From the NCBI GenBank assembly GCA_017991895.1, contig JAGOPR010000001.1, positions 13,089 to 77,088 of the forward strand: a DNA stretch of 64,000 bases, in the 5' to 3' direction. Position numbers and translations under genes: made by a program. Source of the DNA: Minisyncoccota bacterium. Its GTDB lineage: Bacteria; Patescibacteriota; Minisyncoccia; Phycocordibacterales; UBA9973. Shown piece after piece: positions 1 through 64,000 of the stretch (positions within the stretch are counted from its first letter, which is position 1; the number at the start of each line of letters is the position of its first letter). Below the pieces are notes generated by a model. That model saw only the letters and a list, made by a program, of their open reading frames with translations. It was not told the origin of the DNA and did no database searches.

Positions 1-2
1 TT

Positions 3-986
3 CTCGTAATTGGTCACCAGTCTTTCCTTTGTGTTATGCGTGCCGTCATGAATGGCGTCACAACTGAAGAAAAACTCTATCAATACAGAAACAAATGGCG
101 AATGGGCAATGCGACTACTCGCGAATACACTCTTTCAATTGACCCAGAGGGTGCGGATCTCACTCAGGACGAAGATACACTCGATACATGGTTCTCTTCC
201 GGACTTTGGACATTTTCTACGCTCGGTTGGCCAAATCTTACTAGTCCAGACTTCAAAACCTATCATCCGACAACGATACTCGAAACAGGACACGACACTC
301 TGTTCTTCTGGGTGGCTCGCATGATTCTTATGTCTCAATATCTTGTAGGAGATGTTCCATTTAAAACTGTATATCTACACGGACTCGTTCGAGACGAAAA
401 AGGTAGAAAAATGAGTAAGTCGCTTGGAAATATCGTTGACCCTATCATGCTAATCGACAAGTTCGGTACAGATGCCCTCCGCATGGCAATGATTGTAGGC
501 GTAGGTCCCGGCTCTGACTCAAACCTCGGCGAAGAAAAAATAAAAGCTTACTCAAAATTTGCAAACAAGCTTTGGAACATCGCTCGATTTGTGCACGAGA
601 ATACGAGTAATTTCGATGTAAAAAATATCGACACAAACTCCATCCTTCCTATCGATAAAGAATACATTGCCGAACTTGATGCTCTCGCATCTGAAATAAC
701 CAAAGAAATGAGCGAGTATAAATTTTATATCGTTGCAGAAAAGTTATATCACTATGTGTGGCACACTTTTGCCGATAAAATTATCGAGGAAACAAAAATC
801 AGACTTAGCGGAGAAGACGAGCAAGCTCGACGTTCTGCTCAATCTACTATCTACTATCTACTAGTTACTAACTTGAAATTATTGCATCCATTTATGCCGT
901 ACATCACAGAAGAGCTCTGGCACCTTACATCTCACAAAAAAGATAGTATGCTTATGGTAGAAAAATGGCCGACAGTTGCTAAATAA
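3..986 (+). CDS. valS: Valyl-tRNA synthetase, C-terminal part (gene starts upstream of the window)
   Basis: Open frame from window start; class I aaRS KMSKS motif (KMSKSLGN) and anticodon-binding region resembling ValRS. Confidence 0.8.
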   Translation, partial: LVIGHQSFLCVMRAVMNGVTTEEKLYQYRNKWRMGNATTREYTLSIDPEGADLTQDEDTLDTWFSSGLWTFSTLGWPNLTSPDFKTYHPTTILETGHDTLFFWVARMILMSQYLVGDVPFKTVYLHGLVRDEKGRKMSKSLGNIVDPIMLIDKFGTDALRMAMIVGVGPGSDSNLGEEKIKAYSKFANKLWNIARFVHENTSNFDVKNIDTNSILPIDKEYIAELDALASEITKEMSEYKFYIVAEKLYHYVWHTFADKIIEETKIRLSGEDEQARRSAQSTIYYLLVTNLKLLHPFMPYITEELWHLTSHKKDSMLMVEKWPTVAK

Positions 987-991
987 CAAAC

Positions 992-1750
992 ATGCAAAAT
1001 GTAACCGCAAGTGGATTTTCGCACGACCCTAAAGTAATTGCTCTTGCAATACTTTTTGGCTTGATTCCGTCAGTACTCTGGCTTATTTTTTGGCTTCGTG
1101 AGGATAAAGACGGAAACAAAGAACCTCTCGGTCTAATACTTTTTACTTTCATTGCGGGAATGCTCTCAGTTGTATGTGTACTTCCGGTTGAGCGAATACT
1201 CTCGGCGTTTACATCAAACAATACTCAACTAATAATTTTGTGGTCATTAGCTGAGGAGTTATTCAAGTACGGAGCCTTCGCTCTCATAATGAGTAGCAAT
1301 AGCCATCTCGATGAGCCAGTAGACTATCCTATATATCTTATGACCGCTGCGCTTGGATTCGCCGCACTTGAAAATATCATGTATCTCATCAAGCCACTGT
1401 CTGTAAGCACTGCGACCGTTTCTTTTCTAACTGGGCACTTACGTTTCCTTGGTTCGACACTACTTCACTCTGTTGCGAGTGGAATAATAGGAATATCAAT
1501 CGGACTTGCCTTCTTCAAGTCAAGCGGTACTAGAACTTTATACACTTTTATCGGAATAGTTGGTGCCGTTACCTTGCACAGTCTCTTCAATTTTTTTATA
1601 ATACAGAACAGCGGAAAGAATTTCCTACAGATCTTCGGATTCTTGTGGGTGATCACCATTATCATAATGCTTCTCTTTGAGAAGCTACGACGCATGAGCC
1701 GATATGTAAATCAAGAATCGGACGACACTGCGCTAAATTCACAAACATAA
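992..1750 (+). CDS. PrsW-like intramembrane protease (multi-TM)
   Basis: Multiple TM helices; EELFKYGAF (EExxK-like) and HS..SG motifs typical of the PrsW family. Confidence 0.45.
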   Translation: MQNVTASGFSHDPKVIALAILFGLIPSVLWLIFWLREDKDGNKEPLGLILFTFIAGMLSVVCVLPVERILSAFTSNNTQLIILWSLAEELFKYGAFALIMSSNSHLDEPVDYPIYLMTAALGFAALENIMYLIKPLSVSTATVSFLTGHLRFLGSTLLHSVASGIIGISIGLAFFKSSGTRTLYTFIGIVGAVTLHSLFNFFIIQNSGKNFLQIFGFLWVITIIIMLLFEKLRRMSRYVNQESDDTALNSQT

Positions 1751-1752
1751 TC

Positions 1753-2226
1753 ATGGCAAAAGAAAAAAAGAGATCATTTTTCGAACGACTCACAGGTGGA
1801 GTTCGTCTACATGATGAAGACGAAGCAGAAAAAGCCACTCGCATCAATCCAAAATCTGAAGATGGTGAAGACCTATGGAACAAAGACGAGGAAACGGATG
1901 GCGAGCTTGCTCTCGACGTCTATCAAACACCATCTGATATCATGGTACACACATTCGTGGCTGGAGTTCGTCCTGAAGATCTAGAAATCAACATCACTCG
2001 AGACATGCTCACTATCCGTGGCAAGCGCCAAGAAAGTCGTACCGTATCAGAAAATGATTACTTTAGTCGTGAACTTTACTGGGGTTCATTCTCTCGTACA
2101 GTTTCCCTTCCGCAAGAAGTTGAGCCCGAAGAAGCAGAAGCAATCGAACGTCATGGTCTTCTCACTATTCGTTTGCCGAAAATTGATAAGAACAAGAAGT
2201 CGAATTTGAAGGTTAAATCGGTATAA
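1753..2226 (+). CDS. Hsp20/alpha-crystallin small heat shock protein
   Basis: Alpha-crystallin domain signature (DVYQT..., GLLTIRLPK); 3-nt spacing after the previous gene, followed by a terminator. Confidence 0.85.
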   Translation: MAKEKKRSFFERLTGGVRLHDEDEAEKATRINPKSEDGEDLWNKDEETDGELALDVYQTPSDIMVHTFVAGVRPEDLEINITRDMLTIRGKRQESRTVSENDYFSRELYWGSFSRTVSLPQEVEPEEAEAIERHGLLTIRLPKIDKNKKSNLKVKSV

Positions 2227-2269
2227 TAACTAGCTTATAGTTAATAGCTGTTAGCCTGTAGCTTCATAC

Positions 2270-2305
2270 AAAATGCCCCGAGCTTATACGCGGGGCATTT
2301 TGTAT
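2270..2305 (+). terminator. Rho-independent terminator after the Hsp20 gene
   Basis: Stem aatgccccg / cggggcatt with a 10-nt loop and a T-run. Confidence 0.7.
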
Positions 2306-2338
2306 GTATACATTTCACTATAAGCTAAAAGCTGACAG

Positions 2339-2737
2339 CTATACGCTATTCCCGTTATGATGCTCATCGTACACGGCAGGATTTAGTGTTTCCATTTCCT
2401 CCATGCATCGGTAATACAAATCCCGATTACCTATAACCCCTGCAATATCAGAAATTTGTGACCAAAGCGTTATTGAAATATCGGGTGCTCCAAGCTCTCC
2501 GTATGTTTTTGCAATTTGAATAAGTTCTTCAACGGCACTTTTTCCTGAATCTCCGGGCATCCTAGCGCCACCTAGCAATCTATCAGTAAGAAGCTTTATT
2601 TTTTCTTCCTCCTTTATCGTACGACTCTCTTTCTGCAGCATTCCTATGATACGCTCGGCATCAGTCTTTCCGACGTCCTCGAGCTCATTTTCTTCCTCGT
2701 CGAGGTAGCTATCTTCAAATCGTTTTCTGTATCCCAT
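2339..2737 (-). CDS. Hypothetical acidic protein
   Basis: ORF 2339..2806 trimmed to the internal Met (MGYRK...) to avoid overlap with the dinB 3' end. Confidence 0.35.
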   Translation of the reverse strand: MGYRKRFEDSYLDEEENELEDVGKTDAERIIGMLQKESRTIKEEEKIKLLTDRLLGGARMPGDSGKSAVEELIQIAKTYGELGAPDISITLWSQISDIAGVIGNRDLYYRCMEEMETLNPAVYDEHHNGNSV

Positions 2738-2783
2738 GGTTACATAGTAAATACTAAATAGAAAATAGTAAATAGGTATAAAT

Positions 2784-3998
2784 CTAGCCAAAAAACGAAT
2801 TACCACGATTTTTTTTCGCTGTCTTTAAAGCTGACGCGTGCTTTATCGCATTCCTGCCATACTTTGCCCGCATTCTATCGGCAACTTCTTCAACTACAAG
2901 CTTCTCATTTGCTTTTTTTTGATTTCCAAATAAATCATCAGGTATTGTTTCGATTTTAGTTAGAGCGTGTAGTGTTATGCCTGTCGAGCGTATCATTTCA
3001 CCCTTCTTGAGAACTTTTTTAAATATCGGTTCAATTGCATTTAATATCACCCCTGCATCAGCCGAATAAAATGAAAGCTTTGCGCTTCCTTCACGATGAA
3101 TAAAATCCGTATTTTTAACAAAAAATGAAACCGATTTTGTAAGCAAGTGAAGCTCTCGTGCACGTTCACACGCCTCTTCTACATTGTCTGATAATTCCGC
3201 CCAAATATATTCCTTGTCCGAAGACGACGGTTTGAAGGTCGCAGTAGATTGTAAAGACTTCTGATCTCTCGGGTCTACATTCGACTCAACACTACTTCGT
3301 ACCTCGCCCATAAGTTCCTTTTGTAAATCAAGCAACGGCTCCGAAAAGTGCTTTTCAATTTGCTTGCTATCCATTTTTACAAAATCATACGCAGTCATAA
3401 TTGCTCTATTTAAAAGTCTCGGTACAGTTTTACGCCCAATACCCCAAACATCCTCTACTTTAGTTTTTTTAAGCGCCGACACCTCGTCCTTTTCATTCAA
3501 AAGCACAACAAGTCCATTTGGCTTATTAAGCTTTGAAGCAGTTTTCGCTAGCGTCTTTGTCCGCGCCAAGCCGAATGAATAAGTGACTCCGAGCTTATCT
3601 TGTATTTCGTTTTTTATTTCACGTACAAATTTTTCTGCGCCTTTTGCGTATTTAATATCTGCTGGCGTTGCGACTGCAAAACACTCATCGATACTATAAC
3701 GCTCAACCTCGCTCATATAAGACAACAAAATTTCATACACCTTATCTGAAATTTCTCGATACAACCCAAAACTGTGAGGAAGAATAATTACTTTAGGAAA
3801 TTTCTTTTTAATTTCAAATACGGGCATACCACGAGTGACTCCGAGTTTTTTTGCTTCGGCACTCATAGCTACAGCAATTCCACGGTCTTCGCCAACAACT
3901 ACGGGCTTACCTCGGAGCTCTGGACGGCTTACTAGCTCACACGCGACAAAAAATGAGTCGCCGTCTGCATGTAAGAATAGATCATTTTTCGTCGCCAT
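2784..3998 (-). CDS. dinB: Y-family DNA polymerase IV
   Basis: N-terminal HADGDSFFVACE (DxD..FF..VE) catalytic motif and overall ImpB/UmuC/DinB architecture. Confidence 0.85.
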   Translation of the reverse strand: MATKNDLFLHADGDSFFVACELVSRPELRGKPVVVGEDRGIAVAMSAEAKKLGVTRGMPVFEIKKKFPKVIILPHSFGLYREISDKVYEILLSYMSEVERYSIDECFAVATPADIKYAKGAEKFVREIKNEIQDKLGVTYSFGLARTKTLAKTASKLNKPNGLVVLLNEKDEVSALKKTKVEDVWGIGRKTVPRLLNRAIMTAYDFVKMDSKQIEKHFSEPLLDLQKELMGEVRSSVESNVDPRDQKSLQSTATFKPSSSDKEYIWAELSDNVEEACERARELHLLTKSVSFFVKNTDFIHREGSAKLSFYSADAGVILNAIEPIFKKVLKKGEMIRSTGITLHALTKIETIPDDLFGNQKKANEKLVVEEVADRMRAKYGRNAIKHASALKTAKKNRGNSFFG

Positions 3999-4026
3999 AA
4001 GCTTATTTTACAACATATTTTAGAGT

Positions 4027-4055
4027 TTGACAATACTACAAAAATATGCTATTAT
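4027..4055 (+). promoter_or_regulatory. Sigma70-type promoter TTGACA-N17-TATTAT
   Basis: Exact TTGACA (4027-4032), 17-nt spacer, TATTAT (4050-4055), 25 nt upstream of the small ORF at 4081. Confidence 0.5.
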
Positions 4056-4080
4056 ATAGTATAACCAATCTTTCAAAAAC

Positions 4081-4224
4081 ATGAGCTTGTATTACGAGGA
4101 AGGCGAAATAAAGAAGGACTTCATAGAACTTCCGCCCCAAATAAATTGCCCATCATATATCTGGTTCCTCGTGGACCAAGAGAAAATTACTGAAGAGGAA
4201 GCAAAGCGCATCCTCAACAATTAA
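4081..4224 (+). CDS. Small hypothetical protein (47 aa, MSLYYEEGEIKK...), not in the ORF track
   Basis: Read by hand; preceded by a canonical promoter and followed by two hairpin terminators (4242-4272, 4293-4324). Confidence 0.35.
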   Translation: MSLYYEEGEIKKDFIELPPQINCPSYIWFLVDQEKITEEEAKRILNN

Positions 4225-4292
4225 ATCTATTTCATCATCTTAATCCCCGCCACTTTATTGTGGCGGATTTTACTATCTACCCAAATAGAATA

Positions 4293-4324
4293 AGAGCGGC
4301 TGAATTTCAGCCGCTCTTTTTTGT
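4293..4324 (+). terminator. Rho-independent terminator
   Basis: agagcggctg / cagccgctct 10-bp stem followed by TTTTTT. Confidence 0.65.
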
Positions 4325-4504
4325 CTAAACCATAAAAACACAAACACACAAAACTATGATAAATCATAAGGAAGCCCGAGGGGGCAATATAACCATCCTT
4401 AACCAAAACAAAAAATCGCCCACGCTCGAGCCCCTTATGATAAATGTAAAATTACAATAGAATATAAAAATACACTATTATATCAATCTTGTCAACTCAT
4501 GTAC

Positions 4505-4537
4505 TCTCAGCCGGTAACCCGGTTACCGGCTGAGAGT
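4505..4537. repeat. REP-like perfect palindrome (copy 1), ctctcagccggtaacc-c-ggttaccggctgagag
   Basis: 16-bp perfect inverted repeat with core ccggtaacc/ggttaccgg; overlaps the last codons and stop of the RAYT gene. Confidence 0.85.
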
Positions 4538-5218
4538 AATCCACTCAATGATCTCCTTTCTGAAGTCGTTTTTGTTTGGAAAATAATCTGGAAACACATT
4601 CGTATCAAGTATCCTACTTTGCGGTCTTTTTTTATTATTAAAATCAGCAAAACTACTCCATTTATAATCCTTTAAATAATTTAGGGCTTCGTTCGTATCT
4701 CGAATACCCTTCTCCTTCCAGTCGCCCTGAATTAATTTTACAGGATTCAAATGAATATACGAAAACAGATATTTTGCGTAATTATCGTTATTAACATGAG
4801 TCGACTTGAATCGACCCTCAAAAAGTGATCCCGTGCGTTTGTGACGAGCATTAAAATATCGAGAGTAAGCCTTCTCAACTCTGTGCATATAATCTGAAAT
4901 AGGATTACTTAGCTCACCCCGCTTGCCGGTAACCGGGTTACCGGCTGGTATCGTTGCGTAAATATGAAAATGATTGGGCATCAATACCCAAGCTCCGATT
5001 GCAATAACTGTATTACCTCTTTCAAAATCAAAAGCACTTATTTTACTTTTAACAATATCATCTCTAAAATCAAACTTAGTGCTCGAATTACATAAGTATA
5101 GTAATTTTACAAATCTATCCCTATCAATATCATCAACAAAAATTAGTTGCTTACTATTCCCGCGATTATACAGGTGATAAAATTCACCCTCTACAAATGT
5201 GACAGTTCTCTGTGACAT
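4523..5218 (-). CDS. REP-associated tyrosine transposase (RAYT) / IS200-like Y1 HUH transposase
   Basis: HUH motif (MPNHFHIY) and catalytic Tyr region (AYSRYFNARH); flanked and interrupted by REP palindromes. Confidence 0.7.
   Translation of the reverse strand: MSQRTVTFVEGEFYHLYNRGNSKQLIFVDDIDRDRFVKLLYLCNSSTKFDFRDDIVKSKISAFDFERGNTVIAIGAWVLMPNHFHIYATIPAGNPVTGKRGELSNPISDYMHRVEKAYSRYFNARHKRTGSLFEGRFKSTHVNNDNYAKYLFSYIHLNPVKLIQGDWKEKGIRDTNEALNYLKDYKWSSFADFNNKKRPQSRILDTNVFPDYFPNKNDFRKEIIEWITLSR
4924..4944. repeat. REP-like palindrome (copy 2) inside the RAYT CDS
   Basis: gccggtaacc-g-ggttaccggc; in frame it encodes PAGNPVTGKR within the transposase. Confidence 0.8.
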
Positions 5219-5233
5219 ATGCCTAATTATATT

Positions 5234-5252
5234 CCGGTAACCGGGTTACCGG
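5234..5252. repeat. REP-like palindrome (copy 3), 15 bp upstream of the RAYT start
   Basis: ccggtaacc-g-ggttaccgg lies between the RAYT start (5218) and the helicase stop (5259). Confidence 0.8.
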
Positions 5253-5258
5253 CAAGCA

Positions 5259-7028
5259 TCATTTTGTCTTTTTTACATATGTTGTCTTGGAGGCCTTGGC
5301 AATTTTTTGACGTTCAAGAAAAGATTTTGTATCTTCATCAGGCTCAATTAAATTATGACTAACAAGACGCAAATTTATAGAACTCGGCCGTCGCCCAAGA
5401 ATTACAGCAATTTCCTCAATTGATTTCCCGTTCTTAAACTCGCGCACCAGCACAAAGTCTTCTTCATCCTTCCATGGCTTTCCTGCATTTGGATAAACAG
5501 AACGAATTTTTTCCATTTTTTCAATCCATTCTGGACTTGCTTTGGACTTTTTGATGCTTGATGTTTTGTATTTTTTCTCTTCGATTTTTCCTCCCATTTT
5601 TAATATGAAGCCATGCTCAAGTTTTTCGAGCTCTTCCTTTGAAAGCCTCGAAAACATTTTTTTATTTTCTTCACTTTCGCTTTGAAAATTTTCATCTAGT
5701 GCAAGCACTGCCGGATCCATTGATAACGCATTATCCGAATATCCCACTAGCCTAATACCAGATAGCGTACGTACACGTGAAAGCGCCACATACCCCATTC
5801 CGTATGTAAATGTCTTTGATAAATCTATTTCTGCGCTATCCATGCTCATTCCTTGGCTCTTGTGGATTGTAATAGCCCACGCAAGACGAAGCGGGTATTG
5901 AGTGATTGAGGCCTTAACTCGTCCATTTTCTTCTACCTCCCAGTCCATCGCTCCTACAGTAAGTTTTCTGCCAGTAGAATATATTTCGACGATCGGCTCG
6001 CCTCTGCTATCAAATCCAGAAACTTTTCCTCGCGTCCCATTAAAATATCCGAGTTCGTAGTTGTTTTTTATAAACATGACTTCTGCGCCAATCTTTAGCG
6101 CGAGTCGCTCCGGAGCAAGGCAGGCTTTTTTGAGTGCCTCAACTATAAATTCACTTCCCTTCCCCGCCATTACAAATTCTTTTGTATCTCCAGAAATCTT
6201 TGCGAGTTCCGCATGATTTATAGAATCAACATCAATATTATGTGTATACAACTTGGTCGGAAGTGTTCCGATATTCTCCGCGTTCATTCTGCCTTTTACG
6301 AGAGCCTTATGTGTATCATCCACAGTATTTGTCCGCATTGCATTTAGGATTTCCAGAAATACGTCGTCCTCCTGTCTGTGCTGTTCCGTAAGATAACAAA
6401 TAGCAGGCTTCATCGCGCGCCATGCTCGAGAATGCACCACCATGTCAGATTCAGGTATTTCTTCCTTGATTTCCCCACTATCGTAGTCAATGAATAACTC
6501 GCTTTGAGATTGTATTTTTGATTCACTATTTTCTATTTTCGATTTACTATTTACAGATTTTGTCACAGGCGGTAGCTGAAAAAAATCTCCAGACAAAATC
6601 ACCTGAAGCCCGCCAAACGGCAAATCGTTGCGCTTAAACCTGCGACATACCCGCTCCACCATGTCGAGCCGATGCGCGTGAAGCATAGAAACTTCATCAA
6701 TAATAAGTACTCTCGCTTTTTCAAATCGTTTCCAAAGATACTGCTTTTGCTCAAGTTGTTCGAGCGCAAAATCATCGAGTGTCTCACGTATGCCAATTCC
6801 AGACCATCCATGTATCGTCTGGCCGTTCATATGTGTCGCTGCGATGCCCGTAGACGCGGTTATGGCGACAGGAATCTCATGTTCATCTAGCCATCGTATA
6901 TACTCTCGTAAAGTATGTGTTTTACCGCTCCCAGCCGAACCAGTTAAGTATACGTTGAGGCCTGTCTTCATTATCGCTAGAGCTTCTGTTTGAGTCATAT
7001 ATTGAGTTTGTATTATACACGAGGACAA
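5259..7028 (-). CDS. PIF1/RecD-like ATP-dependent DNA helicase
   Basis: Walker A GSAGSGKT, Walker B LIIDEVSML, C-terminal HKSQGMS motif typical of RecD/Pif1 SF1B helicases. Confidence 0.75.
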   Translation of the reverse strand: MSSCIIQTQYMTQTEALAIMKTGLNVYLTGSAGSGKTHTLREYIRWLDEHEIPVAITASTGIAATHMNGQTIHGWSGIGIRETLDDFALEQLEQKQYLWKRFEKARVLIIDEVSMLHAHRLDMVERVCRRFKRNDLPFGGLQVILSGDFFQLPPVTKSVNSKSKIENSESKIQSQSELFIDYDSGEIKEEIPESDMVVHSRAWRAMKPAICYLTEQHRQEDDVFLEILNAMRTNTVDDTHKALVKGRMNAENIGTLPTKLYTHNIDVDSINHAELAKISGDTKEFVMAGKGSEFIVEALKKACLAPERLALKIGAEVMFIKNNYELGYFNGTRGKVSGFDSRGEPIVEIYSTGRKLTVGAMDWEVEENGRVKASITQYPLRLAWAITIHKSQGMSMDSAEIDLSKTFTYGMGYVALSRVRTLSGIRLVGYSDNALSMDPAVLALDENFQSESEENKKMFSRLSKEELEKLEHGFILKMGGKIEEKKYKTSSIKKSKASPEWIEKMEKIRSVYPNAGKPWKDEEDFVLVREFKNGKSIEEIAVILGRRPSSINLRLVSHNLIEPDEDTKSFLERQKIAKASKTTYVKKTK

Positions 7029-7086
7029 CGCATTCCATGGTAAGATAAGGAGGTCGCATTCCTACAGGTGATGTGTTCTAAAATAT

Positions 7087-7332
7087 ATGGACACACTTAT
7101 AAAAGCAGACATTTTCTTTTTTATCAGCTCTATCTCTGCTGTCGTTTTTCTCATACTCGGCTGTATAGTATTTTATTACGTTATCCGGATACTAGTGAAT
7201 TTCAAAGAAGTAACCGAGGTACTGAAATCTAAGATAGAAATTGTGGGCGACGACGTACACGCCTTGGCCCGTGATGTTCGTGAGAGTTTTGTTTTTGCAC
7301 TTCTCTTTGGCAAAAAGAAGAAAAAGAAATAA
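7087..7332 (+). CDS. Small membrane protein with poly-Lys tail
   Basis: Single N-terminal TM helix; ends in KKKKKK. Confidence 0.35.
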   Translation: MDTLIKADIFFFISSISAVVFLILGCIVFYYVIRILVNFKEVTEVLKSKIEIVGDDVHALARDVRESFVFALLFGKKKKKK

Positions 7333-7394
7333 CAAATCATGCCTGCTGTGTGTAGTAGATACACACGCCGTTATTCGATTAATACATTAAATCT

Positions 7395-7748
7395 ATGGTA
7401 AAAAAATCAGGCAGTAATGCAGGAAAAGTATTGGCAGTGAGCATTGGCATCGCAGCAGTTTCTGCTGCAGCATATCTTCTCATGGGTAAAAACGGAAAGA
7501 CAAATCGTAAAAATCTAAAAGGCTGGATGCTCAAAATGAAAGGCGAAGTCGTTGAAAAACTTGAAAAAATGAAAGAGGTCACGGAAGAAAAATTTGAAAA
7601 CGTTGTTAGTGATATTTCAGAAAAATATCGTGCGATGAGCCATGTTGATTCAGACGATTTAGAAAAAGAAGTAAAGTTACTACGAAGCGATTGGAAAGCC
7701 CTTGTTAAAAAACACAAAAGTGGAATAAGAAAGGTTGTTAAAAATTAA
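7395..7748 (+). CDS. YtxH-like (DUF948) membrane-anchored coiled-coil protein
   Basis: N-terminal TM followed by a Lys/Glu-rich coiled coil; terminator directly downstream. Confidence 0.4.
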   Translation: MVKKSGSNAGKVLAVSIGIAAVSAAAYLLMGKNGKTNRKNLKGWMLKMKGEVVEKLEKMKEVTEEKFENVVSDISEKYRAMSHVDSDDLEKEVKLLRSDWKALVKKHKSGIRKVVKN

Positions 7749-7767
7749 TTTAGACCAAACAACAATG

Positions 7768-7803
7768 TGAAAGCCGCCGGAATTTCCGGCGGCTTTTATT
7801 TCG
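7768..7803 (+). terminator. Rho-independent terminator
   Basis: aaagccgccggaa / ttccggcggcttt stem followed by a T-run. Confidence 0.75.
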
Positions 7804-7992
7804 ATAGGGACCCACAAATCAATGGCACGATAAAAGCAGGGCAACAAGCGAGGCTACAGCTAGTAGCCAGCTACGATTTTGTGAGCGCTTCTGATGAATA
7901 CGCTCAATTAGTCGATGCTTCATATGCACAATTTAATAAAGAGGAAACCTCCTTATCGAAAAGGATATCATTTGCCGATTTCGTGTCAATAA

Positions 7993-8745
7993 CTATTTTA
8001 AAATGTCGGATATTTTAGATAATGGAATCTTGGCCTCGAATGTTCCGGCAGCGTACGCAGATACTTGATATGGCGGAAAAATTAATACTAGATTTTCTCC
8101 ATTTACATAATAGAATTGCAGGGTTTCAGGAGTTGGCGCGGTCCCCATTCGAATCCAATCGATTTGATCATCATCGAGCGTAGACTCAAATCTTTTTGTT
8201 GCCTCCTTTGTTATAAAATTATATGAAAGATCAGAAAGTCTATCTAAATATCTTGCATCATTTTTAAATAAATCTGCGAGCTCTACTTTTTCTCCATTTT
8301 TATTAAAGTTAAGTGTAGCGTAGTAGCTATTTGGGTGCGCTCCGCCGGTATCTTCGTATATATTAAAAACATATGAAATATATTTTGTTGATGTATAAGC
8401 ATTGTAATCAATACCCATCGCGTATTTTCGATTTGATTCAAGAAGTCTCGCCTTCTCTTGTTCAGTTAGCATTTCTGTATATACCATATTCAAAAATGCG
8501 TCCGTCCTATCAACTATAAATTTTTTGATTGATTCCTTCGCGCGAATACCAGCTTCACCAGAAAGTGAGGTACTCGTTGGATAAGTTACATCAATATCAA
8601 CAAAATCTGTAGTTTTTGAAATTGTTTCTTCGGTCGAGTCCAAAATGTCTACTACATTCTCTGGGCTTTTTTTGAAATTAGTCAGCAAAAAATACATTGC
8701 AATCAAAAATATGAAAACCAATCCCACCGCTTTTTTTATATTCAT
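7993..8745 (-). CDS. Membrane-anchored DUF3298/DUF4163 (RsiV-like) domain protein
   Basis: N-terminal TM; TGGAHP motif and composition resembling the RsiV/PdaC C-terminal domain. Confidence 0.4.
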   Translation of the reverse strand: MNIKKAVGLVFIFLIAMYFLLTNFKKSPENVVDILDSTEETISKTTDFVDIDVTYPTSTSLSGEAGIRAKESIKKFIVDRTDAFLNMVYTEMLTEQEKARLLESNRKYAMGIDYNAYTSTKYISYVFNIYEDTGGAHPNSYYATLNFNKNGEKVELADLFKNDARYLDRLSDLSYNFITKEATKRFESTLDDDQIDWIRMGTAPTPETLQFYYVNGENLVLIFPPYQVSAYAAGTFEAKIPLSKISDILK

Positions 8746-8767
8746 ATTTAGATTATATCACCCATCA

Positions 8768-8800
8768 AACAAAAATGACCCTCTCGGGTCATTTTTGTTT
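8768..8800 (-). terminator. Terminator downstream of dnaK
   Basis: aaaaatgaccc tctc gggtcattttt hairpin between the dnaK stop and the next gene. Confidence 0.6.
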
Positions 8801-8803
8801 TCC

Positions 8804-10711
8804 TTATTTACCTTCTGTATCCTTTTTAACCTCTGCATCTTGAACAGGATCATCATTTTTTATTTCCTCTGGCTGAGGCTCGGCTGTTGTTCCAGTTTCA
8901 GTAGCTTGGCCTGCTTTCTGCATTGCCTCCCCTATCTTCATCATTTCATTTGAGAGGGCTTCAGTAGCTTTCTTGATAGCATCCATGTCGCTTCCATCTT
9001 TTGCTGTCTTAAGCTCAGCAATCTTTGCCTCAACAGCGGTCTTTACATCAGCTGGTACTTTGTCACCAGCATCCTTGAGACCTTTTTCTGCAGTAAAGAG
9101 AATCATGTCGGCTGTGTTCTTCACATCGGCAACTTCCTTCTTCTTCGCATCTTCATCTGCATGAAGCTCGGCGTCTTTTTGCATCTTTTCAATTTCTTCT
9201 TTTGAAAGACCTGAAGATGCTTCGATGCGAATAGATTGAGATTTTCCTGAAGCCTTGTCTTTTGCTGTTACTGAAAGGATTCCGTTCGCGTCCACATCAA
9301 ATGAAACTTCAACCTGTGGCATTCCGCGTGGTGCGGGTGGAATTCCATCAAGAATAAATTTTCCAAGAGATTTGTTGTCAGCAGCCATTGGACGTTCACC
9401 TTGAGAAATATGAATTTCTACGCTTGTCTGATTGTCTGCCGCAGTTGAGAATACTTGCGATTTCTGTGCAGGAATCGTGGTGTTCTTCTCAATGAGCTTC
9501 GTCGACACACCTCCCAATGTTTCTATTCCAAGAGAAAGCGGGATCACATCAAGAAGAAGAACGTCGCGTACTTCACCCTTAAGGACTCCACCTTGCACAG
9601 CCGCACCGAGAGCTACAACTTCATCAGGATTTACACCCATGTGAGGTTTCTTTCCGAAGAATTTTTCTACTTCAGCAATAATCGCAGGCATACGAGTCTG
9701 TCCTCCTACAAGAATTACTTCATTGATTTCAGAAACTTTAAATGGTGATGCTTCCACAGCGCGCTTGGTGATCATCATTGCACGGTCGATGTATTCACGA
9801 GTAAGATCTTCGAGTTCTGCACGCTTCATGGTGCGAACCAAGTGCATTGGACCAGCCTCGCCTGATGTGACGAATGGAATATTGATTTCAGTTTCAATTG
9901 CAGTTGAAAGCTCAATCTTTGCTTTTTCGGCAGCATCATCGAGACGCTGACGAGCGAGCGGGTCTTTTCGCAAATCAATTCCATTTTCTTTTTGGAATCC
10001 TTCTGCAAGCCAGTTCATGATTTTCTGGTCGACATCTTTTCCTCCGAGGTGTGAGTCACCGTCTGTAGATTTTACTTCGATGACATCATCGCCCACTTCG
10101 AGCACTGATACGTCGAATGTTCCTCCTCCGAAGTCGAAGACAGCGATCTTTTCATTTTTGTTTTTATTAAATCCGTATGCAAGCGCCGCAGCCGTTGGCT
10201 CGTTGATTATGCGCTTCACGTCAAGACCGGCAATCTTACCTGCGTCTTTTGTAGCCTGACGTTGTGCGTCGTTGAAGTATGCTGGCACAGTGATGACAGC
10301 TTCTGTAACAGTCTCGCCAAGTCGAGCTTCTACATCAGCTTTGATCTTTTGCAAAATCATCGCAGAGAGTTCTTCTGGACGGTAGAATTTGTCGCCCATT
10401 TTCACTTCCACTCCGCCATTGTCTGCCTTTCGCATTTCGAAAGGAATCATACTCAAATCTTTCTGCACTTCCGGATCGTTGAAATTGTGACCAATAAAGC
10501 GCTTGATTTGATAGATCGTATTTTTAGGATTTGTTATGCTCTGGCGTTTTGCGGTAACTCCCACCATTCGGTCGCCATTTTTTGCGAGCGCGATGATAGA
10601 AGGAGTAGTGCGCATACCCTCTGCATTTTCTATGATTTTTGGTGCACCTCCTTCAATGATTGCAACTGCACTGTTTGTTGTACCCAAGTCAATTCCGATG
10701 ATTTTTGACAT
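8804..10711 (-). CDS. dnaK: Chaperone DnaK (Hsp70)
   Basis: [18 protein letters not shown] and the full Hsp70 architecture. Confidence 0.97.
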
Positions 10712-10778
10712 ATGATTTATGTGTAATTACTAATAATTTTATACCGTGCGCTGATTATATACTTCAACTTATTTTTTG

Positions 10779-10808
10779 ACAAGTTTTTAGCGGTCGCAAA
10801 AAACTTGT
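10779..10808. promoter_or_regulatory. 10-bp perfect inverted repeat ACAAGTTTTT-N10-AAAAACTTGT between divergent dnaK and the PaaX-like gene
   Basis: Overlaps the -35 regions of both divergent promoters (TTGTCA-N17-TATAAT for dnaK; TTGAAA-N17-TAAAAT for 10842). Confidence 0.4.
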
Positions 10809-10841
10809 TGAAATTATATTCAGGTATGCTAAAATGTCAAC

Positions 10842-11363
10842 ATGCAAAAAAAGCCCGATTTTACCAAGAAAATCCTCAATTCTCTTTCTGGGAAGAAGGC
10901 CGTTAGCGTACCTGAAATTAAGGCAAATTTTGAGCTACCCGAACAAAAATATGCAGTTACTCGTAGTATCAAAAATCTCGCTGATTCAGGGCTTGTAGAG
11001 CTTCTAGAGGGTGGTCAGGGTGAATATGCCCGCCTCACAAAGTCAGGTAGAATGAAGGCTACAAGTCATAAACTAGACTCTACAAGCTCCCTTGTTAACC
11101 CGGCATGGGACGGCAAATGGCGTATTATCCTCCTCGATCTACCAGAAGCCAGAAAAGCAGAACGCGAAGCGCTCCGCTACCTCCTCAAAAAAGCAGGATT
11201 CATAATGCTCAAAAACAGCGCTTGGATCTCCCCTTTTCCATTCGAATTCCTTTTCCAAAATCTGAAAAAAGATTTTGGTCTTTCAACTGAACTCATGATT
11301 ATAGTTACTGACTCCCTCGACCCCGAAACAGAGCTCGAGCTACGCAAATCATACAGCATGTAA
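10842..11363 (+). CDS. PaaX-family-like winged-helix transcriptional regulator
   Basis: N-terminal wHTH; C-terminal WDGKWRIILLDLPE...GF..L.NS.WISP resembles PaaX_C. Confidence 0.5.
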   Translation: MQKKPDFTKKILNSLSGKKAVSVPEIKANFELPEQKYAVTRSIKNLADSGLVELLEGGQGEYARLTKSGRMKATSHKLDSTSSLVNPAWDGKWRIILLDLPEARKAEREALRYLLKKAGFIMLKNSAWISPFPFEFLFQNLKKDFGLSTELMIIVTDSLDPETELELRKSYSM

Positions 11364-11370
11364 TTTCTTC

Positions 11371-11395
11371 TAGCCGGTAACCGGGTTACCGGCTA
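11371..11395. repeat. REP-like palindrome (copy 4), tagccggtaacc-g-ggttaccggcta
   Basis: Same core as the copies around the RAYT gene, 8 bp after the stop of the PaaX-like gene. Confidence 0.8.
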
Positions 11396-11446
11396 CTTGT
11401 AATCTGTCTTTTTTTGAAAAATGTGGTACAGTTTTGAAAAATAAAA

Positions 11447-11818
11447 TTGTACACTATGTGCGATTTCAACAAGCCCAGCTTCACGATTAATTCTGACAAG
11501 GGAAAAGTAAAATTGGTTCACTATCATCAGGAAGAGCATCAGCTCTTCGGTCTAGCAATACTTGAAGATGAAATATCTATCCGTCAGTTTGAAGGTAAAA
11601 TTTCAGACAAACGAATTGAACTATTTATTCAAGCATCAATGTACGACTCAGATAATAATGGCCAAACTTGTACCTTGTACGAATTTCCGGGTGAAGCATG
11701 GAAGGAAGGAGCTATAACAGAAGGAACATTTGTTCGTTCTGAAAAATCTTCTTCGAGAAACAAGACAGCGTGCAAACTCACAACGCACGCGACAAATTTA
11801 GTTCCATATCAGGAATAA
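11447..11818 (+). CDS. Hypothetical protein
   Basis: ORF only. Confidence 0.35.
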   Translation: MYTMCDFNKPSFTINSDKGKVKLVHYHQEEHQLFGLAILEDEISIRQFEGKISDKRIELFIQASMYDSDNNGQTCTLYEFPGEAWKEGAITEGTFVRSEKSSSRNKTACKLTTHATNLVPYQE

Positions 11819-11862
11819 CAGAGCCGGCAACACAAGTGTTGCCGGCTCAAAAACTATCTACA

Positions 11863-12468
11863 CTAAAAGTTTTGTCTGTTACCTTTGACTGTAAGCATGA
11901 ACAAGATAGCTCCAAACACGGCACCAATTGTATCCATAAGAATATCTTTTTGTGCATCCCAAATATCCCCTTGCGCCCCAAGTATTGCTATACCAGCAGA
12001 TGGATCAGAGAGCACTGCATATTGCCATTCAAATATTTCATATGCACCCGCTATTGCCATAATTACAAAAAGTCCGTAACTCCATGCTATTGCACGAGTT
12101 TTAACTAAACCTTTCATATAAAGAATCTCTGCAATTCCAAGCGAGTAAAATCCCACGCTCATATGAGCCACGCGGTCATACATGTTTCGAGTAAATCCAA
12201 ACAAATCGTTAAACCAGTCAAAAGGCACGTTTGCAAATGTATAGTGTGAACCAATAATGTGCATTACTGGGAACACTGCCATTAAAATATATGCGAGTGC
12301 TGAAACTCGTGTGCCCCGAATATACATTATAAAAAGGATGAGAACAGGAACTAGTGAAGTAAGAGCTTCCGCAAACCAAACACCTTTATCGAAAGGGTTG
12401 ATACCCGACCAAATAAAAAGCACAACATAAATAGTAAGCAAAATCGCCGGCACTAGATTTTTTCTCAT
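11863..12468 (-). CDS. Integral membrane protein (possibly YjdF/DUF2238-like)
   Basis: About 6 TM segments. Confidence 0.4.
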   Translation of the reverse strand: MRKNLVPAILLTIYVVLFIWSGINPFDKGVWFAEALTSLVPVLILFIMYIRGTRVSALAYILMAVFPVMHIIGSHYTFANVPFDWFNDLFGFTRNMYDRVAHMSVGFYSLGIAEILYMKGLVKTRAIAWSYGLFVIMAIAGAYEIFEWQYAVLSDPSAGIAILGAQGDIWDAQKDILMDTIGAVFGAILFMLTVKGNRQNF

Positions 12469-12504
12469 ACATAAATTATATCAAACATATAAAGCAAAAG
12501 CCTG

Positions 12505-12756
12505 CTATTCTGCAGGCTCTTCGCTACTATCATCTTTGGACCATGTCCACGAGTGAAAAAATGTACCCTTGATAAACATTACTGATATGCTAGCTATTAA
12601 TAGCACTGAGAAGAAAATAAATACTTCAATATTGTCATTGAGGCTATCAGTAAAGTACATATAAGGAATAAATATGATGCCGGAAGAAATCCCAGCGATT
12701 GCGAGTATATAAAGACAAACTCGCAAAACTGTTGGTTCGTGAGTTTGGTCTTTCAT
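12505..12756 (-). CDS. Small membrane protein
   Basis: Two TM helices; hairpin terminator at 12489-12512. Confidence 0.35.
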   Translation of the reverse strand: MKDQTHEPTVLRVCLYILAIAGISSGIIFIPYMYFTDSLNDNIEVFIFFSVLLIASISVMFIKGTFFHSWTWSKDDSSEEPAE

Positions 12757-12827
12757 AGCCGTAATATTTTGATTTAACCTATACTCACAAAAATCCGCTG
12801 TTTGGTCAACAACGGATTTTTTATGCT

Positions 12828-13436
12828 CTAGCTCTTTAACTCGTACACCTTCACCCGTGCTGGGCGGATAATGCGGTCGCCGTTTTTATATCCCTTCTGC
12901 ATTACTACTGCGATTGTGTGTTCTTTTGATTCGTCATCAGTCGGAATTGTATCTACACCCTCATGCAACGTTGCATCAAGTGCATCTCCTTCTTTGGGTG
13001 CGATTTCATCCACACCATTTTCGGACAAGACCTTGAGAAGCTGGGAATGAATATATTCAACACCCGTACTCCAAGCCTTATCTACTTTGCTCCAAGCCTC
13101 CTTGTTGGCAGACATCATGTCGTAGGCATCAAGCACAGGAAGAAGCTCCTCCACAAACTGTTCACGGGCGAAAGAAAGTGTTTGCTTTTTCCGTTCGTCT
13201 TCTCCTTTTTTGTAGTTTATAAAGTCTGCACGCTCTTTCTGCCAATTTGTAAGATAGTCAGCTTTCTCTGTCTGAGCAGTTTTAAGATCTTCGCGAAGTT
13301 TTTTTATCTTATCCTTAGATAAAGCCTCACCTTCCCCTTCAGCGGTTTCCTCAAAAACGACATCGTCGTTTGATACTTCATTTATTTCATTCTCGTTATT
13401 GTCTGACATCCCGTTAGAGATAGGTCGCGATCGCAT
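12828..13436 (-). CDS. grpE: Nucleotide exchange factor GrpE
   Basis: Coiled-coil N-terminus and the conserved C-terminal beta domain (IRPARVKV). Confidence 0.88.
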   Translation of the reverse strand: MRSRPISNGMSDNNENEINEVSNDDVVFEETAEGEGEALSKDKIKKLREDLKTAQTEKADYLTNWQKERADFINYKKGEDERKKQTLSFAREQFVEELLPVLDAYDMMSANKEAWSKVDKAWSTGVEYIHSQLLKVLSENGVDEIAPKEGDALDATLHEGVDTIPTDDESKEHTIAVVMQKGYKNGDRIIRPARVKVYELKS

Positions 13437-13657
13437 AATTGCAAATACTAACTATCAAATTATTGACTTATAAGACTTCCATTTATTACTACCCGCATAT
13501 CGTGACCGCGATCTCTAACGGGAACATGCGTCTATTCTAGCTACATTAGATTTTTTATCAAGAGCCATAAATTTGAATCATATACCTCAATTGACAAAAT
13601 TACGCCGAGAAGTAAAGTTAAAATCAAGTACTATCTCTAACAAATAAAACATATCGT

Positions 13658-14026
13658 ATGCAACTGCACAATGGAGTAACTCGTCTAGCTTTTGAAGAGC
13701 ATTCATTTTTTTCACAGATTATCTGTATGTCATTACCTGAAATAGAAAAAATTATTGAGGGCCTAATTGACACTGATACATTTGAAGGTCACGAAAAACA
13801 CGAAACCTTACTCGACGAAGCCGAAAGAGCTGTTATCGCTTACAGCTTAAAAATTGAAGAAGAAGCAGGTAATGATGCAAATTTACTCGTTAAGGCCAGA
13901 ACAATAAGAGCATTTGGCCACACCATGATTAAACACGCACGCGAAATTGAGCAGACTCGCGAAATCAAAGTTACGCGTGGTGGTGCAATTTTTGTGCAAC
14001 ACAAACCAATATTAATGCTTGAGTAG
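13658..14026 (+). CDS. Hypothetical protein
   Basis: ORF; terminator at 14049-14082. Confidence 0.35.
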   Translation: MQLHNGVTRLAFEEHSFFSQIICMSLPEIEKIIEGLIDTDTFEGHEKHETLLDEAERAVIAYSLKIEEEAGNDANLLVKARTIRAFGHTMIKHAREIEQTREIKVTRGGAIFVQHKPILMLE

Positions 14027-14087
14027 ACCTATCTTTCCCTATCTCTACCGCCCCAGAACAACGGGGCGGTAAAATTTTGTCCATTTT

Positions 14088-14459
14088 TTGTTTGACAAAA
14101 CAGGTATTTTAGGTTATAAATATACAAACTTAAAAAATAGCCAAATGCAACCAAACCATCAAAAAGTACTCGGAAGTTACCTAGACACAAAGCAAGACGT
14201 TGCTTTAAGCAAGATGCTGGTGTCTAAACTAGGCATTAAAGATGAGCAAGAAATACTTGTTTGTATGCTCTTTGGAAAACTCGGCAAGCACAAAACAGTC
14301 GATTTCCTTAATGAACATGAAACAAGCATCGTCCAAAGTATCTGCGACGAGCTAGAAATCACGCTCAACGAAGCAGAAACCATTACCGATATGGCCGGTG
14401 TTATGGGTATTCTTCTAACAAGAGAAAGCCTTCTTAAAAATGCGGTTAAAATGCAGTAG
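14088..14459 (+). CDS. Hypothetical protein
   Basis: ORF; terminator at 14474-14505. Confidence 0.35.
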   Translation: MFDKTGILGYKYTNLKNSQMQPNHQKVLGSYLDTKQDVALSKMLVSKLGIKDEQEILVCMLFGKLGKHKTVDFLNEHETSIVQSICDELEITLNEAETITDMAGVMGILLTRESLLKNAVKMQ

Positions 14460-14473
14460 AAGAAATTATGGCT

Positions 14474-14505
14474 AAAATGCCACCCGCCAACGGGTGGCAT
14501 TTTCT
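14474..14505 (+). terminator. Rho-independent terminator
   Basis: aaaatgccacccg / cgggtggcatttt. Confidence 0.7.
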
Positions 14506-14582
14506 ATGGTTGACCCAGTAGTAGGTTTTGGCTAGGTTCGAAGAACGCGCCCTCGGCGCATAACCAAAATTCACTACTGGGT

Positions 14583-14612
14583 TGACTTTTTCAACTGGAG
14601 ATGATATAATGG
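14583..14612 (+). promoter_or_regulatory. Promoter TTGACT-N17-TATAAT for the cold-shock gene, about 75-nt 5'UTR
   Basis: Hexamers read directly; long leader is typical for csp genes. Confidence 0.5.
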
Positions 14613-14692
14613 ATGTACAGAGAAGTTGGGTTCGAAAAGAGTCGATTTGAAGAGCAGATTTCAATGTATTTAGAAGACTAATCAAAAAATCA

Positions 14693-14890
14693 ATGACTGG
14701 AACAATCAAAAAGCTCACAGACAAAGGTTTCGGATTCATCGCGGCAGAAGGTCTTGAAAAAGATCTTTTCTTCCACTCAAAGAATCTCGTCGGCGTTATG
14801 TTCGACGAACTTCGAGAAGGTGAAGCTGTTTCTTTCGAAACAGAAGACTCTCCGAAAGGTATGAACGCTGTAAACGTACAGCGCGCATAG
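14693..14890 (+). CDS. cspA: Cold-shock protein (CspA family)
   Basis: KGFGFI RNP1 motif; 65 aa. Confidence 0.95.
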   Translation: MTGTIKKLTDKGFGFIAAEGLEKDLFFHSKNLVGVMFDELREGEAVSFETEDSPKGMNAVNVQRA

Positions 14891-14905
14891 TCACTCGTGA
14901 CTAAA

Positions 14906-14936
14906 AAATCCCCTTAGTTGGGGATTTTTTAGTACA
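14906..14936 (+). terminator. Rho-independent terminator after csp
   Basis: aaaaaatccccttagttggggattttttag. Confidence 0.75.
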
Positions 14937-15052
14937 CGGTGAAGCCACAGCGATGTCGGCTCGCCGACCGCGAGGCGGGGTCGAGAACACTTAGTCCGCA
15001 CAGGATGTAATCATCCGAGCAGACTTAGTGATTCGTGACTCTAAGAGCTAAC

Positions 15053-15088
15053 AAAAGCCCCGCCACGAAAGTGGCGGGGCTTTTGTAT
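15053..15088. terminator. Hairpin terminator (bidirectional)
   Basis: aaagccccgccac gaaa gtggcggggcttt, T-runs on both sides. Confidence 0.65.
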
Positions 15089-15290
15089 TGTGTTTCGAAA
15101 AAAAATTATTTTTTCTTATCCTTCTTTGGCTTTTTTGCCTCCTTCTTATGTGATACTCCTTTTGCCATATGATTAGTAAGTAGGTAGTAGAAAGTAGTTA
15201 GTAGTAAAAATGCGAATGAATTCCTACTATCTACTAATTACTTACTACTAACTTTAAAAGTTAATAATTATGAACATTTAAAGTATATCA

Positions 15291-15833
15291 CTAATTTCCC
15301 AAAAAATTAGCAACAAAGTCAGCAGGGAAATTTGCGATAAATATTACCAAGTACAAAACAATAAATATAACTGGTATAACCTTTTCAATATGAGACATCG
15401 GGCGGTATTTTTTCTTGTCAGTACCACCACCAAGTATTCTCCACTCTGTCTTATACAGTGTGGCAGGTAGCTTTGATTCTAACGCGTGAATCACTTTAAA
15501 TTTGGCACGGTTGAGCTGAGTGTAGGAATTTATTATAAGATACCAAGAATAACAAAGTGCGATACCGATAAGCGGTACGAGCGTAAAAATACTTGGAATA
15601 TTTGCACCGGAGCTACCTTCGCTAGCATCAATGTAGCCCAAGAAAGCCATGATTGCCGTATTTAAACCGAGGAAGAATTCGTTCGCTTTTTGTCTGCGCT
15701 CCACTGTGTGATTGAAAATATGCAAATACAAACGATACTGCTCGATGTAGTGATCGATGTATTCTTTTGGATGTTCGCTTTTGTGATGCGAAGGATCCGG
15801 AACAAGCATTTTGTCTATCTCTTGATCGTCCAT
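15291..15833 (-). CDS. Hypothetical membrane protein
   Basis: ORF with TM segments. Confidence 0.4.
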   Translation of the reverse strand: MDDQEIDKMLVPDPSHHKSEHPKEYIDHYIEQYRLYLHIFNHTVERRQKANEFFLGLNTAIMAFLGYIDASEGSSGANIPSIFTLVPLIGIALCYSWYLIINSYTQLNRAKFKVIHALESKLPATLYKTEWRILGGGTDKKKYRPMSHIEKVIPVIFIVLYLVIFIANFPADFVANFLGN

Positions 15834-15973
15834 CCTGTAGTGAAAAATGACATAACCTTGCGGTTTAAATGTTCATAATTTTGCTAATTTGATAAATATC
15901 GACGATGAAATCTCCTCTTCAATTTCTACACACCCGCAATGTCATTTTCTACTACGGGATCCATATTTTAATT

Positions 15974-16747
15974 CTATATTAGAAATATAAAAAATACGAT
16001 AGCAAGCAATATTCGATAAACCCCAAACGGTATAAATGTACTAGTCTGTACAAATTTCAGCAACAATTTAATTGAGATAATTGCCGACACAAATGCTGTA
16101 AGTAATCCGATTCCGAGTAAAACTGTCTCGCTCGAACTGAATGAAAATCCACTTTTAAGCAGGTCGAGCCCTGTCGCTCCAATCATTGTAGGAATCGCAA
16201 GTAAAAACGAAAACTCGACAATAGTTACTCTCGAAATCCCGAGAAACAAACCTCCAACAATAGTTGAGGCTGATCGAGAAACCCCCGGAACAATGGCGAG
16301 CGTTTGCCATAGCCCTATTATAAATGCCTGCTTGTACGTAATCGATTCGATTTCTGAGACCGTATCACCTTTCCCCTTTTTCCAGATCTCGAAAGCAATC
16401 AAAGCTACTCCCCCTATTGCAAGCGACCAAAGTACGACGTTTGAATTACCGAGTAAATATTGCTTGATGTACCGATAGAATATGAGCCCTACGATAACAG
16501 TTGGAATAAACGCCACGGCAACCCTTTTAAAAATTTTAAAATTAAGAAATATTTTTTTGAAATATAGTACAACGACCGCTAGTATTGCGCCGAGCTGAAT
16601 TATTATCTCAAAGCTTTTTACAAAATCTGTAGACTGTATACCAAGCGCTTTTGTAGTAAGTATCAAATGCCCAGTTGATGAAATAGGGAGAAATTCAGTA
16701 ACTCCTTCTATGAGGCCGAGAACAATTGCGTGAAAAAAATTAAACAT
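15974..16747 (-). CDS. uppP: Undecaprenyl-diphosphatase
   Basis: N-terminal LGLIEGVTEFLPISSTGHL signature of BacA/UppP. Confidence 0.9.
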   Translation of the reverse strand: MFNFFHAIVLGLIEGVTEFLPISSTGHLILTTKALGIQSTDFVKSFEIIIQLGAILAVVVLYFKKIFLNFKIFKRVAVAFIPTVIVGLIFYRYIKQYLLGNSNVVLWSLAIGGVALIAFEIWKKGKGDTVSEIESITYKQAFIIGLWQTLAIVPGVSRSASTIVGGLFLGISRVTIVEFSFLLAIPTMIGATGLDLLKSGFSFSSSETVLLGIGLLTAFVSAIISIKLLLKFVQTSTFIPFGVYRILLAIVFFIFLI

Positions 16748-16765
16748 TTGTTGATTGATTATATA

Positions 16766-17275
16766 TTAGGCACGCCTTGTATCATAAGCCCAATGTAGTA
16801 GTGCCTGCTTTTGCTTTGGGCGACATAGCGCATCCCCTGTTTTGCAGTTCTGTTTTATCTGAGCAATATGCCGTCTCATAGCCTTCCAGCGCTTTATCTG
16901 CCTCGTGTCCTCGTCCTGTATACGCCTGCCCATATAATACCGGCAATACCACTGAAACCAGCCTCTAGGATCGTCTTTGTATATCCAGCCCTTCCTTCGC
17001 CATTCAGACAAAGTCTGCGATGCATTGACCTTAAAATAGTTCAAATTTGGATCATGTTTATGCGGAGAAAGCTTGGCTTTCGTAAACCAGCTTTTCGGAA
17101 ACTCATTTTTCCCGTCTGTCATATATTCTCCACCAAATACTCCAAGTTCAAGCATTTGCTTCGGCGTAAGTTCTGGACGAAACTCCGGATGAAAATTCTT
17201 ACCCTCTTTTTCGATGAGTTCGTACTTATAGCCCTTCTGCATTCTGTCATTAACGTGGATAATTTTTGGCTTCAT
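16766..17275 (-). CDS. Conserved hypothetical protein (Trp/Arg-rich)
   Basis: ORF; no family recognised with confidence. Confidence 0.35.
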   Translation of the reverse strand: MKPKIIHVNDRMQKGYKYELIEKEGKNFHPEFRPELTPKQMLELGVFGGEYMTDGKNEFPKSWFTKAKLSPHKHDPNLNYFKVNASQTLSEWRRKGWIYKDDPRGWFQWYCRYYMGRRIQDEDTRQIKRWKAMRRHIAQIKQNCKTGDALCRPKQKQALLHWAYDTRRA

Positions 17276-17818
17276 TTACTTGCTTGCGAGATAATTTTCT
17301 GCCTCCTTTTGCTTCCTGCGTTTCCTATAGTCATGAATAAGTATGCCAAGAAACACAATAAGCAGGAGAGAGTAGTTGATGATCATAAACCATTTGTTTG
17401 CCCACGAAACACCGTACGGAAATCTATATTCGGAGATTGGAAATAAAAACGGTGTTGGGTAAAAATTTATCGAATGCGACGGGATATCAATTAAAATATG
17501 AAGTGCCCATCCAAATAAAAACAACGCGGGGCGTCTAAATACTATCCACAGGAATATAAAAACTAGAGCCCAAACTACAATTGAATGACTATATTGATAA
17601 AGTATCGGCGAAAGATCGTGGTGAGAGTGTCTAAAAAAACTTACTCCATCTCTTATCATACTCGGAGCAGAAAGTAGCAGTGGAATTCCAAACGCAAAAA
17701 AATCTGGGAATACCCCAAAAAAGGCCGTCCAGCCGACGTTAAACTTATGCTTGGTAGATTTAGCATTCAATCCCCTCGCTCCTGCAGCTGCCCATAATGT
17801 GTGTGCAAAAATATCCAT
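17276..17818 (-). CDS. Membrane-bound metal-dependent hydrolase, YdjM/DUF457-like
   Basis: TM helices and His clusters (HSHHD, HILIDIPSH). Confidence 0.45.
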   Translation of the reverse strand: MDIFAHTLWAAAGARGLNAKSTKHKFNVGWTAFFGVFPDFFAFGIPLLLSAPSMIRDGVSFFRHSHHDLSPILYQYSHSIVVWALVFIFLWIVFRRPALFLFGWALHILIDIPSHSINFYPTPFLFPISEYRFPYGVSWANKWFMIINYSLLLIVFLGILIHDYRKRRKQKEAENYLASK

Positions 17819-17830
17819 ACAGTAATGAAA

Positions 17831-18160
17831 TTATCTAATAGCTCCTTCTGCTTTTAACTTTATTAGTTTACCAGTATATCCTCCGCGATTATAATCTCCA
17901 ATTTTTCCGTCACTTCTTATTACTCTGTGACACGGGATATTTTCGTCATAATTAGACTTCATTATCGAACCCACAGCACGGGAGGCGTTGGGGCTTCCAG
18001 CCATCTTGGCGACCTCCTTATAGGTCATCGTACTGCCTTTTGGGATACTAGCTACAACTGATTTTACTCTCTCGGAAAATATCATTTTTTTCACGCAGAT
18101 ATTATACCTTTTCCCCACATTTAAAATTATTGACAAATACCCACTTAGTGGTAAATTCAC
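17831..18160 (-). CDS. Methylated-DNA-[protein]-cysteine S-methyltransferase family protein (DNA-binding domain only)
   Basis: Active-site PCHRV motif; 109 aa. Confidence 0.75.
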   Translation of the reverse strand: MNLPLSGYLSIILNVGKRYNICVKKMIFSERVKSVVASIPKGSTMTYKEVAKMAGSPNASRAVGSIMKSNYDENIPCHRVIRSDGKIGDYNRGGYTGKLIKLKAEGAIR

Positions 18161-18195
18161 GTCAAATCTAACGTAAACAATTAAATATTAGCGAT

Positions 18196-18768
18196 ATGCA
18201 AACACGTAAACATGTACCGGAAATTATTTTAACAGCAATACACATTGCTGAACAAAATGAAATTGAACAGCTCTTGGTAACAGCTTCCCAAATGGCTGGG
18301 GTTGATATTAGAAAAATGTCGAGCGAAATTGGGATTCATCCCGATAAAGTAATCAGGCACCTACTATCGATCGTAAGAAAATCCCAAAAAGGTATATCAT
18401 TTAATGACTTGAGAATTTCGAGTGTAAACGCAACAACGCTCGAGCCAACAGATGATAAGTTGGACAGCCGTTTTCTTGAATACTTTAAAGATGCAAGTAA
18501 TGCGAAACTTGCCTACCTACAGGAAGCATTTGAAACAAATGATCCAAGGGTAGCAATGCTTGAGAACGCATGCGACCTATTGCGTTCTGTCGCATCTGGA
18601 CCAAGACAAGTTTACTACGCGACAAAATATGCATTCAGTTTTGTCGAAACCATCTCAGAAGCAAGAAAAGTTTACGGCCTTATTTCCGAAAACTACCAAC
18701 TTTCTGAAAAGTACGCAATTAAATATATTGCAAAATATTTTTACTGCAAAACCAAAGCTGAAGCTTAA
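18196..18768 (+). CDS. Hypothetical protein
   Basis: ORF; terminator at 18793-18827. Confidence 0.35.
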   Translation: MQTRKHVPEIILTAIHIAEQNEIEQLLVTASQMAGVDIRKMSSEIGIHPDKVIRHLLSIVRKSQKGISFNDLRISSVNATTLEPTDDKLDSRFLEYFKDASNAKLAYLQEAFETNDPRVAMLENACDLLRSVASGPRQVYYATKYAFSFVETISEARKVYGLISENYQLSEKYAIKYIAKYFYCKTKAEA

Positions 18769-18869
18769 GAATTATTATCTGCATTATTTACACCAACCCC
18801 CGCTCGATGAGCGGGGGTAAGTTTTTGCCTGAATTCAATTCTTAATTTTTAATTCCTAATTCTTAATTA

Positions 18870-18929
18870 GAGTAAGCGTTAAAAAGAAAAAACACCCTTT
18901 CGGGTGTTTTTTCTTTTTAACGCTTACTC
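18870..18929. terminator. 28-bp perfect palindrome hairpin overlapping the rpsI stop (bidirectional terminator)
   Basis: gagtaagcgttaaaaagaaaaaacaccc tttc gggtgttttttctttttaacgcttactc. Confidence 0.7.
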
Positions 18930-19318
18930 CACTGTGGTGCCTTACGGGCCTTTTTGAGACCGAACTTGCGGCGTTCCTTAGATCGAGGATCGCGTTTGAG
19001 GTATCCTTCCTTCTTGAGTTTAAGTTTATTGTCTTCTGACTTTTCAGAAAAGAAACGTGATAGTCCATGACGGATTGCCTCGGCCTGAGAATGAATCCCG
19101 CCACCTGAAACAACTACAGTAATTTCATATTTCTCGTCTGGCTTAACAAGCGTCATCGCATCATTTACCACCTTTGCGAGTGCTGGAGTTTTAAAATAGT
19201 CCTTTACATCGATTCCATTTACAGTAAATGAATTCTTGCTTGCAGGTGTTAGACGTACGCGACTTGTAGAAGTCTTACGGCGTCCAATTTTCTCTGTGTA
19301 TGTTTTCTTTTCTGACAT
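18917..19318 (-). CDS. rpsI: 30S ribosomal protein S9
   Basis: GGG..SQA.A...G...AL, C-terminal ...RKF.K.AR. Confidence 0.95.
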   Translation of the reverse strand: MSEKKTYTEKIGRRKTSTSRVRLTPASKNSFTVNGIDVKDYFKTPALAKVVNDAMTLVKPDEKYEITVVVSGGGIHSQAEAIRHGLSRFFSEKSEDNKLKLKKEGYLKRDPRSKERRKFGLKKARKAPQWSKR

Positions 19319-19331
19319 ATATTTATAAATA

Positions 19332-19700
19332 TTATTCTGTTACAGTAAGCTTTTTCATAATCTCTGGTCGGAGTTTGTTTGGAGGAAGCATTCCGTATAC
19401 TGCACGTCGAAGTACTTCTTCAATGCCCTTCTTCTCAAGTACCTGAGCTAGAGTTTCATAACGAAGACCACCTGGGTATCCAGAATACTGAGCATACTTT
19501 ACTGTATCTAGCTTTCTTGGATCAATCTTTATGTCTTTAGCATTCTCGATGATTACCTTACCACCAGTTATTTTATGGCGCTCAAAAGTAGCTTCGTCCT
19601 TACCCATGAGCAATTTTGCAACTGCACTTGAGAGACGTCCAATAGTCATGCCCTTAGCATCGATTGTTGTTATTTTACTGTTGTTGTTTGTTGGTTTCAT
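19332..19700 (-). CDS. rplM: 50S ribosomal protein L13
   Basis: GRLSSAVAKLLMGK..., YSGYPGG, GMLP motifs. Confidence 0.9.
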   Translation of the reverse strand: MKPTNNNSKITTIDAKGMTIGRLSSAVAKLLMGKDEATFERHKITGGKVIIENAKDIKIDPRKLDTVKYAQYSGYPGGLRYETLAQVLEKKGIEEVLRRAVYGMLPPNKLRPEIMKKLTVTE

Positions 19701-19701
19701 A

Positions 19702-20064
19702 TTATTTTTCTTCTACAAACTCAATTACAGCCATACGACTTGCATCTGACTTTCGTACTGGAAGTTTAAGCACACGCGTATAGCCACCTCGTCGGCTCTT
19801 GTACAATGGTGCAATTTCTTCAAAAAGCTTCTTTGTCTCAGTCTTGCGATTGAGGAGTCTTGATACTGTAAGTCGGTGACTAGCTGTATCTCCCTTCTTT
19901 GCAAGAGTTACAAGAGGTTCAATATACTTGCGAAGCTCTTTAGCTCGTGCTTCTGTCGTAGTAATTTTTCCGTGACGAATAAGATCGAGCATGAGACCTT
20001 TCAAAAAGGTACTGCGTACTTTGCGTTCTCGTCCGAATTTTCTGTTTTTGTTTGAATGTCTCAT
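19702..20064 (-). CDS. rplQ: 50S ribosomal protein L17
   Basis: MRH..K.RKFGR...R. Confidence 0.95.
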   Translation of the reverse strand: MRHSNKNRKFGRERKVRSTFLKGLMLDLIRHGKITTTEARAKELRKYIEPLVTLAKKGDTASHRLTVSRLLNRKTETKKLFEEIAPLYKSRRGGYTRVLKLPVRKSDASRMAVIEFVEEK

Positions 20065-20086
20065 GGCTTAATAAATACTTAATTGA

Positions 20087-21052
20087 TTACTTTAGTGTAA
20101 TACCGTAGTTGGATAATATCTTTTTGATTTCCTGAATACCCTTTTCACCCATCCCTTCTATTTCAAGAAGATCTTCCTTTTTCTTGCGTGCAAGACCGCC
20201 AAGTGTGCGGATACCTGCTCCTGCAAGAGCGTTTAGGATGCGGGCTGAAAAGTCGAGAGTATCAATACGAGTTTTTAGAACTTCGCTCATGTCATCTTTA
20301 TCGCCTGATGAATCATCGTTTGATTCTACATCAGAAACAATTTCTGTTTCGTTCATTTCATCAGAAAATTCAAGTACGGCCTTAAGCTGATCGATCATGA
20401 TTTTGATTGAGCGCTCAAGTGCAACTCGTGGAGAGATTGTTCCATCAGTTTCAATTTGCATTCGAAGACGGTTGTGGTTTGTTTTGTCTCCGACACGCAT
20501 GTTTTCTACTTCGTAAGAAACACGACGAATAGGAGTAAAGATTGCATCAACTGCGATAGTACCGATATCTACTTTGCCTTTCTCGTGCATATCTCGAGGC
20601 ATAAATCCAAGACCTTTCTCTACACGAACCTCGATAGAAAGAGACGCGCTCTTGTCTGTGAGTTCTGCTATATAAAGCTCTGGGTTTAACACTTCAAGCT
20701 GACCAGAAACACTCATTTCACCAGCTGTAACTTTCTTTGCACCTTTTACTGAAAGTGTTGCTGTCTGAGGTTCATCAGATGTCATTTTAAATCGAACCTT
20801 CTTCAAATGTAGGAGAATAAGCACAACGTCTTCCTTGACGCCTGCGATGGTGGAGAATTCATGTGGCACACCGTCTATCTTAACGGATGTAATTGCAGCA
20901 CCCGGAAGTGAGGAGAGCACGATGCGACGGAGAGAGTTACCTAGAGTATGACCATACCCAGGGTAAAGACCGTCGATTTCATACACACCCTTCGTGTCGT
21001 TTTCTGAAACGACGCGAGGCTTCGATGGAAGAATGATGTTGTGTTCCGACAT
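20087..21052 (-). CDS. rpoA: DNA-directed RNA polymerase alpha subunit
   Basis: NTD/CTD architecture and conserved operon position. Confidence 0.93.
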   Translation of the reverse strand: MSEHNIILPSKPRVVSENDTKGVYEIDGLYPGYGHTLGNSLRRIVLSSLPGAAITSVKIDGVPHEFSTIAGVKEDVVLILLHLKKVRFKMTSDEPQTATLSVKGAKKVTAGEMSVSGQLEVLNPELYIAELTDKSASLSIEVRVEKGLGFMPRDMHEKGKVDIGTIAVDAIFTPIRRVSYEVENMRVGDKTNHNRLRMQIETDGTISPRVALERSIKIMIDQLKAVLEFSDEMNETEIVSDVESNDDSSGDKDDMSEVLKTRIDTLDFSARILNALAGAGIRTLGGLARKKKEDLLEIEGMGEKGIQEIKKILSNYGITLK

Positions 21053-21097
21053 AGTATATAAGTTAAGTAAATAATAATGCTTTGACGCAAAAAGATA

Positions 21098-21712
21098 TTA
21101 ACGACTGTAAAACTCGAACACTGCATTAAGATTGATAGCAGAACCAGATTCAAGAACGGGAGTACCTTCTACTGTTGCTTTGATGTTTTCTGCATCAAAC
21201 TTAAGCCATTTAGGAACTGAATAATTTTCTAGTTTCTTCGGGAGATTTGCAAAAAGGACACTTTTCTTTGAACCCTCGCGAGCAGTGATAACATCGCCGA
21301 TAGATACAGTGTGTGATGGAACCTTTGTACGCTTTCCGTTTACTACGAAGTGTCCGTGAGAAACCATCTGTCGTGCGAGTCTTCGTGTGTGTGCAATACC
21401 AAGTCGGTAGACTACGTTATCAAGACGTGACTCAAGTGAAGCAAAAAGTTTTTCTGCGGGATTGCCTCCTTTTGTATCAATAGACTTGTTTACATAGTTA
21501 CTTAGCTGACGCTCAGTAATTCCGTATGAAAAACGAACACGCTGTTTTTCGATAAGCTGTAGACCGAAATCAGAAAGTGCTTTACCGCGCTTGTCTTTTC
21601 GCTTACCTGCAGCGTGACGAGCCTCAGAAAGAGCAAACTTCTGTGTTTGTGTTTTCTCGAAGACCGCTGGGCCGAGACGTCGTGCAATTTTATATTTTGG
21701 ACCGATTTTCAT
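21098..21712 (-). CDS. rpsD: 30S ribosomal protein S4
   Basis: Conserved S4 N-terminus and operon position. Confidence 0.93.
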   Translation of the reverse strand: MKIGPKYKIARRLGPAVFEKTQTQKFALSEARHAAGKRKDKRGKALSDFGLQLIEKQRVRFSYGITERQLSNYVNKSIDTKGGNPAEKLFASLESRLDNVVYRLGIAHTRRLARQMVSHGHFVVNGKRTKVPSHTVSIGDVITAREGSKKSVLFANLPKKLENYSVPKWLKFDAENIKATVEGTPVLESGSAINLNAVFEFYSR

Positions 21713-21745
21713 AAATTAGTTAGAGATAGTAAGTGATTATTAGGA

Positions 21746-22183
21746 CTATACGCGACGAGGCTTCTTTGCCTTTGGACCATTGTGAGGTACTGGAGTAGCG
21801 TCCTTGATACCTGTGATGTCGATACCATGACTCATAAATCCTCGTATTGCTGGTTCGCGACCACTACCAACACCTTTAACAATAACGTCAGATTCTTTAA
21901 TTCCTAGAGCAATAACTTTTTCACCAACAGTTTCTCCGACTTTTGAAGCTGCAAAAGGAGTACCCTTTTTTGCACCTTTGAATCCAAGACTACCTGACGA
22001 TGACCAGAAAATAGTATTTCCTACTTTGTCAGAAAAACTTACTTTTGTATTATTGAAAGTTGCCTCAACATGAAGAGTACCTGATAGTAGTTTCTTTTTA
22101 GGTACTTTTACAGCCACCGGAGCTTGTACTGCTCCTTCTGCTTTTTCGGCGACGTCTTCAGTTGTAATTTTTTTCTTTGCCAT
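21746..22183 (-). CDS. rpsK: 30S ribosomal protein S11
   Basis: S11 signature and operon position. Confidence 0.93.
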   Translation of the reverse strand: MAKKKITTEDVAEKAEGAVQAPVAVKVPKKKLLSGTLHVEATFNNTKVSFSDKVGNTIFWSSSGSLGFKGAKKGTPFAASKVGETVGEKVIALGIKESDVIVKGVGSGREPAIRGFMSHGIDITGIKDATPVPHNGPKAKKPRRV

Positions 22184-22284
22184 AATGTTAGTTAGTAGAT
22201 AGTAGTTAGTAATTAGTAGTTTAGTTATTTTCGAATTCGGATTTTATTTCCTACTATCTACTAATTACTAACTACTTACTAGCT

Positions 22285-22665
22285 CTAAGTCTTTTCAAGT
22301 TTGCGCTTACCAGATCCCATAGTGTGACGAACGTTTCCACGAATTGTTCGTGAGTTTGTCTTTGTACGTTGTCCTCGTACTGGGAGACGTCGAGCATGGC
22401 GACTACCTCGGTATGATTTGATATCTTTCAATCGCTTAACGTTCGCAGAAACTTCGCGTTTAAGCGTACCTTCTGTTTTCATTGTTTCGATTGCCTTACG
22501 GATTGTATTTTCCTCTTCAGCAGAAATTTCTGTTGGCTTTTTTAGTGGAGAAACACCTGCGTCATTAAGAATACTTACAGCCATTGAACGACCAATACCA
22601 TAGATGGCAGTGAGGCCAAATTCAAGGCGCTTGTTGTCTGGAATTGTTATACCTGAGATACGCAT
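22285..22665 (-). CDS. rpsM: 30S ribosomal protein S13
   Basis: MRI.G..IP....E..LT.IYGIG. Confidence 0.95.
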   Translation of the reverse strand: MRISGITIPDNKRLEFGLTAIYGIGRSMAVSILNDAGVSPLKKPTEISAEEENTIRKAIETMKTEGTLKREVSANVKRLKDIKSYRGSRHARRLPVRGQRTKTNSRTIRGNVRHTMGSGKRKLEKT

Positions 22666-22721
22666 GAAATTAGTTAGTAGATAGTAGTTAGTAATTAGTA
22701 GTAATTAAATTTCAACTGGGC

Positions 22722-22832
22722 TTACTGTTTTTGCTTGTGTTTAGGATTCGAACAAATGACACGCAAATGGCGGTCACGACGGACCATTTTGCATTTATCG
22801 CACATTAGTTTTACCCGAGCTCGTACTTTCAT
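22722..22832 (-). CDS. rpmJ: 50S ribosomal protein L36 (36 aa), missed by the ORF track
   Basis: Hand translation [36 protein letters not shown] matches the L36 C-x2-C...C...H zinc ribbon; lies between infA and rpsM as expected. Confidence 0.85.
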
Positions 22833-22938
22833 AATAAAATTGATTACTGATATTTTATATAATTAAAATTGCACATTACGATAAAAAGATTCCAACAACT
22901 CAATATCCGTAGAGCAGTTGCTTCTCAATATTTAAATT

Positions 22939-23157
22939 TTACATTCGTCGGACTATCCGACCTCGTCCTCCGTCTGGAGCCATTACTAGCTCTACGGTAT
23001 CACCGACCAAAACTTTGATTCGATGAAGACGCATCTTGCCACCTAAGTACGCGAGTGTTTCCCGCTCGTCAGGAGATAGCTTCACTCTAAAGAGTAAATT
23101 AGGAAGTGTCTCAGTGACTGTTCCTACTACCGGTTTTTCATCTTGGTTTTTACCCAT
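22939..23157 (-). CDS. infA: Translation initiation factor IF-1
   Basis: S1-like fold; GKMR...I.VL.GD.V. Confidence 0.9.
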   Translation of the reverse strand: MGKNQDEKPVVGTVTETLPNLLFRVKLSPDERETLAYLGGKMRLHRIKVLVGDTVELVMAPDGGRGRIVRRM

Positions 23158-23222
23158 TGGCAGACAAAGCTTAGACTAACAAATATATCTAATAAGGTCA
23201 AGTACGACGGTGGATTGCCAGA

Positions 23223-24557
23223 TTAGACGGCGGGGTTTGTGATGGTTACTTTTATTCGATCTATGTTTTTCGGGAAAGATCTTTTCCAAAAAGGCTTGAG
23301 AACAACCTGCGCTTTATCTACCCCACTAAATGTAGCTATAAGTGCCTCGAAGTCCGATTTCTTTCTTGAAACCAAAAGACGCTGTATGTTTTCAGGACTT
23401 AAAATCCATAAGATATCAGCCTTTCCATTCAGGCTAAATTGAAAAGGAGCATTATCATCTTCGCTTAAAACTGATCCAGATTTTGGTAACAGAGAAAGTG
23501 ATGCAAGTTTTGGAATACTTACTGGCTCGTCTTTGTACTGGCTAATAGATTGAAGAGCGAGAGCTCGAATTAGTGTATCTTGTTTCAAAAGATACACAGT
23601 CAGCGAACCATTCAAAACCACAGGAACCTCTGATTCTTTTGAGTACGAGACCTGAACTGCTGGATCAGAAATAAATACAGTAGCGCCCTCATAAAAGAGG
23701 TAACCCTCCGGAACCTGTACTCGAGCCTTCGCGATTAGCGAGCCCTTTAGTTTTTCCAGCAATGTTGAGTGGGCTCCGTCCGCAGTACTTTTCTCAATCA
23801 TGTAAACTTTACCAGAAGCCCCTCCAACAAATGGACGTTTTATTTTAGCCGTTATTTTTTGACCTTGAGGCAATTTTGAAAGCTTCTGTATCGATAAATC
23901 TCCACTTTCAATATTCCCTTCCTCTCCAGCAAGTACAGCTTCGGCCCCAACTTCAATTGTACCAGCAGTTACCTTGCCCGCCTTGCTCGTAATATAACCA
24001 GGGATTTTTACAGTTTTTTCGGTTACGTATATTCGTCCGTCACTAGACACGAGAGCTGTGCCTTTTGTTACAGTGTACGTCCCCTTTGTGTAAGTATTTG
24101 AAAGAAGCACCGAGCCTTTAGCACGATCAGATAGTACTTTTGATTGCGACGAAGGCAACCGTAATGTTTCACTTCCTGAGAGCCTCATTACTGTATAAAC
24201 AATACCTGGATCTGTCGTATCCTTTAATGCTGTAAATGTGTCGCTTGTATCATAAACAATCGTCATGACCTTCGGTGTGACGTTTACCGAAGCAGATTCA
24301 AACAAGAAAGAGAGCGATAGGAGTAATCCCACCAAACAGATAACCGCAACATACCATAACGCGTAACGAGGCGAAGATTTTGATGGAACTGGCTCGAAAG
24401 GTATTTCCCGTGGAATCGAGCTTGCGCGAGAAGCATTCTCACGAATCTTCATGGGTGTAACCACGCGAGCGTCACGTGAAAGCGGTTTTATATCTTCAAT
24501 AATATTTTTTCTTATCATTATTTTATTTCTGCTTACGAGCACTAGCCAAAACTTCAA
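23223..24557 (-). CDS. Hypothetical membrane-anchored protein (single N-terminal TM, large extracytoplasmic domain)
   Basis: ORF downstream of the PilM/FtsA-like gene. Confidence 0.4.
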   Translation of the reverse strand: MKFWLVLVSRNKIMIRKNIIEDIKPLSRDARVVTPMKIRENASRASSIPREIPFEPVPSKSSPRYALWYVAVICLVGLLLSLSFLFESASVNVTPKVMTIVYDTSDTFTALKDTTDPGIVYTVMRLSGSETLRLPSSQSKVLSDRAKGSVLLSNTYTKGTYTVTKGTALVSSDGRIYVTEKTVKIPGYITSKAGKVTAGTIEVGAEAVLAGEEGNIESGDLSIQKLSKLPQGQKITAKIKRPFVGGASGKVYMIEKSTADGAHSTLLEKLKGSLIAKARVQVPEGYLFYEGATVFISDPAVQVSYSKESEVPVVLNGSLTVYLLKQDTLIRALALQSISQYKDEPVSIPKLASLSLLPKSGSVLSEDDNAPFQFSLNGKADILWILSPENIQRLLVSRKKSDFEALIATFSGVDKAQVVLKPFWKRSFPKNIDRIKVTITNPAV

Positions 24558-25701
24558 TCATGCTAAAAGGATTACGCGGTACTCCTTCCTCAAAATCTAG
24601 TGCTGTGTGAAAAAAAGTTGCGTCTAATGGGATTATCTTAAATTCTTTCTCGGTCAAAGCATACTGACCAAACTTTTCTGTTTTTATCGCATCAACAAAC
24701 CATGGCCCAACATAACTATCTACTGTAATAAGTATTGTATCAGGAAGTGAGAGTTCATTCGAGGTTGAAAACAAAGCTTTCTGAAAATGTTCCAACCATT
24801 CTTCTTTCGCCTTAGTCAAAATTTTTTCACATGTTTCCTTAATGGAATTTTCAACCTTATTTTCCATGTACAGCATACAAAGAGTTACGGACTCGGGAAT
24901 ACTACGCTTAAGCTCTATACTCAATCGTCTTAACATAAAATTTTTACCTTCAGGAAATGAAGTCGACTGAATAAGAGTACCGTCCTTTACGTATGACACG
25001 TCTGTTACTTCTCCTCCAATATCAACGAGTATGTAGGACTGCTGATGCGGAAAGAAGTCTCTAGAAACTACAAATGATGCGCCGATAAACGACGAAAAGA
25101 TTACTTTTCTGTGACCAAAGTTTACTGAAAGATGGTCTTCTATCTTTTTTAGAATATGCTCTGAGGAAATCGCTAGAAAGATTGAAAGCTCTAGTTCGTG
25201 GGCTATTACTGAAATTGGATCATTGTGTGCGTACCCGTTTAATTTTACCTGTAACGTATTTGACTCAATGACTCGTATAGCTTCATTAGTATGCATTTTC
25301 TTCGTTACTTCCTCATCTTCAAATGCTTTAAGCTCTTTCGCTATTATATCTCCTAGCATTACCTTTGTAACAACAAAAGGCGTGGGTCGAGAAACTTTAG
25401 CCACACGCACCTGCGATGCGTACCATGGTGAGGCAAGGTAAACTTGAATTCTATCCGGCGGTACTCTTTTTTTTCCATGCAGTCCCGATATAGAGTGTTG
25501 GAGGGCTCGCATCATCTCACTTTCAAATCGAGAAAAAGATAAATCTGAGAGGACTGAAATTTCAGAAGTTACCGAAGCAGAAATAATTGGAGTCGCGCCT
25601 CCGAAAACAACATAAGATGCTGTTACAGACGAGCTTCCAATATCAATAACAAGCACGTTCTCTGCCGTATTTTTCTTCTTTAAGAAAGAGAAAATTCCCA
25701 T
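24523..25701 (-). CDS. Actin-like ATPase, PilM/FtsA family
   Basis: N-terminal VLVIDIGSSSV phosphate-1 motif; start moved to the internal ATG (MGIFSF) that sits 6 nt after a TATAAT box. Confidence 0.5.
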   Translation of the reverse strand: MGIFSFLKKKNTAENVLVIDIGSSSVTASYVVFGGATPIISASVTSEISVLSDLSFSRFESEMMRALQHSISGLHGKKRVPPDRIQVYLASPWYASQVRVAKVSRPTPFVVTKVMLGDIIAKELKAFEDEEVTKKMHTNEAIRVIESNTLQVKLNGYAHNDPISVIAHELELSIFLAISSEHILKKIEDHLSVNFGHRKVIFSSFIGASFVVSRDFFPHQQSYILVDIGGEVTDVSYVKDGTLIQSTSFPEGKNFMLRRLSIELKRSIPESVTLCMLYMENKVENSIKETCEKILTKAKEEWLEHFQKALFSTSNELSLPDTILITVDSYVGPWFVDAIKTEKFGQYALTEKEFKIIPLDATFFHTALDFEEGVPRNPFSMIEVLASARKQK

Positions 25702-25744
25702 GCAGATATTATACCTGCACACTTACATTTTTGAAATAGCAAAA

Positions 25745-27481
25745 CTAGCTAAGAACAGCTTTAATACGGCGTACACCTTGAGATGAGGCTTCTTCTTTTT
25801 GTATTTTAAAAACTCCTAGCTCACTTGTATTGTTTACGTGTGGACCTCCGCAGAATTCTTTCGAAACAGCATTAGCATTTTTGTCTTCAATAAAGTAAAC
25901 GGAAACAGTGTCGGGATACTTCACCCCAAATTCCATTTCAGCACCGAGTTTTTCAGCTTCGGCACGAGGCATTTCACGGCGTATAACTGAAAGGCCATCA
26001 GAAATTCGTTTGTTCACGATATCTTCCACTTTCTTTTTTTCTTCGTCGGTCATTTTACGGTCAAATGCGAAATCGATACGGAGACGTTCTTCGGTGATAT
26101 TACTTCCCCGCTGTTTTACTTCTTTTCCGAGCACTTCTTGAAGTGCAGACAAGAGAAGATGGTGAGCGGTGTGGAGGCGAATTGTTTTTTCGTTATGATT
26201 TGCGAGTCCACCTTTGAACATTCCGGCAGATGATGTCTGAGAAAGCTTTTGGTGCTCAGCCATTTTTTTCTTAAAATCTTCCATATCAATTACCTGTCCT
26301 TTTTCCTGTGCGAGTTCAAGCGTAAGCTCAATTGGAAATCCAAATGTCGTTGCAAGAATAAAAGGATCCTCCCCTTTTTCAAATTCTTTCATTCCATCTT
26401 CAACTGTTTTTTTGAATTTAATTATTTCATCTGCTATTACCTTGATATTTTCCGGTGAAGCAACTTCAGGATACATCGTTTTGTATTTACCAACAAAAGC
26501 CTCAACTATTTCGATTGAGAGATTTCCGGAAAAACCGAGTTTCAACGAACGCACAATCGCGCGACGAAGAAGTCGACGAAGGATATACCCCCGATCTTTG
26601 TTTGAAGGCACGACACCGTCTGCAACCATAAAGAGAGAGGTGCGCAAATGATCTGTAACTACACGAGCGTATGATTCGTTATAATTACTCGAACCATTTT
26701 TAATCATCATCATTACATCTGACAATATATCCGTGTCATAAGCAGTTTGTTTTCCCTGCATAACAGCAGTAATGCGTTCAAGACCAGCGCCCGTGTCTAC
26801 GTTTCGTTGTGCAAGTTTTCCGACAACTTTATCATCCTTCTTTTCGTATTCCATGAATACGTCATTCCAGATTTCAATTATTGATTCGTCGTCGGTCGCT
26901 TTAACAAACTCCTCTTTAGTGAGATCTCCTTTATTTCCAGTCATGTCGTAAAACATTTCGCTTGATGGGCCACACGGGCCATTCGGCCCCGGACTCCACC
27001 AATTGTCTTTGCCGAGCGCATAAATGCGATGTTCAGGAATTCCCATACTCATCCACAAATCTTTTGATTCCTGATCGTACGGTGCATTTTCGTCACCTTC
27101 AAAAATCGTGAAGTAAAGACGATTCACATCGAGCCCAAGTCCTTCTTCTTTTGAAGTAAGGAATTCATAGCTCCACTTGATTGCGTCTTCTTTGAAGTAG
27201 TCACCAAGTGACCAATTGCCGAGCATTTCAAAAAATGAAAAATGGCGATTGTCGCCTATGTCTTCTAGGTCACCTGTACGAACGCATTTCTGCACATTAG
27301 CGATGCGCACACCTTGTGGATGCTTTTGTCCAAGAAGATACGGAACAAGCGGTTGCATACCTGCAGTATTAAATAGTACAGAGGGGTCGTTAAGTGGCAC
27401 AAGTGGCGCAGATGGAACAATCGCGTGTCCACGTTTTTCAAAAAAAGCTAGGAATCTTTTACGAATTTCTTCTGAAGTCAT
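25745..27481 (-). CDS. alaS: Alanyl-tRNA synthetase (short form, 578 aa)
   Basis: Class II AlaRS catalytic N-terminus; editing-site motifs HTAHHLL and CGGPHV; no C-Ala domain. Confidence 0.85.
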   Translation of the reverse strand: MTSEEIRKRFLAFFEKRGHAIVPSAPLVPLNDPSVLFNTAGMQPLVPYLLGQKHPQGVRIANVQKCVRTGDLEDIGDNRHFSFFEMLGNWSLGDYFKEDAIKWSYEFLTSKEEGLGLDVNRLYFTIFEGDENAPYDQESKDLWMSMGIPEHRIYALGKDNWWSPGPNGPCGPSSEMFYDMTGNKGDLTKEEFVKATDDESIIEIWNDVFMEYEKKDDKVVGKLAQRNVDTGAGLERITAVMQGKQTAYDTDILSDVMMMIKNGSSNYNESYARVVTDHLRTSLFMVADGVVPSNKDRGYILRRLLRRAIVRSLKLGFSGNLSIEIVEAFVGKYKTMYPEVASPENIKVIADEIIKFKKTVEDGMKEFEKGEDPFILATTFGFPIELTLELAQEKGQVIDMEDFKKKMAEHQKLSQTSSAGMFKGGLANHNEKTIRLHTAHHLLLSALQEVLGKEVKQRGSNITEERLRIDFAFDRKMTDEEKKKVEDIVNKRISDGLSVIRREMPRAEAEKLGAEMEFGVKYPDTVSVYFIEDKNANAVSKEFCGGPHVNNTSELGVFKIQKEEASSQGVRRIKAVLS

Positions 27482-27713
27482 ATAGAGTCAAACTAAAAAA
27501 TAATCGTTACTAATATATAAATGTAGACCTAAACTTGCCCGCCTGAACGCTATAATCTCGATTGCAAAACGAGTTTCGTCCGTCAACGATGCCTTAGCAT
27601 CGCCTCCATCCTCATCCTCGTTTTTCACTTCGAAATTCTACCCTTCATCTCGGGCATTATTTTTGAGGTTGACTCTCCGATAGTATCAAAAGTTTGCTCT
27701 ATCTCAAAATACA

Positions 27714-27752
27714 CAAAAAGACGCCCAGCCTAGGCTGGGCGTCTTTTATTTT
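27714..27752. terminator. Hairpin terminator
   Basis: aaaagacgcccagcc tag ggctgggcgtctttt. Confidence 0.65.
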
Positions 27753-27756
27753 GAAT

Positions 27757-28257
27757 TTAAAAATGCGTATTATCTGGATGCTTGTCGTCAGGTTTAAGCG
27801 CTATTTTCTTTATTCCTTGTTCAACTTGCCATAAAACGATAAAGACAAAAAGAGTTAGGATCGTCGCAAGAAATGCCGGCATAAAAAGTCCAACGCCACA
27901 CGCCATTCCAATACCCGCAGCCACCCATAGTCCTGATGCAGTCGTAAGTCCTGTGATATTGGTATCACGGAAAATAATAATCCCTGCACCCATAAATCCG
28001 ATACCGCTAATTATCATAGATGGAATTTGTAGAGGGTCTCCTACATTCATCCCGAGAAGTGTGTATTTCTGTATTATTAATTCACTAATAATCACAAAAA
28101 GTGCCGCTCCCATTGAAACAAGCGCGTACGTTCGCATTCCTGCAGCTTTATGAGAAATAATACGTTCAGTGCCGATAATAATTCCAAATAAAAGTGCAAA
28201 ACCTAGCTTGGTAAGAATGTCTAACGTAGATGCATCAAAAATAAAATGGCTTATCAT
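27757..28257 (-). CDS. MgtC/SapB family membrane protein
   Basis: Conserved MgtC N-terminal region; start set to the internal ATG (MISHFIF) 6 nt after a TATAAT box. Confidence 0.75.
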   Translation of the reverse strand: MISHFIFDASTLDILTKLGFALLFGIIIGTERIISHKAAGMRTYALVSMGAALFVIISELIIQKYTLLGMNVGDPLQIPSMIISGIGFMGAGIIIFRDTNITGLTTASGLWVAAGIGMACGVGLFMPAFLATILTLFVFIVLWQVEQGIKKIALKPDDKHPDNTHF

Positions 28258-28381
28258 GTCTAAATTATACCCGCACACCTACTTTTTTAAAAGGGTAACG
28301 AATGTGCATTAACCCCAACGAACCCTAGGACATGACCTCCGTGCAGAGTACTTTAAAAAAGTAGGTGTGCGGGGTATATCA

Positions 28382-29500
28382 CTAGACAATTCCACCTCCA
28401 AGACAAATATCCTTGTCATAAAGAACGATGGACTGACCAGAAGCAACCCTTGTTCCATTTTCAAATATCACGGTAGCTGTGTTTTCATCCAAAGTTATGA
28501 CTCTGCATAGCAAATATTCTCCATGGTATCTAATCTGTGCTGTATATTTTTTGTCCTTCTCTGGCGCAAGACCCACCCAACTGCAATTTTCTATTCTGTA
28601 ATTCTCTTCAGTTTTAGTATGACCTTCAGATGAATCATTTTTATTTGAAACCGTGATTGTATTTTTCTCAATATCTTTAGCAACGATATAATATCGTGAG
28701 TCGCTTGGAGTCTTCTTCGTAATAGTAAATCCATGGCGCTCACCGAGAGTAAGGAAAAGCACGCCGTCATGATACCCAACAATTTCCCCTTTTTCATTCA
28801 AAACGTCGCCACGCTGTGATGGAATATAGTGTTCAAGAAATTTTTTGAGGTCCAAATCTCCAAGCATACAAATTCCCTGACTATCCTTTTTTACTGCGTT
28901 AGGTAAGCCAAATTTTTCGGCGAGCTTTCGTACATCTGTTTTCTTCAAATGACCTATTGGAAAAATAACATGCTCCAAGTCCGTACTTGTAAGCCTGTAT
29001 AAAAAATATGCTTGATCTTTTGTAGTGTCTGCTCCTTTTTGAAGTTTGAAGTTTGGTGTTTGATGTTTTACCTGAGCGTAATGTCCCGTCGCAATAAAAT
29101 CTGCGCCATGAGCCTTTGCAAACTCCCAAAAAACTCCAAATTTTATCTCACGATTGCACATAACGTCAGGATTGGGTGTTCTTCCCTTTTTATATTCTTC
29201 AATCATGTATTCTGCTACTGCTTTTTTATATTTCTCCTCAGCATCACACTCGAGAAATGGAATATCAAGAAATGTTGCAACACGCATTGCATCCAAACGG
29301 TCTTCACGGAAAGTACACTCAATAAAATCTGGTTGCCACGTACGGATAAAAACACCGACTACGTTGTAGCCTTGTTGTTTCAAGAGCGCGGCGGAAACGG
29401 CAGAGTCTACCCCGCCTGAAAGCCCCACGAATACGGTTTTGTACGATTCTTTTTTCACTTTCTTGATACTACAGTTGCATGAGCTTTTTGAAAAGCTCAA
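28382..29500 (-). CDS. mnmA: tRNA-specific 2-thiouridylase
   Basis: PP-loop SGGVDS and the conserved MnmA core. Confidence 0.9.
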   Translation of the reverse strand: MSFSKSSCNCSIKKVKKESYKTVFVGLSGGVDSAVSAALLKQQGYNVVGVFIRTWQPDFIECTFREDRLDAMRVATFLDIPFLECDAEEKYKKAVAEYMIEEYKKGRTPNPDVMCNREIKFGVFWEFAKAHGADFIATGHYAQVKHQTPNFKLQKGADTTKDQAYFLYRLTSTDLEHVIFPIGHLKKTDVRKLAEKFGLPNAVKKDSQGICMLGDLDLKKFLEHYIPSQRGDVLNEKGEIVGYHDGVLFLTLGERHGFTITKKTPSDSRYYIVAKDIEKNTITVSNKNDSSEGHTKTEENYRIENCSWVGLAPEKDKKYTAQIRYHGEYLLCRVITLDENTATVIFENGTRVASGQSIVLYDKDICLGGGIV

Positions 29501-30074
29501 AGTCGGCTTTGGTATCAGCGAGAGCAGAGTGTGCGTTTTCGTTTACTATCCCAAAATGTTTACAGAGTTCAGCCAATGAAAACCTTGTTACGAGGGGTGT
29601 GCTGTGCAATTTTGCATATGCCATTGAAACTGTATCGAGTCGGTGATAATGCATCTTGTTCTGTATTCCAAAAGCTGAAAAAGCGGAGTCGAGAAATCCG
29701 GCATCAAATGCGACATTATGAGCTACCATAATTGCACCTGCTGTTTTTTCAGAAAATTCTCGAAGTGCCTCTTCCAAACGAACTGCGTCTTTCCATCCTG
29801 TAACTGTATATCCGTTTACTCGTAGCGATGCAGGGTCGGCCGTTTTAAGATTTTCAGGAAATATTTTTTTAGACCATTCCTCGCGCACCGTAAATGTTGG
29901 AGTTTCGCCTGAGCTCCAGTCCTGAGTGACTCGAATGAGTGCAATTTCAATAATCTCGTGAATTTTGCAATCAAGACCAGTGGTTTCAAGATCGACAAAA
30001 ACAAGGTCCGTGCCTTTCATGGCGCCTCCTACTCGACTCACTGTATCTACTTTAAGAATCTCGTTTCCATCCAT
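29469..30074 (-). CDS. DnaQ-like 3'-5' exonuclease (DEDDh)
   Basis: VFVDLETTG (Exo I), HNVAFD (Exo II), HSALADT (Exo III); true start may be the internal Met at 30017. Confidence 0.75.
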   Translation of the reverse strand: MDGNEILKVDTVSRVGGAMKGTDLVFVDLETTGLDCKIHEIIEIALIRVTQDWSSGETPTFTVREEWSKKIFPENLKTADPASLRVNGYTVTGWKDAVRLEEALREFSEKTAGAIMVAHNVAFDAGFLDSAFSAFGIQNKMHYHRLDTVSMAYAKLHSTPLVTRFSLAELCKHFGIVNENAHSALADTKADFELFKKLMQL

Positions 30075-30089
30075 ATGGAGACAAGTATA

Positions 30090-31085
30090 CTATTTTTTTA
30101 GGAATCTTAGGATCTCGTCGCCAAACGTCTTAATTGAAGAGTCATCGTAGAGTGAAATTGTATAAACAGTATTTCCAAGTTTTTGAAACTCCTTCAATTT
30201 TTTTACCACGATTTTTTCTTTCTCGTCGTCAGGCAACACATCAGTCTTAGTTAAAAGAATTATTTCTTCCTTTTCATTAAGTCCATTCCCGTATGATTCA
30301 AGTTCATTTCTTACCTCTTTATAGGCTTTCATCATTCCACCTGTAGCTGTCATTTCATTTTCAAATGAAACAAGATGAAGAAGAACTTTAGTGCGTTTTA
30401 TATGTCTCAAAAATTTTACGCCAAGTCCTTTTCCTTCCGATGCACCTTCAATAAGCCCCGGAATATCGGCAAGGGTGTATCCAAAAAGGTCTCCCAAGTT
30501 TGGGTCGAGCGTTGTGAAAGCATAATCTCCAACCTTTGCTTTTGCACGTGTAATAGAGTTTAGTAGTGACGACTTACCAGCGTTTGGAAGTCCGATGAGC
30601 CCAATATCAGCAATAATTTCTAGCTCGACATGGTAGTCGGCCTCCTGTCCTTCTCTTCCCGGAGTCCAATCGAGCGGAGAAACATTCGTTGAACTTTTAA
30701 AATGTTCATTTCCTTTTCCTCCACCTCCACCTTCGAGAATTTTTATTTTTTCACCCTCGTTTAAAAGCTGGATTTTTTCACCAGTTTCCGTGTTTGTTAG
30801 TATCGATCCGATAGGAAGCTTTATCGTAAAATCATCGCCGTTTGCTCCATGAAGACTTCGTGACCCTCCAGCAACACCATCTTTAGCTGTAAATTCAATA
30901 ATATGACGATATTGAGCCAAGAGCTGATTGTCACGCACAGCCATAATGTAGACGTCGCCTCCACGACCTCCGTTACCTCCAGCTGGTCCGCCTTTCTCGA
31001 TAAATTTTTCTCGGCGCCAACGAACAACCCCGTCGCCACCGCGACCGGCCTTTGCATGAAATTTAAATTCGTCGATTAGAGCCAT
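30090..31085 (-). CDS. obg: GTPase Obg
   Basis: Gly-rich Obg fold N-terminus plus G1-G4 GTPase motifs. Confidence 0.95.
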   Translation of the reverse strand: MALIDEFKFHAKAGRGGDGVVRWRREKFIEKGGPAGGNGGRGGDVYIMAVRDNQLLAQYRHIIEFTAKDGVAGGSRSLHGANGDDFTIKLPIGSILTNTETGEKIQLLNEGEKIKILEGGGGGKGNEHFKSSTNVSPLDWTPGREGQEADYHVELEIIADIGLIGLPNAGKSSLLNSITRAKAKVGDYAFTTLDPNLGDLFGYTLADIPGLIEGASEGKGLGVKFLRHIKRTKVLLHLVSFENEMTATGGMMKAYKEVRNELESYGNGLNEKEEIILLTKTDVLPDDEKEKIVVKKLKEFQKLGNTVYTISLYDDSSIKTFGDEILRFLKK

Positions 31086-31173
31086 ATAGCTAGTAAATAG
31101 TAAATAGATAGTAGAAAATAGTAAAATACCTATTACAATTACAGCTTACTCGATTTTTGGCTTTTTAGCTAGG

Positions 31174-32067
31174 TTACTCGAGAGCCAATTTGGCAAGAGC
31201 AATTGCAGATTCCTTTGTTTTTGCTACACAAAGAAAACAAGCATTGTGGCAAAAAGTTGCATCGGTAACGCCAGAGACTTTTGCGAGCTCTTGGTCGCGA
31301 AGACCTGCCCAAGCTTTTGGAAATGATTTTCTATTTTCAAAGCTGGAATGACTTACTCGCATTGTGGAAATATTCCATTTTGTATCACCGAATCTTGGGT
31401 GAACGACAAAAAGTGGCTCGGGATACTGCGCTAGAACCTCTTGGTATGGACATGCTGTATCTAGCACGATGAGGCGCTTATCTTCTGCATCGGCGTAGGC
31501 TTTTTCAACAATACTTTTTGCGAGAAGTACGTCGCGGGAAATGATGACCTCACGTGAAATTATCCGCTCAGCAATTTTTACAAGCTCATTAAAAGACTCA
31601 TCAAATTTCTTTGGATCTTCCCTCCATGTAGGACGATATGTTGAAAGAAAATTCTGAATGCTATACGGAGCAACGTCACCTGTAACAGTCGCAAGCGAAA
31701 TGCCATTATCATCTGCATCGATTGCTGCAACAAGATGTGAGTTGACACGTGATGCTATTTCGGACGATCCGGCGATTTTTTCTCCATACTCTTTCCATAC
31801 AAGCCCAAATGCTGCATATGGAATACCTTTCTCTCCTACACCAGCTCCGCCCGGCATATGATGATCAAAACGTTTATTTAATGGATCGTAAACACAACCA
31901 ACATCAACAACATAGTCTGCTTTATCAATAATAGCTTGATCACGAGTACGAACAATTTTTATATTTCCGTTATTTAAAAGACTAAGTGTCGCACATGCAA
32001 AAATATCGTCGGCATGAAATTTACCGTCATGAACTGCTATAATTTTTTTCTTTTTGAATAATTGCAT
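31174..32067 (-). CDS. MYG1/UPF0160 family metal-dependent hydrolase
   Basis: N-terminal HDGKFHADDIFACATL signature. Confidence 0.7.
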   Translation of the reverse strand: MQLFKKKKIIAVHDGKFHADDIFACATLSLLNNGNIKIVRTRDQAIIDKADYVVDVGCVYDPLNKRFDHHMPGGAGVGEKGIPYAAFGLVWKEYGEKIAGSSEIASRVNSHLVAAIDADDNGISLATVTGDVAPYSIQNFLSTYRPTWREDPKKFDESFNELVKIAERIISREVIISRDVLLAKSIVEKAYADAEDKRLIVLDTACPYQEVLAQYPEPLFVVHPRFGDTKWNISTMRVSHSSFENRKSFPKAWAGLRDQELAKVSGVTDATFCHNACFLCVAKTKESAIALAKLALE

Positions 32068-32091
32068 TTGGATTTTTTTATTTACTACTAT

Positions 32092-32721
32092 CTACTTACT
32101 CTTTCCCTGACTGCGTATTTCTTCAAATATTTCGATGATAATATTGATTGTTTTCTGCAGAATAACCACCCCAATCGTAAACAATAAAATTATAAAAATA
32201 AAATTGCGGACATTGTGACTGATAGAAAGAGCCTTCTGGCTGAATAGATTACCAAGTACAAACATACCTCCGAGCCAGATTATAGAGGAAACCCCTTCCG
32301 CAATGCAGTATATCTTAAAATTTGCCTTTACATATCCTGCAAATATTAATGCAGCATTATTTACTCCATATATAAATTTTGATAGAAATATTGACCAAAA
32401 TGGTCTTTCACGGAAACGAGGCAAGTAATAAAAAACTCTTCGTTCAAAATACTTTAGTATTTGACTATTCGGAAAAGTTTTTCCAAGAAAGCTACCAATA
32501 TAATATCCAAGCACTGTCTTAACTGCGGCCGCAGAGCTAGCAATCGCGAGAGTAGGAAATAGAGAAAATATTTTAAGATGGACCAATATTCCAGCCATAA
32601 TCAAAATAAATTCCCCTTCCCATAGAACACCTAGAAAAAGAATCGCGTAGGCAAGTTCGGGGTTTGTAGTAATAAACGTTGAAAATGGATCGAGAAATTG
32701 GTGCATCCCAGTTAGAAGCAA
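32092..32721 (-). CDS. DedA/VTT-family membrane protein
   Basis: TM topology and composition typical of DedA. Confidence 0.55.
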   Translation of the reverse strand: MLLTGMHQFLDPFSTFITTNPELAYAILFLGVLWEGEFILIMAGILVHLKIFSLFPTLAIASSAAAVKTVLGYYIGSFLGKTFPNSQILKYFERRVFYYLPRFRERPFWSIFLSKFIYGVNNAALIFAGYVKANFKIYCIAEGVSSIIWLGGMFVLGNLFSQKALSISHNVRNFIFIILLFTIGVVILQKTINIIIEIFEEIRSQGKSK

Positions 32722-32818
32722 ATCACGGTCACAAAACCGTTGTTCTTACTTTTTATTTTATTTTCGACTTTGTGCTTTTTCATATATTTTTGTAACCGTA
32801 GCTCTAACGGGACTTGTA

Positions 32819-33154
32819 TTAAAAAATCATCTCAAGAATCCAATTGACGAATGAAACAATAAGCGCGCCAATTATCGCCGCCGTAATACTCGCAATATGA
32901 AAACCACTAATCACATACGTTAGGGAGTAAAAAACTAGACCATTCATGACGATTGAAAATAGCCCGATTGTCAGAAAATTTATCGAAAATGTCAGAAACC
33001 CAATAATCGGCTTAATCGTTGCATTCACAAAGTACAGACACGCTCCGACAACAAGTACTACGTATGCATGTTCAAAAGTAATCTCATTCGGCATGAAGCG
33101 CGATGCTACATAAAGCGCAGCAGAAAAAATTAGCCAGTGCCAGATGATTTTCAT
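32819..33154 (-). CDS. Small 4-TM membrane protein (phage-holin-4-like/DUF360)
   Basis: 111 aa with four TM helices. Confidence 0.4.
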   Translation of the reverse strand: MKIIWHWLIFSAALYVASRFMPNEITFEHAYVVLVVGACLYFVNATIKPIIGFLTFSINFLTIGLFSIVMNGLVFYSLTYVISGFHIASITAAIIGALIVSFVNWILEMIF

Positions 33155-33194
33155 AAACTAGTAAGTAATTAGTAGGTAGTAGTAAGTAGAAATA

Positions 33195-33644
33195 CTAAAA
33201 CATGCTGTCGACGACTGCTTTTACAACCATGCCGTCAGCTTTTCCTTTCAAATCTTTCATGACAGCGGCCATAAGCATTCCCTTTTTTGATGGATCAATA
33301 ATACCGGTTTCAATCTGCTTAGCACGAGCTATTTTTTCAACCTCCTCTTTGCTCATTAGCTCAGGTAAAAATGTTTCGATAATCGCAAGCTGGGCTCTCT
33401 CCTCTACTGCCAAATCTTCACGCCCACCTGCAGTATATTGCTCTATAGAGTCTTTTCGTTGTTTTGAAAGGCGGGTTATAACAGCAAGTGCCTCTTCGTC
33501 GGAGAGCGTATCTTGAGGCTTTCGTCCTTTAGCAACAAGCTCGTTTGTAAAAGCAGAACTCATTCCTCGTAGTACCTCTAGGCGGACAGTATCACGAGCA
33601 AGCATAGCTTCTTTTATTTTTGATTTTATATCTTCATGTAACAT
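33195..33644 (-). CDS. GatB/YqeY domain protein
   Basis: Matches YqeY along its full length. Confidence 0.85.
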   Translation of the reverse strand: MLHEDIKSKIKEAMLARDTVRLEVLRGMSSAFTNELVAKGRKPQDTLSDEEALAVITRLSKQRKDSIEQYTAGGREDLAVEERAQLAIIETFLPELMSKEEVEKIARAKQIETGIIDPSKKGMLMAAVMKDLKGKADGMVVKAVVDSMF

Positions 33645-33680
33645 ATAGAAAAGTAATTTAGTATATTAGAAATTAGTATA

Positions 33681-34037
33681 TTAGACTTTCGACTCAATTA
33701 ACTTATTTAGCATCCTCAATATTTCCTGCATAAGCTCTTCTATTTCCAAATACTTATCAAGTTTACCAAATTCTAATCTTTTTGCTATTTTTAACTGTGT
33801 CTCAAGTTCTCCGGCTGAACCAAATGAAATAATAAGAAAGTGGGCAAAATCTTTCTTTGTTCCCCGCCTGCTACCCTCAGCAATATTTGATGGTATAGAA
33901 ACTGCACATCTCCGCATTTGAGAAATAATTCCGTACTGCTCCTCTTTGGGAAACTCATATGTTAATCGATAAACCTTCTCTACTAGGTCCATAGATTTTT
34001 GCCAAACGATGAGTTTTTCATAACTATGAACTAACAT
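33681..34037 (-). CDS. Four-helix-bundle protein (23S rRNA IVS-type family)
   Basis: Typical LVHSYEKLIVWQKS...IPSNIAEG signature. Confidence 0.75.
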   Translation of the reverse strand: MLVHSYEKLIVWQKSMDLVEKVYRLTYEFPKEEQYGIISQMRRCAVSIPSNIAEGSRRGTKKDFAHFLIISFGSAGELETQLKIAKRLEFGKLDKYLEIEELMQEILRMLNKLIESKV

Positions 34038-34801
34038 TGTTGTCTAATATACTAACATACTATATTCTATATTCTATGAGAACCATCGTCTTTTTTGATA
34101 CTGAAACAACAGGCAACGAGCCGAAAGATTATTTATGCCAAATAGCTTGGATGATCAAAGGCAAGGAAATGCGTGCAGGTCTTTTTAAGCCACCACTTCC
34201 TATTCCCGCCGAAACTTCTGCCATACACCATATCTCAAATAAAATGGTGGCCGACAAGCCAGCATTTAAAGATTCGCCGGAGTGGAAAGAGGTAAAACAA
34301 CTTTTTGAAAGTGACGATACTGTAGTTGTTGCACACAATGCAAAGTTTGATATCGCAATGCTCGCAAAAGAAGACATTGTTCCAAAGCATTTCATCTGCA
34401 CTCTACGTGTTGCCCGGGCAATGGATCCAGATAGCAAGCTCACAAACTACCGCCTACAATACTTGCGCTATGCGCTTGATTTAGAAGTAGACGAAAATGC
34501 AGCGGCGCATAGTGCCGACGGCGATGTACTTGTTTTAGAGAAACTATTCGAAAGACTAGTTAAAAAGCTCGCCGAACAGAAAAACGGTGATGAGCCAATA
34601 AAAGAAATGATTGAAATTTCGAGCTTACCTTCAATAATTAAAACTATTCCGTTTGGAAAACATATTGGAAAGGCCGTTGCTGAGATAGCAAGCACAGATC
34701 GTGGATATCTTGAATGGCTTCTTGACCAAAAATTAAAAAATCCAGCCGACGAGGAAGACTGGATTTTTACACTGAAAACTTATTTAGGAAAACTGATGTA
34801 A
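34037..34801 (+). CDS. ExoX-like 3'-5' exonuclease with a C-terminal PFGKHxGK...YLEWLL domain
   Basis: FFDTETTG, HNAKFD, HSADGD exonuclease motifs; C-terminal domain resembles the QSregVF_b-type domain; likely start at the internal Met 34076. Confidence 0.75.
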   Translation: MLSNILTYYILYSMRTIVFFDTETTGNEPKDYLCQIAWMIKGKEMRAGLFKPPLPIPAETSAIHHISNKMVADKPAFKDSPEWKEVKQLFESDDTVVVAHNAKFDIAMLAKEDIVPKHFICTLRVARAMDPDSKLTNYRLQYLRYALDLEVDENAAAHSADGDVLVLEKLFERLVKKLAEQKNGDEPIKEMIEISSLPSIIKTIPFGKHIGKAVAEIASTDRGYLEWLLDQKLKNPADEEDWIFTLKTYLGKLM

Positions 34802-34830
34802 AAAAGCCCCGCGATTGCGGGGCTTTAAAA
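34802..34830 (+). terminator. Rho-independent terminator
   Basis: aaagccccgc gatt gcggggcttt. Confidence 0.7.
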
Positions 34831-34855
34831 AGAAAGGATTGTGCTACCAACAGAC

Positions 34856-35086
34856 TTAATAATCTAAGCATAAATTTGATGGATGATACGCCATCTGTGC
34901 GTAGATTGAGCTACCGCCTAGATTTAAAATCTCGAGCGTTTGCTCTTTTTGCTCATCGTTACCTGTGTTAAAAACAGCACGGGCTAGAGAAGCGACACGG
35001 TTAACCTTAGCTGGCGTGTTACCGCCAAACATCATTGAGGCAAGACCCTGATTTAAAGGGTGTACCTGCGGAAAAGTGTTTTTCAT
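34856..35086 (-). CDS. Hypothetical small protein
   Basis: ORF only. Confidence 0.25.
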   Translation of the reverse strand: MKNTFPQVHPLNQGLASMMFGGNTPAKVNRVASLARAVFNTGNDEQKEQTLEILNLGGSSIYAQMAYHPSNLCLDY

Positions 35087-35199
35087 AACTGTAAATTTAC
35101 GGGTTAAACAATAGAATTGTGAAAGAAGCCTCTATTATAGCCATATTTATTGGCTTCTGTCAATTATTGCACGCCTTAAATTAAGCGTACAATATCCGT

Positions 35200-36030
35200 A
35201 TGTCTGAATACTATAAAGGTAAACGCACACGAAATATTTTTGATCCAGAGGATACGAAACCTTTCGCTCTTTCCCGCTCAAAAATTGATCTTTTTTTAGA
35301 ATGTCCAAAATGTTTTTATCTAGACAGAAGACTTGGTGTCGGACGTCCACCCGGCTTCCCTTTCAATCTAAACTCTGCAGTCGATACACTTCTAAAAAAA
35401 GAATTTGATACTCATCGTGCAAAAGGCAATCCACATCCTCTAATGAAGCACTACGGTATAAAAGCTGTTCCCTTCGCACACGATGACCTAGATACATGGA
35501 GAGAAAATTTTAAAGGTGTGCGCTTTACTCACACACCTACAAATATCACCGTCACTGGTGCAGTGGATGACATTTGGATAAATGACAACGACGAACTTCA
35601 TATCGTAGATTACAAATCGACGTCTAAGACAACAGAAGTGAATCTCGATGCCGACTGGCAGATAGGATACAAGCGCCAAATGGAAGTGTACCAGTGGCTT
35701 CTCCGCCACAATGGCTTTTCTGTATCTGACACGGGCTATTTCGTGTACTGCAATGGCAGAACAGACCTAGAAGCATTTGATGGAAAACTTGAGTTTGATA
35801 TAAAGGTCATTCCGTATGACGGCGATGACTCATGGATAGACAAAACTCTTTTTGATATTCAACGATGTTTAATTTCTGACACAATTCCTGAAGCCGGAGC
35901 CGACTGCGATTATTGTACTTATCGTGATGCAACAGAAGATGAAATAAAATCTCACACAAAATCTACAAAATCCCCTTCCGAGAAACCGCTAAAAATAAAA
36001 AGGCTAGACGAGCCTAAAACATTATTTTAA
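35200..36030 (+). CDS. PD-(D/E)XK nuclease with 4-Cys cluster (Cas4/RecB-nuclease-like)
   Basis: N-terminal CPKC, central IVDYK(S), C-terminal CDYCTY; same arrangement as Cas4/AddB nuclease domains. Confidence 0.65.
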   Translation: MSEYYKGKRTRNIFDPEDTKPFALSRSKIDLFLECPKCFYLDRRLGVGRPPGFPFNLNSAVDTLLKKEFDTHRAKGNPHPLMKHYGIKAVPFAHDDLDTWRENFKGVRFTHTPTNITVTGAVDDIWINDNDELHIVDYKSTSKTTEVNLDADWQIGYKRQMEVYQWLLRHNGFSVSDTGYFVYCNGRTDLEAFDGKLEFDIKVIPYDGDDSWIDKTLFDIQRCLISDTIPEAGADCDYCTYRDATEDEIKSHTKSTKSPSEKPLKIKRLDEPKTLF

Positions 36031-36039
36031 TTTATAAAA

Positions 36040-36070
36040 ATACACCGCGCGATTGCGCGGTGCTTTTTTA
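36040..36070 (+). terminator. Rho-independent terminator
   Basis: caccgcgc gatt gcgcggtg followed by TTTTTT. Confidence 0.7.
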
Positions 36071-36088
36071 ATTCGTTTGCAGTTTTTA

Positions 36089-36445
36089 TCACTCCTCTCC
36101 GATTGGGCCATCAAGGTCAATAAATTCCGGGGGTTTAGTGCCAGAATAAATATTACCTTCAGTATCGATAGCTAAGGTAGTACGCCCTGATATTTTTTCG
36201 GGATACCTATTAATTGCAGAAACAAATGCTTCATTAAGAAAGAAAATGCCTTCTGTTTTATTACCAGCATTCAATCTTTCCTGACCGAGTGTCCAAAATA
36301 TTCTTTCTGCAGAATTAAGTTTACCAATATTTGTGATATTGAGTAGTTCATTTACTAAACAATATTTTTCGTCAAATATTTCGGGGATTTCTCCATTGAA
36401 ATTTGTCGCCTCGTTCCGTAGGCGCTCTTGTGTATCTTGATCCAT
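36089..36445 (-). CDS. Hypothetical protein
   Basis: ORF only. Confidence 0.35.
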   Translation of the reverse strand: MDQDTQERLRNEATNFNGEIPEIFDEKYCLVNELLNITNIGKLNSAERIFWTLGQERLNAGNKTEGIFFLNEAFVSAINRYPEKISGRTTLAIDTEGNIYSGTKPPEFIDLDGPIGEE

Positions 36446-36537
36446 TTTAATGAATTTTGTGGTGAATTAACAATTTAAAACAGAATTGATTTACTGTCAA
36501 CAGATTACTCTATGCGTTACTGTGATAGAATTTTCAC

Positions 36538-37587
36538 ATGCAAACGACACTTTTTTTAATCGGCGGTATTGTAGCTGGTATAGTAATCACAGCTTTTTTA
36601 CTTAAGAAAAGGAATATTGTCGAACCAAAAGATGATACTGCTCTCAAGCTATTGCTTGAGCAGATGAACAACCTCACACGCACTGTAGACCAAAAGCTTG
36701 GCGATTCTGCAAAAGAAATAAACCAAGCTATGCGTCATCAGGCAAGTGAGTCGACAAAAATTATTCAGGAAGTTACAGAAAAACTCACGCTTCTTGATGT
36801 GACCAACAAGCAGGTTGTCGGATTTACCGAACAACTCGAAGAGTTGCAAGACATCTTGAAAAACCCAAAACAGCGCGGGATTTTAGGCGAATACTATCTT
36901 GAAGCGCTTCTTAAAAATATTCTTCCATCAAATGGGTACCAAATGCAGTATGGATTTCCAGATGGAACAATCGTTGACGCCGCTGTTTTTATTAAGGATA
37001 AAATTATTCCAGTTGACTCAAAATTCTCACTCGATAATTACAATAGACTTGCTGGAGAAAAGGACCCGATCCGAAAATTGGAATATGAAAAAATGTTCGT
37101 AAATGATCTAAAGCTTCGTATTACTGAAACAAGTAAATATATCCAGCCAGAGAACGGCACCATGGACTTTGCATTCATGTTTATTCCGCATGAAGCTATA
37201 TATTACGACCTACTCGTAAATAACGTTGGTTCCACAGATGAAAATGCTGAAAATTTAATTCAACGCGCCGGCTCAAAGTATAAAGTTATCATTGTATCCC
37301 CTACATCTTTCTTGGCGTACCTGCAGACAGTAATGCAAGGTCTTCGTGCGCTCCAGATTGAGGAAACTGCAAAAGATATCATCAAACGCGTAGGAGAACT
37401 TGGAAAACACCTAAAAGCCTACGACGAGTACCATCTAAAGCTTGGTAATGCCCTCGGTACTGCTGTAAGCCACTACAACAATTCTGGAAAAGAATTTAAA
37501 AAACTCGACAAAGACGTCATGAGAATTTCTGAAGTTTCTCCAGAGCTGGAAACTTTATCGCTCGAGAAGCCAAATCTTGAAGACTAA
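36538..37587 (+). CDS. rmuC: DNA recombination protein RmuC
   Basis: N-terminal TM, coiled coils and the conserved RmuC C-terminal region (FMFIPHEAIYYDLL). Confidence 0.8.
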   Translation: MQTTLFLIGGIVAGIVITAFLLKKRNIVEPKDDTALKLLLEQMNNLTRTVDQKLGDSAKEINQAMRHQASESTKIIQEVTEKLTLLDVTNKQVVGFTEQLEELQDILKNPKQRGILGEYYLEALLKNILPSNGYQMQYGFPDGTIVDAAVFIKDKIIPVDSKFSLDNYNRLAGEKDPIRKLEYEKMFVNDLKLRITETSKYIQPENGTMDFAFMFIPHEAIYYDLLVNNVGSTDENAENLIQRAGSKYKVIIVSPTSFLAYLQTVMQGLRALQIEETAKDIIKRVGELGKHLKAYDEYHLKLGNALGTAVSHYNNSGKEFKKLDKDVMRISEVSPELETLSLEKPNLED

Positions 37588-37986
37588 TTAATTTTTCTTA
37601 ACAAGATTTTTTAGAAAATCAAAAAAACCACTTTTTTTGTTTGCATTTTCAATCGCTTGATTCACTTCTATTTGAGTTGGTTCATCATCAGTAATTACTA
37701 CAACGCGTTCACCTTCTTTTACTACAGGAAACTGCTCACGTAGAGCCGTTTCCTGACCCTCCATAGTATTTAGTGCATCGATTTTTTTAGTAAGCTCAAT
37801 TTGTCTTTGCGTAAGCGATAGTGCTTGATCCTCTGCTATCTTTCTATTTTTCGAGGCCTGCATGCTCTTTTGAGCCATCGATACCAGCCCAAATCCAACC
37901 AAAACAACAAGTACGATAACAAACAAGGCAAAACCTCTTGAGAAAATTACTTTATGAAAAAAATTGGTTTTTTTGTAATAAGACAT
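37588..37986 (-). CDS. FtsB/DivIC-like septum formation initiator
   Basis: N-terminal TM, then a coiled coil and a short beta region. Confidence 0.5.
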   Translation of the reverse strand: MSYYKKTNFFHKVIFSRGFALFVIVLVVLVGFGLVSMAQKSMQASKNRKIAEDQALSLTQRQIELTKKIDALNTMEGQETALREQFPVVKEGERVVVITDDEPTQIEVNQAIENANKKSGFFDFLKNLVKKN

Positions 37987-38120
37987 ACAAGCTAGGTTTT
38001 AGGTGCTAGGTTTTAGGTGCTAGCTTGAAATACAAACCCAAACACGGTAAACTTTAGTCGCCTCTTATTGTATTACTATACGCTGTTAGCTACAAGCTGA
38101 CAGCAATATCCTATTAACCT

Positions 38121-38234
38121 ATGTCTATATTTTCACACAAACACAAGAAGAAGGTACGAATCGTCTGGGGTATACTTTCTGTAATCATGATTGTACTCAT
38201 GGTGGTTATGTACATGCCGATTCTTTTTAGCTAG
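38121..38234 (+). CDS. Putative 37-aa membrane peptide (MSIFSHKHKKKVRIVWGILSVIMIVLMVVMYMPILFS), not in the ORF track
   Basis: Read by hand; preceded by the AGCTACAAGCTGACAGC motif shared with the 55856 gene leader; followed by the terminator at 38255-38290. Confidence 0.3.
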   Translation: MSIFSHKHKKKVRIVWGILSVIMIVLMVVMYMPILFS

Positions 38235-38254
38235 AAAGAACACTCTAAAAATAT

Positions 38255-38290
38255 CAAAAAAGCCTGAATTACTCAGGCTTTTTTGATATT
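38255..38290. terminator. Bidirectional hairpin terminator (also ends lepA)
   Basis: aagcctga attac tcaggctt with flanking A/T runs. Confidence 0.7.
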
Positions 38291-38310
38291 TGCTATTTGA
38301 AGTTTTAAAT

Positions 38311-40134
38311 TTAGTTATCATTCCCACCTCGCATCATTTTGAGGAATACTTCATGAGGAATGTTTACTTTTGCGTACTCGCGCTGGCGAGCCTTACCCTT
38401 CTTTTGTTTTTCGAGCACCTTTTTCTTACGACTTACGTCGCCACCTCCCACCATCTTACTGCCGAACATAAGCACATCTTTGCGAAAAGCTTTGATTGTT
38501 TTTGATGACAAGATTTTTCCGAGCGCGACGCCCTGCACTTTCATTTCATATTGCTGTCGTGGTAATACTGATTGCAATTTCTCAGTAGAAAAATCGGCTT
38601 CCTCCTGTGCGCGACGACGAGCAATAACCCGAGTAAATGCAGGTACAACTTCGTCAGCGAGAACAATATCCATTCGAGTTACTGAAGCTGGACGAAGTCC
38701 AGCGATAGTATAAGTAATAGAAGCATAGCCACTTGTTATACTTTTAAGCTCATCAAAAAATCCACGCATCATTTCTCGAAGTGGCATCACGACAGTAACA
38801 GCTGAGCGTCCTTCTCCGAAGGTTTCCGTCTCTCCCACTTCTGCTTCATGCTCATACAAAAATGGCATAAGAATACCGATGTACCGCTCGGGTGTGATAA
38901 TCCGAACGTTTGCCCACGGTTCTTCAACAGAAATTATCTCACTGTCGTTTGGAAATAGATGTGGCGAATAGATGGTCTCTACTTTTCCGTTTCTCTTCGT
39001 CACCATGTATGTAATCGAAGGAGTTGTGACCACAAGTTCCAAATTGTACTCACGACGCAATCGCTCGGTAATAATTTCTAGGTGAAGCATTCCAAGAAAT
39101 CCAGCACGAAAACCACGACCGAGTGCACCGCTTGATTCCTCTTCGAAAGTAAAGGCTGAGTCAGAAAGTTTTAGTCGTGAAAGCGCCGTACGAAGTGTCG
39201 GAAAATCGTCCTGACTTTCTGGATATATTGATGCCCACACGACTGGTCGAGGATTGTCATAGCCAGCAAGTGCCGGTAGTGGATTTTTTTCTGTAGTAAT
39301 CGTATCTCCGACAGAAGCGATACCTGGTTGCTTAACTCCGGTCACGATATAGCCAATCTCTCCTGCGCCGATACTATCGCGAGCCTCTTCTCCGGGCGCG
39401 AAAATTCCCACCTCGAGTGCGATAAATTTTTCTTTGGCGATTGAAAAAAGCAATCTATCATTTCTTTTTACAGAACCCTGAAATATACGAACGTAAACGA
39501 TAACCCCTCGGTGGTCGTCGTATTTAAAATCAAAAACTAGTGCCTTGAGCCCGCCTGTTGATGGCAGGTCCTCTTCTAGTGTGGGTGACGGAACGCGCTC
39601 AATCACGGCCTTAAGAAGCTCGGGTACACCTTCACCTGTTCGCCCTGAAACGGCAAGAACCGTATCTGGATCTATGTCTAGCAATGCACCAATTTCCAGT
39701 TTTACTTCATCGACACGAGCAAGTGGCGAATCAATTTTTGAAACGACAGGCACAATAACAAGCCCTTCTGCCCGTGCAGCCTCAAGGGTTGTTAGAGTTT
39801 GTGCTTGGACACCCTGAGTCGAGTCTACGAGCAAAATTGAGCCTTCTACGGCCTTTAGTGCACGCGATACCTCGTATGAAAAGTCGATGTGCCCAGGGGT
39901 GTCGATGAGATTCAGTTGGTAGTTTTCGTTACCGAGCTTATGTTCCATACGCACAGGTTGCATCTTGATTGTAATGCCACGCTCACGTTCAAGTTCCATG
40001 TTATCAAGGACCTGATCACGCATTTTTCGTGCTTCAATTGTTCCAGTTACCTCAAGCATTCTATCGGCAAGCGTAGACTTGCCGTGATCGATGTGCGCGA
40101 TAATACTAAAGTTTCGAATGTGTTTTAAATCCAT
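38311..40134 (-). CDS. lepA: Elongation factor 4
   Basis: N-terminal NFSIIAHIDHGKSTLADR and full LepA length. Confidence 0.97.
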   Translation of the reverse strand: MDLKHIRNFSIIAHIDHGKSTLADRMLEVTGTIEARKMRDQVLDNMELERERGITIKMQPVRMEHKLGNENYQLNLIDTPGHIDFSYEVSRALKAVEGSILLVDSTQGVQAQTLTTLEAARAEGLVIVPVVSKIDSPLARVDEVKLEIGALLDIDPDTVLAVSGRTGEGVPELLKAVIERVPSPTLEEDLPSTGGLKALVFDFKYDDHRGVIVYVRIFQGSVKRNDRLLFSIAKEKFIALEVGIFAPGEEARDSIGAGEIGYIVTGVKQPGIASVGDTITTEKNPLPALAGYDNPRPVVWASIYPESQDDFPTLRTALSRLKLSDSAFTFEEESSGALGRGFRAGFLGMLHLEIITERLRREYNLELVVTTPSITYMVTKRNGKVETIYSPHLFPNDSEIISVEEPWANVRIITPERYIGILMPFLYEHEAEVGETETFGEGRSAVTVVMPLREMMRGFFDELKSITSGYASITYTIAGLRPASVTRMDIVLADEVVPAFTRVIARRRAQEEADFSTEKLQSVLPRQQYEMKVQGVALGKILSSKTIKAFRKDVLMFGSKMVGGGDVSRKKKVLEKQKKGKARQREYAKVNIPHEVFLKMMRGGNDN

Positions 40135-40181
40135 ATTACGAATGCCACTCTACCATATGCTCTAAAAATTATGTACCTGTC

Positions 40182-41858
40182 TTATTCTTGACCGTCAACA
40201 ACTTTAAGTTTAACCTTCCAGAATTTCTGTCGGAGTACATTTACCAAATCGAGAAATTGCTCATTGCCCATAAAGTAAAGAATTATAATTCCAGCAAAAA
40301 TTCCGCCAATTCCAGCAAACAAACCTTGAAGAAAAACTCCGAGTGTCGTAGATATTGTGACGTAGTTTGTAAAAATATTTAATAGAAAATATGAAACCAA
40401 TCCTATCCCAAACGAAGCTGCGATGCTCTCAATAAACGCTCTTCTAAGTCCGTGTGAAGCAGTGAGATAATTCGCTCTTAGGTGTCTCCAGTGGAGCCAC
40501 GCATTTAAAATTACTCCGATTGAATAAGCAAATGGAAGCATGATGACTACCCCTCCCGACATATCATCTATACGAAGGAGAGATTCCATAAAATACCTGA
40601 AAGTCGGTACAGACTTGAAAAGATACACAAAAATAAATGCGAGTGCGATACTAAACAGTGAACAAAATGTATTTATTAGAAGTGGAGTTTTTGAATTGTG
40701 TGCGGAATAAAAACCTCTGACAATTACCAAAATCATATTTTGTGCAAATACCGATATAGAAAAAAGTGCGAGAGCGGCAGCGACAAGCTTAGTGTGTTCC
40801 CATGTAAAAACACCACTACCCAACACGACACGAACGATTTGCGCGCGTAGAACTATAAGGAGGGTTGAAAGTGGAAGCGACCAAAAAATAATCTGTCGAA
40901 TTGATGAAAGAATACAATCTGTCCATTTCGTCATGTCCCCTTTTGAAAAAGTTTCAGAAAGTATAGGAAACGATGCTACAGCAAATGAAACTCCTATAAT
41001 CATGATAGGTACAGTCTGTAAGTTGTACGATAGACTAAAAATTGAAATAGAACCAACGGTTAGTGTTGAACCAATTGCGATTAGGACCAAGACCAAAAGA
41101 CTGTTCATAGACAGCCCAAGCGTACGAGGAAGTGAAAGTTTTGCTACTTCAATAAGAGTTTTAAACTGAAGCCTTGGAAGAAATTTAGGAGTAAAACCAC
41201 CTGCAACGATAGTAGGAATTTGAACAAGTAAATGCAAAATTGCACCTAGCGCCACTCCTATACCCAAACCGTACACACCAAATTTTGGATAAAATAATAC
41301 TATTCCAAGAATGATACCTACATTGTAGAAAATCGGTGATAATGAAAAAATGAAAAACTTTCTAAGAAGCTGGGTTATGGTTCCAAGCATATTGGAAAAT
41401 CCCATAAAAATTGGAGATAGGAGCATTATCCGACTCGTTCCAACAAGCAACTTTAGCTGTTCTTCTGAGAATCCAGGAGCAATCTTTGTTGCGATAAATG
41501 GCATGAAGATAAATACGATAAGTGCTACAGCTACAAGTAGCAACAAAAATCCCGCGAGAACTTCACCTAGGAAAATTTTGGCTTTTTCTTTACCTTCTGC
41601 ATTTATCCGATCAACCAAAAATGGCATGAGCACCGTAATCGATGCGAGCGATGCAACTGAAATATACAAAAAATCTGGAATTCGAAATGCAGCATAATAG
41701 ACATCGAGCGTAGACGATGGTCCAATTAAATTTGCAAAAAGTCTGTCGCGTACAAGTCCTAGGAGTTGCGAGAGCAAAGAAAAGACGCCGAGAAGCAGTG
41801 CCGCCTCATGCATGCTTTCCCAGCGTCTGTTTACATTTTGCAGAAGACGACGAAACAT
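40182..41858 (-). CDS. murJ: Lipid II flippase MurJ/MviN
   Basis: Conserved N-terminus (LGLVRDRLFANLIG...DVYYAAFRIPDFLY) and 14-TM topology. Confidence 0.88.
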   Translation of the reverse strand: MFRRLLQNVNRRWESMHEAALLLGVFSLLSQLLGLVRDRLFANLIGPSSTLDVYYAAFRIPDFLYISVASLASITVLMPFLVDRINAEGKEKAKIFLGEVLAGFLLLLVAVALIVFIFMPFIATKIAPGFSEEQLKLLVGTSRIMLLSPIFMGFSNMLGTITQLLRKFFIFSLSPIFYNVGIILGIVLFYPKFGVYGLGIGVALGAILHLLVQIPTIVAGGFTPKFLPRLQFKTLIEVAKLSLPRTLGLSMNSLLVLVLIAIGSTLTVGSISIFSLSYNLQTVPIMIIGVSFAVASFPILSETFSKGDMTKWTDCILSSIRQIIFWSLPLSTLLIVLRAQIVRVVLGSGVFTWEHTKLVAAALALFSISVFAQNMILVIVRGFYSAHNSKTPLLINTFCSLFSIALAFIFVYLFKSVPTFRYFMESLLRIDDMSGGVVIMLPFAYSIGVILNAWLHWRHLRANYLTASHGLRRAFIESIAASFGIGLVSYFLLNIFTNYVTISTTLGVFLQGLFAGIGGIFAGIIILYFMGNEQFLDLVNVLRQKFWKVKLKVVDGQE

Positions 41859-41866
41859 TACTGTCC

Positions 41867-44221
41867 TTACTGAGAAACAGGCTTAGCTGAAGTATCTGTC
41901 GGTATTGGAAGTTTTTTAGCCTTATCCTTTTTTGTTGTAGTAGTATCTGGTTCTACTGTGTCACTATTTTTAGAATCATTTGAACTTAGGCTACTTAGTG
42001 CATTCGAAACCTCAACACTGTCTGGGAATCTTGTGCTTAACGCTTCAAGAATTTTAGTCGCCTCTTCAATTTCTCCGATCTTCTTATCGGCAAGTGCAAG
42101 GAAGTACCATGCATTCATGTATTGCGAGTTCAAATTAACAGCAGACCTAAGGGCAGAAACCGAATCACTGTACCTGCCATTTTGGTAATACAATAGTCCA
42201 AGTTCAAAATATGCATCTGGATTGTTCGGATCAACAAGTGTTGCATCTTGCAGGCGCTTTATAGCAGCACTCGTATTCCCTGTCGCAGTTTCAATTTGAG
42301 AAAGTAGGAAATATGCACCAGTATAATTTGCTTTCGCGGTTAGGGCCTTTTCTACATAAATACGAGCGTTTTTATAATCATTCGCATTGTAGTAAAGTTC
42401 GGCAATATTTAGATATGTTTTTGGATAATTTGGTGCTATCTCTATTGCTTTATTGTATGCATCGAGTGAGGATTGGAATACACCTTCGATTTTAAGTGGA
42501 GCAAGCATTCTAAACAAATCACCAAAAACTATGTAGTTTACTGGATCAGATGGATCTAGGCTTACTGCTTGTCTTGCAGCGCTTGTACCAACACTGACAG
42601 CAGATTGAAGAAGTGCCTTTGCTACGTCTTCAGAAATAGACTTCTCTGGAATCGCTAAGGTTTTCTGAATAGACTTTTCTGCAACGACTACTCGTGCACG
42701 CTGGAAAAGTGGCAAGTCTGCAAGCCCGATTGCTTGTGCTAAGCGTCTATCTGCCTTCTCGTAGTCTCCAACAGATGCACTTCTAAGCGCTTTTTGATAG
42801 AAGACAATTGAAGCAAATCTTTCCGTGACAAGATATGCAGTTCCAGCTGAGATCATAAGAAATCCTACAATCAACAGGATAGAGAAAAAGCTTGAACGCT
42901 GATCCCTGAGAAACATCACCGTACGTTCTGCGATCAATTTTTGTTCAACAAGAAATCCGAAAAATACTCCGACAAATGCGAGTGCCATGATCGTGACTGA
43001 AATTCCAGGAGAATACAAAACCAAGGCGAGCATGAAATACAGTGCAAGTATAAACAAGCTGAACATTAGACCAATATTTCGTTCAGGATTATTTTCTGTA
43101 TTAAATACCTTACGTACGCTCTCATAAAAAAATGACAGTACGAAAAATATCATCGCAAGAATTCCTACGATTCCACCTAGGAAACCAACGGTCATAAAGA
43201 GACTCGAACCTGAACTAAAAGGAATGTCCCAAAGTGTGTGCAAATTTACCCCAACTGGTCGGTAACGTAGCCATTCACCAAGGAATCTGTTTGGGCCGGC
43301 TCCAAATATTGGATTTTCCGAAAGCGACAAGCCGGAAACATGGATAGACGCCGATAGTGATGGGTGAACATCTACAAAAGAAGCATTGAGAGCGTTTGCT
43401 AAAGTACCGCCTACAAGATTGTTTGCAAGAATGAAGAACAGTGCGATAAGTGAAAGTATGAAAGCAACAAATGAAAAGTGTCTTTCTTCACTTTGGCGAT
43501 TAACGATTAACACATAAATCAAAATGAATACAGATGAAATCCCTACAAGTACCCAAACGGTCATAATGTTTGTGAGGGCTACAAAAAAGAGAGCAATAAG
43601 CGCGCCGATATATGACAAGACCTTTAGCATGCGTCCCTGATTCATAAATTGAATCATAAGGACAAATCCAATTAACGCCGCTCCAGAAATAAATCCAAAG
43701 TCACTCCATACACCGACTGGTGTGTCTACGACTGAATTAAATATATTGAAAGAAGTAACTGAAGGGAAAATTAAGTGAACAATCTGATACAGAGCCAAAA
43801 CACCATAAGTCAAAACGAGCATCTGAAGAAACTTAGACACTCTCTTCTTTGTATTAAATAGCATTGAGATAAGCGCGAGCCCAAGAAGCATCGAGCCAAA
43901 AACAGCAAATGTTCCTTGCTCGAAATTTTCGCCCAAGAGCGAAAGATACATAGTGTGAGAGAAAAGCCCAGAAAGGAAAAGCGCCAAAATGAAGAGTATC
44001 GTTCCTAAAAACATCGGCGTCCATGGAATACGGAAAGACCCCTCGAACAAACGTCCAAGAAGCCACGAGACAAACGCTACCAAAACCGAAACGATCAGGA
44101 AATACCCCTTTAGTACATTGCCGGACATAAATCCACCTGGAATGAAGGCCACGATTCCGAGAAAAACGGAAAGCGATAAGGCAACGACACTAACTCGGTC
44201 ACAGATCTCAAATTTTTTCAT
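41867..44221 (-). CDS. O-antigen ligase-like (Wzy_C) polytopic membrane protein fused to C-terminal TPR repeats
   Basis: N-terminal region of ~12 TM helices; C-terminal third is TPR-rich. Confidence 0.65.
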   Translation of the reverse strand: MKKFEICDRVSVVALSLSVFLGIVAFIPGGFMSGNVLKGYFLIVSVLVAFVSWLLGRLFEGSFRIPWTPMFLGTILFILALFLSGLFSHTMYLSLLGENFEQGTFAVFGSMLLGLALISMLFNTKKRVSKFLQMLVLTYGVLALYQIVHLIFPSVTSFNIFNSVVDTPVGVWSDFGFISGAALIGFVLMIQFMNQGRMLKVLSYIGALIALFFVALTNIMTVWVLVGISSVFILIYVLIVNRQSEERHFSFVAFILSLIALFFILANNLVGGTLANALNASFVDVHPSLSASIHVSGLSLSENPIFGAGPNRFLGEWLRYRPVGVNLHTLWDIPFSSGSSLFMTVGFLGGIVGILAMIFFVLSFFYESVRKVFNTENNPERNIGLMFSLFILALYFMLALVLYSPGISVTIMALAFVGVFFGFLVEQKLIAERTVMFLRDQRSSFFSILLIVGFLMISAGTAYLVTERFASIVFYQKALRSASVGDYEKADRRLAQAIGLADLPLFQRARVVVAEKSIQKTLAIPEKSISEDVAKALLQSAVSVGTSAARQAVSLDPSDPVNYIVFGDLFRMLAPLKIEGVFQSSLDAYNKAIEIAPNYPKTYLNIAELYYNANDYKNARIYVEKALTAKANYTGAYFLLSQIETATGNTSAAIKRLQDATLVDPNNPDAYFELGLLYYQNGRYSDSVSALRSAVNLNSQYMNAWYFLALADKKIGEIEEATKILEALSTRFPDSVEVSNALSSLSSNDSKNSDTVEPDTTTTKKDKAKKLPIPTDTSAKPVSQ

Positions 44222-44315
44222 AGGCTTTGATAGGTTAATCTACTAGTGTGATAATACTATTATATTTTTTTATTGTAGCACATCTTACCCTCATCAAACA
44301 CGCACATTTTGCCCC

Positions 44316-46691
44316 CTAAACAACAATGTTTAGGATCCTTCCTTGGACGTAAATTATCTTCTTCGGTACTTGCCCCGCAAGAGCTTTTTGAACACGATCA
44401 TCAAGCAAAGCGATCTTTTTCACCGCTTCCTCACTTTCATTGCGAGCCACTGTGATGTCACTCCTTATCTTGCCATTTACTTGAATCATTATCTTTACTG
44501 TATCAGAAACAAGTTTTGTCTCATCATATTTGGGCCATGGCGATATATGTACTGAATTCTTTTCACCAAACTCATGCCAAATTTCTTCAGCAACATGCGG
44601 AGCAAATGGTGCAAGTATTTGTATAAACTTTTTAAAGTCTTCAATAAGCACAACTTCCGATTTTTCCAACTCATTCAAACACATCATCATTCCTGATACT
44701 GCTGTATTAAATCCCATGGATTCAATATCCTCCCCAACTTTTTTAATCGTCTGATTTAGAATTATTTCGTACGTATTTTCTTTGCTATTTTCTTTTTGCC
44801 CGCCCGAACGTACCGATTCGGTACGGGCAGGCTCTTTTATTTTGCTTGCAAGCTTCCACACTCTCTCAATAAAGCGACGTGGTCCAATAATTCCATCGGA
44901 ATTCCAAACTACAGCTTGCTCAAAAGGACCCATAAACATCTGGTACATTCGAAGCGTATCCGCACCGTATGTTTTTACGATATCGTCGGGGTTTACTACA
45001 TTACCAAGCGACTTACTCATTTTTATTCCCCCTTCTGCAAGAATAAGCCCGTGACTCGTGCGTTTTGCATAGGGCTCGTGCGTCGGTACAAGCTTCATAT
45101 CATATAGAAATTTGTGCCAGAATCGTGAGTACAGCAAGTGGAGGGTCGTGTGCTCCATTCCGCCGTTGTACCAATCTACCGGAGTCCAATATTTCAATTT
45201 TTTAGCATCAGCAAAAGATTTTTTGTTTTTGGAGTCAGCGTAACGAAGATAATACCAAGAGCTTCCCGCCCAGTTTGGCATTGTATCTGTCTCGCGTTTT
45301 GCTGGACCTTTACAGGTGGGGCATTTCGTATTAACCCATTTAGTAATTATTGCGAGAGGGCTTTCTCCATTGTCTGTCGGAACATATGATTTAACTGGTG
45401 GAAGTACAACAGGAAGATCTTTCTCAGGTACAGCGACATAACCACATTTCTCACAATGGATAATCGGAATCGGCTCGCCCCAGTAACGCTGACGAGAAAA
45501 AACCCAGTCACGAAGTTTAAATTTAGTAACAATTTTACCGCCAAGTTTTTTAGTTATCTGTCCAGCATCTACTAAAGGTTTATCGATTATTGGGAGATTA
45601 TATTTTTCTGCAAATGCTCTATCGCGAGCGTCATGCTCAGGTACTGCCATAATTGCTCCGGTGCCGTAGTGAGGTAGCACATAATCTCCAACCCATACTG
45701 AGATAAGCTCATCGTTTGCGGGATTTATTGCCTTTATTCCCTCGAGTTCAACACCGGTTTTTTCTTTATCTTCAGCTGTTCTTGCTATGTCGTCTTTTTT
45801 CTTTGCTTCAACAATATACTTCTGAACTTCAGATTTATTTACAACAGTAGATAACAAGCTTTCAATAAGTGAATGCTCAGGAGCAAGTACAACATATGTT
45901 GCACCGAATATAGTATCTGCACGTGTCGTAAACACCGTAACAGATTCCTGAATGTTGTTTGAAGTTTGAAGTTTGAAGTTTATTTCACTTCCTTCACTTT
46001 TCCCTATCCAATTTCTCTGTTGAATTTTTACACGCTCTGGGTAGTCAACGTCATCCAAATCTTTATCAAGACGTTCGGCATATTTTGTAATCGCCATCAT
46101 CCACTGATCCTTTTCCTTTTTTTCTGTTGGTGTACCACAGCGCTCACAGGCGCCATCAACAACCTCTTCGTTTGCAAGACCAATCTTATCCTTTGGGCAC
46201 CAATTGATAGTCGTCTTCTTTTTGTATGCAAGCCCCTCTTTAAAAAATTGCAAAAAAATCCATTGTGTCCATTTATAGTACTCGGGATCTGTTGTGTTTA
46301 CTTCGCGAGACCAATCAAATGAAAGCCCTACAGCCTTGAGCTGTTTTCGAAACATATCAGTATTTTTCTTTGTAACAATCTTTGGCTGAACTCCAGTTTT
46401 AATTGCGTACTGTTCTGTAGGTAGCCCAAAAGCATCCCAGCCCATTGGATAAAGGACATTTTTCCCTTCCATTCTTCGTTTACGCGCAACAATATCTAAT
46501 GCCGTGTAGCTTCGAATGTGACCAGTGTGAAGACCGGCGCCAGAAGGAAACGGAAACTCTACAAGAATAAAGGATTTTTCTTGGTCGTTGTCTTTAGCGT
46601 TGTAGAGCTTTTTCTTTTCCCAGTCTTTCTGCCACTTTGATTCTATCTTCAAATGATCATATTCCTTCTGTTTTTTGGGCATTTTTTGCAT
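44316..46691 (-). CDS. leuS: Leucyl-tRNA synthetase
   Basis: HIGH motif (HTGH), KMSKS motif, CP1 editing domain. Confidence 0.97.
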   Translation of the reverse strand: MQKMPKKQKEYDHLKIESKWQKDWEKKKLYNAKDNDQEKSFILVEFPFPSGAGLHTGHIRSYTALDIVARKRRMEGKNVLYPMGWDAFGLPTEQYAIKTGVQPKIVTKKNTDMFRKQLKAVGLSFDWSREVNTTDPEYYKWTQWIFLQFFKEGLAYKKKTTINWCPKDKIGLANEEVVDGACERCGTPTEKKEKDQWMMAITKYAERLDKDLDDVDYPERVKIQQRNWIGKSEGSEINFKLQTSNNIQESVTVFTTRADTIFGATYVVLAPEHSLIESLLSTVVNKSEVQKYIVEAKKKDDIARTAEDKEKTGVELEGIKAINPANDELISVWVGDYVLPHYGTGAIMAVPEHDARDRAFAEKYNLPIIDKPLVDAGQITKKLGGKIVTKFKLRDWVFSRQRYWGEPIPIIHCEKCGYVAVPEKDLPVVLPPVKSYVPTDNGESPLAIITKWVNTKCPTCKGPAKRETDTMPNWAGSSWYYLRYADSKNKKSFADAKKLKYWTPVDWYNGGMEHTTLHLLYSRFWHKFLYDMKLVPTHEPYAKRTSHGLILAEGGIKMSKSLGNVVNPDDIVKTYGADTLRMYQMFMGPFEQAVVWNSDGIIGPRRFIERVWKLASKIKEPARTESVRSGGQKENSKENTYEIILNQTIKKVGEDIESMGFNTAVSGMMMCLNELEKSEVVLIEDFKKFIQILAPFAPHVAEEIWHEFGEKNSVHISPWPKYDETKLVSDTVKIMIQVNGKIRSDITVARNESEEAVKKIALLDDRVQKALAGQVPKKIIYVQGRILNIVV

Positions 46692-46726
46692 TTCTAATTC
46701 GCTATTTACTATTTTCTATTTAGTAT

Positions 46727-47758
46727 TTACTGCTTAAGTGGTTTTGGGTACGGAGGATATATGTCCTTATCAATTGTACGTGTAAAACATGTTCGTCCAG
46801 ATTGGTGATCCCACGATTCGTTTACTCCACCACTAGGATACGGATAAGACGAAACAGCAACGTCACCATTCATTACAGCAGGCATCGGCATAATATCACG
46901 CCCTCCTCCGTATTCTTGCCAACCTTTCGGCATAGGTTCTGCAAACGTACCACAAAGTTCGAATGACAATTTTCCAGTAGTTTTATATTCATAAACCATA
47001 CCCTTTTCAAACTCCGGATCAACTGGCAAGGAAAATCCGCTCATTGGGTTATTCATTTCAGTGAGAGTTTCAGGCAACTTCTCCTTTGTCTGCCAGAAAT
47101 TTATAACTTGGTATTGAATAGACTGCAAGTCTTGTACACGGCGTTCATCGAGACGAAGACTGCGTTGTTTAAATGGGCTCCCCATAACAACGAAACTCAT
47201 GACAAGCGCGAAAACAACAAGTAATGTGGCGACACTCGCCATGATAATTCTGTGACCCTTACACAATACTTTATCGACAAGCTCGTTGTAATAATAAAAT
47301 CCAGAAAGTCCCGCTGTTACGAATACGGCTAGAACTTTTAGAATAAAGCGAACCGTTATCTCACCAGAGACAAAATATCGCACAAGCGTGACAAGGTCGG
47401 TGATAATTACGATGCTCGCAAGAAAAAGTACCAAGTAAAGCATCCATTTTTTTATAACTGCATCAGTACTGCCGAGGCCATCGCTTACAATGCGTGTCCA
47501 AATTTTTGAAAGAATCAAAAATACAGGAAACACTATAATCAACGTCGCTAGTGCAGTACGCATAGATTCATAACTATATGTATTGTATCCGTATGTGTAA
47601 GTTCCATTTAATGCATCGGGAAAATTCTTCGCAAGGGTTTCAAATACAAGATTTAAAAAAGATGTAACTGTCGCGATGAGCGAGACTAGAACACCCAGTG
47701 ATATAAAGAAGAATTTGGGCGTCATTTTCTGTCCTGTTTGTGCGGGTGTGGTTTCCAT
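46727..47758 (-). CDS. Hypothetical polytopic membrane protein
   Basis: ORF with several TM helices. Confidence 0.4.
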   Translation of the reverse strand: METTPAQTGQKMTPKFFFISLGVLVSLIATVTSFLNLVFETLAKNFPDALNGTYTYGYNTYSYESMRTALATLIIVFPVFLILSKIWTRIVSDGLGSTDAVIKKWMLYLVLFLASIVIITDLVTLVRYFVSGEITVRFILKVLAVFVTAGLSGFYYYNELVDKVLCKGHRIIMASVATLLVVFALVMSFVVMGSPFKQRSLRLDERRVQDLQSIQYQVINFWQTKEKLPETLTEMNNPMSGFSLPVDPEFEKGMVYEYKTTGKLSFELCGTFAEPMPKGWQEYGGGRDIMPMPAVMNGDVAVSSYPYPSGGVNESWDHQSGRTCFTRTIDKDIYPPYPKPLKQ

Positions 47759-47888
47759 ATGTGTGTAAAGTAGGACTTACGCAATCGAGCGAGCAACACA
47801 GAAATGTGCCGGTTTCATAGGTCCTATAAAGTTAAATGTGAATAATAATGTTGGTTTCTATAATGCCTGTGTAGTATAATAGCACTAT

Positions 47889-48443
47889 ATGAGTCCCCGT
47901 AAAACTCCCCCTCCACGCCAAAAAGATGAGTCATTTCTTGACTACATGTCTTTTCGAGCTACACGATGGGTTGGTTCACCTGCGTCACTCGTTGTCCATA
48001 CAATACTTTTTATTTTATCCTTCCTGACATATTTCCTTGGTGCAGATATAAACAAAATATTGCTTGTTCTAACCACTATCATTTCCATGGAAGCAATATA
48101 TATTTCGATATTGATTCAACTCACAGTAAACCGTCATACAAAACAACTTCGTGAAGTTTCAAAAGACGTTGAGGACATTCAAGAAAACGTTGAAGACATT
48201 CAAGAAGACGTTGAAGAAATTCAAGAGGACATCGATGAAATCGCTGAGGACGTCGAAGACATTCAAGAAGACGTTGAAGAAATTCAAGAGGATGAAGAAA
48301 TTGAGGAAAAAGCTGAAGATGCAAAAGAAAAAGAAGTACTTGAACGTATCGAGCATTCACTAAAAGAGCTCGGACATGAAATCGCCGAAATGAAGCGTCG
48401 CGGACATACTCCGCCAAACAACCGCAGCATTTTAGGAGAGTAA
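47889..48443 (+). CDS. DUF1003-like membrane protein with an acidic tandem-repeat linker
   Basis: N-terminal RWVGSP...two-TM region; then eight repeats of (V/I)E(D/E)IQE(D/N) encoded by 21-nt DNA repeats. Confidence 0.5.
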   Translation: MSPRKTPPPRQKDESFLDYMSFRATRWVGSPASLVVHTILFILSFLTYFLGADINKILLVLTTIISMEAIYISILIQLTVNRHTKQLREVSKDVEDIQENVEDIQEDVEEIQEDIDEIAEDVEDIQEDVEEIQEDEEIEEKAEDAKEKEVLERIEHSLKELGHEIAEMKRRGHTPPNNRSILGE

Positions 48444-48472
48444 AAAAATCGAGGACATCAGTCCTCGATTTT

Positions 48473-49024
48473 TTACTTTCGCACAATTACTGGTTTTCCA
48501 GTGAGAAGCGAGATAACTCGCGATGGCTTCCCTACCTTTTTTCCACCAGATATATAAAAATCTACATGTTCTCCAAAATACTTCTTTGCCTCAAGAATCG
48601 TACTAGCAGGTTTCATTCCTTGAGGATTTGCCGATGGAGCTACTAGTGGGCCTGTTTTTTCGAGTAAAGTCCGCAACGCTTTTTTCTTGGGTACACGAAA
48701 AGCAAGCGACTTCGTTCCACGATGTAAATATTCAAATTTAGAAAGACTACACGGAACTATAATTGAAATTGAACCCTTGTATGATTGCTCAGCTTTAAGA
48801 ACGCTATCTGCTACTCCGTCATCATTTACGCCAAATTTCTTTAACCATGAAAATTTTGGAATAAGAATAATGAGTGGTTTGCTATGGCTACGGCTTTTTA
48901 TCTTATACAGACGAGTAACTGCTTTTTTCGAAAAAGCACTTCCAACAACGCCATAAAGTGTATCCGTAGGCAAAATGCCTATACCGCCCTTTTTTATTAT
49001 ATTTGCCACCTCCGGAGAATTCAT
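48473..49024 (-). CDS. tsaC: L-threonylcarbamoyladenylate synthase (YrdC/TsaC)
   Basis: ILPTDTLYG...KPLIIL YrdC signature. Confidence 0.85.
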   Translation of the reverse strand: MNSPEVANIIKKGGIGILPTDTLYGVVGSAFSKKAVTRLYKIKSRSHSKPLIILIPKFSWLKKFGVNDDGVADSVLKAEQSYKGSISIIVPCSLSKFEYLHRGTKSLAFRVPKKKALRTLLEKTGPLVAPSANPQGMKPASTILEAKKYFGEHVDFYISGGKKVGKPSRVISLLTGKPVIVRK

Positions 49025-49054
49025 GGTAAGAGTCTATCACAAGGTATAAAAATG

Positions 49055-49088
49055 AAAAATCCCGACCATTGTTAGGTCGGGATTTTCC
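49055..49088 (-). terminator. Terminator after the 49107 gene
   Basis: aaatcccgacc / ggtcgggattt. Confidence 0.6.
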
Positions 49089-49106
49089 CATTAATTGGGT
49101 ATTATT

Positions 49107-50924
49107 TTACTTCTTATAAATGATTATGACCGGTGGCGGTTTTAATTTTGCCTTTGGTTTATAAACATTTAAAGGTGGCGGTGCCGGATTATCTGAACCT
49201 CCTTCTGGTGGAATAATTTTTAATTTTCCATTCTCCAGAGTAACTTCAGGCAAATCAGATTTCGCATACTTTTCGTCCTCTTCATTTACATATTCCTTTT
49301 TGGTAACCTTACGAGCACCAATTTCTACATTATGTAGAGACTGGTTTACAAATGCTACGGAATCATACTTCCGCTTCAACTCATTAATCACAAAGGCAGT
49401 AGAATCTGCCGTGCGCTTTACCTGTGCGATAGAATCAGTTGTACGTTTAGAGCGTACAGAGTCTGCATAGGCGATTTCGCGAAGCGACTTATTTGTTGAA
49501 TCGGTAACTCGAACGAAAGCAAGTGAGTCAGCATACTTTTCATTTCGTATACTGTCAGCCATTCTTTGTTTAGCAATCTCATTCAAAAGTTGCTCGTTCT
49601 TTACTGCAAGTTGTCTATTAACTTCCGCTAACAATCTTGCATTAGCTTCAGCTTTTTTGGTGATAGAGTCATTCTTGCGTTTTTGCTCATACAACTGAGA
49701 CGCAAGTTGTTTTTCCCTATCTTTCTTTTCATTTACTTTCTGCAATGAATCCAAACGTTTTTGGTTCAACTGTGCAAGAGCTTCCGCTTTTGCATTTTTA
49801 ATTGAATCTAAACGAGCAGTTTTCAATAACTCAAGTAAATTTTTCTGTTTAGCTAATTCGTCCTTTTTCAAGGAGTCTCTAGTCTTAAATTGTTGATTAT
49901 ACCTTCGCGTTCTAGCGAGAGCCGAATCAACCTCGGCTAACAGATTCTGGTCATTTTGTTGCACTTCAGTTTTGTTCAACTCTAATGCTATTTTTTTAGC
50001 ATTTTTTATTGAATCAGCTACCCGCGCACGCTTTTCAGCATTCGCGATTTCCACGGCTAATGCATTCTTTGCGTTCTTTGTGGAGTCTGCAACAAATGCA
50101 ATGCGTGCCTGACGAACTGAATCGGCAGTTTTTACCTTTTGTGTAGAATCACGTACGAATGTGATCCTACGAACAACTGAATCTTTGTACTTAATTGAAT
50201 CGAATTGAGGTGCAAATGCTGGTTCTCCATCTTGAAGAATTTTTACAACAACCTTGCCATCTTTTTTCTTTTCCTCTGTGTACGCTAAAGCAGGAGTTGT
50301 AATTGTCTTTGCTGGGGTAACCAGCTTAGCAAGCTTTCTTCTGACTGATTCATAACCAATCATACTTTTGACTGTTACATCAAACGGGTCATCTTCAATT
50401 GTGGTGTTGTTCCCCTCAATTTTATAGCGACCAAAAAGCTTACTGTTTTTGATCTGATACCAGACCAACCCACCTGATACTTTTCCGTTATAGTACCCAA
50501 CTCGTAAATCGTAGTTGAATACATCCGGATTTTTTGTATTTAGGTAGATGACTTTTATCGAATCACCTGGGTTTGGCCTTGCACTTGGCGAGCACATCGT
50601 TATAAACATGCTATCCAAATGTTTTTGTCGTGTATCACCCATAAATCCATAGAATTTATAGGTGCTGTCGTATACTTCATACGTTTTAGATTCCTTGAGG
50701 TATTTTACGCACGGAAGCGTATCCTCAAAAAACCGTTTACACCATTCGGGCTCGTTGCCCAAATAAAAAGGCATGTTACGAACTTCTATATCCGGATCAT
50801 TAGACCGGCGTAAGTCGTAAGTGTAATAGAAGCCGTAATTTTGCTTCACTTGGCCAAATGAATTTTGGCAGAACACCAGGAACAACACTGGTATTAACGC
50901 GGATAATAAAAGTTGTTTTTTCAT
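49107..50924 (-). CDS. Secreted coiled-coil repeat protein
   Basis: Signal peptide; central tandem ADS(I/V)(K/R)NAK-type repeats; Pro-rich C-terminus. Confidence 0.45.
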   Translation of the reverse strand: MKKQLLLSALIPVLFLVFCQNSFGQVKQNYGFYYTYDLRRSNDPDIEVRNMPFYLGNEPEWCKRFFEDTLPCVKYLKESKTYEVYDSTYKFYGFMGDTRQKHLDSMFITMCSPSARPNPGDSIKVIYLNTKNPDVFNYDLRVGYYNGKVSGGLVWYQIKNSKLFGRYKIEGNNTTIEDDPFDVTVKSMIGYESVRRKLAKLVTPAKTITTPALAYTEEKKKDGKVVVKILQDGEPAFAPQFDSIKYKDSVVRRITFVRDSTQKVKTADSVRQARIAFVADSTKNAKNALAVEIANAEKRARVADSIKNAKKIALELNKTEVQQNDQNLLAEVDSALARTRRYNQQFKTRDSLKKDELAKQKNLLELLKTARLDSIKNAKAEALAQLNQKRLDSLQKVNEKKDREKQLASQLYEQKRKNDSITKKAEANARLLAEVNRQLAVKNEQLLNEIAKQRMADSIRNEKYADSLAFVRVTDSTNKSLREIAYADSVRSKRTTDSIAQVKRTADSTAFVINELKRKYDSVAFVNQSLHNVEIGARKVTKKEYVNEEDEKYAKSDLPEVTLENGKLKIIPPEGGSDNPAPPPLNVYKPKAKLKPPPVIIIYKK

Positions 50925-51097
50925 AACTCTATTTTGTTTTTAAACTGGTTTTTAAAGATGGTTATTCCAATTCCGGATCACTCCGGCACTAAAATAACCA
51001 CCCAAAAACTGTAAAAAACCTTTATTTCAAGGTACACTTATCTTTATAAGTATAGCATATTTTACATGCTATGTCAATGGAGATTTGACGTATATTT

Positions 51098-51538
51098 TTA
51101 CTGTGTTTTTGATGTTAAAACGAACTTTCCAGTGGGCTTTGTCCAGTCTGTATAACGCCACCATTTTGGCTCGAAGACGAAACAAACAAACTTTGGGTCC
51201 TTAGATTTTTCTTTCCGTTCCGGAAATTTTTGGAAATAAACACTATCGAAATGTTCTCGTTCATCATCTCGAAGCAGTCGTACTTCCCCATCAAGCTGAA
51301 AGGTTTTCATGACGCTTTCTCCAAAACCAATGACAAGCGAGGCGCGACTCGCATCACGCCCAAACAGCGCCTCTGCTTTTCGATATTCACGGTACGTTTC
51401 AAAGTAAAATAAAAATGGGTTTTCAGTATGTGTAAAATGAACTGTTGCAACGTGAGGAGAGCCATCAAGCATTTCTATGGCAAGCGCGCTTACGCGCTGT
51501 GTATTTAGAAAATCTAAAATTTCTGGGTTCATAAACAT
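51098..51538 (-). CDS. Pyridoxamine 5'-phosphate oxidase-like FMN-binding protein
   Basis: Split-barrel PNPOx-like N-terminus. Confidence 0.6.
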   Translation of the reverse strand: MFMNPEILDFLNTQRVSALAIEMLDGSPHVATVHFTHTENPFLFYFETYREYRKAEALFGRDASRASLVIGFGESVMKTFQLDGEVRLLRDDEREHFDSVYFQKFPERKEKSKDPKFVCFVFEPKWWRYTDWTKPTGKFVLTSKTQ

Positions 51539-51997
51539 TTATATATTTGATAGATCTGCGATTTGATATGTTACCCGATCACCTTCCTTTTGTATCGGAA
51601 CGAACCCGAACGACTCATACATTTTACCAGCAATTATATTTTTAGTAGATAGACGTATCGAACGAAAATTTTTCTTTGCCTCGGCAAGAATCATTTTTAA
51701 CAAAACTGTTGCCAAGCCCTGCCTTCGGTATGATTTTGTAACAAAAATATGACGTACGCGTGCAACTGTTTCATCGTCTGTGTATGGATCTTTATTTATT
51801 CCGCCCATCGCTATTGGCTCGTCATCAATAGTGAGAGCCCAAAATTTTTCACCTTTTTTCGAAAAAGTATTTCCTTCTTTCCACTCGTCTAGAAGCTTCT
51901 TTCCGAGCACATGACCCTCATCAATTGATTCATCAATAAGTTTCTGCAAAATAGCCAGATTTGAGTCGTTTATTTCGATAATTTTGTAGTCTTTCAT
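51539..51997 (-). CDS. GNAT family N-acetyltransferase
   Basis: Acetyl-CoA binding motif RRQGLATVLL. Confidence 0.8.
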   Translation of the reverse strand: MKDYKIIEINDSNLAILQKLIDESIDEGHVLGKKLLDEWKEGNTFSKKGEKFWALTIDDEPIAMGGINKDPYTDDETVARVRHIFVTKSYRRQGLATVLLKMILAEAKKNFRSIRLSTKNIIAGKMYESFGFVPIQKEGDRVTYQIADLSNI

Positions 51998-52212
51998 TTG
52001 TGTATAGAATTTTCATAGACGAATGCAGTTCTAGGTAACCGACTTCTTAGATTGTACACAATCTGTTGAAGTCGCAATGCCCGTGGGTACGCGAGTTCGT
52101 TTTGCGACCAAAACGTATAGGCATACGTTGCCGTCATACGACGACTGCTCGGCTTACGCGCGGTTGCGGGAACAAACGAACGAGCAACGCAGAAGTGCGC
52201 CGTATACGCAGG

Positions 52213-53325
52213 TTATATCTTGAATTCGATGACGTCCCCGTCTTTAACTATATACTCCTTCCCTTCCGTTCGTACTTTGCCCTTAGAACGTGCTTCTCCA
52301 TAACTTCCTGCCTCAAGTAGGTCCTTCCAAAAGACAACTTCTGCGCGGATGAATTTGTCTTTAAAATCAGTGTGTATTGCCATACCTGCAACTGGAGCCG
52401 TACTCCCTGTTTTAATAGTCCATGCACGTGTTTCTTCTACACCCGTCGTAAAATATGTATCAAGACCAAGAAGTTTGTACGCCTTTGTAATTAGGTTATT
52501 GATTCCATTTTCTCCACCGCCCATCTCGACACGAAACATTTCTTTCTCATCGCCCTCAAAATCTTTTAGCTCATCTTCAATTTTTGCATCGAGAACAACA
52601 TACTCTGCTCCAGTCGAAATAATATAATCACACAAATCCTTAAATAGCTCTGGATGAGATTCATCGAGATTTTTTGATCCGGCACGTTTGTTGAGTCCGT
52701 ATAAAATTGGCTTTGCAGTCAGAAGGCCGAGCTGTTGTACTTTTGGAAGTTCTTTCTCGTCAAACTTGATTGTATTCACCATTTTCTCTGCTTCGAGAGC
52801 TTCCATTATTTTTTTCAATGCACCCTCTTCAATTACAGCTTCTTTCTCGCCACGTTTTGCATCACGAGAGATATTTGAAAGACGTTTTGATACAGTTTCA
52901 AGATCGGCAAGAAGAAGCTCGAGATTTATCACACGAATATCTCGAAGTGGATCAATGTCGCCGTATACATGAAGAATATCGTTCCCATTTCCACCTTTAA
53001 GCGGAAAGATACGGACCATTTCGAAAATGGCATCTGTTTCGCGAATGTTTGCAAGGAATTTATTTCCGAGACCTTCGCCTTTTGATGCTCCAGCAACAAG
53101 TCCAGCAATATCTACGAATTCAATCGCCGCGGGAATTGTTTTATTTGTTTTAGAAAAATCTGCGAGCTTATACAAGCGGTCATCCGGAACCCCAACGATA
53201 CCGACTGATGGGTCGATAGTACAAAATGGATAGTTTTCTGCAGGTACGCCCTTTTTTGTAAGCGCGTTAAAAAGCGTCGATTTACCGACATTAGGCAGTC
53301 CAACAATTCCGATTGATAGTGACAT
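52213..53325 (-). CDS. ychF: Ribosome-binding ATPase YchF
   Basis: GIVGLPNVGKSTLFNALT G1 motif, TGS domain. Confidence 0.95.
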   Translation of the reverse strand: MSLSIGIVGLPNVGKSTLFNALTKKGVPAENYPFCTIDPSVGIVGVPDDRLYKLADFSKTNKTIPAAIEFVDIAGLVAGASKGEGLGNKFLANIRETDAIFEMVRIFPLKGGNGNDILHVYGDIDPLRDIRVINLELLLADLETVSKRLSNISRDAKRGEKEAVIEEGALKKIMEALEAEKMVNTIKFDEKELPKVQQLGLLTAKPILYGLNKRAGSKNLDESHPELFKDLCDYIISTGAEYVVLDAKIEDELKDFEGDEKEMFRVEMGGGENGINNLITKAYKLLGLDTYFTTGVEETRAWTIKTGSTAPVAGMAIHTDFKDKFIRAEVVFWKDLLEAGSYGEARSKGKVRTEGKEYIVKDGDVIEFKI

Positions 53326-53333
53326 ATAAAACT

Positions 53334-53648
53334 TTATTTACCCTGCATGCCTTGCATGAGTTCCATAAGTGGCGTCAAAGCCTCGCGGTGTTTTGCAATC
53401 TGGTCCTTATATTTAGACATAACGCCCATAGTGGCATACGCCTCAGGCATACCCGCCTTTGTTTTTGCTTCAATTTCTTTTTGGATGCTCTCAAAAAGAG
53501 TTTTAACTTCTTTATTCTCTTGAAGGACTTTTAGCTTTTCGGCAATAGATGGGTCGTTCGTGAGCTTTTCCGCCATCATCTCTGCCTGCTCCTTTGACGC
53601 GCCCTTTGCTTGTAATGTTTTCTTCAATAAAAATGATTTTAATCCCAT
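53334..53648 (-). CDS. Hypothetical protein
   Basis: ORF only. Confidence 0.35.
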   Translation of the reverse strand: MGLKSFLLKKTLQAKGASKEQAEMMAEKLTNDPSIAEKLKVLQENKEVKTLFESIQKEIEAKTKAGMPEAYATMGVMSKYKDQIAKHREALTPLMELMQGMQGK

Positions 53649-53756
53649 GCAGGCAATATATCACAAGAACAAGGAACATTAAAGCGCCGAGTATTTGATT
53701 TTTGGTGTTTGGTGTTTTTATGATTTACCTTTTGTTTGCTATAATAAAATGCATAT

Positions 53757-55052
53757 ATGCAGGAAACTTCACAACATGGTGTTCCACTACCACCAAAACG
53801 TATTTTGATTTTGGGAGGTGGGTTTGGTGGAGTCCGAACAGCGCTTGATCTCGCAGAATATGACCTACCGAATATAAAAATTACACTTATTTCGGACAAG
53901 CATCACTTCGAATACACTCCGTCACTATATAAAATTGCGACTGGCCACTCACCTGCCGAAACCTGTATTCCTCTTGGTGAAATTTTTTCTCACATGAAGA
54001 AGAAAAAGTTTGAATTCGTCGTAGACACTATTGTAGGAGGTTCTCTTTCAGAAAAGTATGTTACCGGAGCAAGCGGTTCACGCTACTCGTATGACTATGT
54101 CGTGCTTGGTCTCGGAGCAGAAACAGCATATTTTGGTATCTCTGGAATAAAAGAAAATTCATACGCTATAAAATCTGTCTCTTCCGCTCTCAAGCTTAAA
54201 AATCACCTTCATTACTTGTTCAACAATCATCATAAGTTAAGCAAAGGTGACTTAATGTCACAATTTCAATTTGTGATTGTGGGTGGAGGTCCCGCCGGAG
54301 TAGAGCTTGCTGGAGAAATTCGCCGATATGGAAGAAAGCTTGCAGGAGTACATGGTGTACCGAAGAAACTCGTAACTGTGGATATTATCCAAGCGGCGCC
54401 ACGTCTTCTTCCGACAATGCCTGAAGAAGTTTCTCGTCGAGCTCTAAATCGACTTAATGATCTTGGTGTAAATATTATATTAAACCGTTCGGTTTCTAGT
54501 GAGGATATGCAAGGCGTATATCTAAAAGATATTAAATTTAACGCTAAGACAATTGTATGGACTGCTGGAGTGCGTCCAAGTAGTATCTATGAAAAAATTT
54601 CAGGACTTACTCTCGAAAAAGGTGGTCGTATTGTAGTCGACGACAAAATGCGTGTACCGGAATTCCCCAATGCATTTGCTCTAGGTGACAGTGCTAGTAC
54701 TCCAAATGCCGGCACGGCGCAAACAGCAACTCACGATGGCGAATTTGTTGCTCATGCGATTGCTCGAACTATTCAAGGACACAGAGTGCCAAAATACACA
54801 TCCCACAAGTCTGCATACGTTGTACCTATCGGACAAGAATGGGCAGTATTTACAATCAACAAATTTGTTTTCTCCGGTGAAATTTTTTGGTGGCTACGAC
54901 GTTTTATTGATTTGAAATTCCTTTTTACGATACTACCTATAAGAAAAGCATTTACGGCTTGGCGATCTGGTGGAATTCTTAGTGAATCTTGCCCAACATG
55001 CCTGCAAGCACAAGATGAAAGCGAAGAAAAACCTCTATTCTTCAGGCACTAG
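53757..55052 (+). CDS. ndh: Type II NADH dehydrogenase / FAD-dependent pyridine nucleotide-disulfide oxidoreductase
   Basis: Two Rossmann GxGxxG motifs (ILGGGFGG, IVGGGPAG). Confidence 0.75.
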   Translation: MQETSQHGVPLPPKRILILGGGFGGVRTALDLAEYDLPNIKITLISDKHHFEYTPSLYKIATGHSPAETCIPLGEIFSHMKKKKFEFVVDTIVGGSLSEKYVTGASGSRYSYDYVVLGLGAETAYFGISGIKENSYAIKSVSSALKLKNHLHYLFNNHHKLSKGDLMSQFQFVIVGGGPAGVELAGEIRRYGRKLAGVHGVPKKLVTVDIIQAAPRLLPTMPEEVSRRALNRLNDLGVNIILNRSVSSEDMQGVYLKDIKFNAKTIVWTAGVRPSSIYEKISGLTLEKGGRIVVDDKMRVPEFPNAFALGDSASTPNAGTAQTATHDGEFVAHAIARTIQGHRVPKYTSHKSAYVVPIGQEWAVFTINKFVFSGEIFWWLRRFIDLKFLFTILPIRKAFTAWRSGGILSESCPTCLQAQDESEEKPLFFRH

Positions 55053-55082
55053 AATTTGTGGTTATTGATATTTGACGTTTTT

Positions 55083-55784
55083 TTACTTTATCTTTTTTAG
55101 TATTTTTGGAATCAGCGAGAAGTCTTTTTTTAAAGTATCTCTCATTCCCCCATTATAGAGTGCTGATGCCGGATGATATAGCGGCAAAAAATATTCTGTT
55201 TCTATAACTCCCGAAACTGAAGCATTTCTTTGTTGCTCACTCGTTTTCTCCTGCGGAGTAGGATTACTACACCTTAGTCGCAAGCCTCGCTCGCGCCTCG
55301 AACTGCATTCAGTTTCGGGGGTTATAGGAGTAGTTTTAAATTTTTTGTGAATAAGCTTGCCGTGCACTTCGGAAATTTTAAGCTCGGGAAAAAAATTATT
55401 CATTGAGTGCCTGCCTAGAAAAACTATTAACTTCGGTTTTATTAAATTAAGTTCTTCGTAGAGCCACGGGGCGCAAGCCTCTTTCTCGCTTGGCATAGGG
55501 TCGCGATTGTCTGGCGGACGATACTTCACAATATTTGTAATATAAACATCTTCCCTTTTCATTCCAATACCATCAAGCATCTCTGAAAGAAACTTACCCG
55601 CTGAGCCGATAAAAGGGACACCTTCCTCATCCTCTTTTTTTCCTGGGGCTTCGCCAATAAATACAATCGAAGCTGTAGCGGGTCCGTCTCCAAAAACCGG
55701 CTGAGTAGCCGTAGCCTTTAAAACACAGGAATTTTCGTTTGCCCATTTAGTATGAAGCTCTATTAGTTCTTCCTGCTTCGTCAT
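55083..55784 (-). CDS. Uracil-DNA glycosylase, family 4
   Basis: GEAPG motif and HPS-like C-terminal motif. Confidence 0.8.
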   Translation of the reverse strand: MTKQEELIELHTKWANENSCVLKATATQPVFGDGPATASIVFIGEAPGKKEDEEGVPFIGSAGKFLSEMLDGIGMKREDVYITNIVKYRPPDNRDPMPSEKEACAPWLYEELNLIKPKLIVFLGRHSMNNFFPELKISEVHGKLIHKKFKTTPITPETECSSRRERGLRLRCSNPTPQEKTSEQQRNASVSGVIETEYFLPLYHPASALYNGGMRDTLKKDFSLIPKILKKIK

Positions 55785-55855
55785 TTGGGTAGTATACTGT
55801 AACTGTATTACTTGTTAAAGCTCTAAGCTAAAAGCTGACAGCTATAAGCTATTTT

Positions 55856-56059
55856 ATGAATAAACACTATGTTTGTAACGGTGGGTGCAACGGAGTTTCA
55901 GATACAGAAGGAGTATGCGGTGCGGAAACTTGTGCAAAACACGGACAGCCACTTCTTGAATGCTCTTGCCAAGATGGCATGCATGAAGGAATTGTAACCC
56001 CATGTGTTGATTGCGGAAATTTGTGCAAGGAAAATAACAGCGAGGGTTGTAAGGCTTAG
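55856..56059 (+). CDS. Small cysteine-rich protein (67 aa, 10 Cys)
   Basis: ORF with a TATAAG box 6 nt upstream and a strong terminator at 56082-56118. Confidence 0.5.
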   Translation: MNKHYVCNGGCNGVSDTEGVCGAETCAKHGQPLLECSCQDGMHEGIVTPCVDCGNLCKENNSEGCKA

Positions 56060-56081
56060 AAGTAAACCAACGCGGAGTAAA

Positions 56082-56118
56082 AAAACCAGCAAGGTCCGAC
56101 CTTGCTGGTTTTTTTACT
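56082..56118. terminator. Bidirectional terminator
   Basis: aaaaaaccagcaaggtc cg accttgctggttttttt. Confidence 0.8.
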
Positions 56119-57634
56119 CTATTATTCTAATCTCATTTGCTATTTTTTCCGTTTCAGAAAAACCTGATTCATTTTTAGCATTTTTATTTATATAAACTTT
56201 GTACAGAACGTAAGAGGCCCCAAGCAAACCAGTAACACCAACAGCCAAAGATACATACAAAGGAATCTCGCTTTTCTCCACGGGTTTACTATTTTCCGCC
56301 GAAGCGACACTTGCCTGCATTTCTATTGGCATAATCGGAGCTGATACTTCTTTTACAGTAATCTTTGTCGAAGGCGAGGATACAGTGGGTGTACTAAAAG
56401 CGACTACTGATTTTTCGATTTTGGGTAACGTAGGATACGTAGAAACAATACTTCCTGATGGCAACACAAGCTGTAACCTAGCAAAGTCGCCGTCAGTGAA
56501 TCCTGTTAAGCTCTTTGATAAAAAAATTGACTTGCCCGAGATAATAAATGTTCCATACGGGATAATAAATTTTTTTGTTCCGCTCGAATTTATTATCCCC
56601 CAATCTGAGATATCTGCTTCACTGTCTGAAGGATTTTTTAATTCAATTGTACCGATATCACTCACTGATGAAATAAAAACATGTGGCTCCACGATTTCAA
56701 TAACTTGTCGTATTTTAATATCTGGTTCACGCAAATATGGGTTAGTTTTATATGTAAACATTGCCAAATATGTACCAGAAAATTCATACTCATGCTTAAA
56801 CGGCTCAAAATAATCCAATTTTTTTACTGTGCCATCTCCAAAAGAAAAATAGAATTCCCCACGCTGTCTAACTTCTCCGGCAAGTCCCGTAACTTTTACT
56901 GATACATCAAAAGGAATACCTGCTACTCCGGTTATAGGCATAGATAGCTCTGCCTTCATTTTTGGAGGCTCATATGCCTTTGGTGTAGTCACGGTCGTAG
57001 TAGACCCTGTCCCACCTCCTTCAGTCGTCGTACCTCCGCCGCCTCCACCGCCACTACCCGTATCCCCTCCACCTCCTCCAGATGATCCACCGCTGTTGCT
57101 AACTCCCGGGGTAGGAACTGCCCCTACCCAAGATGAGCCGACAAGCTGAAGTGAGTTGCCGTCGCCAGCACCTCCTACAGTATTTGTATATGAAACAGTG
57201 TCTACAATATTGCCTGCATCATCAATAATTTTTACATTACCACTCGTATTTCCTAGACTCATAGATGTATCTATAACTGTACCTGAATATCCTGAGTGAT
57301 CTGTCAGAAAAACGTCAGCATTGGAAGCTATAACTGCATACCCATTTACTGGTATTACCATTGTGCCTCGCGTTGCGGTATCTGCAAGTAAATGATTGCT
57401 TCCATCATTAAAACGCCATGTATCCCCGCTTCCGCCGGAAATTGTTACAGCTGTCGTTCCAGTATTCTGAATTTCTATCCACTCGTGATCAGAATCAGAT
57501 CCCGGCGCATCATAAAAAATCTCGCTGATGATGATACCGCCAGAAGCAAGCGTTGTTCCGCGTACGGAAAAAAATAATATGAGAATGAGTAGTAAACTGT
57601 AAACTATTCCGCGATTATTTATTCCACACCACAT
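56114..57634 (-). CDS. Secreted lamin-tail-domain (LTD) protein with Gly-rich linker and C-terminal TM anchor
   Basis: LTD signature IIISEIFYDAPGSDSDHEWIEIQNTG; poly-G/S/T linker; start trimmed to the Met that precedes the signal peptide (alternative start at 57766 would overlap the upstream ATPase). Confidence 0.6.
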   Translation of the reverse strand: MWCGINNRGIVYSLLLILILFFSVRGTTLASGGIIISEIFYDAPGSDSDHEWIEIQNTGTTAVTISGGSGDTWRFNDGSNHLLADTATRGTMVIPVNGYAVIASNADVFLTDHSGYSGTVIDTSMSLGNTSGNVKIIDDAGNIVDTVSYTNTVGGAGDGNSLQLVGSSWVGAVPTPGVSNSGGSSGGGGGDTGSGGGGGGGTTTEGGGTGSTTTVTTPKAYEPPKMKAELSMPITGVAGIPFDVSVKVTGLAGEVRQRGEFYFSFGDGTVKKLDYFEPFKHEYEFSGTYLAMFTYKTNPYLREPDIKIRQVIEIVEPHVFISSVSDIGTIELKNPSDSEADISDWGIINSSGTKKFIIPYGTFIISGKSIFLSKSLTGFTDGDFARLQLVLPSGSIVSTYPTLPKIEKSVVAFSTPTVSSPSTKITVKEVSAPIMPIEMQASVASAENSKPVEKSEIPLYVSLAVGVTGLLGASYVLYKVYINKNAKNESGFSETEKIANEIRIIE

Positions 57635-57644
57635 AGACAGTATA

Positions 57645-59990
57645 TTATTCTGACAATACGTTTCGTAGCACCTCTTCAGGAATTTCTCGTATTTTCTTTT
57701 CGCCAACTGGTTTCTCTTGTTCTGGTTTTTTTTCTTCTTGTATTGGAGGAACTGGTGTGGGTTCAATTTTTACCGGTTCAGGAATTTTTTTCTCTTCTAC
57801 TTTTTGTACATCTCCGACTTTGGGCGCACTATTTGTAGCTTTTGCAATTGCACTAGCGAGCGCTGACATACGTTCTTCTGAAGCCTGCTTTGATGCGAAC
57901 ACTTTTTGAGTAGGAACTACAGATGATTCTGCTTCTGGTTTTTTAAGTGAAGAAAGAGAAATTGTTTGCTTTTCTGGTTCTGGATTTCCGTTTTCTGGTT
58001 TCGTAACGTTAGAATTCTTTTCGTCTTTAATATTTGCACTTTGCATGTTTTTTGAGAGAGCATCTCCAAGAGCTGATTTCAAAATACTCTGAAGACCTTC
58101 GTGATCAGGAGTCGCACGCTCCTTTGCCGGTCGAATATTTTTTGGTCTTGGTTCAGAAACTGGCGTAGATGATGGAGCAGGTACTGGCGAAACAGGAGCT
58201 TGCTGAGTATGAGTCGCCATTGGTTTTGCCACTGACGCAACAGGTCGAACTTGTTGAGGTGGGACACTAGGGATCGAGACCGTAGGACTAGGTCGTGGAG
58301 TGGTAACCGGAGGCGGAACAGTTACGGGCCTCGACATTTGCGGTCGAGACACGAACGCTGGTGGAACTGGTTTCTTCAAAACAGCTGGACTTCGAGTCGG
58401 AGAAAGTTTTGCTGCGTCAGAATCTCCTTCAGGTAAATATTCGATACCGAGACCAGCAAGAGCTGAGTACGATTGTGGCTCGAGAGCCCGAGCACGTGAA
58501 GTACCTTTGACCGGTTTCATTTCCCCGCTCTTAATTTTCGCAATACAGTCCTTACAATACACAGGTCGGCCTTCTTCCGGCTCAAATGGAACAGTAGTTT
58601 CTTTTCCACAAGAAGAACATACGGCTTTAAATTTGCCTGTCTCTTCAAGACCAACAAGCATTCCACTCCAATCATTGATTTCTTTTTCAACAATTTCTTT
58701 CGGACGAGCGTATAGCTTTCGAGACATTTCTATAATCTCTTGAGCAACAGTACTTTCAACGGGGATTTTAAATGGTGTGAGTGTTTTTGCAGAAAAGGGT
58801 CGGCTTGTTACCCCATCTACCATAAGCTTTAGATAGATTGTGTAGTTTGGAAGGTTCACCATGTCTTGCGGTGTAAATTCCGGCTCAAATTCTTGCTCAA
58901 GATATTCGGCATCTGCGGCACCGATGCGGAAAATGATTATCGTTCCAACGTTACCGAAAACAGCATCACGAACTGCCTCAGAATCTTTTGTGACAAGCTG
59001 AGCAATGTATTGGTGAGCGAGAGTGAGGTTTAGGCGGTATTTACGAGCTTCAGAGAGAATACTCGCAAATGCGTCTGTAACGAAGTTTTGGAATTCGTCC
59101 ACATACAAATAGAAATCTTTACGGTCATCTTCAGGAATACGCACGCGCTCCATGGCGGCGAGCTGGAGCTTGGTAATAATCATACCTCCCAAGAGTGCTG
59201 AGTTGTCTTCACCGATACGTCCCTTTGAAACGTTCACGAGAAATATTTTTCCAGTGTTCATCAAACTAAAAAGATCGAGTGTGGATTTTGATTGTCCGAC
59301 AACATTACGCACGATAGAAGTTGATAGGAATTGTCCAACTTTGTTTTGAATCGGAGCGATAGCTTCGTTACGATATTGATCACGCCAGTTTTCATATTCA
59401 TGAACCCAGAAGGCTTTAATCACTGGATCTTTCAAATTATTGATGACTACCTGACGGTAGTCTTTGTCCACAAGAAGACGCGGAATACCAAGGAGTGTAG
59501 AGCCAGGCGTATCAACAAGCGCCAAGATCGCGTTGTTCAAAATATATTCCATACGAGCAGACCACGCGTTTGCCCAAATCTTTGTAAAAATTCCCATCAG
59601 ACCGGACGCCACAAGATGCTTGTAGCGTGGATCGTCGAGCTGAAGCACATTGAAACCGACGTGGTAATCCGCGTCAGCTGGGTTGAAATATATAACATCT
59701 TTTGCACGGTGAGCAGGGATTGTCGCAAGAATTGATTCGACAAGTTCTCCGTGAGGGTCGACAACGCAAACACCTTCGCCGTTCCAGACGTTTTGAACAA
59801 TCATATTTGCTAGAAGCGCAGATTTTCCGGAGCCGGATTTACCCAACAGGTACATGTGTTGCCGGCGATCTTTTCTTTTGATGCCGAAAACTTGTTCGTT
59901 GGCTCGGAAATTCGTCTTTGCCAAATACGTAAGATTTTTATTAAAGGCTATCCCGTCAGGGAGAAAGTCCATATGCCGTATATTATACAA
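57645..59990 (-). CDS. FtsK/HerA-superfamily ATPase (TraD/VirD4/AAA_10-like) with C-terminal zinc ribbon and Pro-rich disordered tail (paralog A)
   Basis: Walker A GKSGSGKS, VVDPHGE, Walker B YLYVDEFQNF; CSSCGKE...YCKDC; long P/S/T/V-rich tail. Confidence 0.6.
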   Translation of the reverse strand: MYNIRHMDFLPDGIAFNKNLTYLAKTNFRANEQVFGIKRKDRRQHMYLLGKSGSGKSALLANMIVQNVWNGEGVCVVDPHGELVESILATIPAHRAKDVIYFNPADADYHVGFNVLQLDDPRYKHLVASGLMGIFTKIWANAWSARMEYILNNAILALVDTPGSTLLGIPRLLVDKDYRQVVINNLKDPVIKAFWVHEYENWRDQYRNEAIAPIQNKVGQFLSTSIVRNVVGQSKSTLDLFSLMNTGKIFLVNVSKGRIGEDNSALLGGMIITKLQLAAMERVRIPEDDRKDFYLYVDEFQNFVTDAFASILSEARKYRLNLTLAHQYIAQLVTKDSEAVRDAVFGNVGTIIIFRIGAADAEYLEQEFEPEFTPQDMVNLPNYTIYLKLMVDGVTSRPFSAKTLTPFKIPVESTVAQEIIEMSRKLYARPKEIVEKEINDWSGMLVGLEETGKFKAVCSSCGKETTVPFEPEEGRPVYCKDCIAKIKSGEMKPVKGTSRARALEPQSYSALAGLGIEYLPEGDSDAAKLSPTRSPAVLKKPVPPAFVSRPQMSRPVTVPPPVTTPRPSPTVSIPSVPPQQVRPVASVAKPMATHTQQAPVSPVPAPSSTPVSEPRPKNIRPAKERATPDHEGLQSILKSALGDALSKNMQSANIKDEKNSNVTKPENGNPEPEKQTISLSSLKKPEAESSVVPTQKVFASKQASEERMSALASAIAKATNSAPKVGDVQKVEEKKIPEPVKIEPTPVPPIQEEKKPEQEKPVGEKKIREIPEEVLRNVLSE

Positions 59991-60026
59991 GCTTTAAAGC
60001 TGTAAAGCTATATAGCTGTTAAGCTT

Positions 60027-61727
60027 TTATAGTACCTCTTTTTGGTAACAGGATTCGCAGTAGACCACCTCAGGGCGTCCTTTTTCATATGGCGTTCTGA
60101 TATCTTTTTTGCAGTTATCACAAGTACGATCAAAGAGTTTAGTTGGCAAAAGCATTTTGTAGCGTTCTTTATGGCGCTCGGCTCCTGCTACTCGCGGAAT
60201 CGGCAAACCTGCTTGGCGATAGAAAGAAAGTTCAGCTGGCACAATACGATACGCTTTTCCAGAAACCTCACACTTTAAAATCATTTTTAGTATATCGTCG
60301 CCGACATCTTTGATATCGTCCGGAATCGTATAGTCAGAAAATTCGTAGTGAGTATCAGAAACATAGTCGCTCCATTTATATCCTTGTGCGAGCGCTTCTT
60401 CTTTTGAAAGCGGAAAAATATCGGGAGCAGTTGTTTCATTGTATCCATAGGAAGAAAATTCTGTTGGAAAAAATTCTCCATATTTATACACTCGCCCCAT
60501 CTTGTCCACATATGGCATATCCTGCATGTGTTTTTTAATTCTAGGTAAAAGCTCGTTATATTCTTCTTTCGTATATTTTTTATTAAGAATCGTATATTCT
60601 GCACCACGAACACAAACGCATCCAAAACAATTACTAACACTTCCTACCATTGTCGAATACTCGACAGTATTGATAGTCACTTTCTTAAGTGGGTCATTCG
60701 AAATGCAGAAAAGCAAAAATTTTGAATCATAGACTCCCCCACTGTGAGCACATTCATACGCGAGCTCGGCAGCGCCAAGGCAACTACAATCATACAAGTC
60801 ACGTGCCCACCCAGTAATAAAGAGATTTTTAGAATTTTCAATCTTTGTGCATTCCCAGACATTATGAGAATTCTTTGCTTCCGAAACTGCGTTACCCGTA
60901 GTGTCTACGGATTTAAAAATAGTATTTTCGCGGTGTGGAGAATTATTCCAAATAGGAACAATCTGCTCCTTCCACCATGAAAGTCCACGGTGAGATGATA
61001 TTGGATGTTCGGACAAAAATTTCTGATATTCCTCTTTTGTATACTGCTCGTTAAAAATACAGTATTGCTTGTTGCGCAGTCCGGCACAACCAATAACATT
61101 GCTACAATTGCGACAGTCATATGAGAGGACTGTATTTAAGGAATCGTGGCATTCATAGGAAAAGTGTGTGAAATAATCTCTCTCGCAGTGCACATTATTT
61201 GAAGAATGATCAGAGTTAAATATCCAATAATTATCGAAGCAGTTTTTGCACTGAACTCCGTATGTACAATATGCACAGTCTTCGTTGTACATCCCTCCTA
61301 CATTCATATAACAATTTTTACTATCATTCTCTTGATTTATCCATTCACTATTTATTGCATTTGAATTCAGTATTGATATTTGTGGAACAGCAAGGAAAAG
61401 CTCGAGCCATTGCTCGAAAAATGGTCGTAAAAAATCATACTCTTTACCGTATGAACACGGGTCCCATTTGTCGCTCCACCAGCATTTTGAACAATACATG
61501 GGGAAAGTCTTATCTGGAGATACACGAGAAACAACACTCGTGCCACACAAATCACAATCACGCTTGTAGAAATTACGTTCGTTACGAAAGGCAAGCCTGC
61601 GCTGAAAACGGCAGTCCGCACAAAACGTTGGAGGTGGAACATTTACCTTCTGGTAAAAGTCAAAGTCCTCTGGCTCAATCGTAAAGTCATTCTTACAGTT
61701 CTGGCAATTTCGGGTTTCGTTTTGCAT
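60027..61727 (-). CDS. Large cysteine-rich multi-zinc-ribbon protein (566 aa), paralog 1
   Basis: N- and C-terminal CxxC..FY..P..CxxCR..Y..CxxC double zinc ribbons; two internal Cys modules each ending in YCIxNxQYTKEEY. Confidence 0.55.
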   Translation of the reverse strand: MQNETRNCQNCKNDFTIEPEDFDFYQKVNVPPPTFCADCRFQRRLAFRNERNFYKRDCDLCGTSVVSRVSPDKTFPMYCSKCWWSDKWDPCSYGKEYDFLRPFFEQWLELFLAVPQISILNSNAINSEWINQENDSKNCYMNVGGMYNEDCAYCTYGVQCKNCFDNYWIFNSDHSSNNVHCERDYFTHFSYECHDSLNTVLSYDCRNCSNVIGCAGLRNKQYCIFNEQYTKEEYQKFLSEHPISSHRGLSWWKEQIVPIWNNSPHRENTIFKSVDTTGNAVSEAKNSHNVWECTKIENSKNLFITGWARDLYDCSCLGAAELAYECAHSGGVYDSKFLLFCISNDPLKKVTINTVEYSTMVGSVSNCFGCVCVRGAEYTILNKKYTKEEYNELLPRIKKHMQDMPYVDKMGRVYKYGEFFPTEFSSYGYNETTAPDIFPLSKEEALAQGYKWSDYVSDTHYEFSDYTIPDDIKDVGDDILKMILKCEVSGKAYRIVPAELSFYRQAGLPIPRVAGAERHKERYKMLLPTKLFDRTCDNCKKDIRTPYEKGRPEVVYCESCYQKEVL

Positions 61728-61764
61728 TTGGATTTTCTATTAACTACTATCTACTAATTACTAA

Positions 61765-63420
61765 CTAGTTAATATTCTGCTTATAACATGCCTCGCAGGC
61801 AATCTTCGTATATCCCCATTCCTTTGGGTAGTACGCACCCACCTCATTATTGCAGTAAATGCAATTATAAGATTCCGCTTTCCACGGAGCCATCGTGCGC
61901 ATACGGTTTTTTGTACGGACATCAAAATGGACACGAGGAAGCGCAATTCCCTTTCGTGAAAGGAATTTGAATTCTTCAGGTGCGATGTTGAATCGCCAGC
62001 CAGTTTCTGGACAAATAAGTGCCTGCTTAGAGATGGTTTCGTCTACTTCCGTAATACTATTTGGCAATTCGCTCGTTGGAATACCGTCTACTTGGCTCTC
62101 AACGTTGTCATTCCAGTACCCGCCTCTAGCAAGTACAAATTCCTTTGTGATTTCTGGCATATAAATCGAAGCCGTAGTGAGATTATAATCACAAAGCCCC
62201 ATGTTATACGGCAAAAACTGCCCATATTCACCATGTGCTTTCATGTCAGCGATTATCTTTTCACGAAGTGCCTCATATTCTTCTTTTGTATATTGCCTAT
62301 TTAAAATACAATATTTTTTCTTTCGAAGCCCAACACATCCAAAACAATATTCAACTTCAAGACACTCATCGAGATATTCTGAATAGCGCCCTTCGCTCCA
62401 TGAGGAATAATGAAGTCCGTACCCTCCAGTGCAACAACTGTCATTTCCGCACACCTCGACTTTCCATGAACCAAGAAGATCAATGCAGTCCTTTGCTTCA
62501 CGTCCACGAAGACAATTCACACAATTTTCTGATTCTTCCCATCCGAAAACGTTCTGGCAATTGTTGCAATCTGCAAGGTATGTTCCTTTCGATGCATAGG
62601 TGTTTAGTGTGAAATTCTCTCGATGCACTGTCTCTTCTCGCAAGATTTCAACATAGCGTGCCTTTAGCTTTTCAAGTCCTGCGTATGAACTCATGTCATA
62701 TTCTTTAAGCTTTTCAAAATATTCTTCTTTTGTGTACTGCACATTTTCGATACAATATTGCGCACCGCGGAGATTCCAACACATCGTACAATTGCTGCAG
62801 TTTCGGCAGTCGTACAAAAATCGTGAGTTCATACAGTCACGGCAATTTCTTGAAAAATAAAGTTCGAAGGAGTGAAAGGAATAGGTACACTCGTAGCAAT
62901 TGTCTAGGGTAAATGCATGGGAGATATCCATCGAATCTTTCGCATCAAAAGAACGATATCCATACAAAAGATTTTCGGAACGAGCAACTGAGCGCGTGAG
63001 GTAACAATTTTTAGAATCCCAGACATCGTCACACCAATCGCAAAGTAAGTTGTTTGTTCCTTGTTGGTGCGGACGTGGTACTTTTTCTTGCAATTCTTTT
63101 AGCTGGTCAAAAAACGGTCGTGACTCGTCATAGTCTTGCCCAAAATCCATGGCATCCCATGCATCGCTCCACCACTCTTTGGAATGGTAAATCGGATAGC
63201 GCACGCTCGCCGGAAGCATCGTTATAAGGCTTTCTCCTGAAAGTGACGATGTAGCTTTACGAAATTTACCGAATGGCCAAAATGCAAACTGCTGTGCCAT
63301 ACGGCAAGAAAAACAATTGAGTGGTATTTCAATTGCTACTTTTTCGTACAAAAGAAACTCAGGGGGTGTGATAGTAAAATCTTTCTTACAGCTCTGGCAT
63401 TGTTTCGTTTCTGTTTGCAT
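61765..63420 (-). CDS. Large cysteine-rich multi-zinc-ribbon protein (551 aa), paralog 2
   Basis: Same architecture and conserved YTKEEY modules as 60027..61727. Confidence 0.55.
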   Translation of the reverse strand: MQTETKQCQSCKKDFTITPPEFLLYEKVAIEIPLNCFSCRMAQQFAFWPFGKFRKATSSLSGESLITMLPASVRYPIYHSKEWWSDAWDAMDFGQDYDESRPFFDQLKELQEKVPRPHQQGTNNLLCDWCDDVWDSKNCYLTRSVARSENLLYGYRSFDAKDSMDISHAFTLDNCYECTYSFHSFELYFSRNCRDCMNSRFLYDCRNCSNCTMCWNLRGAQYCIENVQYTKEEYFEKLKEYDMSSYAGLEKLKARYVEILREETVHRENFTLNTYASKGTYLADCNNCQNVFGWEESENCVNCLRGREAKDCIDLLGSWKVEVCGNDSCCTGGYGLHYSSWSEGRYSEYLDECLEVEYCFGCVGLRKKKYCILNRQYTKEEYEALREKIIADMKAHGEYGQFLPYNMGLCDYNLTTASIYMPEITKEFVLARGGYWNDNVESQVDGIPTSELPNSITEVDETISKQALICPETGWRFNIAPEEFKFLSRKGIALPRVHFDVRTKNRMRTMAPWKAESYNCIYCNNEVGAYYPKEWGYTKIACEACYKQNIN

Positions 63421-63456
63421 AGTATTCTCTATTTACCATTTACTATTTAGTATTTA

Positions 63457-64000
63457 CTAAATAAGCGGTTCGGCGGTTTCTTCCACTTTCGCTGATGCAG
63501 GTGCTCCCCCACCTGACTCGTTTTTACCAGTACGCATAATTGCTGCTTTTTCTTGAGCGCTACGGATAATAGTAGACTCTTCCTCAGCAATCAAGCGCTT
63601 TGCTTCGTCTGCAGAAATTGCAAATTTTCTTCGAGATGCCTCAATTATTTTTTCCCTGTTTGATGGATATGGTGGAGTCATGACCTTCAAAGTCTCAGCA
63701 GAAAATGGGTCGTACGACTCGCCATCAATTGTCATTTTTATATAAAATTCTCCCACACCAAGGTTGATCATGTCTTTCACGTCAAAAATAGGTGCAAACT
63801 CTGGCTTTAGCTTAACTGCGTCATCGCCACCTACACGAAATGAAATCATAGACCCGACGTTTCCGAGCACGGCGGCTTCAACTTTTTCTGGAATCTGCCC
63901 CACGTACTGGTGCGCCATTGTGAGGTTGATAGCGTATTTACGAGCCTCGGAAAGAAGGTTTTCAAAAGTATCGGTCACGACGTTTTGGAACTCGTCTACG
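63457..64000 (-). CDS. FtsK/HerA-superfamily ATPase paralog B (C-terminal part; gene continues beyond the window end)
   Basis: Frame stays open to the window edge and the translation aligns with paralog A (YVDEFQNFVTD..., SEARKY.LNLT.AHQY); no zinc ribbon or Pro-rich tail. Confidence 0.6.
   Translation of the reverse strand, partial: VDEFQNVVTDTFENLLSEARKYAINLTMAHQYVGQIPEKVEAAVLGNVGSMISFRVGGDDAVKLKPEFAPIFDVKDMINLGVGEFYIKMTIDGESYDPFSAETLKVMTPPYPSNREKIIEASRRKFAISADEAKRLIAEEESTIIRSAQEKAAIMRTGKNESGGGAPASAKVEETAEPLI

What the first reader, a model, noticed from the sequence alone, without database searches (positions are those of the whole stretch)
53736..53760. Promoter-proximal start codons: TATAAT-like boxes 6-11 nt before the ATG and no Shine-Dalgarno on most genes
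Examples read directly from the sequence: paaX-like (TAAAAT 10830-10835, ATG 10842); pilM/ftsA-like (TATAAT at 25708-25713 on minus, ATG 25701); mgtC (TATAAT at 28264-28269 on minus, ATG 28257); the 10-Cys peptide (TATAAG 55844-55849, ATG 55856); DUF1003 (TATAAT about 9 nt before ATG 47889); ndh (TGCTATAAT 53737-53745, ATG 53757); uppP. The first four share an identical 6-nt spacer. This implies leaderless mRNAs starting at or within 1-2 nt of the AUG. Two of these (pilM-like and mgtC) also share an extended motif GTA(A/G)GTGTGC(A/G)GGTATAAT. The ORF-track start codons for those two genes are probably too far upstream.
Basis: partly seen in the sequence, partly recalled or inferred. Interest (0 to 1): 0.5.

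Follow-up and report, generated by a model that had tools for sequence, protein, structure and literature searches.

The report
Leaderless genes in a CPR bacterium
In this ultra-small (Patescibacteria/Parcubacteria-type) bacterium about a quarter of the genes have their promoter's TATAAT box placed exactly where transcription would begin on the ATG, and essentially no gene has a Shine-Dalgarno site. This is the known "leaderless mRNA" way of starting translation, seen here in a lineage where I found no description of it.

Summary
With a motif-blind start rule (first ATG of each long ORF, 64 genes), a TATAAT-like hexamer lies exactly 6 nt before the ATG in 11 genes (0.83 expected, 0/2000 shuffles). 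It lies 6-8 nt before the ATG in 15 genes (2.5 expected). Only 1 of 64 genes has an SD-like 4-mer in the SD zone, which is below chance.

The boxes behave as sigma-70 promoters, not ribosome sites:
- Half carry the extended -10 TG, against 5% of other TATAAT-like hexamers (p 6e-41).
- The 6-nt gap equals the usual -10-to-TSS distance.
- The codon after the box is almost always ATG (68 ATG against 3 GTG/TTG).

The same layout recurs in 48 related Patescibacteria loci and in orthologues, and is absent from non-CPR control loci. The revised ATG starts for the PilM-like and MgtC genes are supported.

Minor corrections:
- The 10-Cys box is one base off, so its spacer is 7 nt.
- Ndh has two overlapping boxes, at 11 and 6 nt.
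- The "DUF1003" label is unsupported.

Leaderless genes are well known in Deinococcus-Thermus and Actinobacteria, and loss of the anti-SD in part of the Parcubacteria is published. This is therefore a new member of a known kind. No TSS data and no 16S sequence were available.

The parts
53737..53759 (+). Ndh (type II NADH dehydrogenase-like) promoter and start. TGcTATAAT at 53737-53745 lies 11 nt before ATG 53757. An overlapping TAAAAT at 53745-53750 lies 6 nt before the same ATG.
53646..53663 (-). hyp104 (first gene of the hyp104-YchF unit): TGaTATATT box at 53655-53660, 6-nt spacer, ATG at 53648.
   Evidence: Orthologues in L035 and L002 have TGtTAGAAT / TGtTACAAT at 8-9 nt.
25699..25735 (-). 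PilM/FtsA-like gene: TATAAT 25708-25713, 6-nt spacer, ATG 25701. It is preceded by a diverged copy of the 22-nt motif (25714-25735).
28255..28291 (-). MgtC: TATAAT 28264-28269, 6-nt spacer, ATG 28257. It is preceded by the 22-nt motif TTTAAAAAAGTAGGTGTGCGGG (28270-28291).
28352..28373 (+). Exact inverted copy of the 22-nt MgtC promoter-flanking motif, 60 nt upstream of the other arm.
   Evidence: (I2)
10827..10844 (+). PaaX_M-domain gene: TGcTAAAAT (box 10830-10835), 6-nt spacer, ATG 10842.
3996..4010 (-). DinB/IMS polymerase: TAAAAT 4005-4010, 6 nt, ATG 3998.
5216..5231 (-). hyp231: TATAAT 5226-5231, 7 nt, ATG 5218.
8743..8760 (-). DUF3298/PdaC gene: TGaTATAAT (box 8752-8757), 6 nt, ATG 8745. 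A terminator-like hairpin and T-run lie directly upstream.
12466..12483 (-). DUF2238: TGaTATAAT (box 12475-12480), 6 nt, ATG 12468.
35188..35202 (+). PD-(D/E)XK nuclease: TACAAT 35188-35193, 6 nt, ATG 35200.
36523..36540 (+). RmuC: TGaTAGAAT (box 36526-36531), 6 nt, ATG 36538.
49022..49039 (-). Sua5/YrdC: TGaTAGACT (box 49031-49036), 6 nt, ATG 49024.
   Evidence: Orthologues L004 and L033 have TGcTATAGT / TGcTATATT at 7 nt.
55782..55796 (-). Uracil-DNA glycosylase: TATACT 55791-55796, 6 nt, ATG 55784.
   Evidence: The L002 orthologue has TGgTATACT at 6 nt.
55843..55858 (+). 10-Cys peptide gene: TATAAG 55843-55848 (no T at box position 6), 7 nt, ATG 55856.
47875..47891 (+). Coiled-coil/DUF948-like gene: TATAAT 47875-47880, 8 nt, ATG 47889.
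34035..34051 (-). 23S-rRNA-IVS-protein-family gene: TATATT 34046-34051, 8 nt, ATG 34037.
13434..13450 (-). GrpE: weaker box TAGTAT 13445-13450, 8 nt, ATG 13436.
2735..2749 (-). hyp132: weaker box TACTAT 2744-2749 (inside a heptamer array), 6 nt, ATG 2737.
16745..16763 (-). UppP: TATAAT 16758-16763, 10 nt, ATG 16747. Predicted leader about 4 nt.
59970..59987 (-). T4SS coupling protein: TATAAT 59982-59987, 9 nt, ATG 59972. The long-ORF TTG start at 59990 lies just upstream of the box.
30072..30089 (-). RNase T-like exonuclease: TATACT 30084-30089, 9 nt, ATG 30074.
40132..40155 (-). LepA: TGgTAGAGT (box 40147-40152), 12 nt, ATG 40134. Predicted short leader.
   Evidence: The L043 orthologue has TGcTACTAT at 8 nt.
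6996..7017 (-). PIF1 helicase: TATAAT 7012-7017, 13 nt, ATG 6998 (the 579-aa call). The long-ORF TTG start at 7028 lies upstream of the box.
18917..23157 (-). IF1-S13-S11-S4-RpoA-L17-L13-S9 cluster. None of its eight starts has an SD-like motif. The spacers are G-poor, stop-rich and unstructured.

Best explanation
The window comes from a Parcubacteria/Paceibacteria-type CPR bacterium (contig JAHZTO010000157.1). This organism does not use Shine-Dalgarno pairing.

For roughly a quarter of its genes, and about half of those that must own a promoter, a sigma-70/sigma-A promoter sits so that RNA polymerase starts on, or within a few bases of, the A of the ATG. The promoter is usually of the extended -10 type (TGnTAtAaT) with little or no -35. 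The resulting mRNA has no 5' leader, or one of at most about 5 nt. It would be decoded by direct binding of the ribosome with initiator tRNA to the 5'-terminal AUG, the known leaderless pathway.

Promoter-distal cistrons and the few leadered genes are started without SD, on very unstructured, G-poor, stop-rich spacers.

Shown here: the fixed box-to-ATG geometry, the promoter-like properties of the box, the ATG exclusivity, the absence of SD, and conservation across relatives.

Inferred: the transcription start position and the ribosomal pathway.
For: Geometry:
- Spacer 6: 11 genes against 0.83 expected. Spacer 6-8: 15 against 2.46. No shuffle of 2000 reached either value.
- On both strands, the N6 class is the only spacer that marks ORF-first ATGs (11 against at most 3).

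Promoter identity (window contig plus 48 related loci, 119 boxed genes):
- TG at the extended -10 position in 59 of 119, against 307 of 5847 other TATAAT-like hexamers (p 6e-41).
- T-rich upstream sequence and a weak TTG at the -35 position.
- Motif-blind enriched hexamers at -12 to -7 are all TAnnnT.
- The TSS lies 7 bp after the -10 across 49 bacteria (PMC12641261), which puts +1 on the A of the ATG for a 6-nt spacer.
- Codon after TGnTAtAaT at 6-8 nt: 68 ATG against 3 GTG/TTG.

No SD:
- 1 of 64 genes, none in the ribosomal-protein cluster, and G depleted at -15 to -1.
- Low-GC non-CPR control loci analysed the same way show SD in 8-13 of 16-22 genes and no -10 peak.

Comparative:
- 593 genes in 48 Patescibacteria loci give a spacer histogram of 45, 30, 26 and 13 at 6, 7, 8 and 9 nt, against a background of about 5.
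- Orthologues of LeuRS, DUF5671, Sua5, hyp104, UDG and LepA carry TGnTAtAaT 6-9 nt before their ATG.
- 82 of 97 PilM-like homologues begin at the Met that corresponds to ATG 25701. Seven mis-extended database entries read Y(N/T)xxM, which is TATAAT/TATACT plus 6 nt translated in frame.
- Three fetched orthologue upstream regions have TATACT 6-8 nt before the ATG.

Context:
- 9 of the 18 divergently transcribed genes in the window have the box at 6-8 nt.
- Starts without a box are very unstructured: mean MFE -1.69 against -5.08 kcal/mol for intragenic windows, p 2e-12.
- The anti-SD motif is missing in about half of Parcubacteria (PMC9297842).
Against: - No transcript 5' ends are available, so the TSS is inferred from geometry only.
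- The 16S 3' end of this organism could not be read: there is no rRNA in the 82 kb of the contig that could be fetched, nor in any Patescibacteria locus.
- The pooled contrast between operon-first and operon-internal genes is weak (odds ratio 1.6, p 0.07).
- A pyrimidine at -1 is no more frequent in boxed than in unboxed genes.
- A generic -35/-10 scan is not enriched over shuffles (24 against 30.5), so these promoters lack good -35 elements.
- Six genes have 9-13 nt spacers, implying short leaders rather than none.
- Gene starts were set by a simple first-ATG rule.
Confidence: 0.8

Rival explanations
1. The boxes are real promoters, but transcription starts a few bases before the ATG. The mRNAs would then be short-leadered (3-8 nt) rather than leaderless, and would be loaded by 30S subunits on an unstructured 5' end.
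For: - Six window genes have spacers of 9-13 nt.
- The pooled histogram has a tail at 7-10 nt.
- The perfect TGcTATAAT of Ndh is 11 nt from the ATG.
- The -10-to-TSS distance was reported as more variable in the one CPR species with TSS data, N. lyticus (PMC12641261).
Against: - The mode is sharply at 6 nt, both in the window and in 48 related loci. This is the canonical gap that puts +1 on the A.
- Spacer 5 is depleted.
- ATG is almost exclusive, as expected for recognition of a 5'-terminal AUG.
Confidence: 0.12
2. The TATAAT-like sequence is an mRNA element: a non-SD, A/U-rich ribosome-binding or S1-binding enhancer on leadered transcripts. It would resemble the non-canonical RBS motifs of SD-poor phyla and would not be a promoter.
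For: - The organism has no SD, so some other signal could be expected.
- A/U-rich bias at -20 to -10 has been discussed as a possible S1 site (PMC5397173).
- The pooled operon-first versus internal contrast is only weak.
Against: - The TG dinucleotide sits exactly one base upstream of the hexamer in 50% of cases, against 5% elsewhere.
- The enriched hexamers all keep T1, A2 and T6.
- The box is absent before all ribosomal-protein and other tightly packed internal cistrons in the window.
- Terminator hairpins lie directly upstream of several boxes, which leaves no room for another promoter.
- In Deinococcus the same motif was shown experimentally to act as the -10 region (PMC12340547).
Confidence: 0.05
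3. The pattern is chance in A+T-rich intergenic DNA combined with mis-called start codons.
For: - The genome is 40% G+C, so TANNNT is common (TANNNT row).
- Starts were assigned by rule rather than from experimental data.
Against: - 0 of 2000 shuffles reach the observed counts.
- The peak is position-specific and is seen only for ORF-first ATGs.
- It is reproduced in independent genomes and orthologues, and is absent in controls.
- The first-ATG rule would favour spacers 5, 8 and 11, where the TAA inside TATAAT falls in frame. It would not favour 6.
Confidence: 0.02

Closest known systems
-10 motif adjacent to ORFs / leaderless genes of Deinococcus-Thermus (Life Sci Alliance 2025, PMC12340547; Zheng et al. 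2011, BMC Genomics 12:361, cited there)
   Same: - A TANNNT box lies a few bp upstream of the ORF with a specific spacing requirement, and there is no RBS.
- About 30% of ORFs are affected there. Here the figure is 15-24 of 64-66 genes (23-36%).
- Start codons are mis-annotated upstream of the box in both cases.
   Different: - A different phylum (CPR/Patescibacteria).
- Here half the boxes carry the extended -10 TG.
- SD is absent from the remaining genes as well, whereas Deinococcus keeps classical RBS genes.
- Nothing here is experimentally verified.
Leaderless transcriptomes of Actinobacteria (M. tuberculosis, Cortes 2013; M. smegmatis, Shell 2015; as cited in PMC12641261 and PMC5397173)
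   Same: About a quarter of transcripts start at the start codon. Such mRNAs are translated without SD.
   Different: - Actinobacteria are high-GC and still use SD for leadered genes.
- From my own knowledge, GUG leaderless starts are common in mycobacteria. Here ATG outnumbers GTG/TTG 68 to 3.
Parcubacteria subgroup lacking the 16S anti-SD motif (Tsurumaki et al. 2022, RNA 28:1041, PMC9297842)
   Same: - The same broad lineage: best hits are Paceibacterota, Nomurabacteria and Taylorbacteria MAGs.
- The genome-wide lack of SD found here is the mRNA-side counterpart of that rRNA observation.
   Different: - That paper describes the rRNA and ribosomal proteins and says SD helices probably do not form. 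It does not say what replaces SD.
- The 16S of this organism could not be examined here.
SD-independent initiation in Bacteroidetes (Accetto & Avgustin 2011, cited in PMC5397173; Flavobacterium work recalled from my own knowledge)
   Same: Genome-wide scarcity of SD, with reliance on unstructured, A-rich start regions.
   Different: - Bacteroidetes mRNAs are leadered.
- From my own knowledge, their promoters use a TAnnTTTG -7 element and the anti-SD is retained.
- Here the upstream signal is a classical extended -10 box at TSS distance from the ATG.
Archaeal leaderless genes (Haloferax, Sulfolobus; reviewed in PMC5397173)
   Same: Promoter elements sit at a fixed distance from the start codon. 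Most first cistrons are leaderless, and internal cistrons use other signals.
   Different: Archaeal genes use a TATA box/BRE at about -26 and the archaeal transcription machinery, and internal cistrons often keep SD.

Membership tests
Bacterial leaderless-gene architecture (-10 box abutting the start codon) | A TANNNT -10-like motif at a fixed short distance (about 6-8 nt) upstream of the start codon, in far more genes than chance allows | tested here: met
   11 genes at 6 nt against 0.83 expected, and 15 at 6-8 nt against 2.46, with 0 of 2000 shuffles reaching either. The pooled relatives peak at 6-8 nt.
Bacterial leaderless-gene architecture (-10 box abutting the start codon) | The motif has promoter properties rather than RBS properties (extended -10 TG, invariant A2/T6, upstream T-rich or -35 signal) | tested here: met
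   TG in 59 of 119 boxes against 307 of 5847 other hexamers, p 6e-41. De novo hexamers are all TAnnnT. The -35 signal is only weak (32 of 119 against 24 at a control offset).
Bacterial leaderless-gene architecture (-10 box abutting the start codon) | The primary transcript 5' end coincides with the start codon (5' UTR of 0 to about 5 nt) | not testable with these tools
   No transcriptome data are available. The start is inferred only from the 7-bp -10-to-TSS rule (PMC12641261).
Bacterial leaderless-gene architecture (-10 box abutting the start codon) | The start codon of leaderless genes is (almost) always AUG | tested here: met
   After TGnTAtAaT at 6-8 nt there are 68 ATG, 2 GTG and 1 TTG that open at least 100 codons.
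Bacterial leaderless-gene architecture (-10 box abutting the start codon) | No Shine-Dalgarno sequence between box and start | tested here: met
   A 6-8 nt spacer leaves no room for one. Only 1 of 64 genes has an SD-like 4-mer in the SD zone.
Bacterial leaderless-gene architecture (-10 box abutting the start codon) | Translation by direct ribosome/initiator-tRNA binding to the 5'-terminal AUG | not testable with these tools
   This needs biochemistry or ribosome profiling.
Anti-SD-less Parcubacteria (Tsurumaki 2022) | Belongs to Parcubacteria/Paceibacteria | tested here: met
   YchF best matches (58-76% identity) are Patescibacteria MAGs named Paceibacterota, Nomurabacteria, Taylorbacteria or Vogelbacteria. 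PilM-like homologues are named Paceibacterota, Parcubacteria or Minisyncoccia.
Anti-SD-less Parcubacteria (Tsurumaki 2022) | The 16S rRNA 3' end lacks CCUCC(U) | not testable with these tools
   There is no rRNA in the window, in the 82-kb stitched contig, or in any Patescibacteria locus.
Anti-SD-less Parcubacteria (Tsurumaki 2022) | Genes lack SD motifs genome-wide, including ribosomal-protein genes | tested here: met
   1 of 64 genes, and none of the 8 genes of the IF1-to-S9 cluster. G is depleted upstream of starts.
Anti-SD-less Parcubacteria (Tsurumaki 2022) | Ribosomal protein uL1 absent (this group overlaps the anti-SD-less group) | not testable with these tools
   The L11/L1 region is not in the sequence available.
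Bacteroidetes-type non-SD initiation | Leadered mRNAs with a TAnnTTTG-type promoter and an A-rich Kozak-like context instead of a -10 box at TSS distance | tested here: not met
   The enriched hexamers are TATACT, TATAAT, TATATT and TACAAT with a preceding TG, at 6-8 nt from the ATG.

The most novel reading that the evidence does not exclude
A whole class of CPR bacteria (Paceibacteria and relatives) has given up SD/anti-SD pairing altogether and runs on two SD-free modes.
- First cistrons: leaderless 5'-AUG mRNAs made from extended -10 promoters.
- Internal cistrons: (re)initiation on purpose-built, structure-free, all-frame-stop spacers. In this organism these are 31-37 nt arrays of heptamer repeats such as CTACTAA or TAGTAAA that fill the intercistronic gaps.

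This would be a bacterial lineage with an archaeon- or organelle-like initiation regime and a new kind of intercistronic element.
Probability: 0.35. Interest if true: 0.65.

Novelty: new member of a known kind. Interest (0 to 1): 0.45.

Why it matters
- **Gene calling in CPR genomes.** Long-ORF or SD-based start calls run through the promoter. Public protein databases already contain mis-extended N-termini such as MYNVGM..., which is TATAAT translated in frame.
- **Link to a published rRNA result.** The pattern supplies the missing mRNA-side explanation for the reported loss of the anti-SD in about half of Parcubacteria (PMC9297842).
- **Scale relative to known cases.** It would add CPR to Deinococcus-Thermus and Actinobacteria as bacterial lineages with pervasive leaderless genes. 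The frequency here (23-36% of genes) is similar to the roughly 30% reported as the highest among the phyla surveyed (PMC12340547).
- **Practical use.** It gives simple promoter and start rules (TGnTAtAaT-N6-ATG) for engineering or heterologous expression of genes from these mostly uncultivated organisms.
- **Evolution.** It bears on whether leaderless initiation is ancestral or a repeated outcome of genome and ribosome reduction.

Tried and rejected
- **Anti-SD check.** I searched the window, the 82-kb stitched contig and all 80+ fetched loci for conserved 16S motifs. Only two Pelomonas control loci had 16S, and Rfam and ARAGORN found nothing in the window. The supplements of PMC9297842 are not held.
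- **'First-AUG / scanning' idea for internal cistrons.** A curated subset of spacers has no ATG at all. An automated test showed ATG depletion of similar size in SD-using control loci (56 against 92 and 41 against 67). It is therefore not a distinguishing feature and I dropped it.
- **Pyrimidine at -1 (YRY 'start' element).** 74% in boxed genes against 67% in unboxed genes, p 0.16. Compatible but uninformative.
- **Operon-first versus internal genes in the pooled loci.** Odds ratio 1.6, p 0.07. This is weak, probably because promoters overlap the ends of upstream genes in these compact genomes.
- **Generic TTGACA-17-TATAAT scan.** Not enriched over shuffles. The -35 element is not a useful criterion here.
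- **Extended PilM/MgtC motif as a general promoter feature.** Rejected. It occurs only three times in the contig and nowhere in the relatives.
- **Literature.** Nine full-text searches pairing 'leaderless' or 'Shine-Dalgarno' with CPR, Patescibacteria, Parcubacteria, TM7x, Minisyncoccota or Patescibacteriota, or combining leaderless-gene terms, found no description of leaderless genes in CPR. The TM7x transcriptome paper (PMID 35975994) is not held.
Full report
**What the window is.**
The 64-kb window has 38-43% G+C, with no tRNA and no Rfam match. Its genes were mapped with Pfam. They include DnaK/GrpE, an IF1-S13-S11-S4-RpoA-L17-L13-S9 cluster, several aminoacyl-tRNA synthetases, MurJ, LepA, Obg, YchF and a T4SS-like cluster. 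The YchF protein finds its best relatives (58-76% identity) in Patescibacteria MAGs labelled Paceibacterota, Nomurabacteria, Taylorbacteria, Vogelbacteria or 'uncultured Ca. Saccharibacteria'. Homologues of the PilM-like protein are named Paceibacterota, Parcubacteria or Minisyncoccia. Exact-protein look-ups place the window on NCBI contig JAHZTO010000157.1 (122,961 bp, GCA_020049755.1). Stitching the flanks gave 82.4 kb, still without rRNA.

**Checking the observation.**
Every example was re-read.
- PaaX-like, PilM-like and MgtC have a TAAAAT or TATAAT box, a 6-nt spacer and an ATG at exactly the stated coordinates.
- Ndh is TGcTATAAT (53737-53745), 11 nt, ATG 53757.
- UppP has a 10-nt spacer, and the gene at 47889 has 8 nt.

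Three corrections are needed.
- The 10-Cys box TATAAG is at 55843-55848, so its spacer is 7 nt.
- Ndh also has an overlapping TAAAAT (53745-53750) exactly 6 nt before the ATG.
- 'DUF1003' is not supported by Pfam.

A second group has 9-13 nt spacers: T4CP, RNase T-like, LepA and PIF1.

**Is it more than chance?**
I used a start rule that ignores upstream sequence: the first ATG of each non-overlapping ORF of at least 80 aa, which gave 64 genes.
- A hexamer within one mismatch of TATAAT (T1, A2 and T6 fixed) lies at a spacer of exactly 6 nt in 11 genes. The background is about 0.6-0.9 per position.
- Shuffling the proximal 30 nt gives 0.83 (spacer 6), 2.46 (6-8) and 6.28 (6-13), against 11, 15 and 20 observed. 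None of 2000 shuffles reached the observed values.
- Over both strands of the whole window, box+N6+ATG is found 19 times, and 11 of these are the first ATG of a long ORF. Every other spacer from 0 to 24 gives at most 3.
- The first-ATG rule could only favour spacers 5, 8 and 11, where the TAA inside TATAAT is in frame. It does not favour 6, and spacer 5 is in fact depleted.

**No Shine-Dalgarno.**
GGAG, GAGG or AGGA occurs in the SD zone of 1 of 64 genes, against about 3 expected by chance. G is depleted at -15 to -1. None of the eight genes of the ribosomal-protein/RpoA cluster has an SD. The same pipeline on low-GC non-CPR control loci finds SD in 13 of 20, 8 of 16 and 8 of 22 genes. The pooled controls show a clear SD peak at 5-11 nt.

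**Promoter or ribosome-binding site?**
I pooled the contig with 48 related Patescibacteria loci, which gave 119 genes with a box at 6-8 nt.
- 59 have TG one base upstream of the hexamer, against 307 of 5847 for all other TATAAT-like hexamers (p 6e-41).
- A T-rich stretch lies just upstream, and there is a weak TTG at the -35 position.
- Without presupposing a motif, the hexamers most enriched at -12 to -7 are TATACT, TATAAT, TATATT, TACAAT, TAAAAT and TAGAAT.
- After TGnTAtAaT, the codon at 6-8 nt that opens a long ORF is ATG 68 times and GTG or TTG 3 times.
- A study of mapped TSSs in 49 bacteria places the TSS 7 bp after the -10 element (PMC12641261). A 6-nt spacer therefore puts +1 on the A of the ATG.
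- In the window, 9 of the 18 divergently transcribed genes, which must own a promoter, have the box at 6-8 nt. No tightly packed internal cistron does.
- Several boxes follow directly on a terminator-like hairpin and T-run.
- A generic -35/-10 scan is not enriched. These are therefore extended -10 promoters with poor -35 elements.

**Comparative evidence.**
- In 593 genes of 48 Patescibacteria loci, the box-to-ATG spacer histogram reads 45, 30, 26 and 13 at 6, 7, 8 and 9 nt, against a background of about 5. SD is only faintly enriched.
- Orthologues of LeuRS, DUF5671, Sua5, hyp104, UDG and LepA in other species carry TGnTAtAaT 6-9 nt before their ATG, although the surrounding sequence is not conserved.
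- Among PilM-like homologues in which the phosphate-loop motif could be located, 82 of 97 begin at the Met equivalent to ATG 25701 (conserved M-G/S-I/F-F-S).
- Of the 13 with N-terminal extensions, 7 read ...Y(N/T)xxM. This is TATAAT or TATACT plus 6 nt translated in frame.
- Three orthologue upstream regions that I fetched show TATACT 6-8 nt before the ATG.
- The window's own GTG-extended versions read VCRYNIC-M and VCGYNLD-M.
- The public gene calls already use the ATG versions: 392 aa (P0001) and 166 aa.

**The extended PilM/MgtC motif.**
GTARGTGTGCRGGTATAAT occurs exactly twice (expected 0.04). It belongs to a 22-nt word, TTTAAAAAAGTAGGTGTGCGGG, which has three copies in the contig.
- One copy abuts the MgtC box.
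- An exact inverted copy lies 60 nt upstream (28352-28373), forming a perfect 22-bp inverted repeat.
- A diverged copy abuts the PilM box.

The inverted pair is kept in a strain variant (L090), and the word is absent from all other loci. It is a local element, such as a regulator site or a small repeat, and not part of the general promoter architecture.

**How the other genes start.**
Some genes are leadered and still lack SD. DnaK's nearest good box is 26-42 nt upstream. A canonical TTGACA-17-TGcTATACT promoter lies about 118 nt upstream of hyp605. Start regions without a box are strikingly unstructured: mean MFE is -1.69 kcal/mol for -20 to +20, against -5.08 for intragenic 40-mers (p 2e-12).

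Many intercistronic gaps of 35-46 nt are filled almost end to end by 4-5 copies of a heptamer such as CTACTAA, TAGTTAG, TAGTAAA or CTATTTA.
- The heptamers put stops in all three frames.
- They mostly use only three of the four bases.
- Such arrays are 34 per 100 kb here, against 8.5 in other Patescibacteria loci and 4.9 in controls.
- Where both orientations are present they fold into a long hairpin (S13-S11 spacer, -29.8 kcal/mol, z -4.8).

A 'first-AUG scanning' idea was tested and is not specific.

**What is known.**
- Leaderless genes with a -10 box next to the ORF are well documented. In Deinococcus-Thermus the motif was verified experimentally, about 30% of ORFs carry it, and this was called the most prominent of the phyla surveyed (PMC12340547).
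- Comparable leaderless genes are reported in Actinobacteria and in archaea (PMC5397173).
- For CPR, Tsurumaki et al. 2022 reported that the anti-SD motif is detectable in only 48% of Parcubacteria. They suggested that SD helices do not form, without saying what replaces them (PMC9297842).
- Nine full-text searches found no paper that connects leaderless genes with CPR under any of its names.
- The library lacks most subscription-journal papers, so this absence is not proof of novelty.

**Verdict.**
The interpretation, leaderless or near-leaderless mRNAs made from promoters that abut the ATG in an SD-free genome, is the best-supported explanation, and I give it a confidence of about 0.8.

Not shown:
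- the actual transcript 5' ends;
- the 16S 3' end of this organism;
- the ribosomal pathway.

It is a new member of a known kind: a third bacterial lineage with pervasive leaderless genes, and the mRNA-side counterpart of a published rRNA peculiarity. The most unusual item met along the way is the heptamer-repeat intercistronic spacers, which I followed up only partly.

Noticed in passing
window 2744-2775, 15174-15253, 22189-22281, 22671-22702, 31091-31125, 33159-33189, 33658-33684, 37991-38023, 46702-46731, 55818-55852, 59989-60025, 61737-61767, 63429-63459: Intergenic spacers are made of 4-5 tandem heptamers (CTACTAA, TAGTTAG, TAGTAAA, TAGTAAG, CTATTTA, GCTAGGT, AAGCTAT). They fill 35-46 nt intercistronic gaps from the upstream stop to 4-10 nt before the next ATG. 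Period 7 puts TAA/TAG in all three frames, and most units lack G or C. Period 7 is the commonest tandem-repeat period in this contig: 34 arrays per 100 kb, against 8.5 in other Patescibacteria loci and 4.9 in controls. L041, L033 and L037 have arrays of similar length with other units.
   Followed up: partly
window 22184-22284 and 22666-22710 (minus strand): S13 and S11 are preceded by the same 32-nt G-free leader (ACTACTAATTACTAACTACTATCTACTAACTA). The S13-S11 spacer also carries the reverse-complement heptamer run and folds into a long hairpin (-29.8 kcal/mol, z -4.8). A similar inverted heptamer pair lies at 15174-15247.
   Followed up: partly
window 28270-28291 / 28352-28373, and 25714-25735: There is a perfect 22-bp inverted repeat (TTTAAAAAAGTAGGTGTGCGGG) with a 60-nt loop between MnmA and MgtC. 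Its proximal arm abuts the MgtC TATAAT. A diverged third copy abuts the PilM-like TATAAT. The pair is conserved in strain variant L090. It could be a regulator site or a small MITE-like repeat.
   Followed up: partly
window 51049-51077 (minus) to ATG 50924: The best canonical promoter in the region scanned (46000-60500), TTGACA-17-TGcTATACT, lies about 118 nt upstream of the 605-aa hypothetical secreted protein. This implies a long SD-less leader containing a small hairpin (ccggagtgatccgg). There is no Rfam match.
   Followed up: partly
public protein clusters P0006, P0008, P0013, P0014, P0024, P0033, P0077: Database N-termini such as MYNVGM-, MLYTVGM-, MYNIRM- and MYTVRM- are promoter boxes (TATAAT/TATACT plus 6 nt) translated in frame. 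'Y-N/T-x-x-M' near an N-terminus is a cheap signature of mis-extended leaderless genes in CPR proteomes.
   Followed up: yes
window 8758-8800, 12481-12504, 49037-49088; L001, L002, L014, L039, L041: Compact terminator-promoter modules: a G+C-rich hairpin and its T-run run straight into TGnTATAAT-N6-9-ATG. The terminator's T-tract doubles as the promoter's upstream T-rich region.
   Followed up: partly
window 10712-10841: DnaK has a 26-42 nt SD-less leader and is divergent from a leaderless 173-aa PaaX_M-domain gene. A 19-nt imperfect palindrome lies at 10774-10813 between them, and GrpE is nearby. This may be a heat-shock regulator and operator arrangement.
   Followed up: no
L081 7263-9995 and 3611-5128 (contig upstream of the window): A 910-aa class-I aminoacyl-tRNA synthetase has a His_Phos_1 (histidine phosphatase) domain inserted between the halves of the catalytic domain. 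There is also a 505-aa HTH_3 plus EPSP_synthase-fold (MurA-like) fusion.
   Followed up: no
window 56114-63978 and L085 8492-9964: T4SS-like cluster: a lamin-tail-domain protein, a VirD4/TrwB-like coupling protein with a treble-clef zinc finger, two paralogous 551/566-aa proteins starting MQ(T/N)ET(K/R)xCQxC, and a VirB4-like DUF87 ATPase just beyond the window.
   Followed up: no
window 55856-56059: A 67-aa peptide with 10 Cys (MNKHYVCNGGCNGVSDTEGVCGAETCAKHG...) has a 53%-identical homologue in L043 and a 20-bp-stem terminator right after it (56075-56119).
   Followed up: no
window 48158-48289: A 21-nt tandem repeat (6.3 copies, 79% matches) lies inside the coiled-coil/DUF948-like gene. It is in frame, giving 7-residue protein repeats.
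   Followed up: no

What the first reader, a model, noticed from the sequence alone, without database searches (positions are those of the whole stretch)
55800..64000. Two-paralog locus: FtsK/HerA-like ATPases bracketing large multi-zinc-ribbon proteins, plus a secreted LTD protein and a 10-Cys peptide
On the minus strand the order is: ATPase B (partial, runs off the window end), Cys-rich protein (551 aa), Cys-rich protein (566 aa), ATPase A (781 aa), lamin-tail-domain protein. Divergently at 55856 there is a 67-aa 10-Cys peptide. The two ATPases are clear paralogs: Walker A GKSGSGKS, VVDPHGE, Walker B hhhhDEFQNF, and a shared 'SEARKYxLNLTxAHQY' block. These features are characteristic of the VirD4/TraD/AAA_10 branch of the FtsK-HerA superfamily, i.e. 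DNA or substrate translocases. Only paralog A adds a C-terminal zinc ribbon and a ~250-aa Pro/Ser/Thr/Val-rich tail. The two Cys-rich proteins are also paralogs and match no family I can name. Gene spacing is tight (36-37 bp gaps that carry repeated leader motifs), consistent with one operon. An ATPase-plus-metalloprotein cassette duplicated in place, next to an LTD surface protein, looks like an undescribed export, DNA-uptake or surface-assembly system rather than housekeeping.
Basis: partly seen in the sequence, partly recalled or inferred. Interest (0 to 1): 0.85.

Follow-up and report, generated by a model that had tools for sequence, protein, structure and literature searches.

The report
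Orphan coupling-protein ATPases with zinc-protein arrays
A small-genome Paceibacteria bacterium carries an operon joining two old copies of a conjugation-type motor ATPase to two members of a very large, uncharacterised family of cysteine-rich zinc proteins; this pairing recurs across the group, so it looks like a real machine whose job is still unknown.

Summary
The genes are real. On the minus strand, ATPase B (only its last 180 aa are in the window), a 551-aa and a 566-aa Cys-rich protein, ATPase A (775 aa) and a membrane-anchored LTD-PKD-LTD protein form one tightly spaced unit that ends at a bidirectional terminator.

A and B are soluble VirD4/TraD/TrwB-like ATPases with no membrane anchor, 44% identical. 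They are not a local duplication. They are two ancient orthogroups, and B is about 78% identical across Paceibacteria.

The Cys-rich proteins belong to a family of at least 2,144 clusters at 50% identity. Members are uniformly 545-600 aa, all are annotated 'hypothetical', and they occur in tandem arrays of 1-9 genes. They have terminal zinc ribbons and a CxxC-laddered beta-solenoid core, and no solved structure is close.

The pairing is conserved. 37% of Cys-seeded loci (51% of those at least 18 kb long) hold an ATPase, nearly always on the same strand.

The function remains inferred. My best reading is a membrane-docked coupling-protein-like motor that uses the zinc proteins as adaptors or cargo. 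The 10-Cys peptide is an unrelated neighbour.

The parts
63457..64000 (-). C-terminal 180 aa of ATPase B. The full gene is 490 aa (NCBI MBP6884272, 'DUF87 domain-containing protein'). It is a soluble T4CP-like P-loop ATPase that ends in the conserved ...EPLI-COOH tail.
   Evidence: Translation. Full gene from L001:6799-8271. Pfam DUF87, T4SS-DNA_transf, TrwB_AAD_bind and TraG-D_C. About 78% identical to orthologs in other Paceibacteria. Tail motif. No TM segment.
61765..63420 (-). Cys-rich paralog of 551 aa with 34 Cys. It has an N-terminal zinc ribbon (the second ribbon is lost), a CxxC-laddered core built from two repeated modules, and a C-terminal CxxC-x18-CxxC ribbon.
   Evidence: No Pfam, NCBIfam or PADLOC family. 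Exact match to NCBI MBP6884271, annotated 'hypothetical'.
60027..61727 (-). Cys-rich paralog of 566 aa with 33 Cys. It has two N-terminal zinc ribbons (C8/11/36/39 and C58/61/79/82), a beta-solenoid-like core made of two duplicated modules each ending in YCI(L/F)NxxYTKEEY, and a C-terminal CxxC-x17-CxxC ribbon (C536/539/557/560).
58653..59972 (-). ATPase A, motor domain (about aa 1-440 of 775). Walker A GKSGSGKS, VVDPHGE, Walker B YLYVDEFQNF, SEARKYRLNLTLAHQY. No membrane anchor.
   Evidence: Pfam TrwB_AAD_bind 49.3 bits, T4SS-DNA_transf 36.4, TraG-D_C 30.6 and DUF87 30.3, all above their cut-offs. phrog_5156 E 5.9e-58. Best PDB profile match is TrwB at 8e-6. No TM segment.
58536..58631 (-). 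ATPase A zinc ribbon, CxxC-x17-CxxC (zf_Tbcl_2 / TIGR04272). It is the same domain type as the C-terminus of the Cys-rich proteins.
   Evidence: Pfam E 4.5e-16. NCBIfam E 1.7e-16. Present at about residue 450-470 in nearly all A-type orthologs and in no B-type. This domain binds zinc experimentally in M. mazei small proteins (PMC12704099).
57645..58502 (-). ATPase A low-complexity tail of about 285 aa (P/S/V/K/E/A-rich). It ends in the conserved peptide REIPEEVLRNVLSE-COOH.
   Evidence: Composition. The terminal motif [KR]E[VI]PEDVL[RK]K[IV]LE is conserved in A-type orthologs although the linkers vary.
56114..57634 (-). Last gene of the unit: a 506-aa LTD-PKD-LTD protein with an N-terminal signal or anchor segment and a C-terminal TM anchor.
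   Evidence: Pfam LTD, two stretches. Hydropathy. Homologs lie directly downstream of A- or X-type ATPases in L121, L145, L156, L173, L174 and L175.
56074..56120 (.). Bidirectional intrinsic-terminator hairpin (20-bp stem flanked by A7 and T7). It closes the minus-strand operon and also the plus-strand 67-aa gene.
   Evidence: No terminator-like site falls in any intergenic gap inside the operon.

Best explanation
The locus is one operon of a Paceibacteria-specific system built around two anciently diverged, soluble, coupling-protein-like (VirD4/TraD/TrwB-family) P-loop ATPases.

Inferred mechanism:
- A and B assemble as ring translocases.
- They are brought to the membrane in trans by DUF8128, which has two TM helices plus a VirB4-N-terminal-domain fold. 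In other genomes DUF8128 is encoded next to the ATPases. In a Bacillus plasmid protein and a phage G protein it is fused to them.
- The ATPases use tethered recognition elements to engage the tandemly encoded 550-600-aa zinc proteins. These elements are A's CxxC-x17-CxxC ribbon and the conserved C-terminal peptides on flexible linkers.
- The zinc proteins act as specificity adaptors or scaffolds, or possibly as cargo. This is analogous to the adaptor sets bound by the tails of other coupling proteins.
- The final substrate, nucleic acid or protein, is unknown.
- In this clade the co-transcribed surface LTD-PKD-LTD protein would be the extracellular partner.

Shown: gene structure, homologies, folds and the conserved linkage. 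Inferred: oligomeric state, membrane docking in this genome, adaptor role and substrate.
For: - ATPase family assignment above Pfam cut-offs.
- No TM segment in A, B or the Cys-rich proteins.
- A and B are distinct orthogroups. B is about 78% identical across genomes.
- Linkage, seeded on Cys-rich genes: 29/79 loci hold an ATPase, and 18/35 of loci at least 18 kb long. 26 of 42 ATPases lie within 300 bp of a Cys gene and 41/42 are on the same strand. Chance expectation is about 3-4%, assuming about 2 T4CP homologs per roughly 1-Mb CPR genome (preprint 10.1101/2025.01.22.634366).
- Linkage, seeded on ATPases: a Cys gene is present for 13/27 B-type and 11/29 A-type loci.
- The adjacency survives at least three different gene orders.
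- ATPases with the EP[LM]I or PEDVLRKILE tails have a Cys neighbour in 24/33 cases. Those with other tails do so in 3/56.
- A and the Cys-rich proteins share the same zinc-ribbon type.
- DUF8128 and the ATPase hit the two halves of phrog_5156. hhalign of DUF8128 against the fused Bacillus plasmid protein and phage G gp156 gives 95% and 88% probability.
- The fused plasmid protein sits next to a Replic_Relax gene and a true VirB4.
- A single terminator follows the LTD gene.
Against: - No DUF8128, p185 or HARE-HTH partner occurs in the 71.7 kb available from this genome.
- About half of the long Cys-seeded loci have no ATPase, and arrays of 6-9 Cys genes occur without one.
- The tail-motif correlation is confounded by shared ancestry.
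- No relaxase, VirB6, pilin or other channel component is nearby.
- No physical interaction was or could be tested.
- Folded zinc proteins are poor candidates for export through a narrow channel.
- In Southlakia the T4CP homolog was reported as non-essential.
Confidence: 0.45

Rival explanations
1. Secretion system with the Cys-rich proteins as cargo. The ATPases, together with DUF8128 and small TM proteins, would export the signal-less Cys-rich beta-solenoid proteins to the surface. There they would act as fibre subunits or host-contact proteins, in the way T7SS EccC/EssC ATPases sit next to arrays of their substrates.
For: - Tandem arrays of 1-9 paralogs with conserved termini and a variable core.
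- No signal peptide or TM segment.
- Weak fold matches to the fibre-forming or Cys-braced beta-solenoids CsgA and budworm antifreeze protein.
- TM proteins DUF8128, p185 and p66 are encoded alongside in other genomes.
- A surface LTD protein is encoded in the same operon.
Against: - Four-Cys zinc ribbons are typical of cytoplasmic proteins.
- Orthologs are 50-78% identical across distant genomes, unlike exposed or effector proteins.
- No channel-forming component was identified.
- No C-terminal unstructured signal exists, because the proteins end right after the ribbon.
Confidence: 0.2
2. A proteostasis or metal-handling module. The ATPases would act as unfoldases or remodelling rings and the Cys-rich proteins as zinc-rich co-chaperones or a metal buffer, working with DnaK/DnaJ and CutA1.
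For: - In at least 10 loci of one clade the order is DnaK-A-Cys-Cys-B-DnaJ on one strand. The module therefore sits inside the dnaK-dnaJ unit (Pfam).
- CutA1 lies next to B in several clades.
- Each protein has 27-39 Cys.
Against: - The DnaK/DnaJ embedding is confined to one clade with otherwise identical synteny, so it is effectively one evolutionary event.
- In this window DnaK is 47 kb away at 8804-10711.
- T4CP-family ATPases are not known as general unfoldases (established knowledge).
Confidence: 0.12
3. No functional link. The ATPases would work only with DUF8128, for example as a DNA translocase. The Cys-rich arrays would be an independently expanding family that happens to sit in the same conserved neighbourhood.
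For: - DUF8128 and the HARE-HTH/sigma70_r4 protein are the partners that persist in divergent CPR ATPase loci, where Cys genes are absent.
- Many Cys arrays lack an ATPase.
Against: - The adjacency is kept through several rearranged contexts. Spacing is tight, strands agree in 41/42 cases, Cys genes are interleaved between A and B, and A shares its ribbon domain with the Cys-rich proteins.
Confidence: 0.15
4. A mobile-element or defence reading. The locus would be a remnant conjugative element, or an anti-phage system built on a HerA/MADS-type ATPase.
For: - PADLOC mad8 E 1.2e-13 and HerA hits for the ATPase.
- Plasmid and phage homologs exist.
Against: - The PADLOC hits involve only the ATPase. 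No other defence or conjugation component is present.
- The flanks are housekeeping genes and base composition is uniform.
- B is about 78% conserved and inherited with stable synteny.
- No Cys-rich relatives occur in viral contigs.
Confidence: 0.04

Closest known systems
Type IV coupling proteins (VirD4 / TrwB / TraD; Pfam TrwB_AAD_bind, T4SS-DNA_transf, TraG-D_C)
   Same: The P-loop motor domain scores above Pfam cut-offs for these families. The best PDB sequence relative is TrwB. The C-terminal tails with a conserved end-peptide recall the TraD tail that binds TraM (established knowledge; tails).
   Different: There is no N-terminal membrane anchor. No relaxase or T4SS genes are nearby. Scores fall far below NCBIfam equivalog cut-offs, 51 versus 366 bits. 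There are two conserved chromosomal paralogs, one with a zinc ribbon. B is conserved at about 78%, which is atypical for T4CPs.
VirB4 / TrwK, including VirB3-VirB4 fusions
   Different: The architecture is split into two genes. The ATPase half scores as T4CP-like rather than AAA_10, at 18.4 bits against a 27.5 cut-off. DUF8128 is not in this window.
Fused DUF8128-ATPase proteins: phrog_5156, Bacillus phage G gp156 (825 aa), and B. subtilis plasmid WP_121549396 (886 aa, 'DUF87')
   Same: Both halves are homologous. The plasmid protein occupies the coupling-protein position beside a Replic_Relax gene and Tcp-like transfer genes that include a true VirB4.
   Different: These are single polypeptides on mobile elements. 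They have no Cys-rich partner genes, no zinc ribbon, and only 21-28% identity.
Legionella DotL coupling complex with adaptors, including zinc-binding DotN (analogy from established knowledge)
   Same: A T4CP with a C-terminal extension that recruits dedicated adaptor proteins. DotL appears among the weak PDB hits, E 7e-4.
   Different: There is no sequence or fold relation between DotN/IcmSW and the Cys-rich family. The adaptor role here is an inference only.
Cys-braced or stacked beta-solenoids (spruce budworm antifreeze protein, curli CsgA, left-handed beta-helix enzymes)
   Same: These are the only fold matches for the central region. That region carries a regular ladder of CxxC pairs.

Membership tests
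T4CP (VirD4/TraD/TrwB) | TrwB/VirD4-type P-loop nucleotide-binding domain with Walker A/B | tested here: met
   For A: TrwB_AAD_bind 49.3 bits (cut-off 20.5), T4SS-DNA_transf 36.4 (20.1) and TraG-D_C 30.6 (22). B is similar. The motifs are visible in the sequence.
T4CP (VirD4/TraD/TrwB) | N-terminal transmembrane anchor | tested here: not met
   No hydrophobic 19-mer reaches 1.6 in A (maximum 1.36) or B (maximum 1.02). Walker A begins within the first 45-70 residues.
T4CP (VirD4/TraD/TrwB) | Genomic association with a relaxase and/or T4SS mating-pair genes | tested here: not met
   None is present in L001 or among the window ORFs scanned. The preprint reports that only 148 of 5,713 CPR T4CP homologs lie near virB4.
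T4CP (VirD4/TraD/TrwB) | Curated equivalog or subfamily score (NCBIfam TraD/VirD4 models) | tested here: not met
   The best hit is SXT_TraD at 51.4 bits against a cut-off of 366. conju_CD1115 scores 42 against 250.
VirB4 | AAA_10 / VirB4_CagE ATPase domain | tested here: not met
   AAA_10 scores 18.4 bits against a cut-off of 27.5. TIGR00929 has E 0.054.
VirB4 | VirB4 N-terminal domain | tested here: inconclusive
   [not shown]
FtsK/SpoIIIE | FtsK_SpoIIIE motor domain, membrane domain and gamma domain | tested here: not met
   FtsK_SpoIIIE scores 12.5 bits against a cut-off of 24, E 0.099, and only at the P-loop. No TM segment is present.
HerA | HerA central domain (DUF87) plus a NurA partner or equivalog score | tested here: inconclusive
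   DUF87 scores 30.3 bits against a cut-off of 23.2. The HerA equivalog scores 12 bits against 970. No NurA-like neighbour is present.
CxxC-x17-CxxC zinc ribbon (zf_Tbcl_2 / TIGR04272) | Profile match above cut-off with four spaced Cys | tested here: met
   ATPase A scores 58.7 bits against a cut-off of 27 and 59.7 against 36. For Cys566 the spacing is present but the score is sub-threshold, 17.3 bits.
Lamin tail domain proteins | LTD profile match | tested here: met
   72.4 bits against a cut-off of 34.3, in two stretches. Orthologs show an LTD-PKD-LTD arrangement.
Any curated family for the Cys-rich proteins | Significant hit in Pfam, NCBIfam, PADLOC, PHROGs, PDB sequences or PDB folds | tested here: not met
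   [not shown]

The most novel reading that the evidence does not exclude
Paceibacteria have turned a split VirB4/coupling-protein ATPase (DUF8128 plus A and B) into a lineage-specific, chromosomally fixed apparatus. Its clients are a very large, previously undescribed family of zinc-stapled beta-solenoid proteins. This would be a new kind of ATPase-driven assembly or export machine, or nucleic-acid handling machine. Its client family can take up a percent or more of these tiny genomes.
Probability: 0.25. Interest if true: 0.85.

Novelty: new variant of a known kind. Interest (0 to 1): 0.62.

Why it matters
CPR/Patescibacteria genomes are tiny, yet this lineage keeps two coupling-protein-like ATPases under very strong constraint, with B about 78% identical across genomes. 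It also keeps up to nine or more 1.7-kb paralogs of a protein family that nobody has named.

A recent survey counted 5,713 'VirD4-like' genes in 2,918 CPR genomes. It noted that almost none sit near a type IV secretion system, so they may have been exapted for another function.

This analysis gives those orphans concrete, testable partners:
- a VirB4-N-domain-like membrane protein, DUF8128;
- a family of at least 2,144 clusters of cysteine-laddered zinc proteins.

It also links them to fused homologs in the coupling-protein position of a Bacillus plasmid. If the partnership is real, it defines a new branch of the VirB4/T4CP machinery. It would also be a candidate for how these symbionts move DNA or proteins.

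Tried and rejected
- FtsK cell-division reading: rejected. The Pfam score is below cut-off, and there is no TM or gamma domain.
- 'Cassette duplicated in place': rejected. A and B are reciprocal orthogroups.
- Defence system: only ATPase-level PADLOC hits, and the context is core housekeeping.
- Mobile element: no integrase or relaxase, uniform GC, stable synteny.
- 10-Cys peptide as part of the system: rejected. It has four homologs and co-travels with UDG. No copy occurs in 165 other loci.
- PDB sequence searches with B alone and with the Cys-rich profile found nothing useful.
- Foldseek against PDB for the Cys-rich model found nothing.
- The afdb50 library was not available.
- No Cys-rich relatives in viral contigs.
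- Rfam found nothing above threshold in the intergenic leaders.
- Literature searches for DUF8128, and for Parcubacteria Cys-rich paralogs, returned nothing.
- The local Pfam copy lacks PF26449, so DUF8128 gave no hit there.
- Walking further along the source contig to look for DUF8128 was not possible under the look-up restrictions.
- AlphaFold-multimer could not be run.

Full report
**1. Observation**

The window is a Paceibacteria (CPR/Patescibacteria) chromosome segment. The 566-aa protein is an exact match to KBC17_00415 of a Candidatus Pacebacteria MAG, GCA_020049755.1, on a 122,961-bp contig.

The rest of the window is housekeeping. It includes tRNA synthetases, LepA, MurJ, RpoA, Obg and DnaK at 8804-10711.

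On the minus strand, in transcription order:

| Gene | Coordinates | Size |
|---|---|---|
| ATPase B (cut by the window end) | 63457-63999 | last 180 aa only |
| Cys551 | 61765-63420 | 551 aa |
| Cys566 | 60027-61727 | 566 aa |
| ATPase A | 57645-59972 | 775 aa from the ATG; a TTG at 59990 would give 781 |
| LTD protein | 56114-57634 | 506 aa as called in the source record |

Other points on the observation:
- The gaps between genes are 36, 37, 54 (or 36) and 10 bp.
- The only terminator-like site at a gene boundary is a 20-bp-stem bidirectional hairpin at 56074-56120, after the LTD gene. One five-gene transcription unit is therefore the simplest reading.
In the full gene (L001:6799-8271, 490 aa) they read GKSGVGKS and VIDPHGE.
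- Paralogy is real. A versus B is 44% identical over 414 aa. Cys566 versus Cys551 is 34% identical, E 1e-92, end to end.

**2. The ATPases**

A scores above the Pfam cut-offs for four families: TrwB_AAD_bind (49.3 bits), T4SS-DNA_transf (36.4), TraG-D_C (30.6) and DUF87 (30.3). B behaves the same way.

Several alternative assignments fail:
- AAA_10 (18.4 bits) and FtsK_SpoIIIE (12.5 bits) are below their cut-offs.
- NCBIfam equivalog cut-offs for TraD and VirD4 are missed by a wide margin.
- A profile of A- and B-type sequences finds TrwB (8e-6), then HerA and DotL, in the PDB, but only around the P-loop.

Neither ATPase has a hydrophobic segment. They are soluble and lack the membrane anchor that defines canonical coupling proteins. 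NCBI calls A a 'type IV secretion system DNA-binding domain-containing protein' and B a 'DUF87 domain-containing protein'.

A and B are not a recent duplication:
- In 80-odd related loci, every ATPase of this lineage falls cleanly into an A-type or a B-type. A-types score about E 1e-260 to A versus 1e-125 to B, and B-types show the reverse.
- B is about 78% identical to orthologs in genomes whose Cys-rich orthologs are only about 55% identical.
- Nearly all A-types are 620-830 aa and carry a CxxC-x17-CxxC ribbon at about residue 450-470. No B-type carries one.
- Both types end in conserved peptides after variable low-complexity linkers. B ends in ...EP[LM]I-COOH. A ends in [KR]E[VI]PEDVL[RK]K[IV]LE.

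**3. The Cys-rich proteins**

The word-indexed search hit its ceiling: 7,854 of 8,000 candidates scored E no higher than 1e-3. All hits are from Patescibacteria and all are 'hypothetical' or unnamed.

An exhaustive profile search found 4,958 clusters at 50% identity with E no higher than 1e-3, and 2,144 with E no higher than 1e-30. The listed members are nearly all full length, 545-600 aa.

No Pfam, NCBIfam, PADLOC or PHROG family matches above threshold.

Structure and sequence features:
- The alignment shows invariant Cys quartets for an N-terminal ribbon (C8/11/36/39), a second ribbon (C58/61/79/82, lost in Cys551) and a C-terminal ribbon (C536/539/557/560). Further conserved CxxC pairs lie in the core.
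- Each protein has 27-39 Cys.
- The core is an internal duplication. A 41-nt stretch encoding YCI(L)NxxYTKEEY occurs twice in each gene, 78-83% identical at the DNA level.
- The AF2 model is confident overall (pLDDT 82, pTM 0.86) but weak in the two solenoid stretches.
- Foldseek against the PDB returns nothing.
- The CxxC-x17-CxxC domain type binds zinc experimentally in Methanosarcina small proteins (PMC12704099).

**4. Is the pairing conserved?**

Yes, but it is not obligatory.

*Loci seeded on the Cys-rich family* (79 loci from species-representative genomes, mean length 15.8 kb):
- They hold 1-9 Cys genes each.
- 29/79 contain an A-, B- or related ATPase, and 18/35 of those at least 18 kb long do.
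- Of 42 ATPases, 26 lie within 300 bp of a Cys gene and 41 are on the same strand.
- About two T4CP homologs occur per CPR genome and genomes are near 1 Mb. The chance expectation for a locus of that size is therefore about 3-4% (inference).

*Loci seeded on the ATPase* (80 metagenome loci):
- 13/27 B-type and 11/29 A-type loci hold a Cys gene, but only 5/43 of the more divergent ATPase loci do.
- ATPases with the EP[LM]I or PEDVLRKILE tails have a Cys gene within 3 kb in 24/33 cases. Those with other tails have a Cys gene in the locus in 3/56 cases. This correlation is confounded by clade.

*The adjacency persists through at least three different arrangements*:
- DnaK-A-Cys-Cys-B-DnaJ
- HARE-HTH / DUF8128 / p185 / B / CutA1 / Cys...
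- B-Cys-Cys-A-LTD, the arrangement of the window clade.

Large arrays without any ATPase also exist (L024, L045, L065).

**5. The wider partner: DUF8128**

In divergent CPR loci the conserved neighbours of the ATPase are a HARE-HTH/sigma70_r4 protein (25/80 loci), DUF8128, and often a small TM protein, p185. These sit between SecDF and PGK/DHH/RNase H/MurJ.

DUF8128 and the ATPase are two halves of one protein elsewhere:
- phrog_5156 (824 positions) is hit by DUF8128 at positions 74-215 and by A and B at about 400-810.
- The fused forms are Bacillus phage G gp156, which lies next to a VirB-like gp155, and an 886-aa 'DUF87' protein of a B. subtilis plasmid.
- hhalign links DUF8128 to their N-termini at 95% and 88% probability.
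- On the plasmid, the fused protein lies immediately upstream of a Replic_Relax gene and Tcp-like transfer genes, including a genuine VirB4 (AAA_10, 389 bits). That is the coupling-protein position.

The CPR ATPases are therefore best described as the motor half of a split T4CP that has a VirB4-type N-domain. Neither DUF8128, p185 nor the HARE-HTH protein is present in the 71.7 kb available from this genome.

**6. LTD protein and 10-Cys peptide**

The LTD protein has hydrophobic segments at both ends. LTD-PKD-LTD homologs lie directly after A-type or related ATPases in L121, L145, L156, L173, L174 and L175. The link is recurrent but restricted to certain clades.

The 67-aa 10-Cys ORF is a real, narrowly distributed gene with four homologs at 65-72% identity. 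It stays beside the UDG gene when that gene is separated from the ATPase locus. I treat it as a bystander.

**7. Mechanism**

Shown:
- an operon-like unit;
- two soluble T4CP-like ATPases of ancient origin;
- a zinc-ribbon domain shared between A and the Cys-rich proteins;
- conserved linkage of the ATPases with the Cys-rich family;
- a VirB4-NTD-like membrane partner in related genomes.

Inferred: A and B form rings that dock on DUF8128 at the membrane. Through their tethered end-peptides and A's ribbon, they engage the Cys-rich proteins.

I favour an adaptor or scaffold role for the Cys-rich proteins over exported cargo, for three reasons:
- they carry several four-Cys ribbons;
- they have no signal peptide or terminal disordered signal;
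- each paralog lineage is strongly conserved (50-78% identity across genomes).

The transported substrate is open.
- DNA is suggested by the family's ancestry, the conserved HARE-HTH/sigma-4 neighbour and the plasmid homolog beside a relaxase-like gene.
- Protein is suggested by the paralog arrays and by the embedding within dnaK-dnaJ.

**8. Comparison and novelty**

The ATPases fail the membership tests for canonical T4CP (no anchor, no relaxase or T4SS context), VirB4 (AAA_10 below cut-off) and FtsK. They work like, and descend from, the VirB4/T4CP stock.

A 2025 preprint already noted that CPR genomes hold thousands of orphan VirD4-like genes that may have been exapted.

I found no description of the following in the searched literature:
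- the split VirB4-NTD partner;
- the fused plasmid and phage homologs as the reference point;
- the A/B orthogroup structure with tail motifs;
- the association with a very large, unnamed zinc-protein family.

I rate the finding as a new variant of a known kind, with a truly uncharacterised partner family.

Noticed in passing
L017, L027, L034, L048, L064, L082, L083, L087 (for example L034, whole locus): In one Nomurabacteria-like clade the module sits inside the chaperone unit: DnaK - ATPase A - Cys - Cys - ATPase B - DnaJ - (Cys) - a 196-aa protein, all on one strand. This may hint at heat-shock co-regulation or a chaperone link.
   Followed up: partly
L006:3633-4190 (p185), between DUF8128 and ATPase B: This small TM protein has a C-terminal helical domain containing 'HKIRNELVH'. 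That is an RNxxxH motif like the one in HEPN RNase domains. It has no Pfam hit.
   Followed up: no
L157:6346-7383 and 24 other loci, directly upstream of DUF8128: A protein of about 345 aa combines Sigma70_r4, a winged-helix-like segment, HARE-HTH and DUF3320. It is the most constant neighbour of the DUF8128-ATPase pair across divergent CPR. It may be a DNA-binding accessory or regulator.
   Followed up: partly
L169 (Bacillus phage G 90859-93336 and 89194-90843): The giant phage G encodes a fused DUF8128-like/ATPase protein, gp156, annotated 'MsbA-like'. It lies next to gp155, a VirB4/TraG-like P-loop protein. SPO1-like Bacillus phages carry related ATPases. Why phages carry these is unexplained.
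   Followed up: partly
window 60558-60598, 61026-61066, 62275-62315, 62719-62759: A 41-nt stretch is repeated four times at 78-83% identity, twice in each Cys-rich gene. It encodes the YCI(L)NxxYTKEEY motif. Conservation at the nucleotide level is striking for paralogs that are only 34% identical overall.
   Followed up: partly
window 49107-50924 (-): A 605-aa protein with a signal peptide, a long charged repetitive region (ADS[IV]/KNAK-type repeats, probably coiled coil) and a proline-rich C-terminus. It has no Pfam hit.
   Followed up: no
window 55083-55784 (-): The family-4-type uracil-DNA glycosylase appears to carry an insertion of about 45 aa (around residues 150-195, 'TPETECSSRRERGLRLRCSNPTPQEK...'). 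Pfam aligns 185 residues of the protein to 129 profile positions.
   Followed up: no
window 23223-24557 and 24523-25722 (-): Two adjacent ORFs, 444 aa with no Pfam hit and 399 aa with only a sub-threshold FtsA-like hit. Together they may be an actin-like or PilM-like pair.
   Followed up: no
[not shown]
   Followed up: no
L119, L122, L129, L146: Divergent CPR loci carry two large ATPase paralogs of this family (about 830 and 920-1060 aa), separated by a protein of about 170-190 aa. There are no Cys-rich genes. This looks like another variant of the two-ATPase arrangement.
   Followed up: no

Follow-up and report, generated by a model that had tools for sequence, protein, structure and literature searches.

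The 67-residue protein encoded in the window (the whole 64,000-nucleotide stretch of DNA analysed here, from a Minisyncoccota genome) is best read as a small acidic protein of the cytoplasm that binds metal, probably zinc, at two core sites, and at a third site in the ten-cysteine variant that it represents, a reading to which we assign a probability of roughly 0.6. It belongs to a family defined by the signature H-x2-C-x3-C-x9-C-x4-C-x9-C-x-C-x4-H, which is absent from Pfam and NCBIfam and is uncurated and unnamed. The message for the window itself is modest: the peptide stands outside the neighbouring Cys-rich/ATPase system, does not look like a natural-product precursor and provides no evidence for a new system. 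The features discussed below are collected in Table 1.

Table 1 Features of the 67-residue gene and its surroundings, in window coordinates.
Feature	Coordinates	Strand	Description or basis
Coding sequence of the 67-aa protein, stop codon included	55856..56059	+	Open-reading frame; 10 Cys
Family core, residues 4–43	55865..55984	+	H4-x2-C7-x3-C11-x9-C21-x4-C26-x9-C36-x-C38-x4-H43
C-terminal module of the ten-Cys subfamily, residues 50–65	56003..56050	+	C50-x2-C53-G-x-L-C57-x7-C65
Peptide of the 67-aa protein suited to metaproteome matching			HYVCNGGCNGVSDTEGVCGAETCAK
TATAAG, −10-like hexamer, 7 nt 5′ of the ATG	55843..55848	+	Read from the sequence
Perfect 20-bp hairpin, putative terminator	56075..56119	both	GAGTAAAAAAACCAGCAAGG-TCCGA-CCTTGCTGGTTTTTTTACTC; arms 56075–56094 and 56100–56119; terminator scan and RNA fold
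Promoter-like TTAACA-16-TATACT of the divergent UDG gene	55791..55818	−	Promoter scan, 10/12 matches
Intergenic region between the 67-aa and UDG genes	55785..55855		71 bp
Uracil-DNA glycosylase (UDG) gene	55083..55784	−	ATG at 55784
In-frame insertion in the UDG gene	55209..55334	−	42 residues, TPITPETECSSRRERGLRLRCSNPTPQEKTSEQQRNASVSGV
Pyr_redox_2 flavoprotein gene	53757..55052	+	FAD/NAD(P)H oxidoreductase
104-aa protein gene	53334..53648	−	No Pfam match
605-aa protein gene	49107..50924	−	No Pfam match on record
LTD-domain open-reading frame	56114..57766	−	550 aa, TTG start; stop codon at 56114–56116
TraG/VirD4/HerA-like ATPase gene	57645..59990	−	
First Cys-rich paralogue	60027..61727	−	~560 aa, no Pfam match
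Second Cys-rich paralogue	61765..63420	−	~560 aa, no Pfam match

The open-reading frame is a real, conserved gene. Its deposited record (GenBank MBP6884267.1, locus tag KBC17_00400, contig JAHZTO010000157.1 of a Candidatus Pacebacteria MAG) carries the name ‘hypothetical protein’ and the identical protein is present on three assemblies, whilst the window holds a single copy and no paralogue. The original prediction, a 67-residue peptide with ten cysteines and with neither signal peptide nor transmembrane helix, was borne out in reading frame and translation exactly as quoted: its cysteine content is 15%, compared with 1.1% for the long open-reading frames of the window, its pI is acidic at 4.84, no signal peptide was found in it, and it lacks any hydrophobic stretch (maximum Kyte–Doolittle 15-residue mean of 0.49). 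The four closest homologues (61–68% identity in the alignment) retain every one of the ten cysteines as well as H4 and H43. Among five orthologous genes pS had reached 0.75–1.0 (saturated) whilst pN was only 0.17–0.33, which shows purifying selection on the protein. A spurious reading frame without a protein product, suggested by the short length and the weak promoter consensus in the window, therefore has next to no probability: hundreds of homologues keep the ligand positions invariant, the amino acids are conserved although synonymous sites are saturated, and terminators lie directly 3′ of the stop codon in orthologues. In our view conservation is enough to refute this alternative, even if it falls short of directly proving expression.

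An absence of homologues, which the original prediction had named among the observations that would refute it, was not borne out: they are plentiful. A profile search over 1.84 billion cluster representatives (clusters at 50% identity) returned 436 matches at E ≤ 1e-3 and 74 at E ≤ 1e-10, most of which cover just query residues 3–46, and the window protein itself matches the family profile at E = 1.4e-24. The family consensus across the core is H-Y-[IV]-C-[TN]-G-G-C-x-G-V-S-x2-P-G-x-C-x4-C-x-K-x3-P-L-x2-C-x-C-x-D-G-x-H, of which a further form is HY[IV]CTGGCxGVS..PGxCQAxxCxK. Of 152 representatives, 137 share exactly the same cysteine spacing (3/9/4/9/1), both histidines are in register in 159 of 163 sequences, and the domain starts 2–3 residues past the initiator methionine in 71 of 82. 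The window protein matches the signature exactly, within 2–4 residues of its N-terminus. Besides the cysteines, the conserved core residues include Y5, G9, G10, P32 and L33, and no methionine is conserved in the core. Typical members are 50–65 residues long with a variable acidic tail, are usually encoded by free-standing genes of 50–75 codons, and most carry six cysteines only.

The four additional cysteines of the window protein define a subfamily with a C-terminal module of the pattern C-x2-C-G-x-[LI]-C-x(3-7)-C, in which all four are invariant across 22 sequences at a spacing of 2/3/3–7. The module occurs in about 12–13 of 155 representatives, in a ranking that is biased toward the ten-cysteine type, and in further loci from the genome scan described below; it frequently precedes the motif E-x-E-x-[FY]-K-x-E-L. 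Within this subfamily the window protein has the longest last spacer (seven residues) and is without the terminal EL motif.

For the distribution of the family we scanned one genome per species, across 185,579 species, with the degenerate peptide pattern HY[VI]C[TN]GGCxG, which yielded 153 confirmed loci in as many species-level genomes. The best 80 of the 153 loci come from many Patescibacteria/CPR lineages, among them Paceibacterota, Nomura-, Kaiser-, Lipton-, Harrison-, Lloyd-, Azam-, Specht-, Taylor-, Doudna-, Kerfeld-, Andersen-, Roizman- and Gottesmanbacteria and Microgenomates. Several loci come from DPANN archaeal bins whose contigs are clearly archaeal by gene content: two contigs (L045 and L083) encode a proteasome beta subunit and aCPSF1, another a split RpoB and RpoH (L048), another GatD and a CDC48/PAN-type ATPase (L077), and another prefoldin and FtsY (L041). 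The presence of family genes on archaeal contigs means that the family is common to CPR bacteria and DPANN archaea, and so crosses domains. Three third-party bins with the family bear the putative labels Gammaproteobacteria or Methanosarcinales.

None of this family has been curated. The window protein had no Pfam match at E ≤ 10, and searches of Pfam, NCBIfam, PADLOC and PHROGs with this protein and with 141 or 36 family members produced nothing consistent, PADLOC returning no matches and PHROGs chance-level matches only (E about 0.9). Sequence searches of the PDB with 5- and 141-sequence profiles gave a chance match to ribosomal S12e or nothing. All members are named ‘hypothetical’ or ‘uncharacterized’, the one named fusion taking its name from the partner domain, and literature searches on the motif and on small Cys-rich CPR proteins brought up no relevant work. 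Micro-proteins made of a single Cys/His metal-binding domain with a knuckle fold are a familiar kind; what is new is the ‘HYxC...CxC’ family with its signature, its ten-cysteine elaboration and its distribution over CPR and DPANN, of which we found no description in the literature searched.

Structure prediction is consistent with a compact metal-binding core. With five sequences the AlphaFold (AF2) model was too poor for use (pLDDT 57), whilst with 141 sequences the mean pLDDT rose to 73, with values of 79, 87, 91 and 78 for the ten-residue blocks of residues 1–40 and 44–62 for the tail; confidence on the C-terminal module (residues 50–65) was low, at 50–62. The 141-sequence model places short strands at residues 4–6, 14–15, 20–21 and 34–36. 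The fold matched by the core of the model is a rubredoxin-knuckle metal-binding domain, the metal-binding core of LpCopA, with which we aligned it by eye (family side HYVC-NGGC-NGVSDTEGVC-GAETC-AKHGQPLLE). The predicted core resembles that of LpCopA, a likeness of fold and working and not of membership. Foldseek searches gave no matches in the PDB and only non-significant ones among viral models, mostly to zinc fingers (FmdB CxxC_CxxC_SSSS, Ogr/Delta, RING).

Six cysteines and two histidines in a fixed register, with four more cysteines in the variant, make metal binding the most plausible predicted chemistry, and eight invariant core ligands suggest two tetrahedral sites. We propose that residues 4–43 would form a compact, beta-rich mini-domain held by these two sites, most likely with Zn(II). 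The first would consist of C7, C11, C21 and C26, placed on a pair of turns that recall the knuckles of a zinc ribbon or rubredoxin, with the difference that the knuckles of the family are non-canonical, C-x3-C and C-x4-C in place of C-x2-C. The second would consist of H4, C36, C38 and H43, meeting where the first and last beta-strands pair; a Cys2His2 site is plausible here since H4 lies on strand 1 and C36 and C38 at the end of the pairing strand, followed by H43. In the ten-cysteine subfamily a third, Cys4 site may be formed by C50, C53, C57 and C65. We infer these groupings from the strand pairing in the model and from the spacing, with which the zinc-ribbon class is compatible. Zn(II) is the default expectation for predicted sites of this kind in a presumably cytoplasmic protein; Fe, Cu(I) and Cd are also possible.

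The spacing of the cysteines had earlier been likened to that of metallothioneins, and a protein that stores or detoxifies metal, its Cys and His residues binding several Zn, Cu or Cd ions in a thiolate cluster and buffering metal in a cell without other homeostasis systems, would agree with an acidic protein of 15% cysteine, with a nearest fold that is a heavy-metal (Cu+/Ag+) binding domain, and with the gain of four extra cysteines in the subfamily. This likeness did not survive comparison with the family as a whole. Neither PF02069 nor any metal-storage family matched among 141 members, and none matched in NCBIfam; the core has only six cysteines per 40 residues, in a fixed register and amid many conserved non-ligand residues; the conserved neighbours include neither a metal transporter nor a metal regulator; and a structural or interaction domain would better explain why various enzymes carry the domain at their N-terminus. 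The conserved non-cysteine residues and the fixed spacing point to a folded mini-domain rather than a polymer of cysteine clusters, and we consider a metallothionein-like store distinctly unlikely.

Upstream of the gene, the TATAAG hexamer lacks both the final conserved T of a −10 box and a TG extension, no usable −35 element lies 16–18 nt from it, and the consensus promoter scan made no call on this strand 5′ of the gene, the missing T and the missing −35 element accounting for its silence. The hexamer is therefore a candidate, weak promoter for a leaderless transcript. The original prediction had recognised the hexamer correctly and placed it one nucleotide too close to the ATG (6 rather than 7 nt). 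Downstream, the hairpin consists of 20 perfect pairs (22 in RNAfold), with a free energy of −33.6 kcal/mol and a z-score of −9.6, and none of 200 shuffles was as stable. The strong terminator predicted earlier was thus upheld, with a stem longer than the 17 bp first given, and so was the combination of a promoter-proximal start with a terminator. The GC core of the hairpin is flanked by a run of seven A on its 5′ side and of seven T on its 3′ side, and the convergent LTD gene has its stop codon inside it, which together give it the shape of a bidirectional intrinsic terminator common to both convergent genes. A GC hairpin with a T-run is likewise found just past the stop codon in orthologous loci.

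Among 80 family loci, a TATAAT-like box lies exactly 6 nt before the ATG in 15 (ten of them perfect), and a Shine–Dalgarno-like sequence at −18 to −5 occurs in just six. The TATAAT-N6-ATG arrangement and the rarity of Shine–Dalgarno sequences suggest that many family genes are expressed from leaderless mRNAs. A leaderless transcript is plausible for the window gene as well; in its closest orthologues the box is found at 3–4 nt or is unrecognisable, and the distance is not conserved. Leaderless-type starts seem common in these genomes in general (L013–L020, L027, L034, L060 and L070), and the window UDG gene has the same layout within the shared intergenic region, with a promoter-like element that stops 6 nt short of the ATG.

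The gene is head-to-head with the UDG gene, with which it shares the intergenic region, and tail-to-tail with the LTD, TraG-like ATPase and Cys-rich cluster, so that the earlier description of it as divergent from the Cys-rich/ATPase locus had the orientation wrong: it is convergent there and divergent from the UDG gene. To look beyond the window we called open-reading frames in 81 loci and clustered all neighbours. No partner or operon was found family-wide and no non-family cluster occurred in more than 11 loci, the recurrent neighbours being a flavoprotein, UDG, the LTD protein, YchF and a small protein, in 8–11 of the 81 loci each. The commonest neighbour is a cluster of proteins of ~75–130 residues, no more than a few genes away from the family gene in 11 of the 81 loci, to which the 104-aa protein of the window belongs.

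In the window the order is Pyr_redox_2 flavoprotein (+), UDG (−), family gene (+), LTD protein (−) and TraG/VirD4-like ATPase (−). Blocks of this type are confined to about ten of the 81 loci (Pyr_redox_2 and UDG in ten each, LTD in eight, the ATPase in five) and also hold six-cysteine members (L081 and, lacking UDG, L060). The LTD/ATPase portion of the block has moved elsewhere in L006, whilst in the ten-cysteine clade L013–L020 the block is lost and the upstream neighbour is a different gene of ~370 codons, which we guess to encode an S1-domain protein. Adjacency to the Cys-rich/ATPase locus thus represents local gene order and not a family-wide functional link, and we rejected the tie to that locus that the original prediction had implied.

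Several features of this neighbourhood deserve description in their own right. The UDG gene carries an in-frame insertion that is absent from ten orthologues, its DNA having terminal inverted repeats of ~24 nt and forming a long hairpin (DNA free energy −29.2, z-score −5.5); there is no second copy in the window, and it resembles a short palindromic or MITE-like element that entered the gene without breaking the frame. The LTD open-reading frame overlaps that of the upstream ATPase by ~120 nt, and as the deposited product has 506 residues the 5′ extension is probably untranslated; the protein has a long Gly/Ser/Thr-rich linker between the LTD domain and a C-terminal transmembrane segment. The two paralogous Cys-rich proteins contain many CxxC pairs and are flanked by two TraG/VirD4/HerA-like ATPase genes, the second an upstream gene of 490 codons; the block is also conserved in L007 and appears to be an uncharacterised system specific to Paceibacteria-type (CPR) genomes. 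Further away, the 605-aa protein has an N-terminal signal-like segment and a long, repetitive Lys/Asp/Ser-rich coiled region (ADS[IV][KR]NAK-type units).

The proximity of the flavoprotein raises the alternative that the peptide is a rubredoxin-like Fe(Cys)4 electron carrier for the FAD/NAD(P)H oxidoreductase. Rubredoxin reductases belong to Pyr_redox_2, a gene of this type lies within one or two genes of the family gene in ten of the 81 loci (directly upstream and on the same strand in L060), and the predicted fold contains a rubredoxin-type knuckle. However, the association is limited to those ten loci, and in eight of them, the window included, a UDG gene on the opposite strand lies between the pair. 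The knuckles are C-x3-C and C-x4-C and not C-x2-C-G or C-P-x-C-G, no rubredoxin Pfam model matched among 141 members, and the Pyr_redox_2 protein of the window begins with the dinucleotide-binding motif GGGFGG, a start typical of type-II NADH dehydrogenases. An electron carrier of this kind is quite improbable.

The neighbourhoods also bear on the suggestion, made in the original prediction, that the peptide is the core of an unmodified precursor, and more broadly on a RiPP precursor or a secreted disulfide-rich peptide (bacteriocin- or toxin-like) with cysteines modified or oxidised after translation. Small size, many cysteines and a free-standing gene with its own expression signals are what such a peptide would show. 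The remark that maturation enzymes are not obvious in the window held for the flanks and was extended by the wider comparison, since no maturation enzyme, transporter or metal regulator recurs in the 81 loci; in particular, no radical-SAM enzyme, YcaO, lanthipeptide synthetase, protease or ABC exporter is conserved there or present in the window flanks. Nor is there a signal peptide, the database searches of PADLOC and PHROGs lend nothing to this alternative, and the two invariant histidines fit metal ligation instead. The N-terminal cysteine domain is conserved and the acidic tail variable, the reverse of leader and core logic, and the domain is fused to cytoplasmic enzymes. A precursor or secreted peptide is, on this evidence, highly improbable.

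The fusions themselves are informative. The domain is joined, usually at the N-terminus, to DJ-1/PfpI, an AAA_33/KTI12-type kinase, glyoxalase/PhnB, pterin-4a-carbinolamine dehydratase, tRNA_bind, DUF2196, DUF7282 and small transmembrane domains. Joining unrelated partners in this way is what a self-contained structural or interaction module would do. We return to the small metal-binding protein, for which the most likely role is that of a metal-dependent (structural, sensing or buffering) interaction module rather than an enzyme or a secreted peptide. As no functional partner was found, a physiological role is a guess, the candidates being a scaffold for the acidic interaction tail, a metal sensor or a buffer.

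A broader reading, unlikely as it stands, is that the family consists of abundantly expressed, leaderless micro-proteins specific to ultra-small, host-dependent CPR and DPANN organisms and exchanged across domains, either dedicated to sensing or chaperoning soft metals (Zn/Cu) or acting as metal-dependent adaptors, with the ten-cysteine Paceibacteria variant as a three-site elaboration. If true, this would add a new metal-handling or regulatory component in organisms without most known homeostasis systems. Apart from this broader reading, should the family prove to be a metal sensor, buffer or interaction adaptor, it would fill a gap on metal handling in minimal cells. Small proteins are routinely ignored when candidate-phyla genomes are annotated; a definition of the family would allow thousands of ‘hypothetical proteins’ to receive an annotation and would offer structural biology a compact new metal-binding module.

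Among known systems, the nearest in predicted fold is HMBD (PF19335). This domain makes up the N-terminal heavy-metal-binding core in P1B-ATPases, Legionella LpCopA (PDB 8ovl) for instance, and in SilB/CusB-type adaptors. We rejected membership of this family: PF19335 matched none of 141 members, whilst the LpCopA segment, as a positive control, matched it at 5e-16, and hhalign probabilities were 0.2% with LpCopA and 0.6% with an alignment of 30 HMBD sequences. The family has neither the Y-x-C-P-M-H-P-E (CPMHPE) and C-P-x-C-G-M motifs nor methionine ligands for Cu+/Ag+, and has instead C-x3-C and C-x4-C knuckles and a predicted second H/C-x-C/H site; its members are free-standing and acidic and not attached to metal efflux proteins (P1B-ATPase, CusB/SilB), and no transporter recurs among the neighbours in the 81 loci or occurs in the window flanks. 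Rubredoxin (PF00301) is likewise a mini-protein with four cysteines in two knuckles, but its knuckle spacing and aromatic core are not kept in the family, which has the predicted second His/Cys site in addition. The bacterial metallothioneins BmtA/SmtA (PF02069) are small Cys/His-rich metal-binding proteins with a zinc-finger-like fold element and are similar in this respect; the family differs in having no match to their model, a lower cysteine density, no Cys-x-Cys cluster repeats and, mostly, six cysteines. A further parallel is with the zinc-ribbon and rubredoxin-knuckle micro-proteins, such as the C(P)XCG zinc-finger micro-proteins of haloarchaea, which are under 80 residues long, consist essentially of one Cys-ligated metal domain and are often free-standing. 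From the C(P)XCG type the family differs in its six cysteines and two histidines in the register 3/9/4/9/1/4, without CPxCG, and from zinc-ribbon micro-proteins in general in that no Pfam zinc-ribbon model matched consistently and in being centred on CPR and DPANN.
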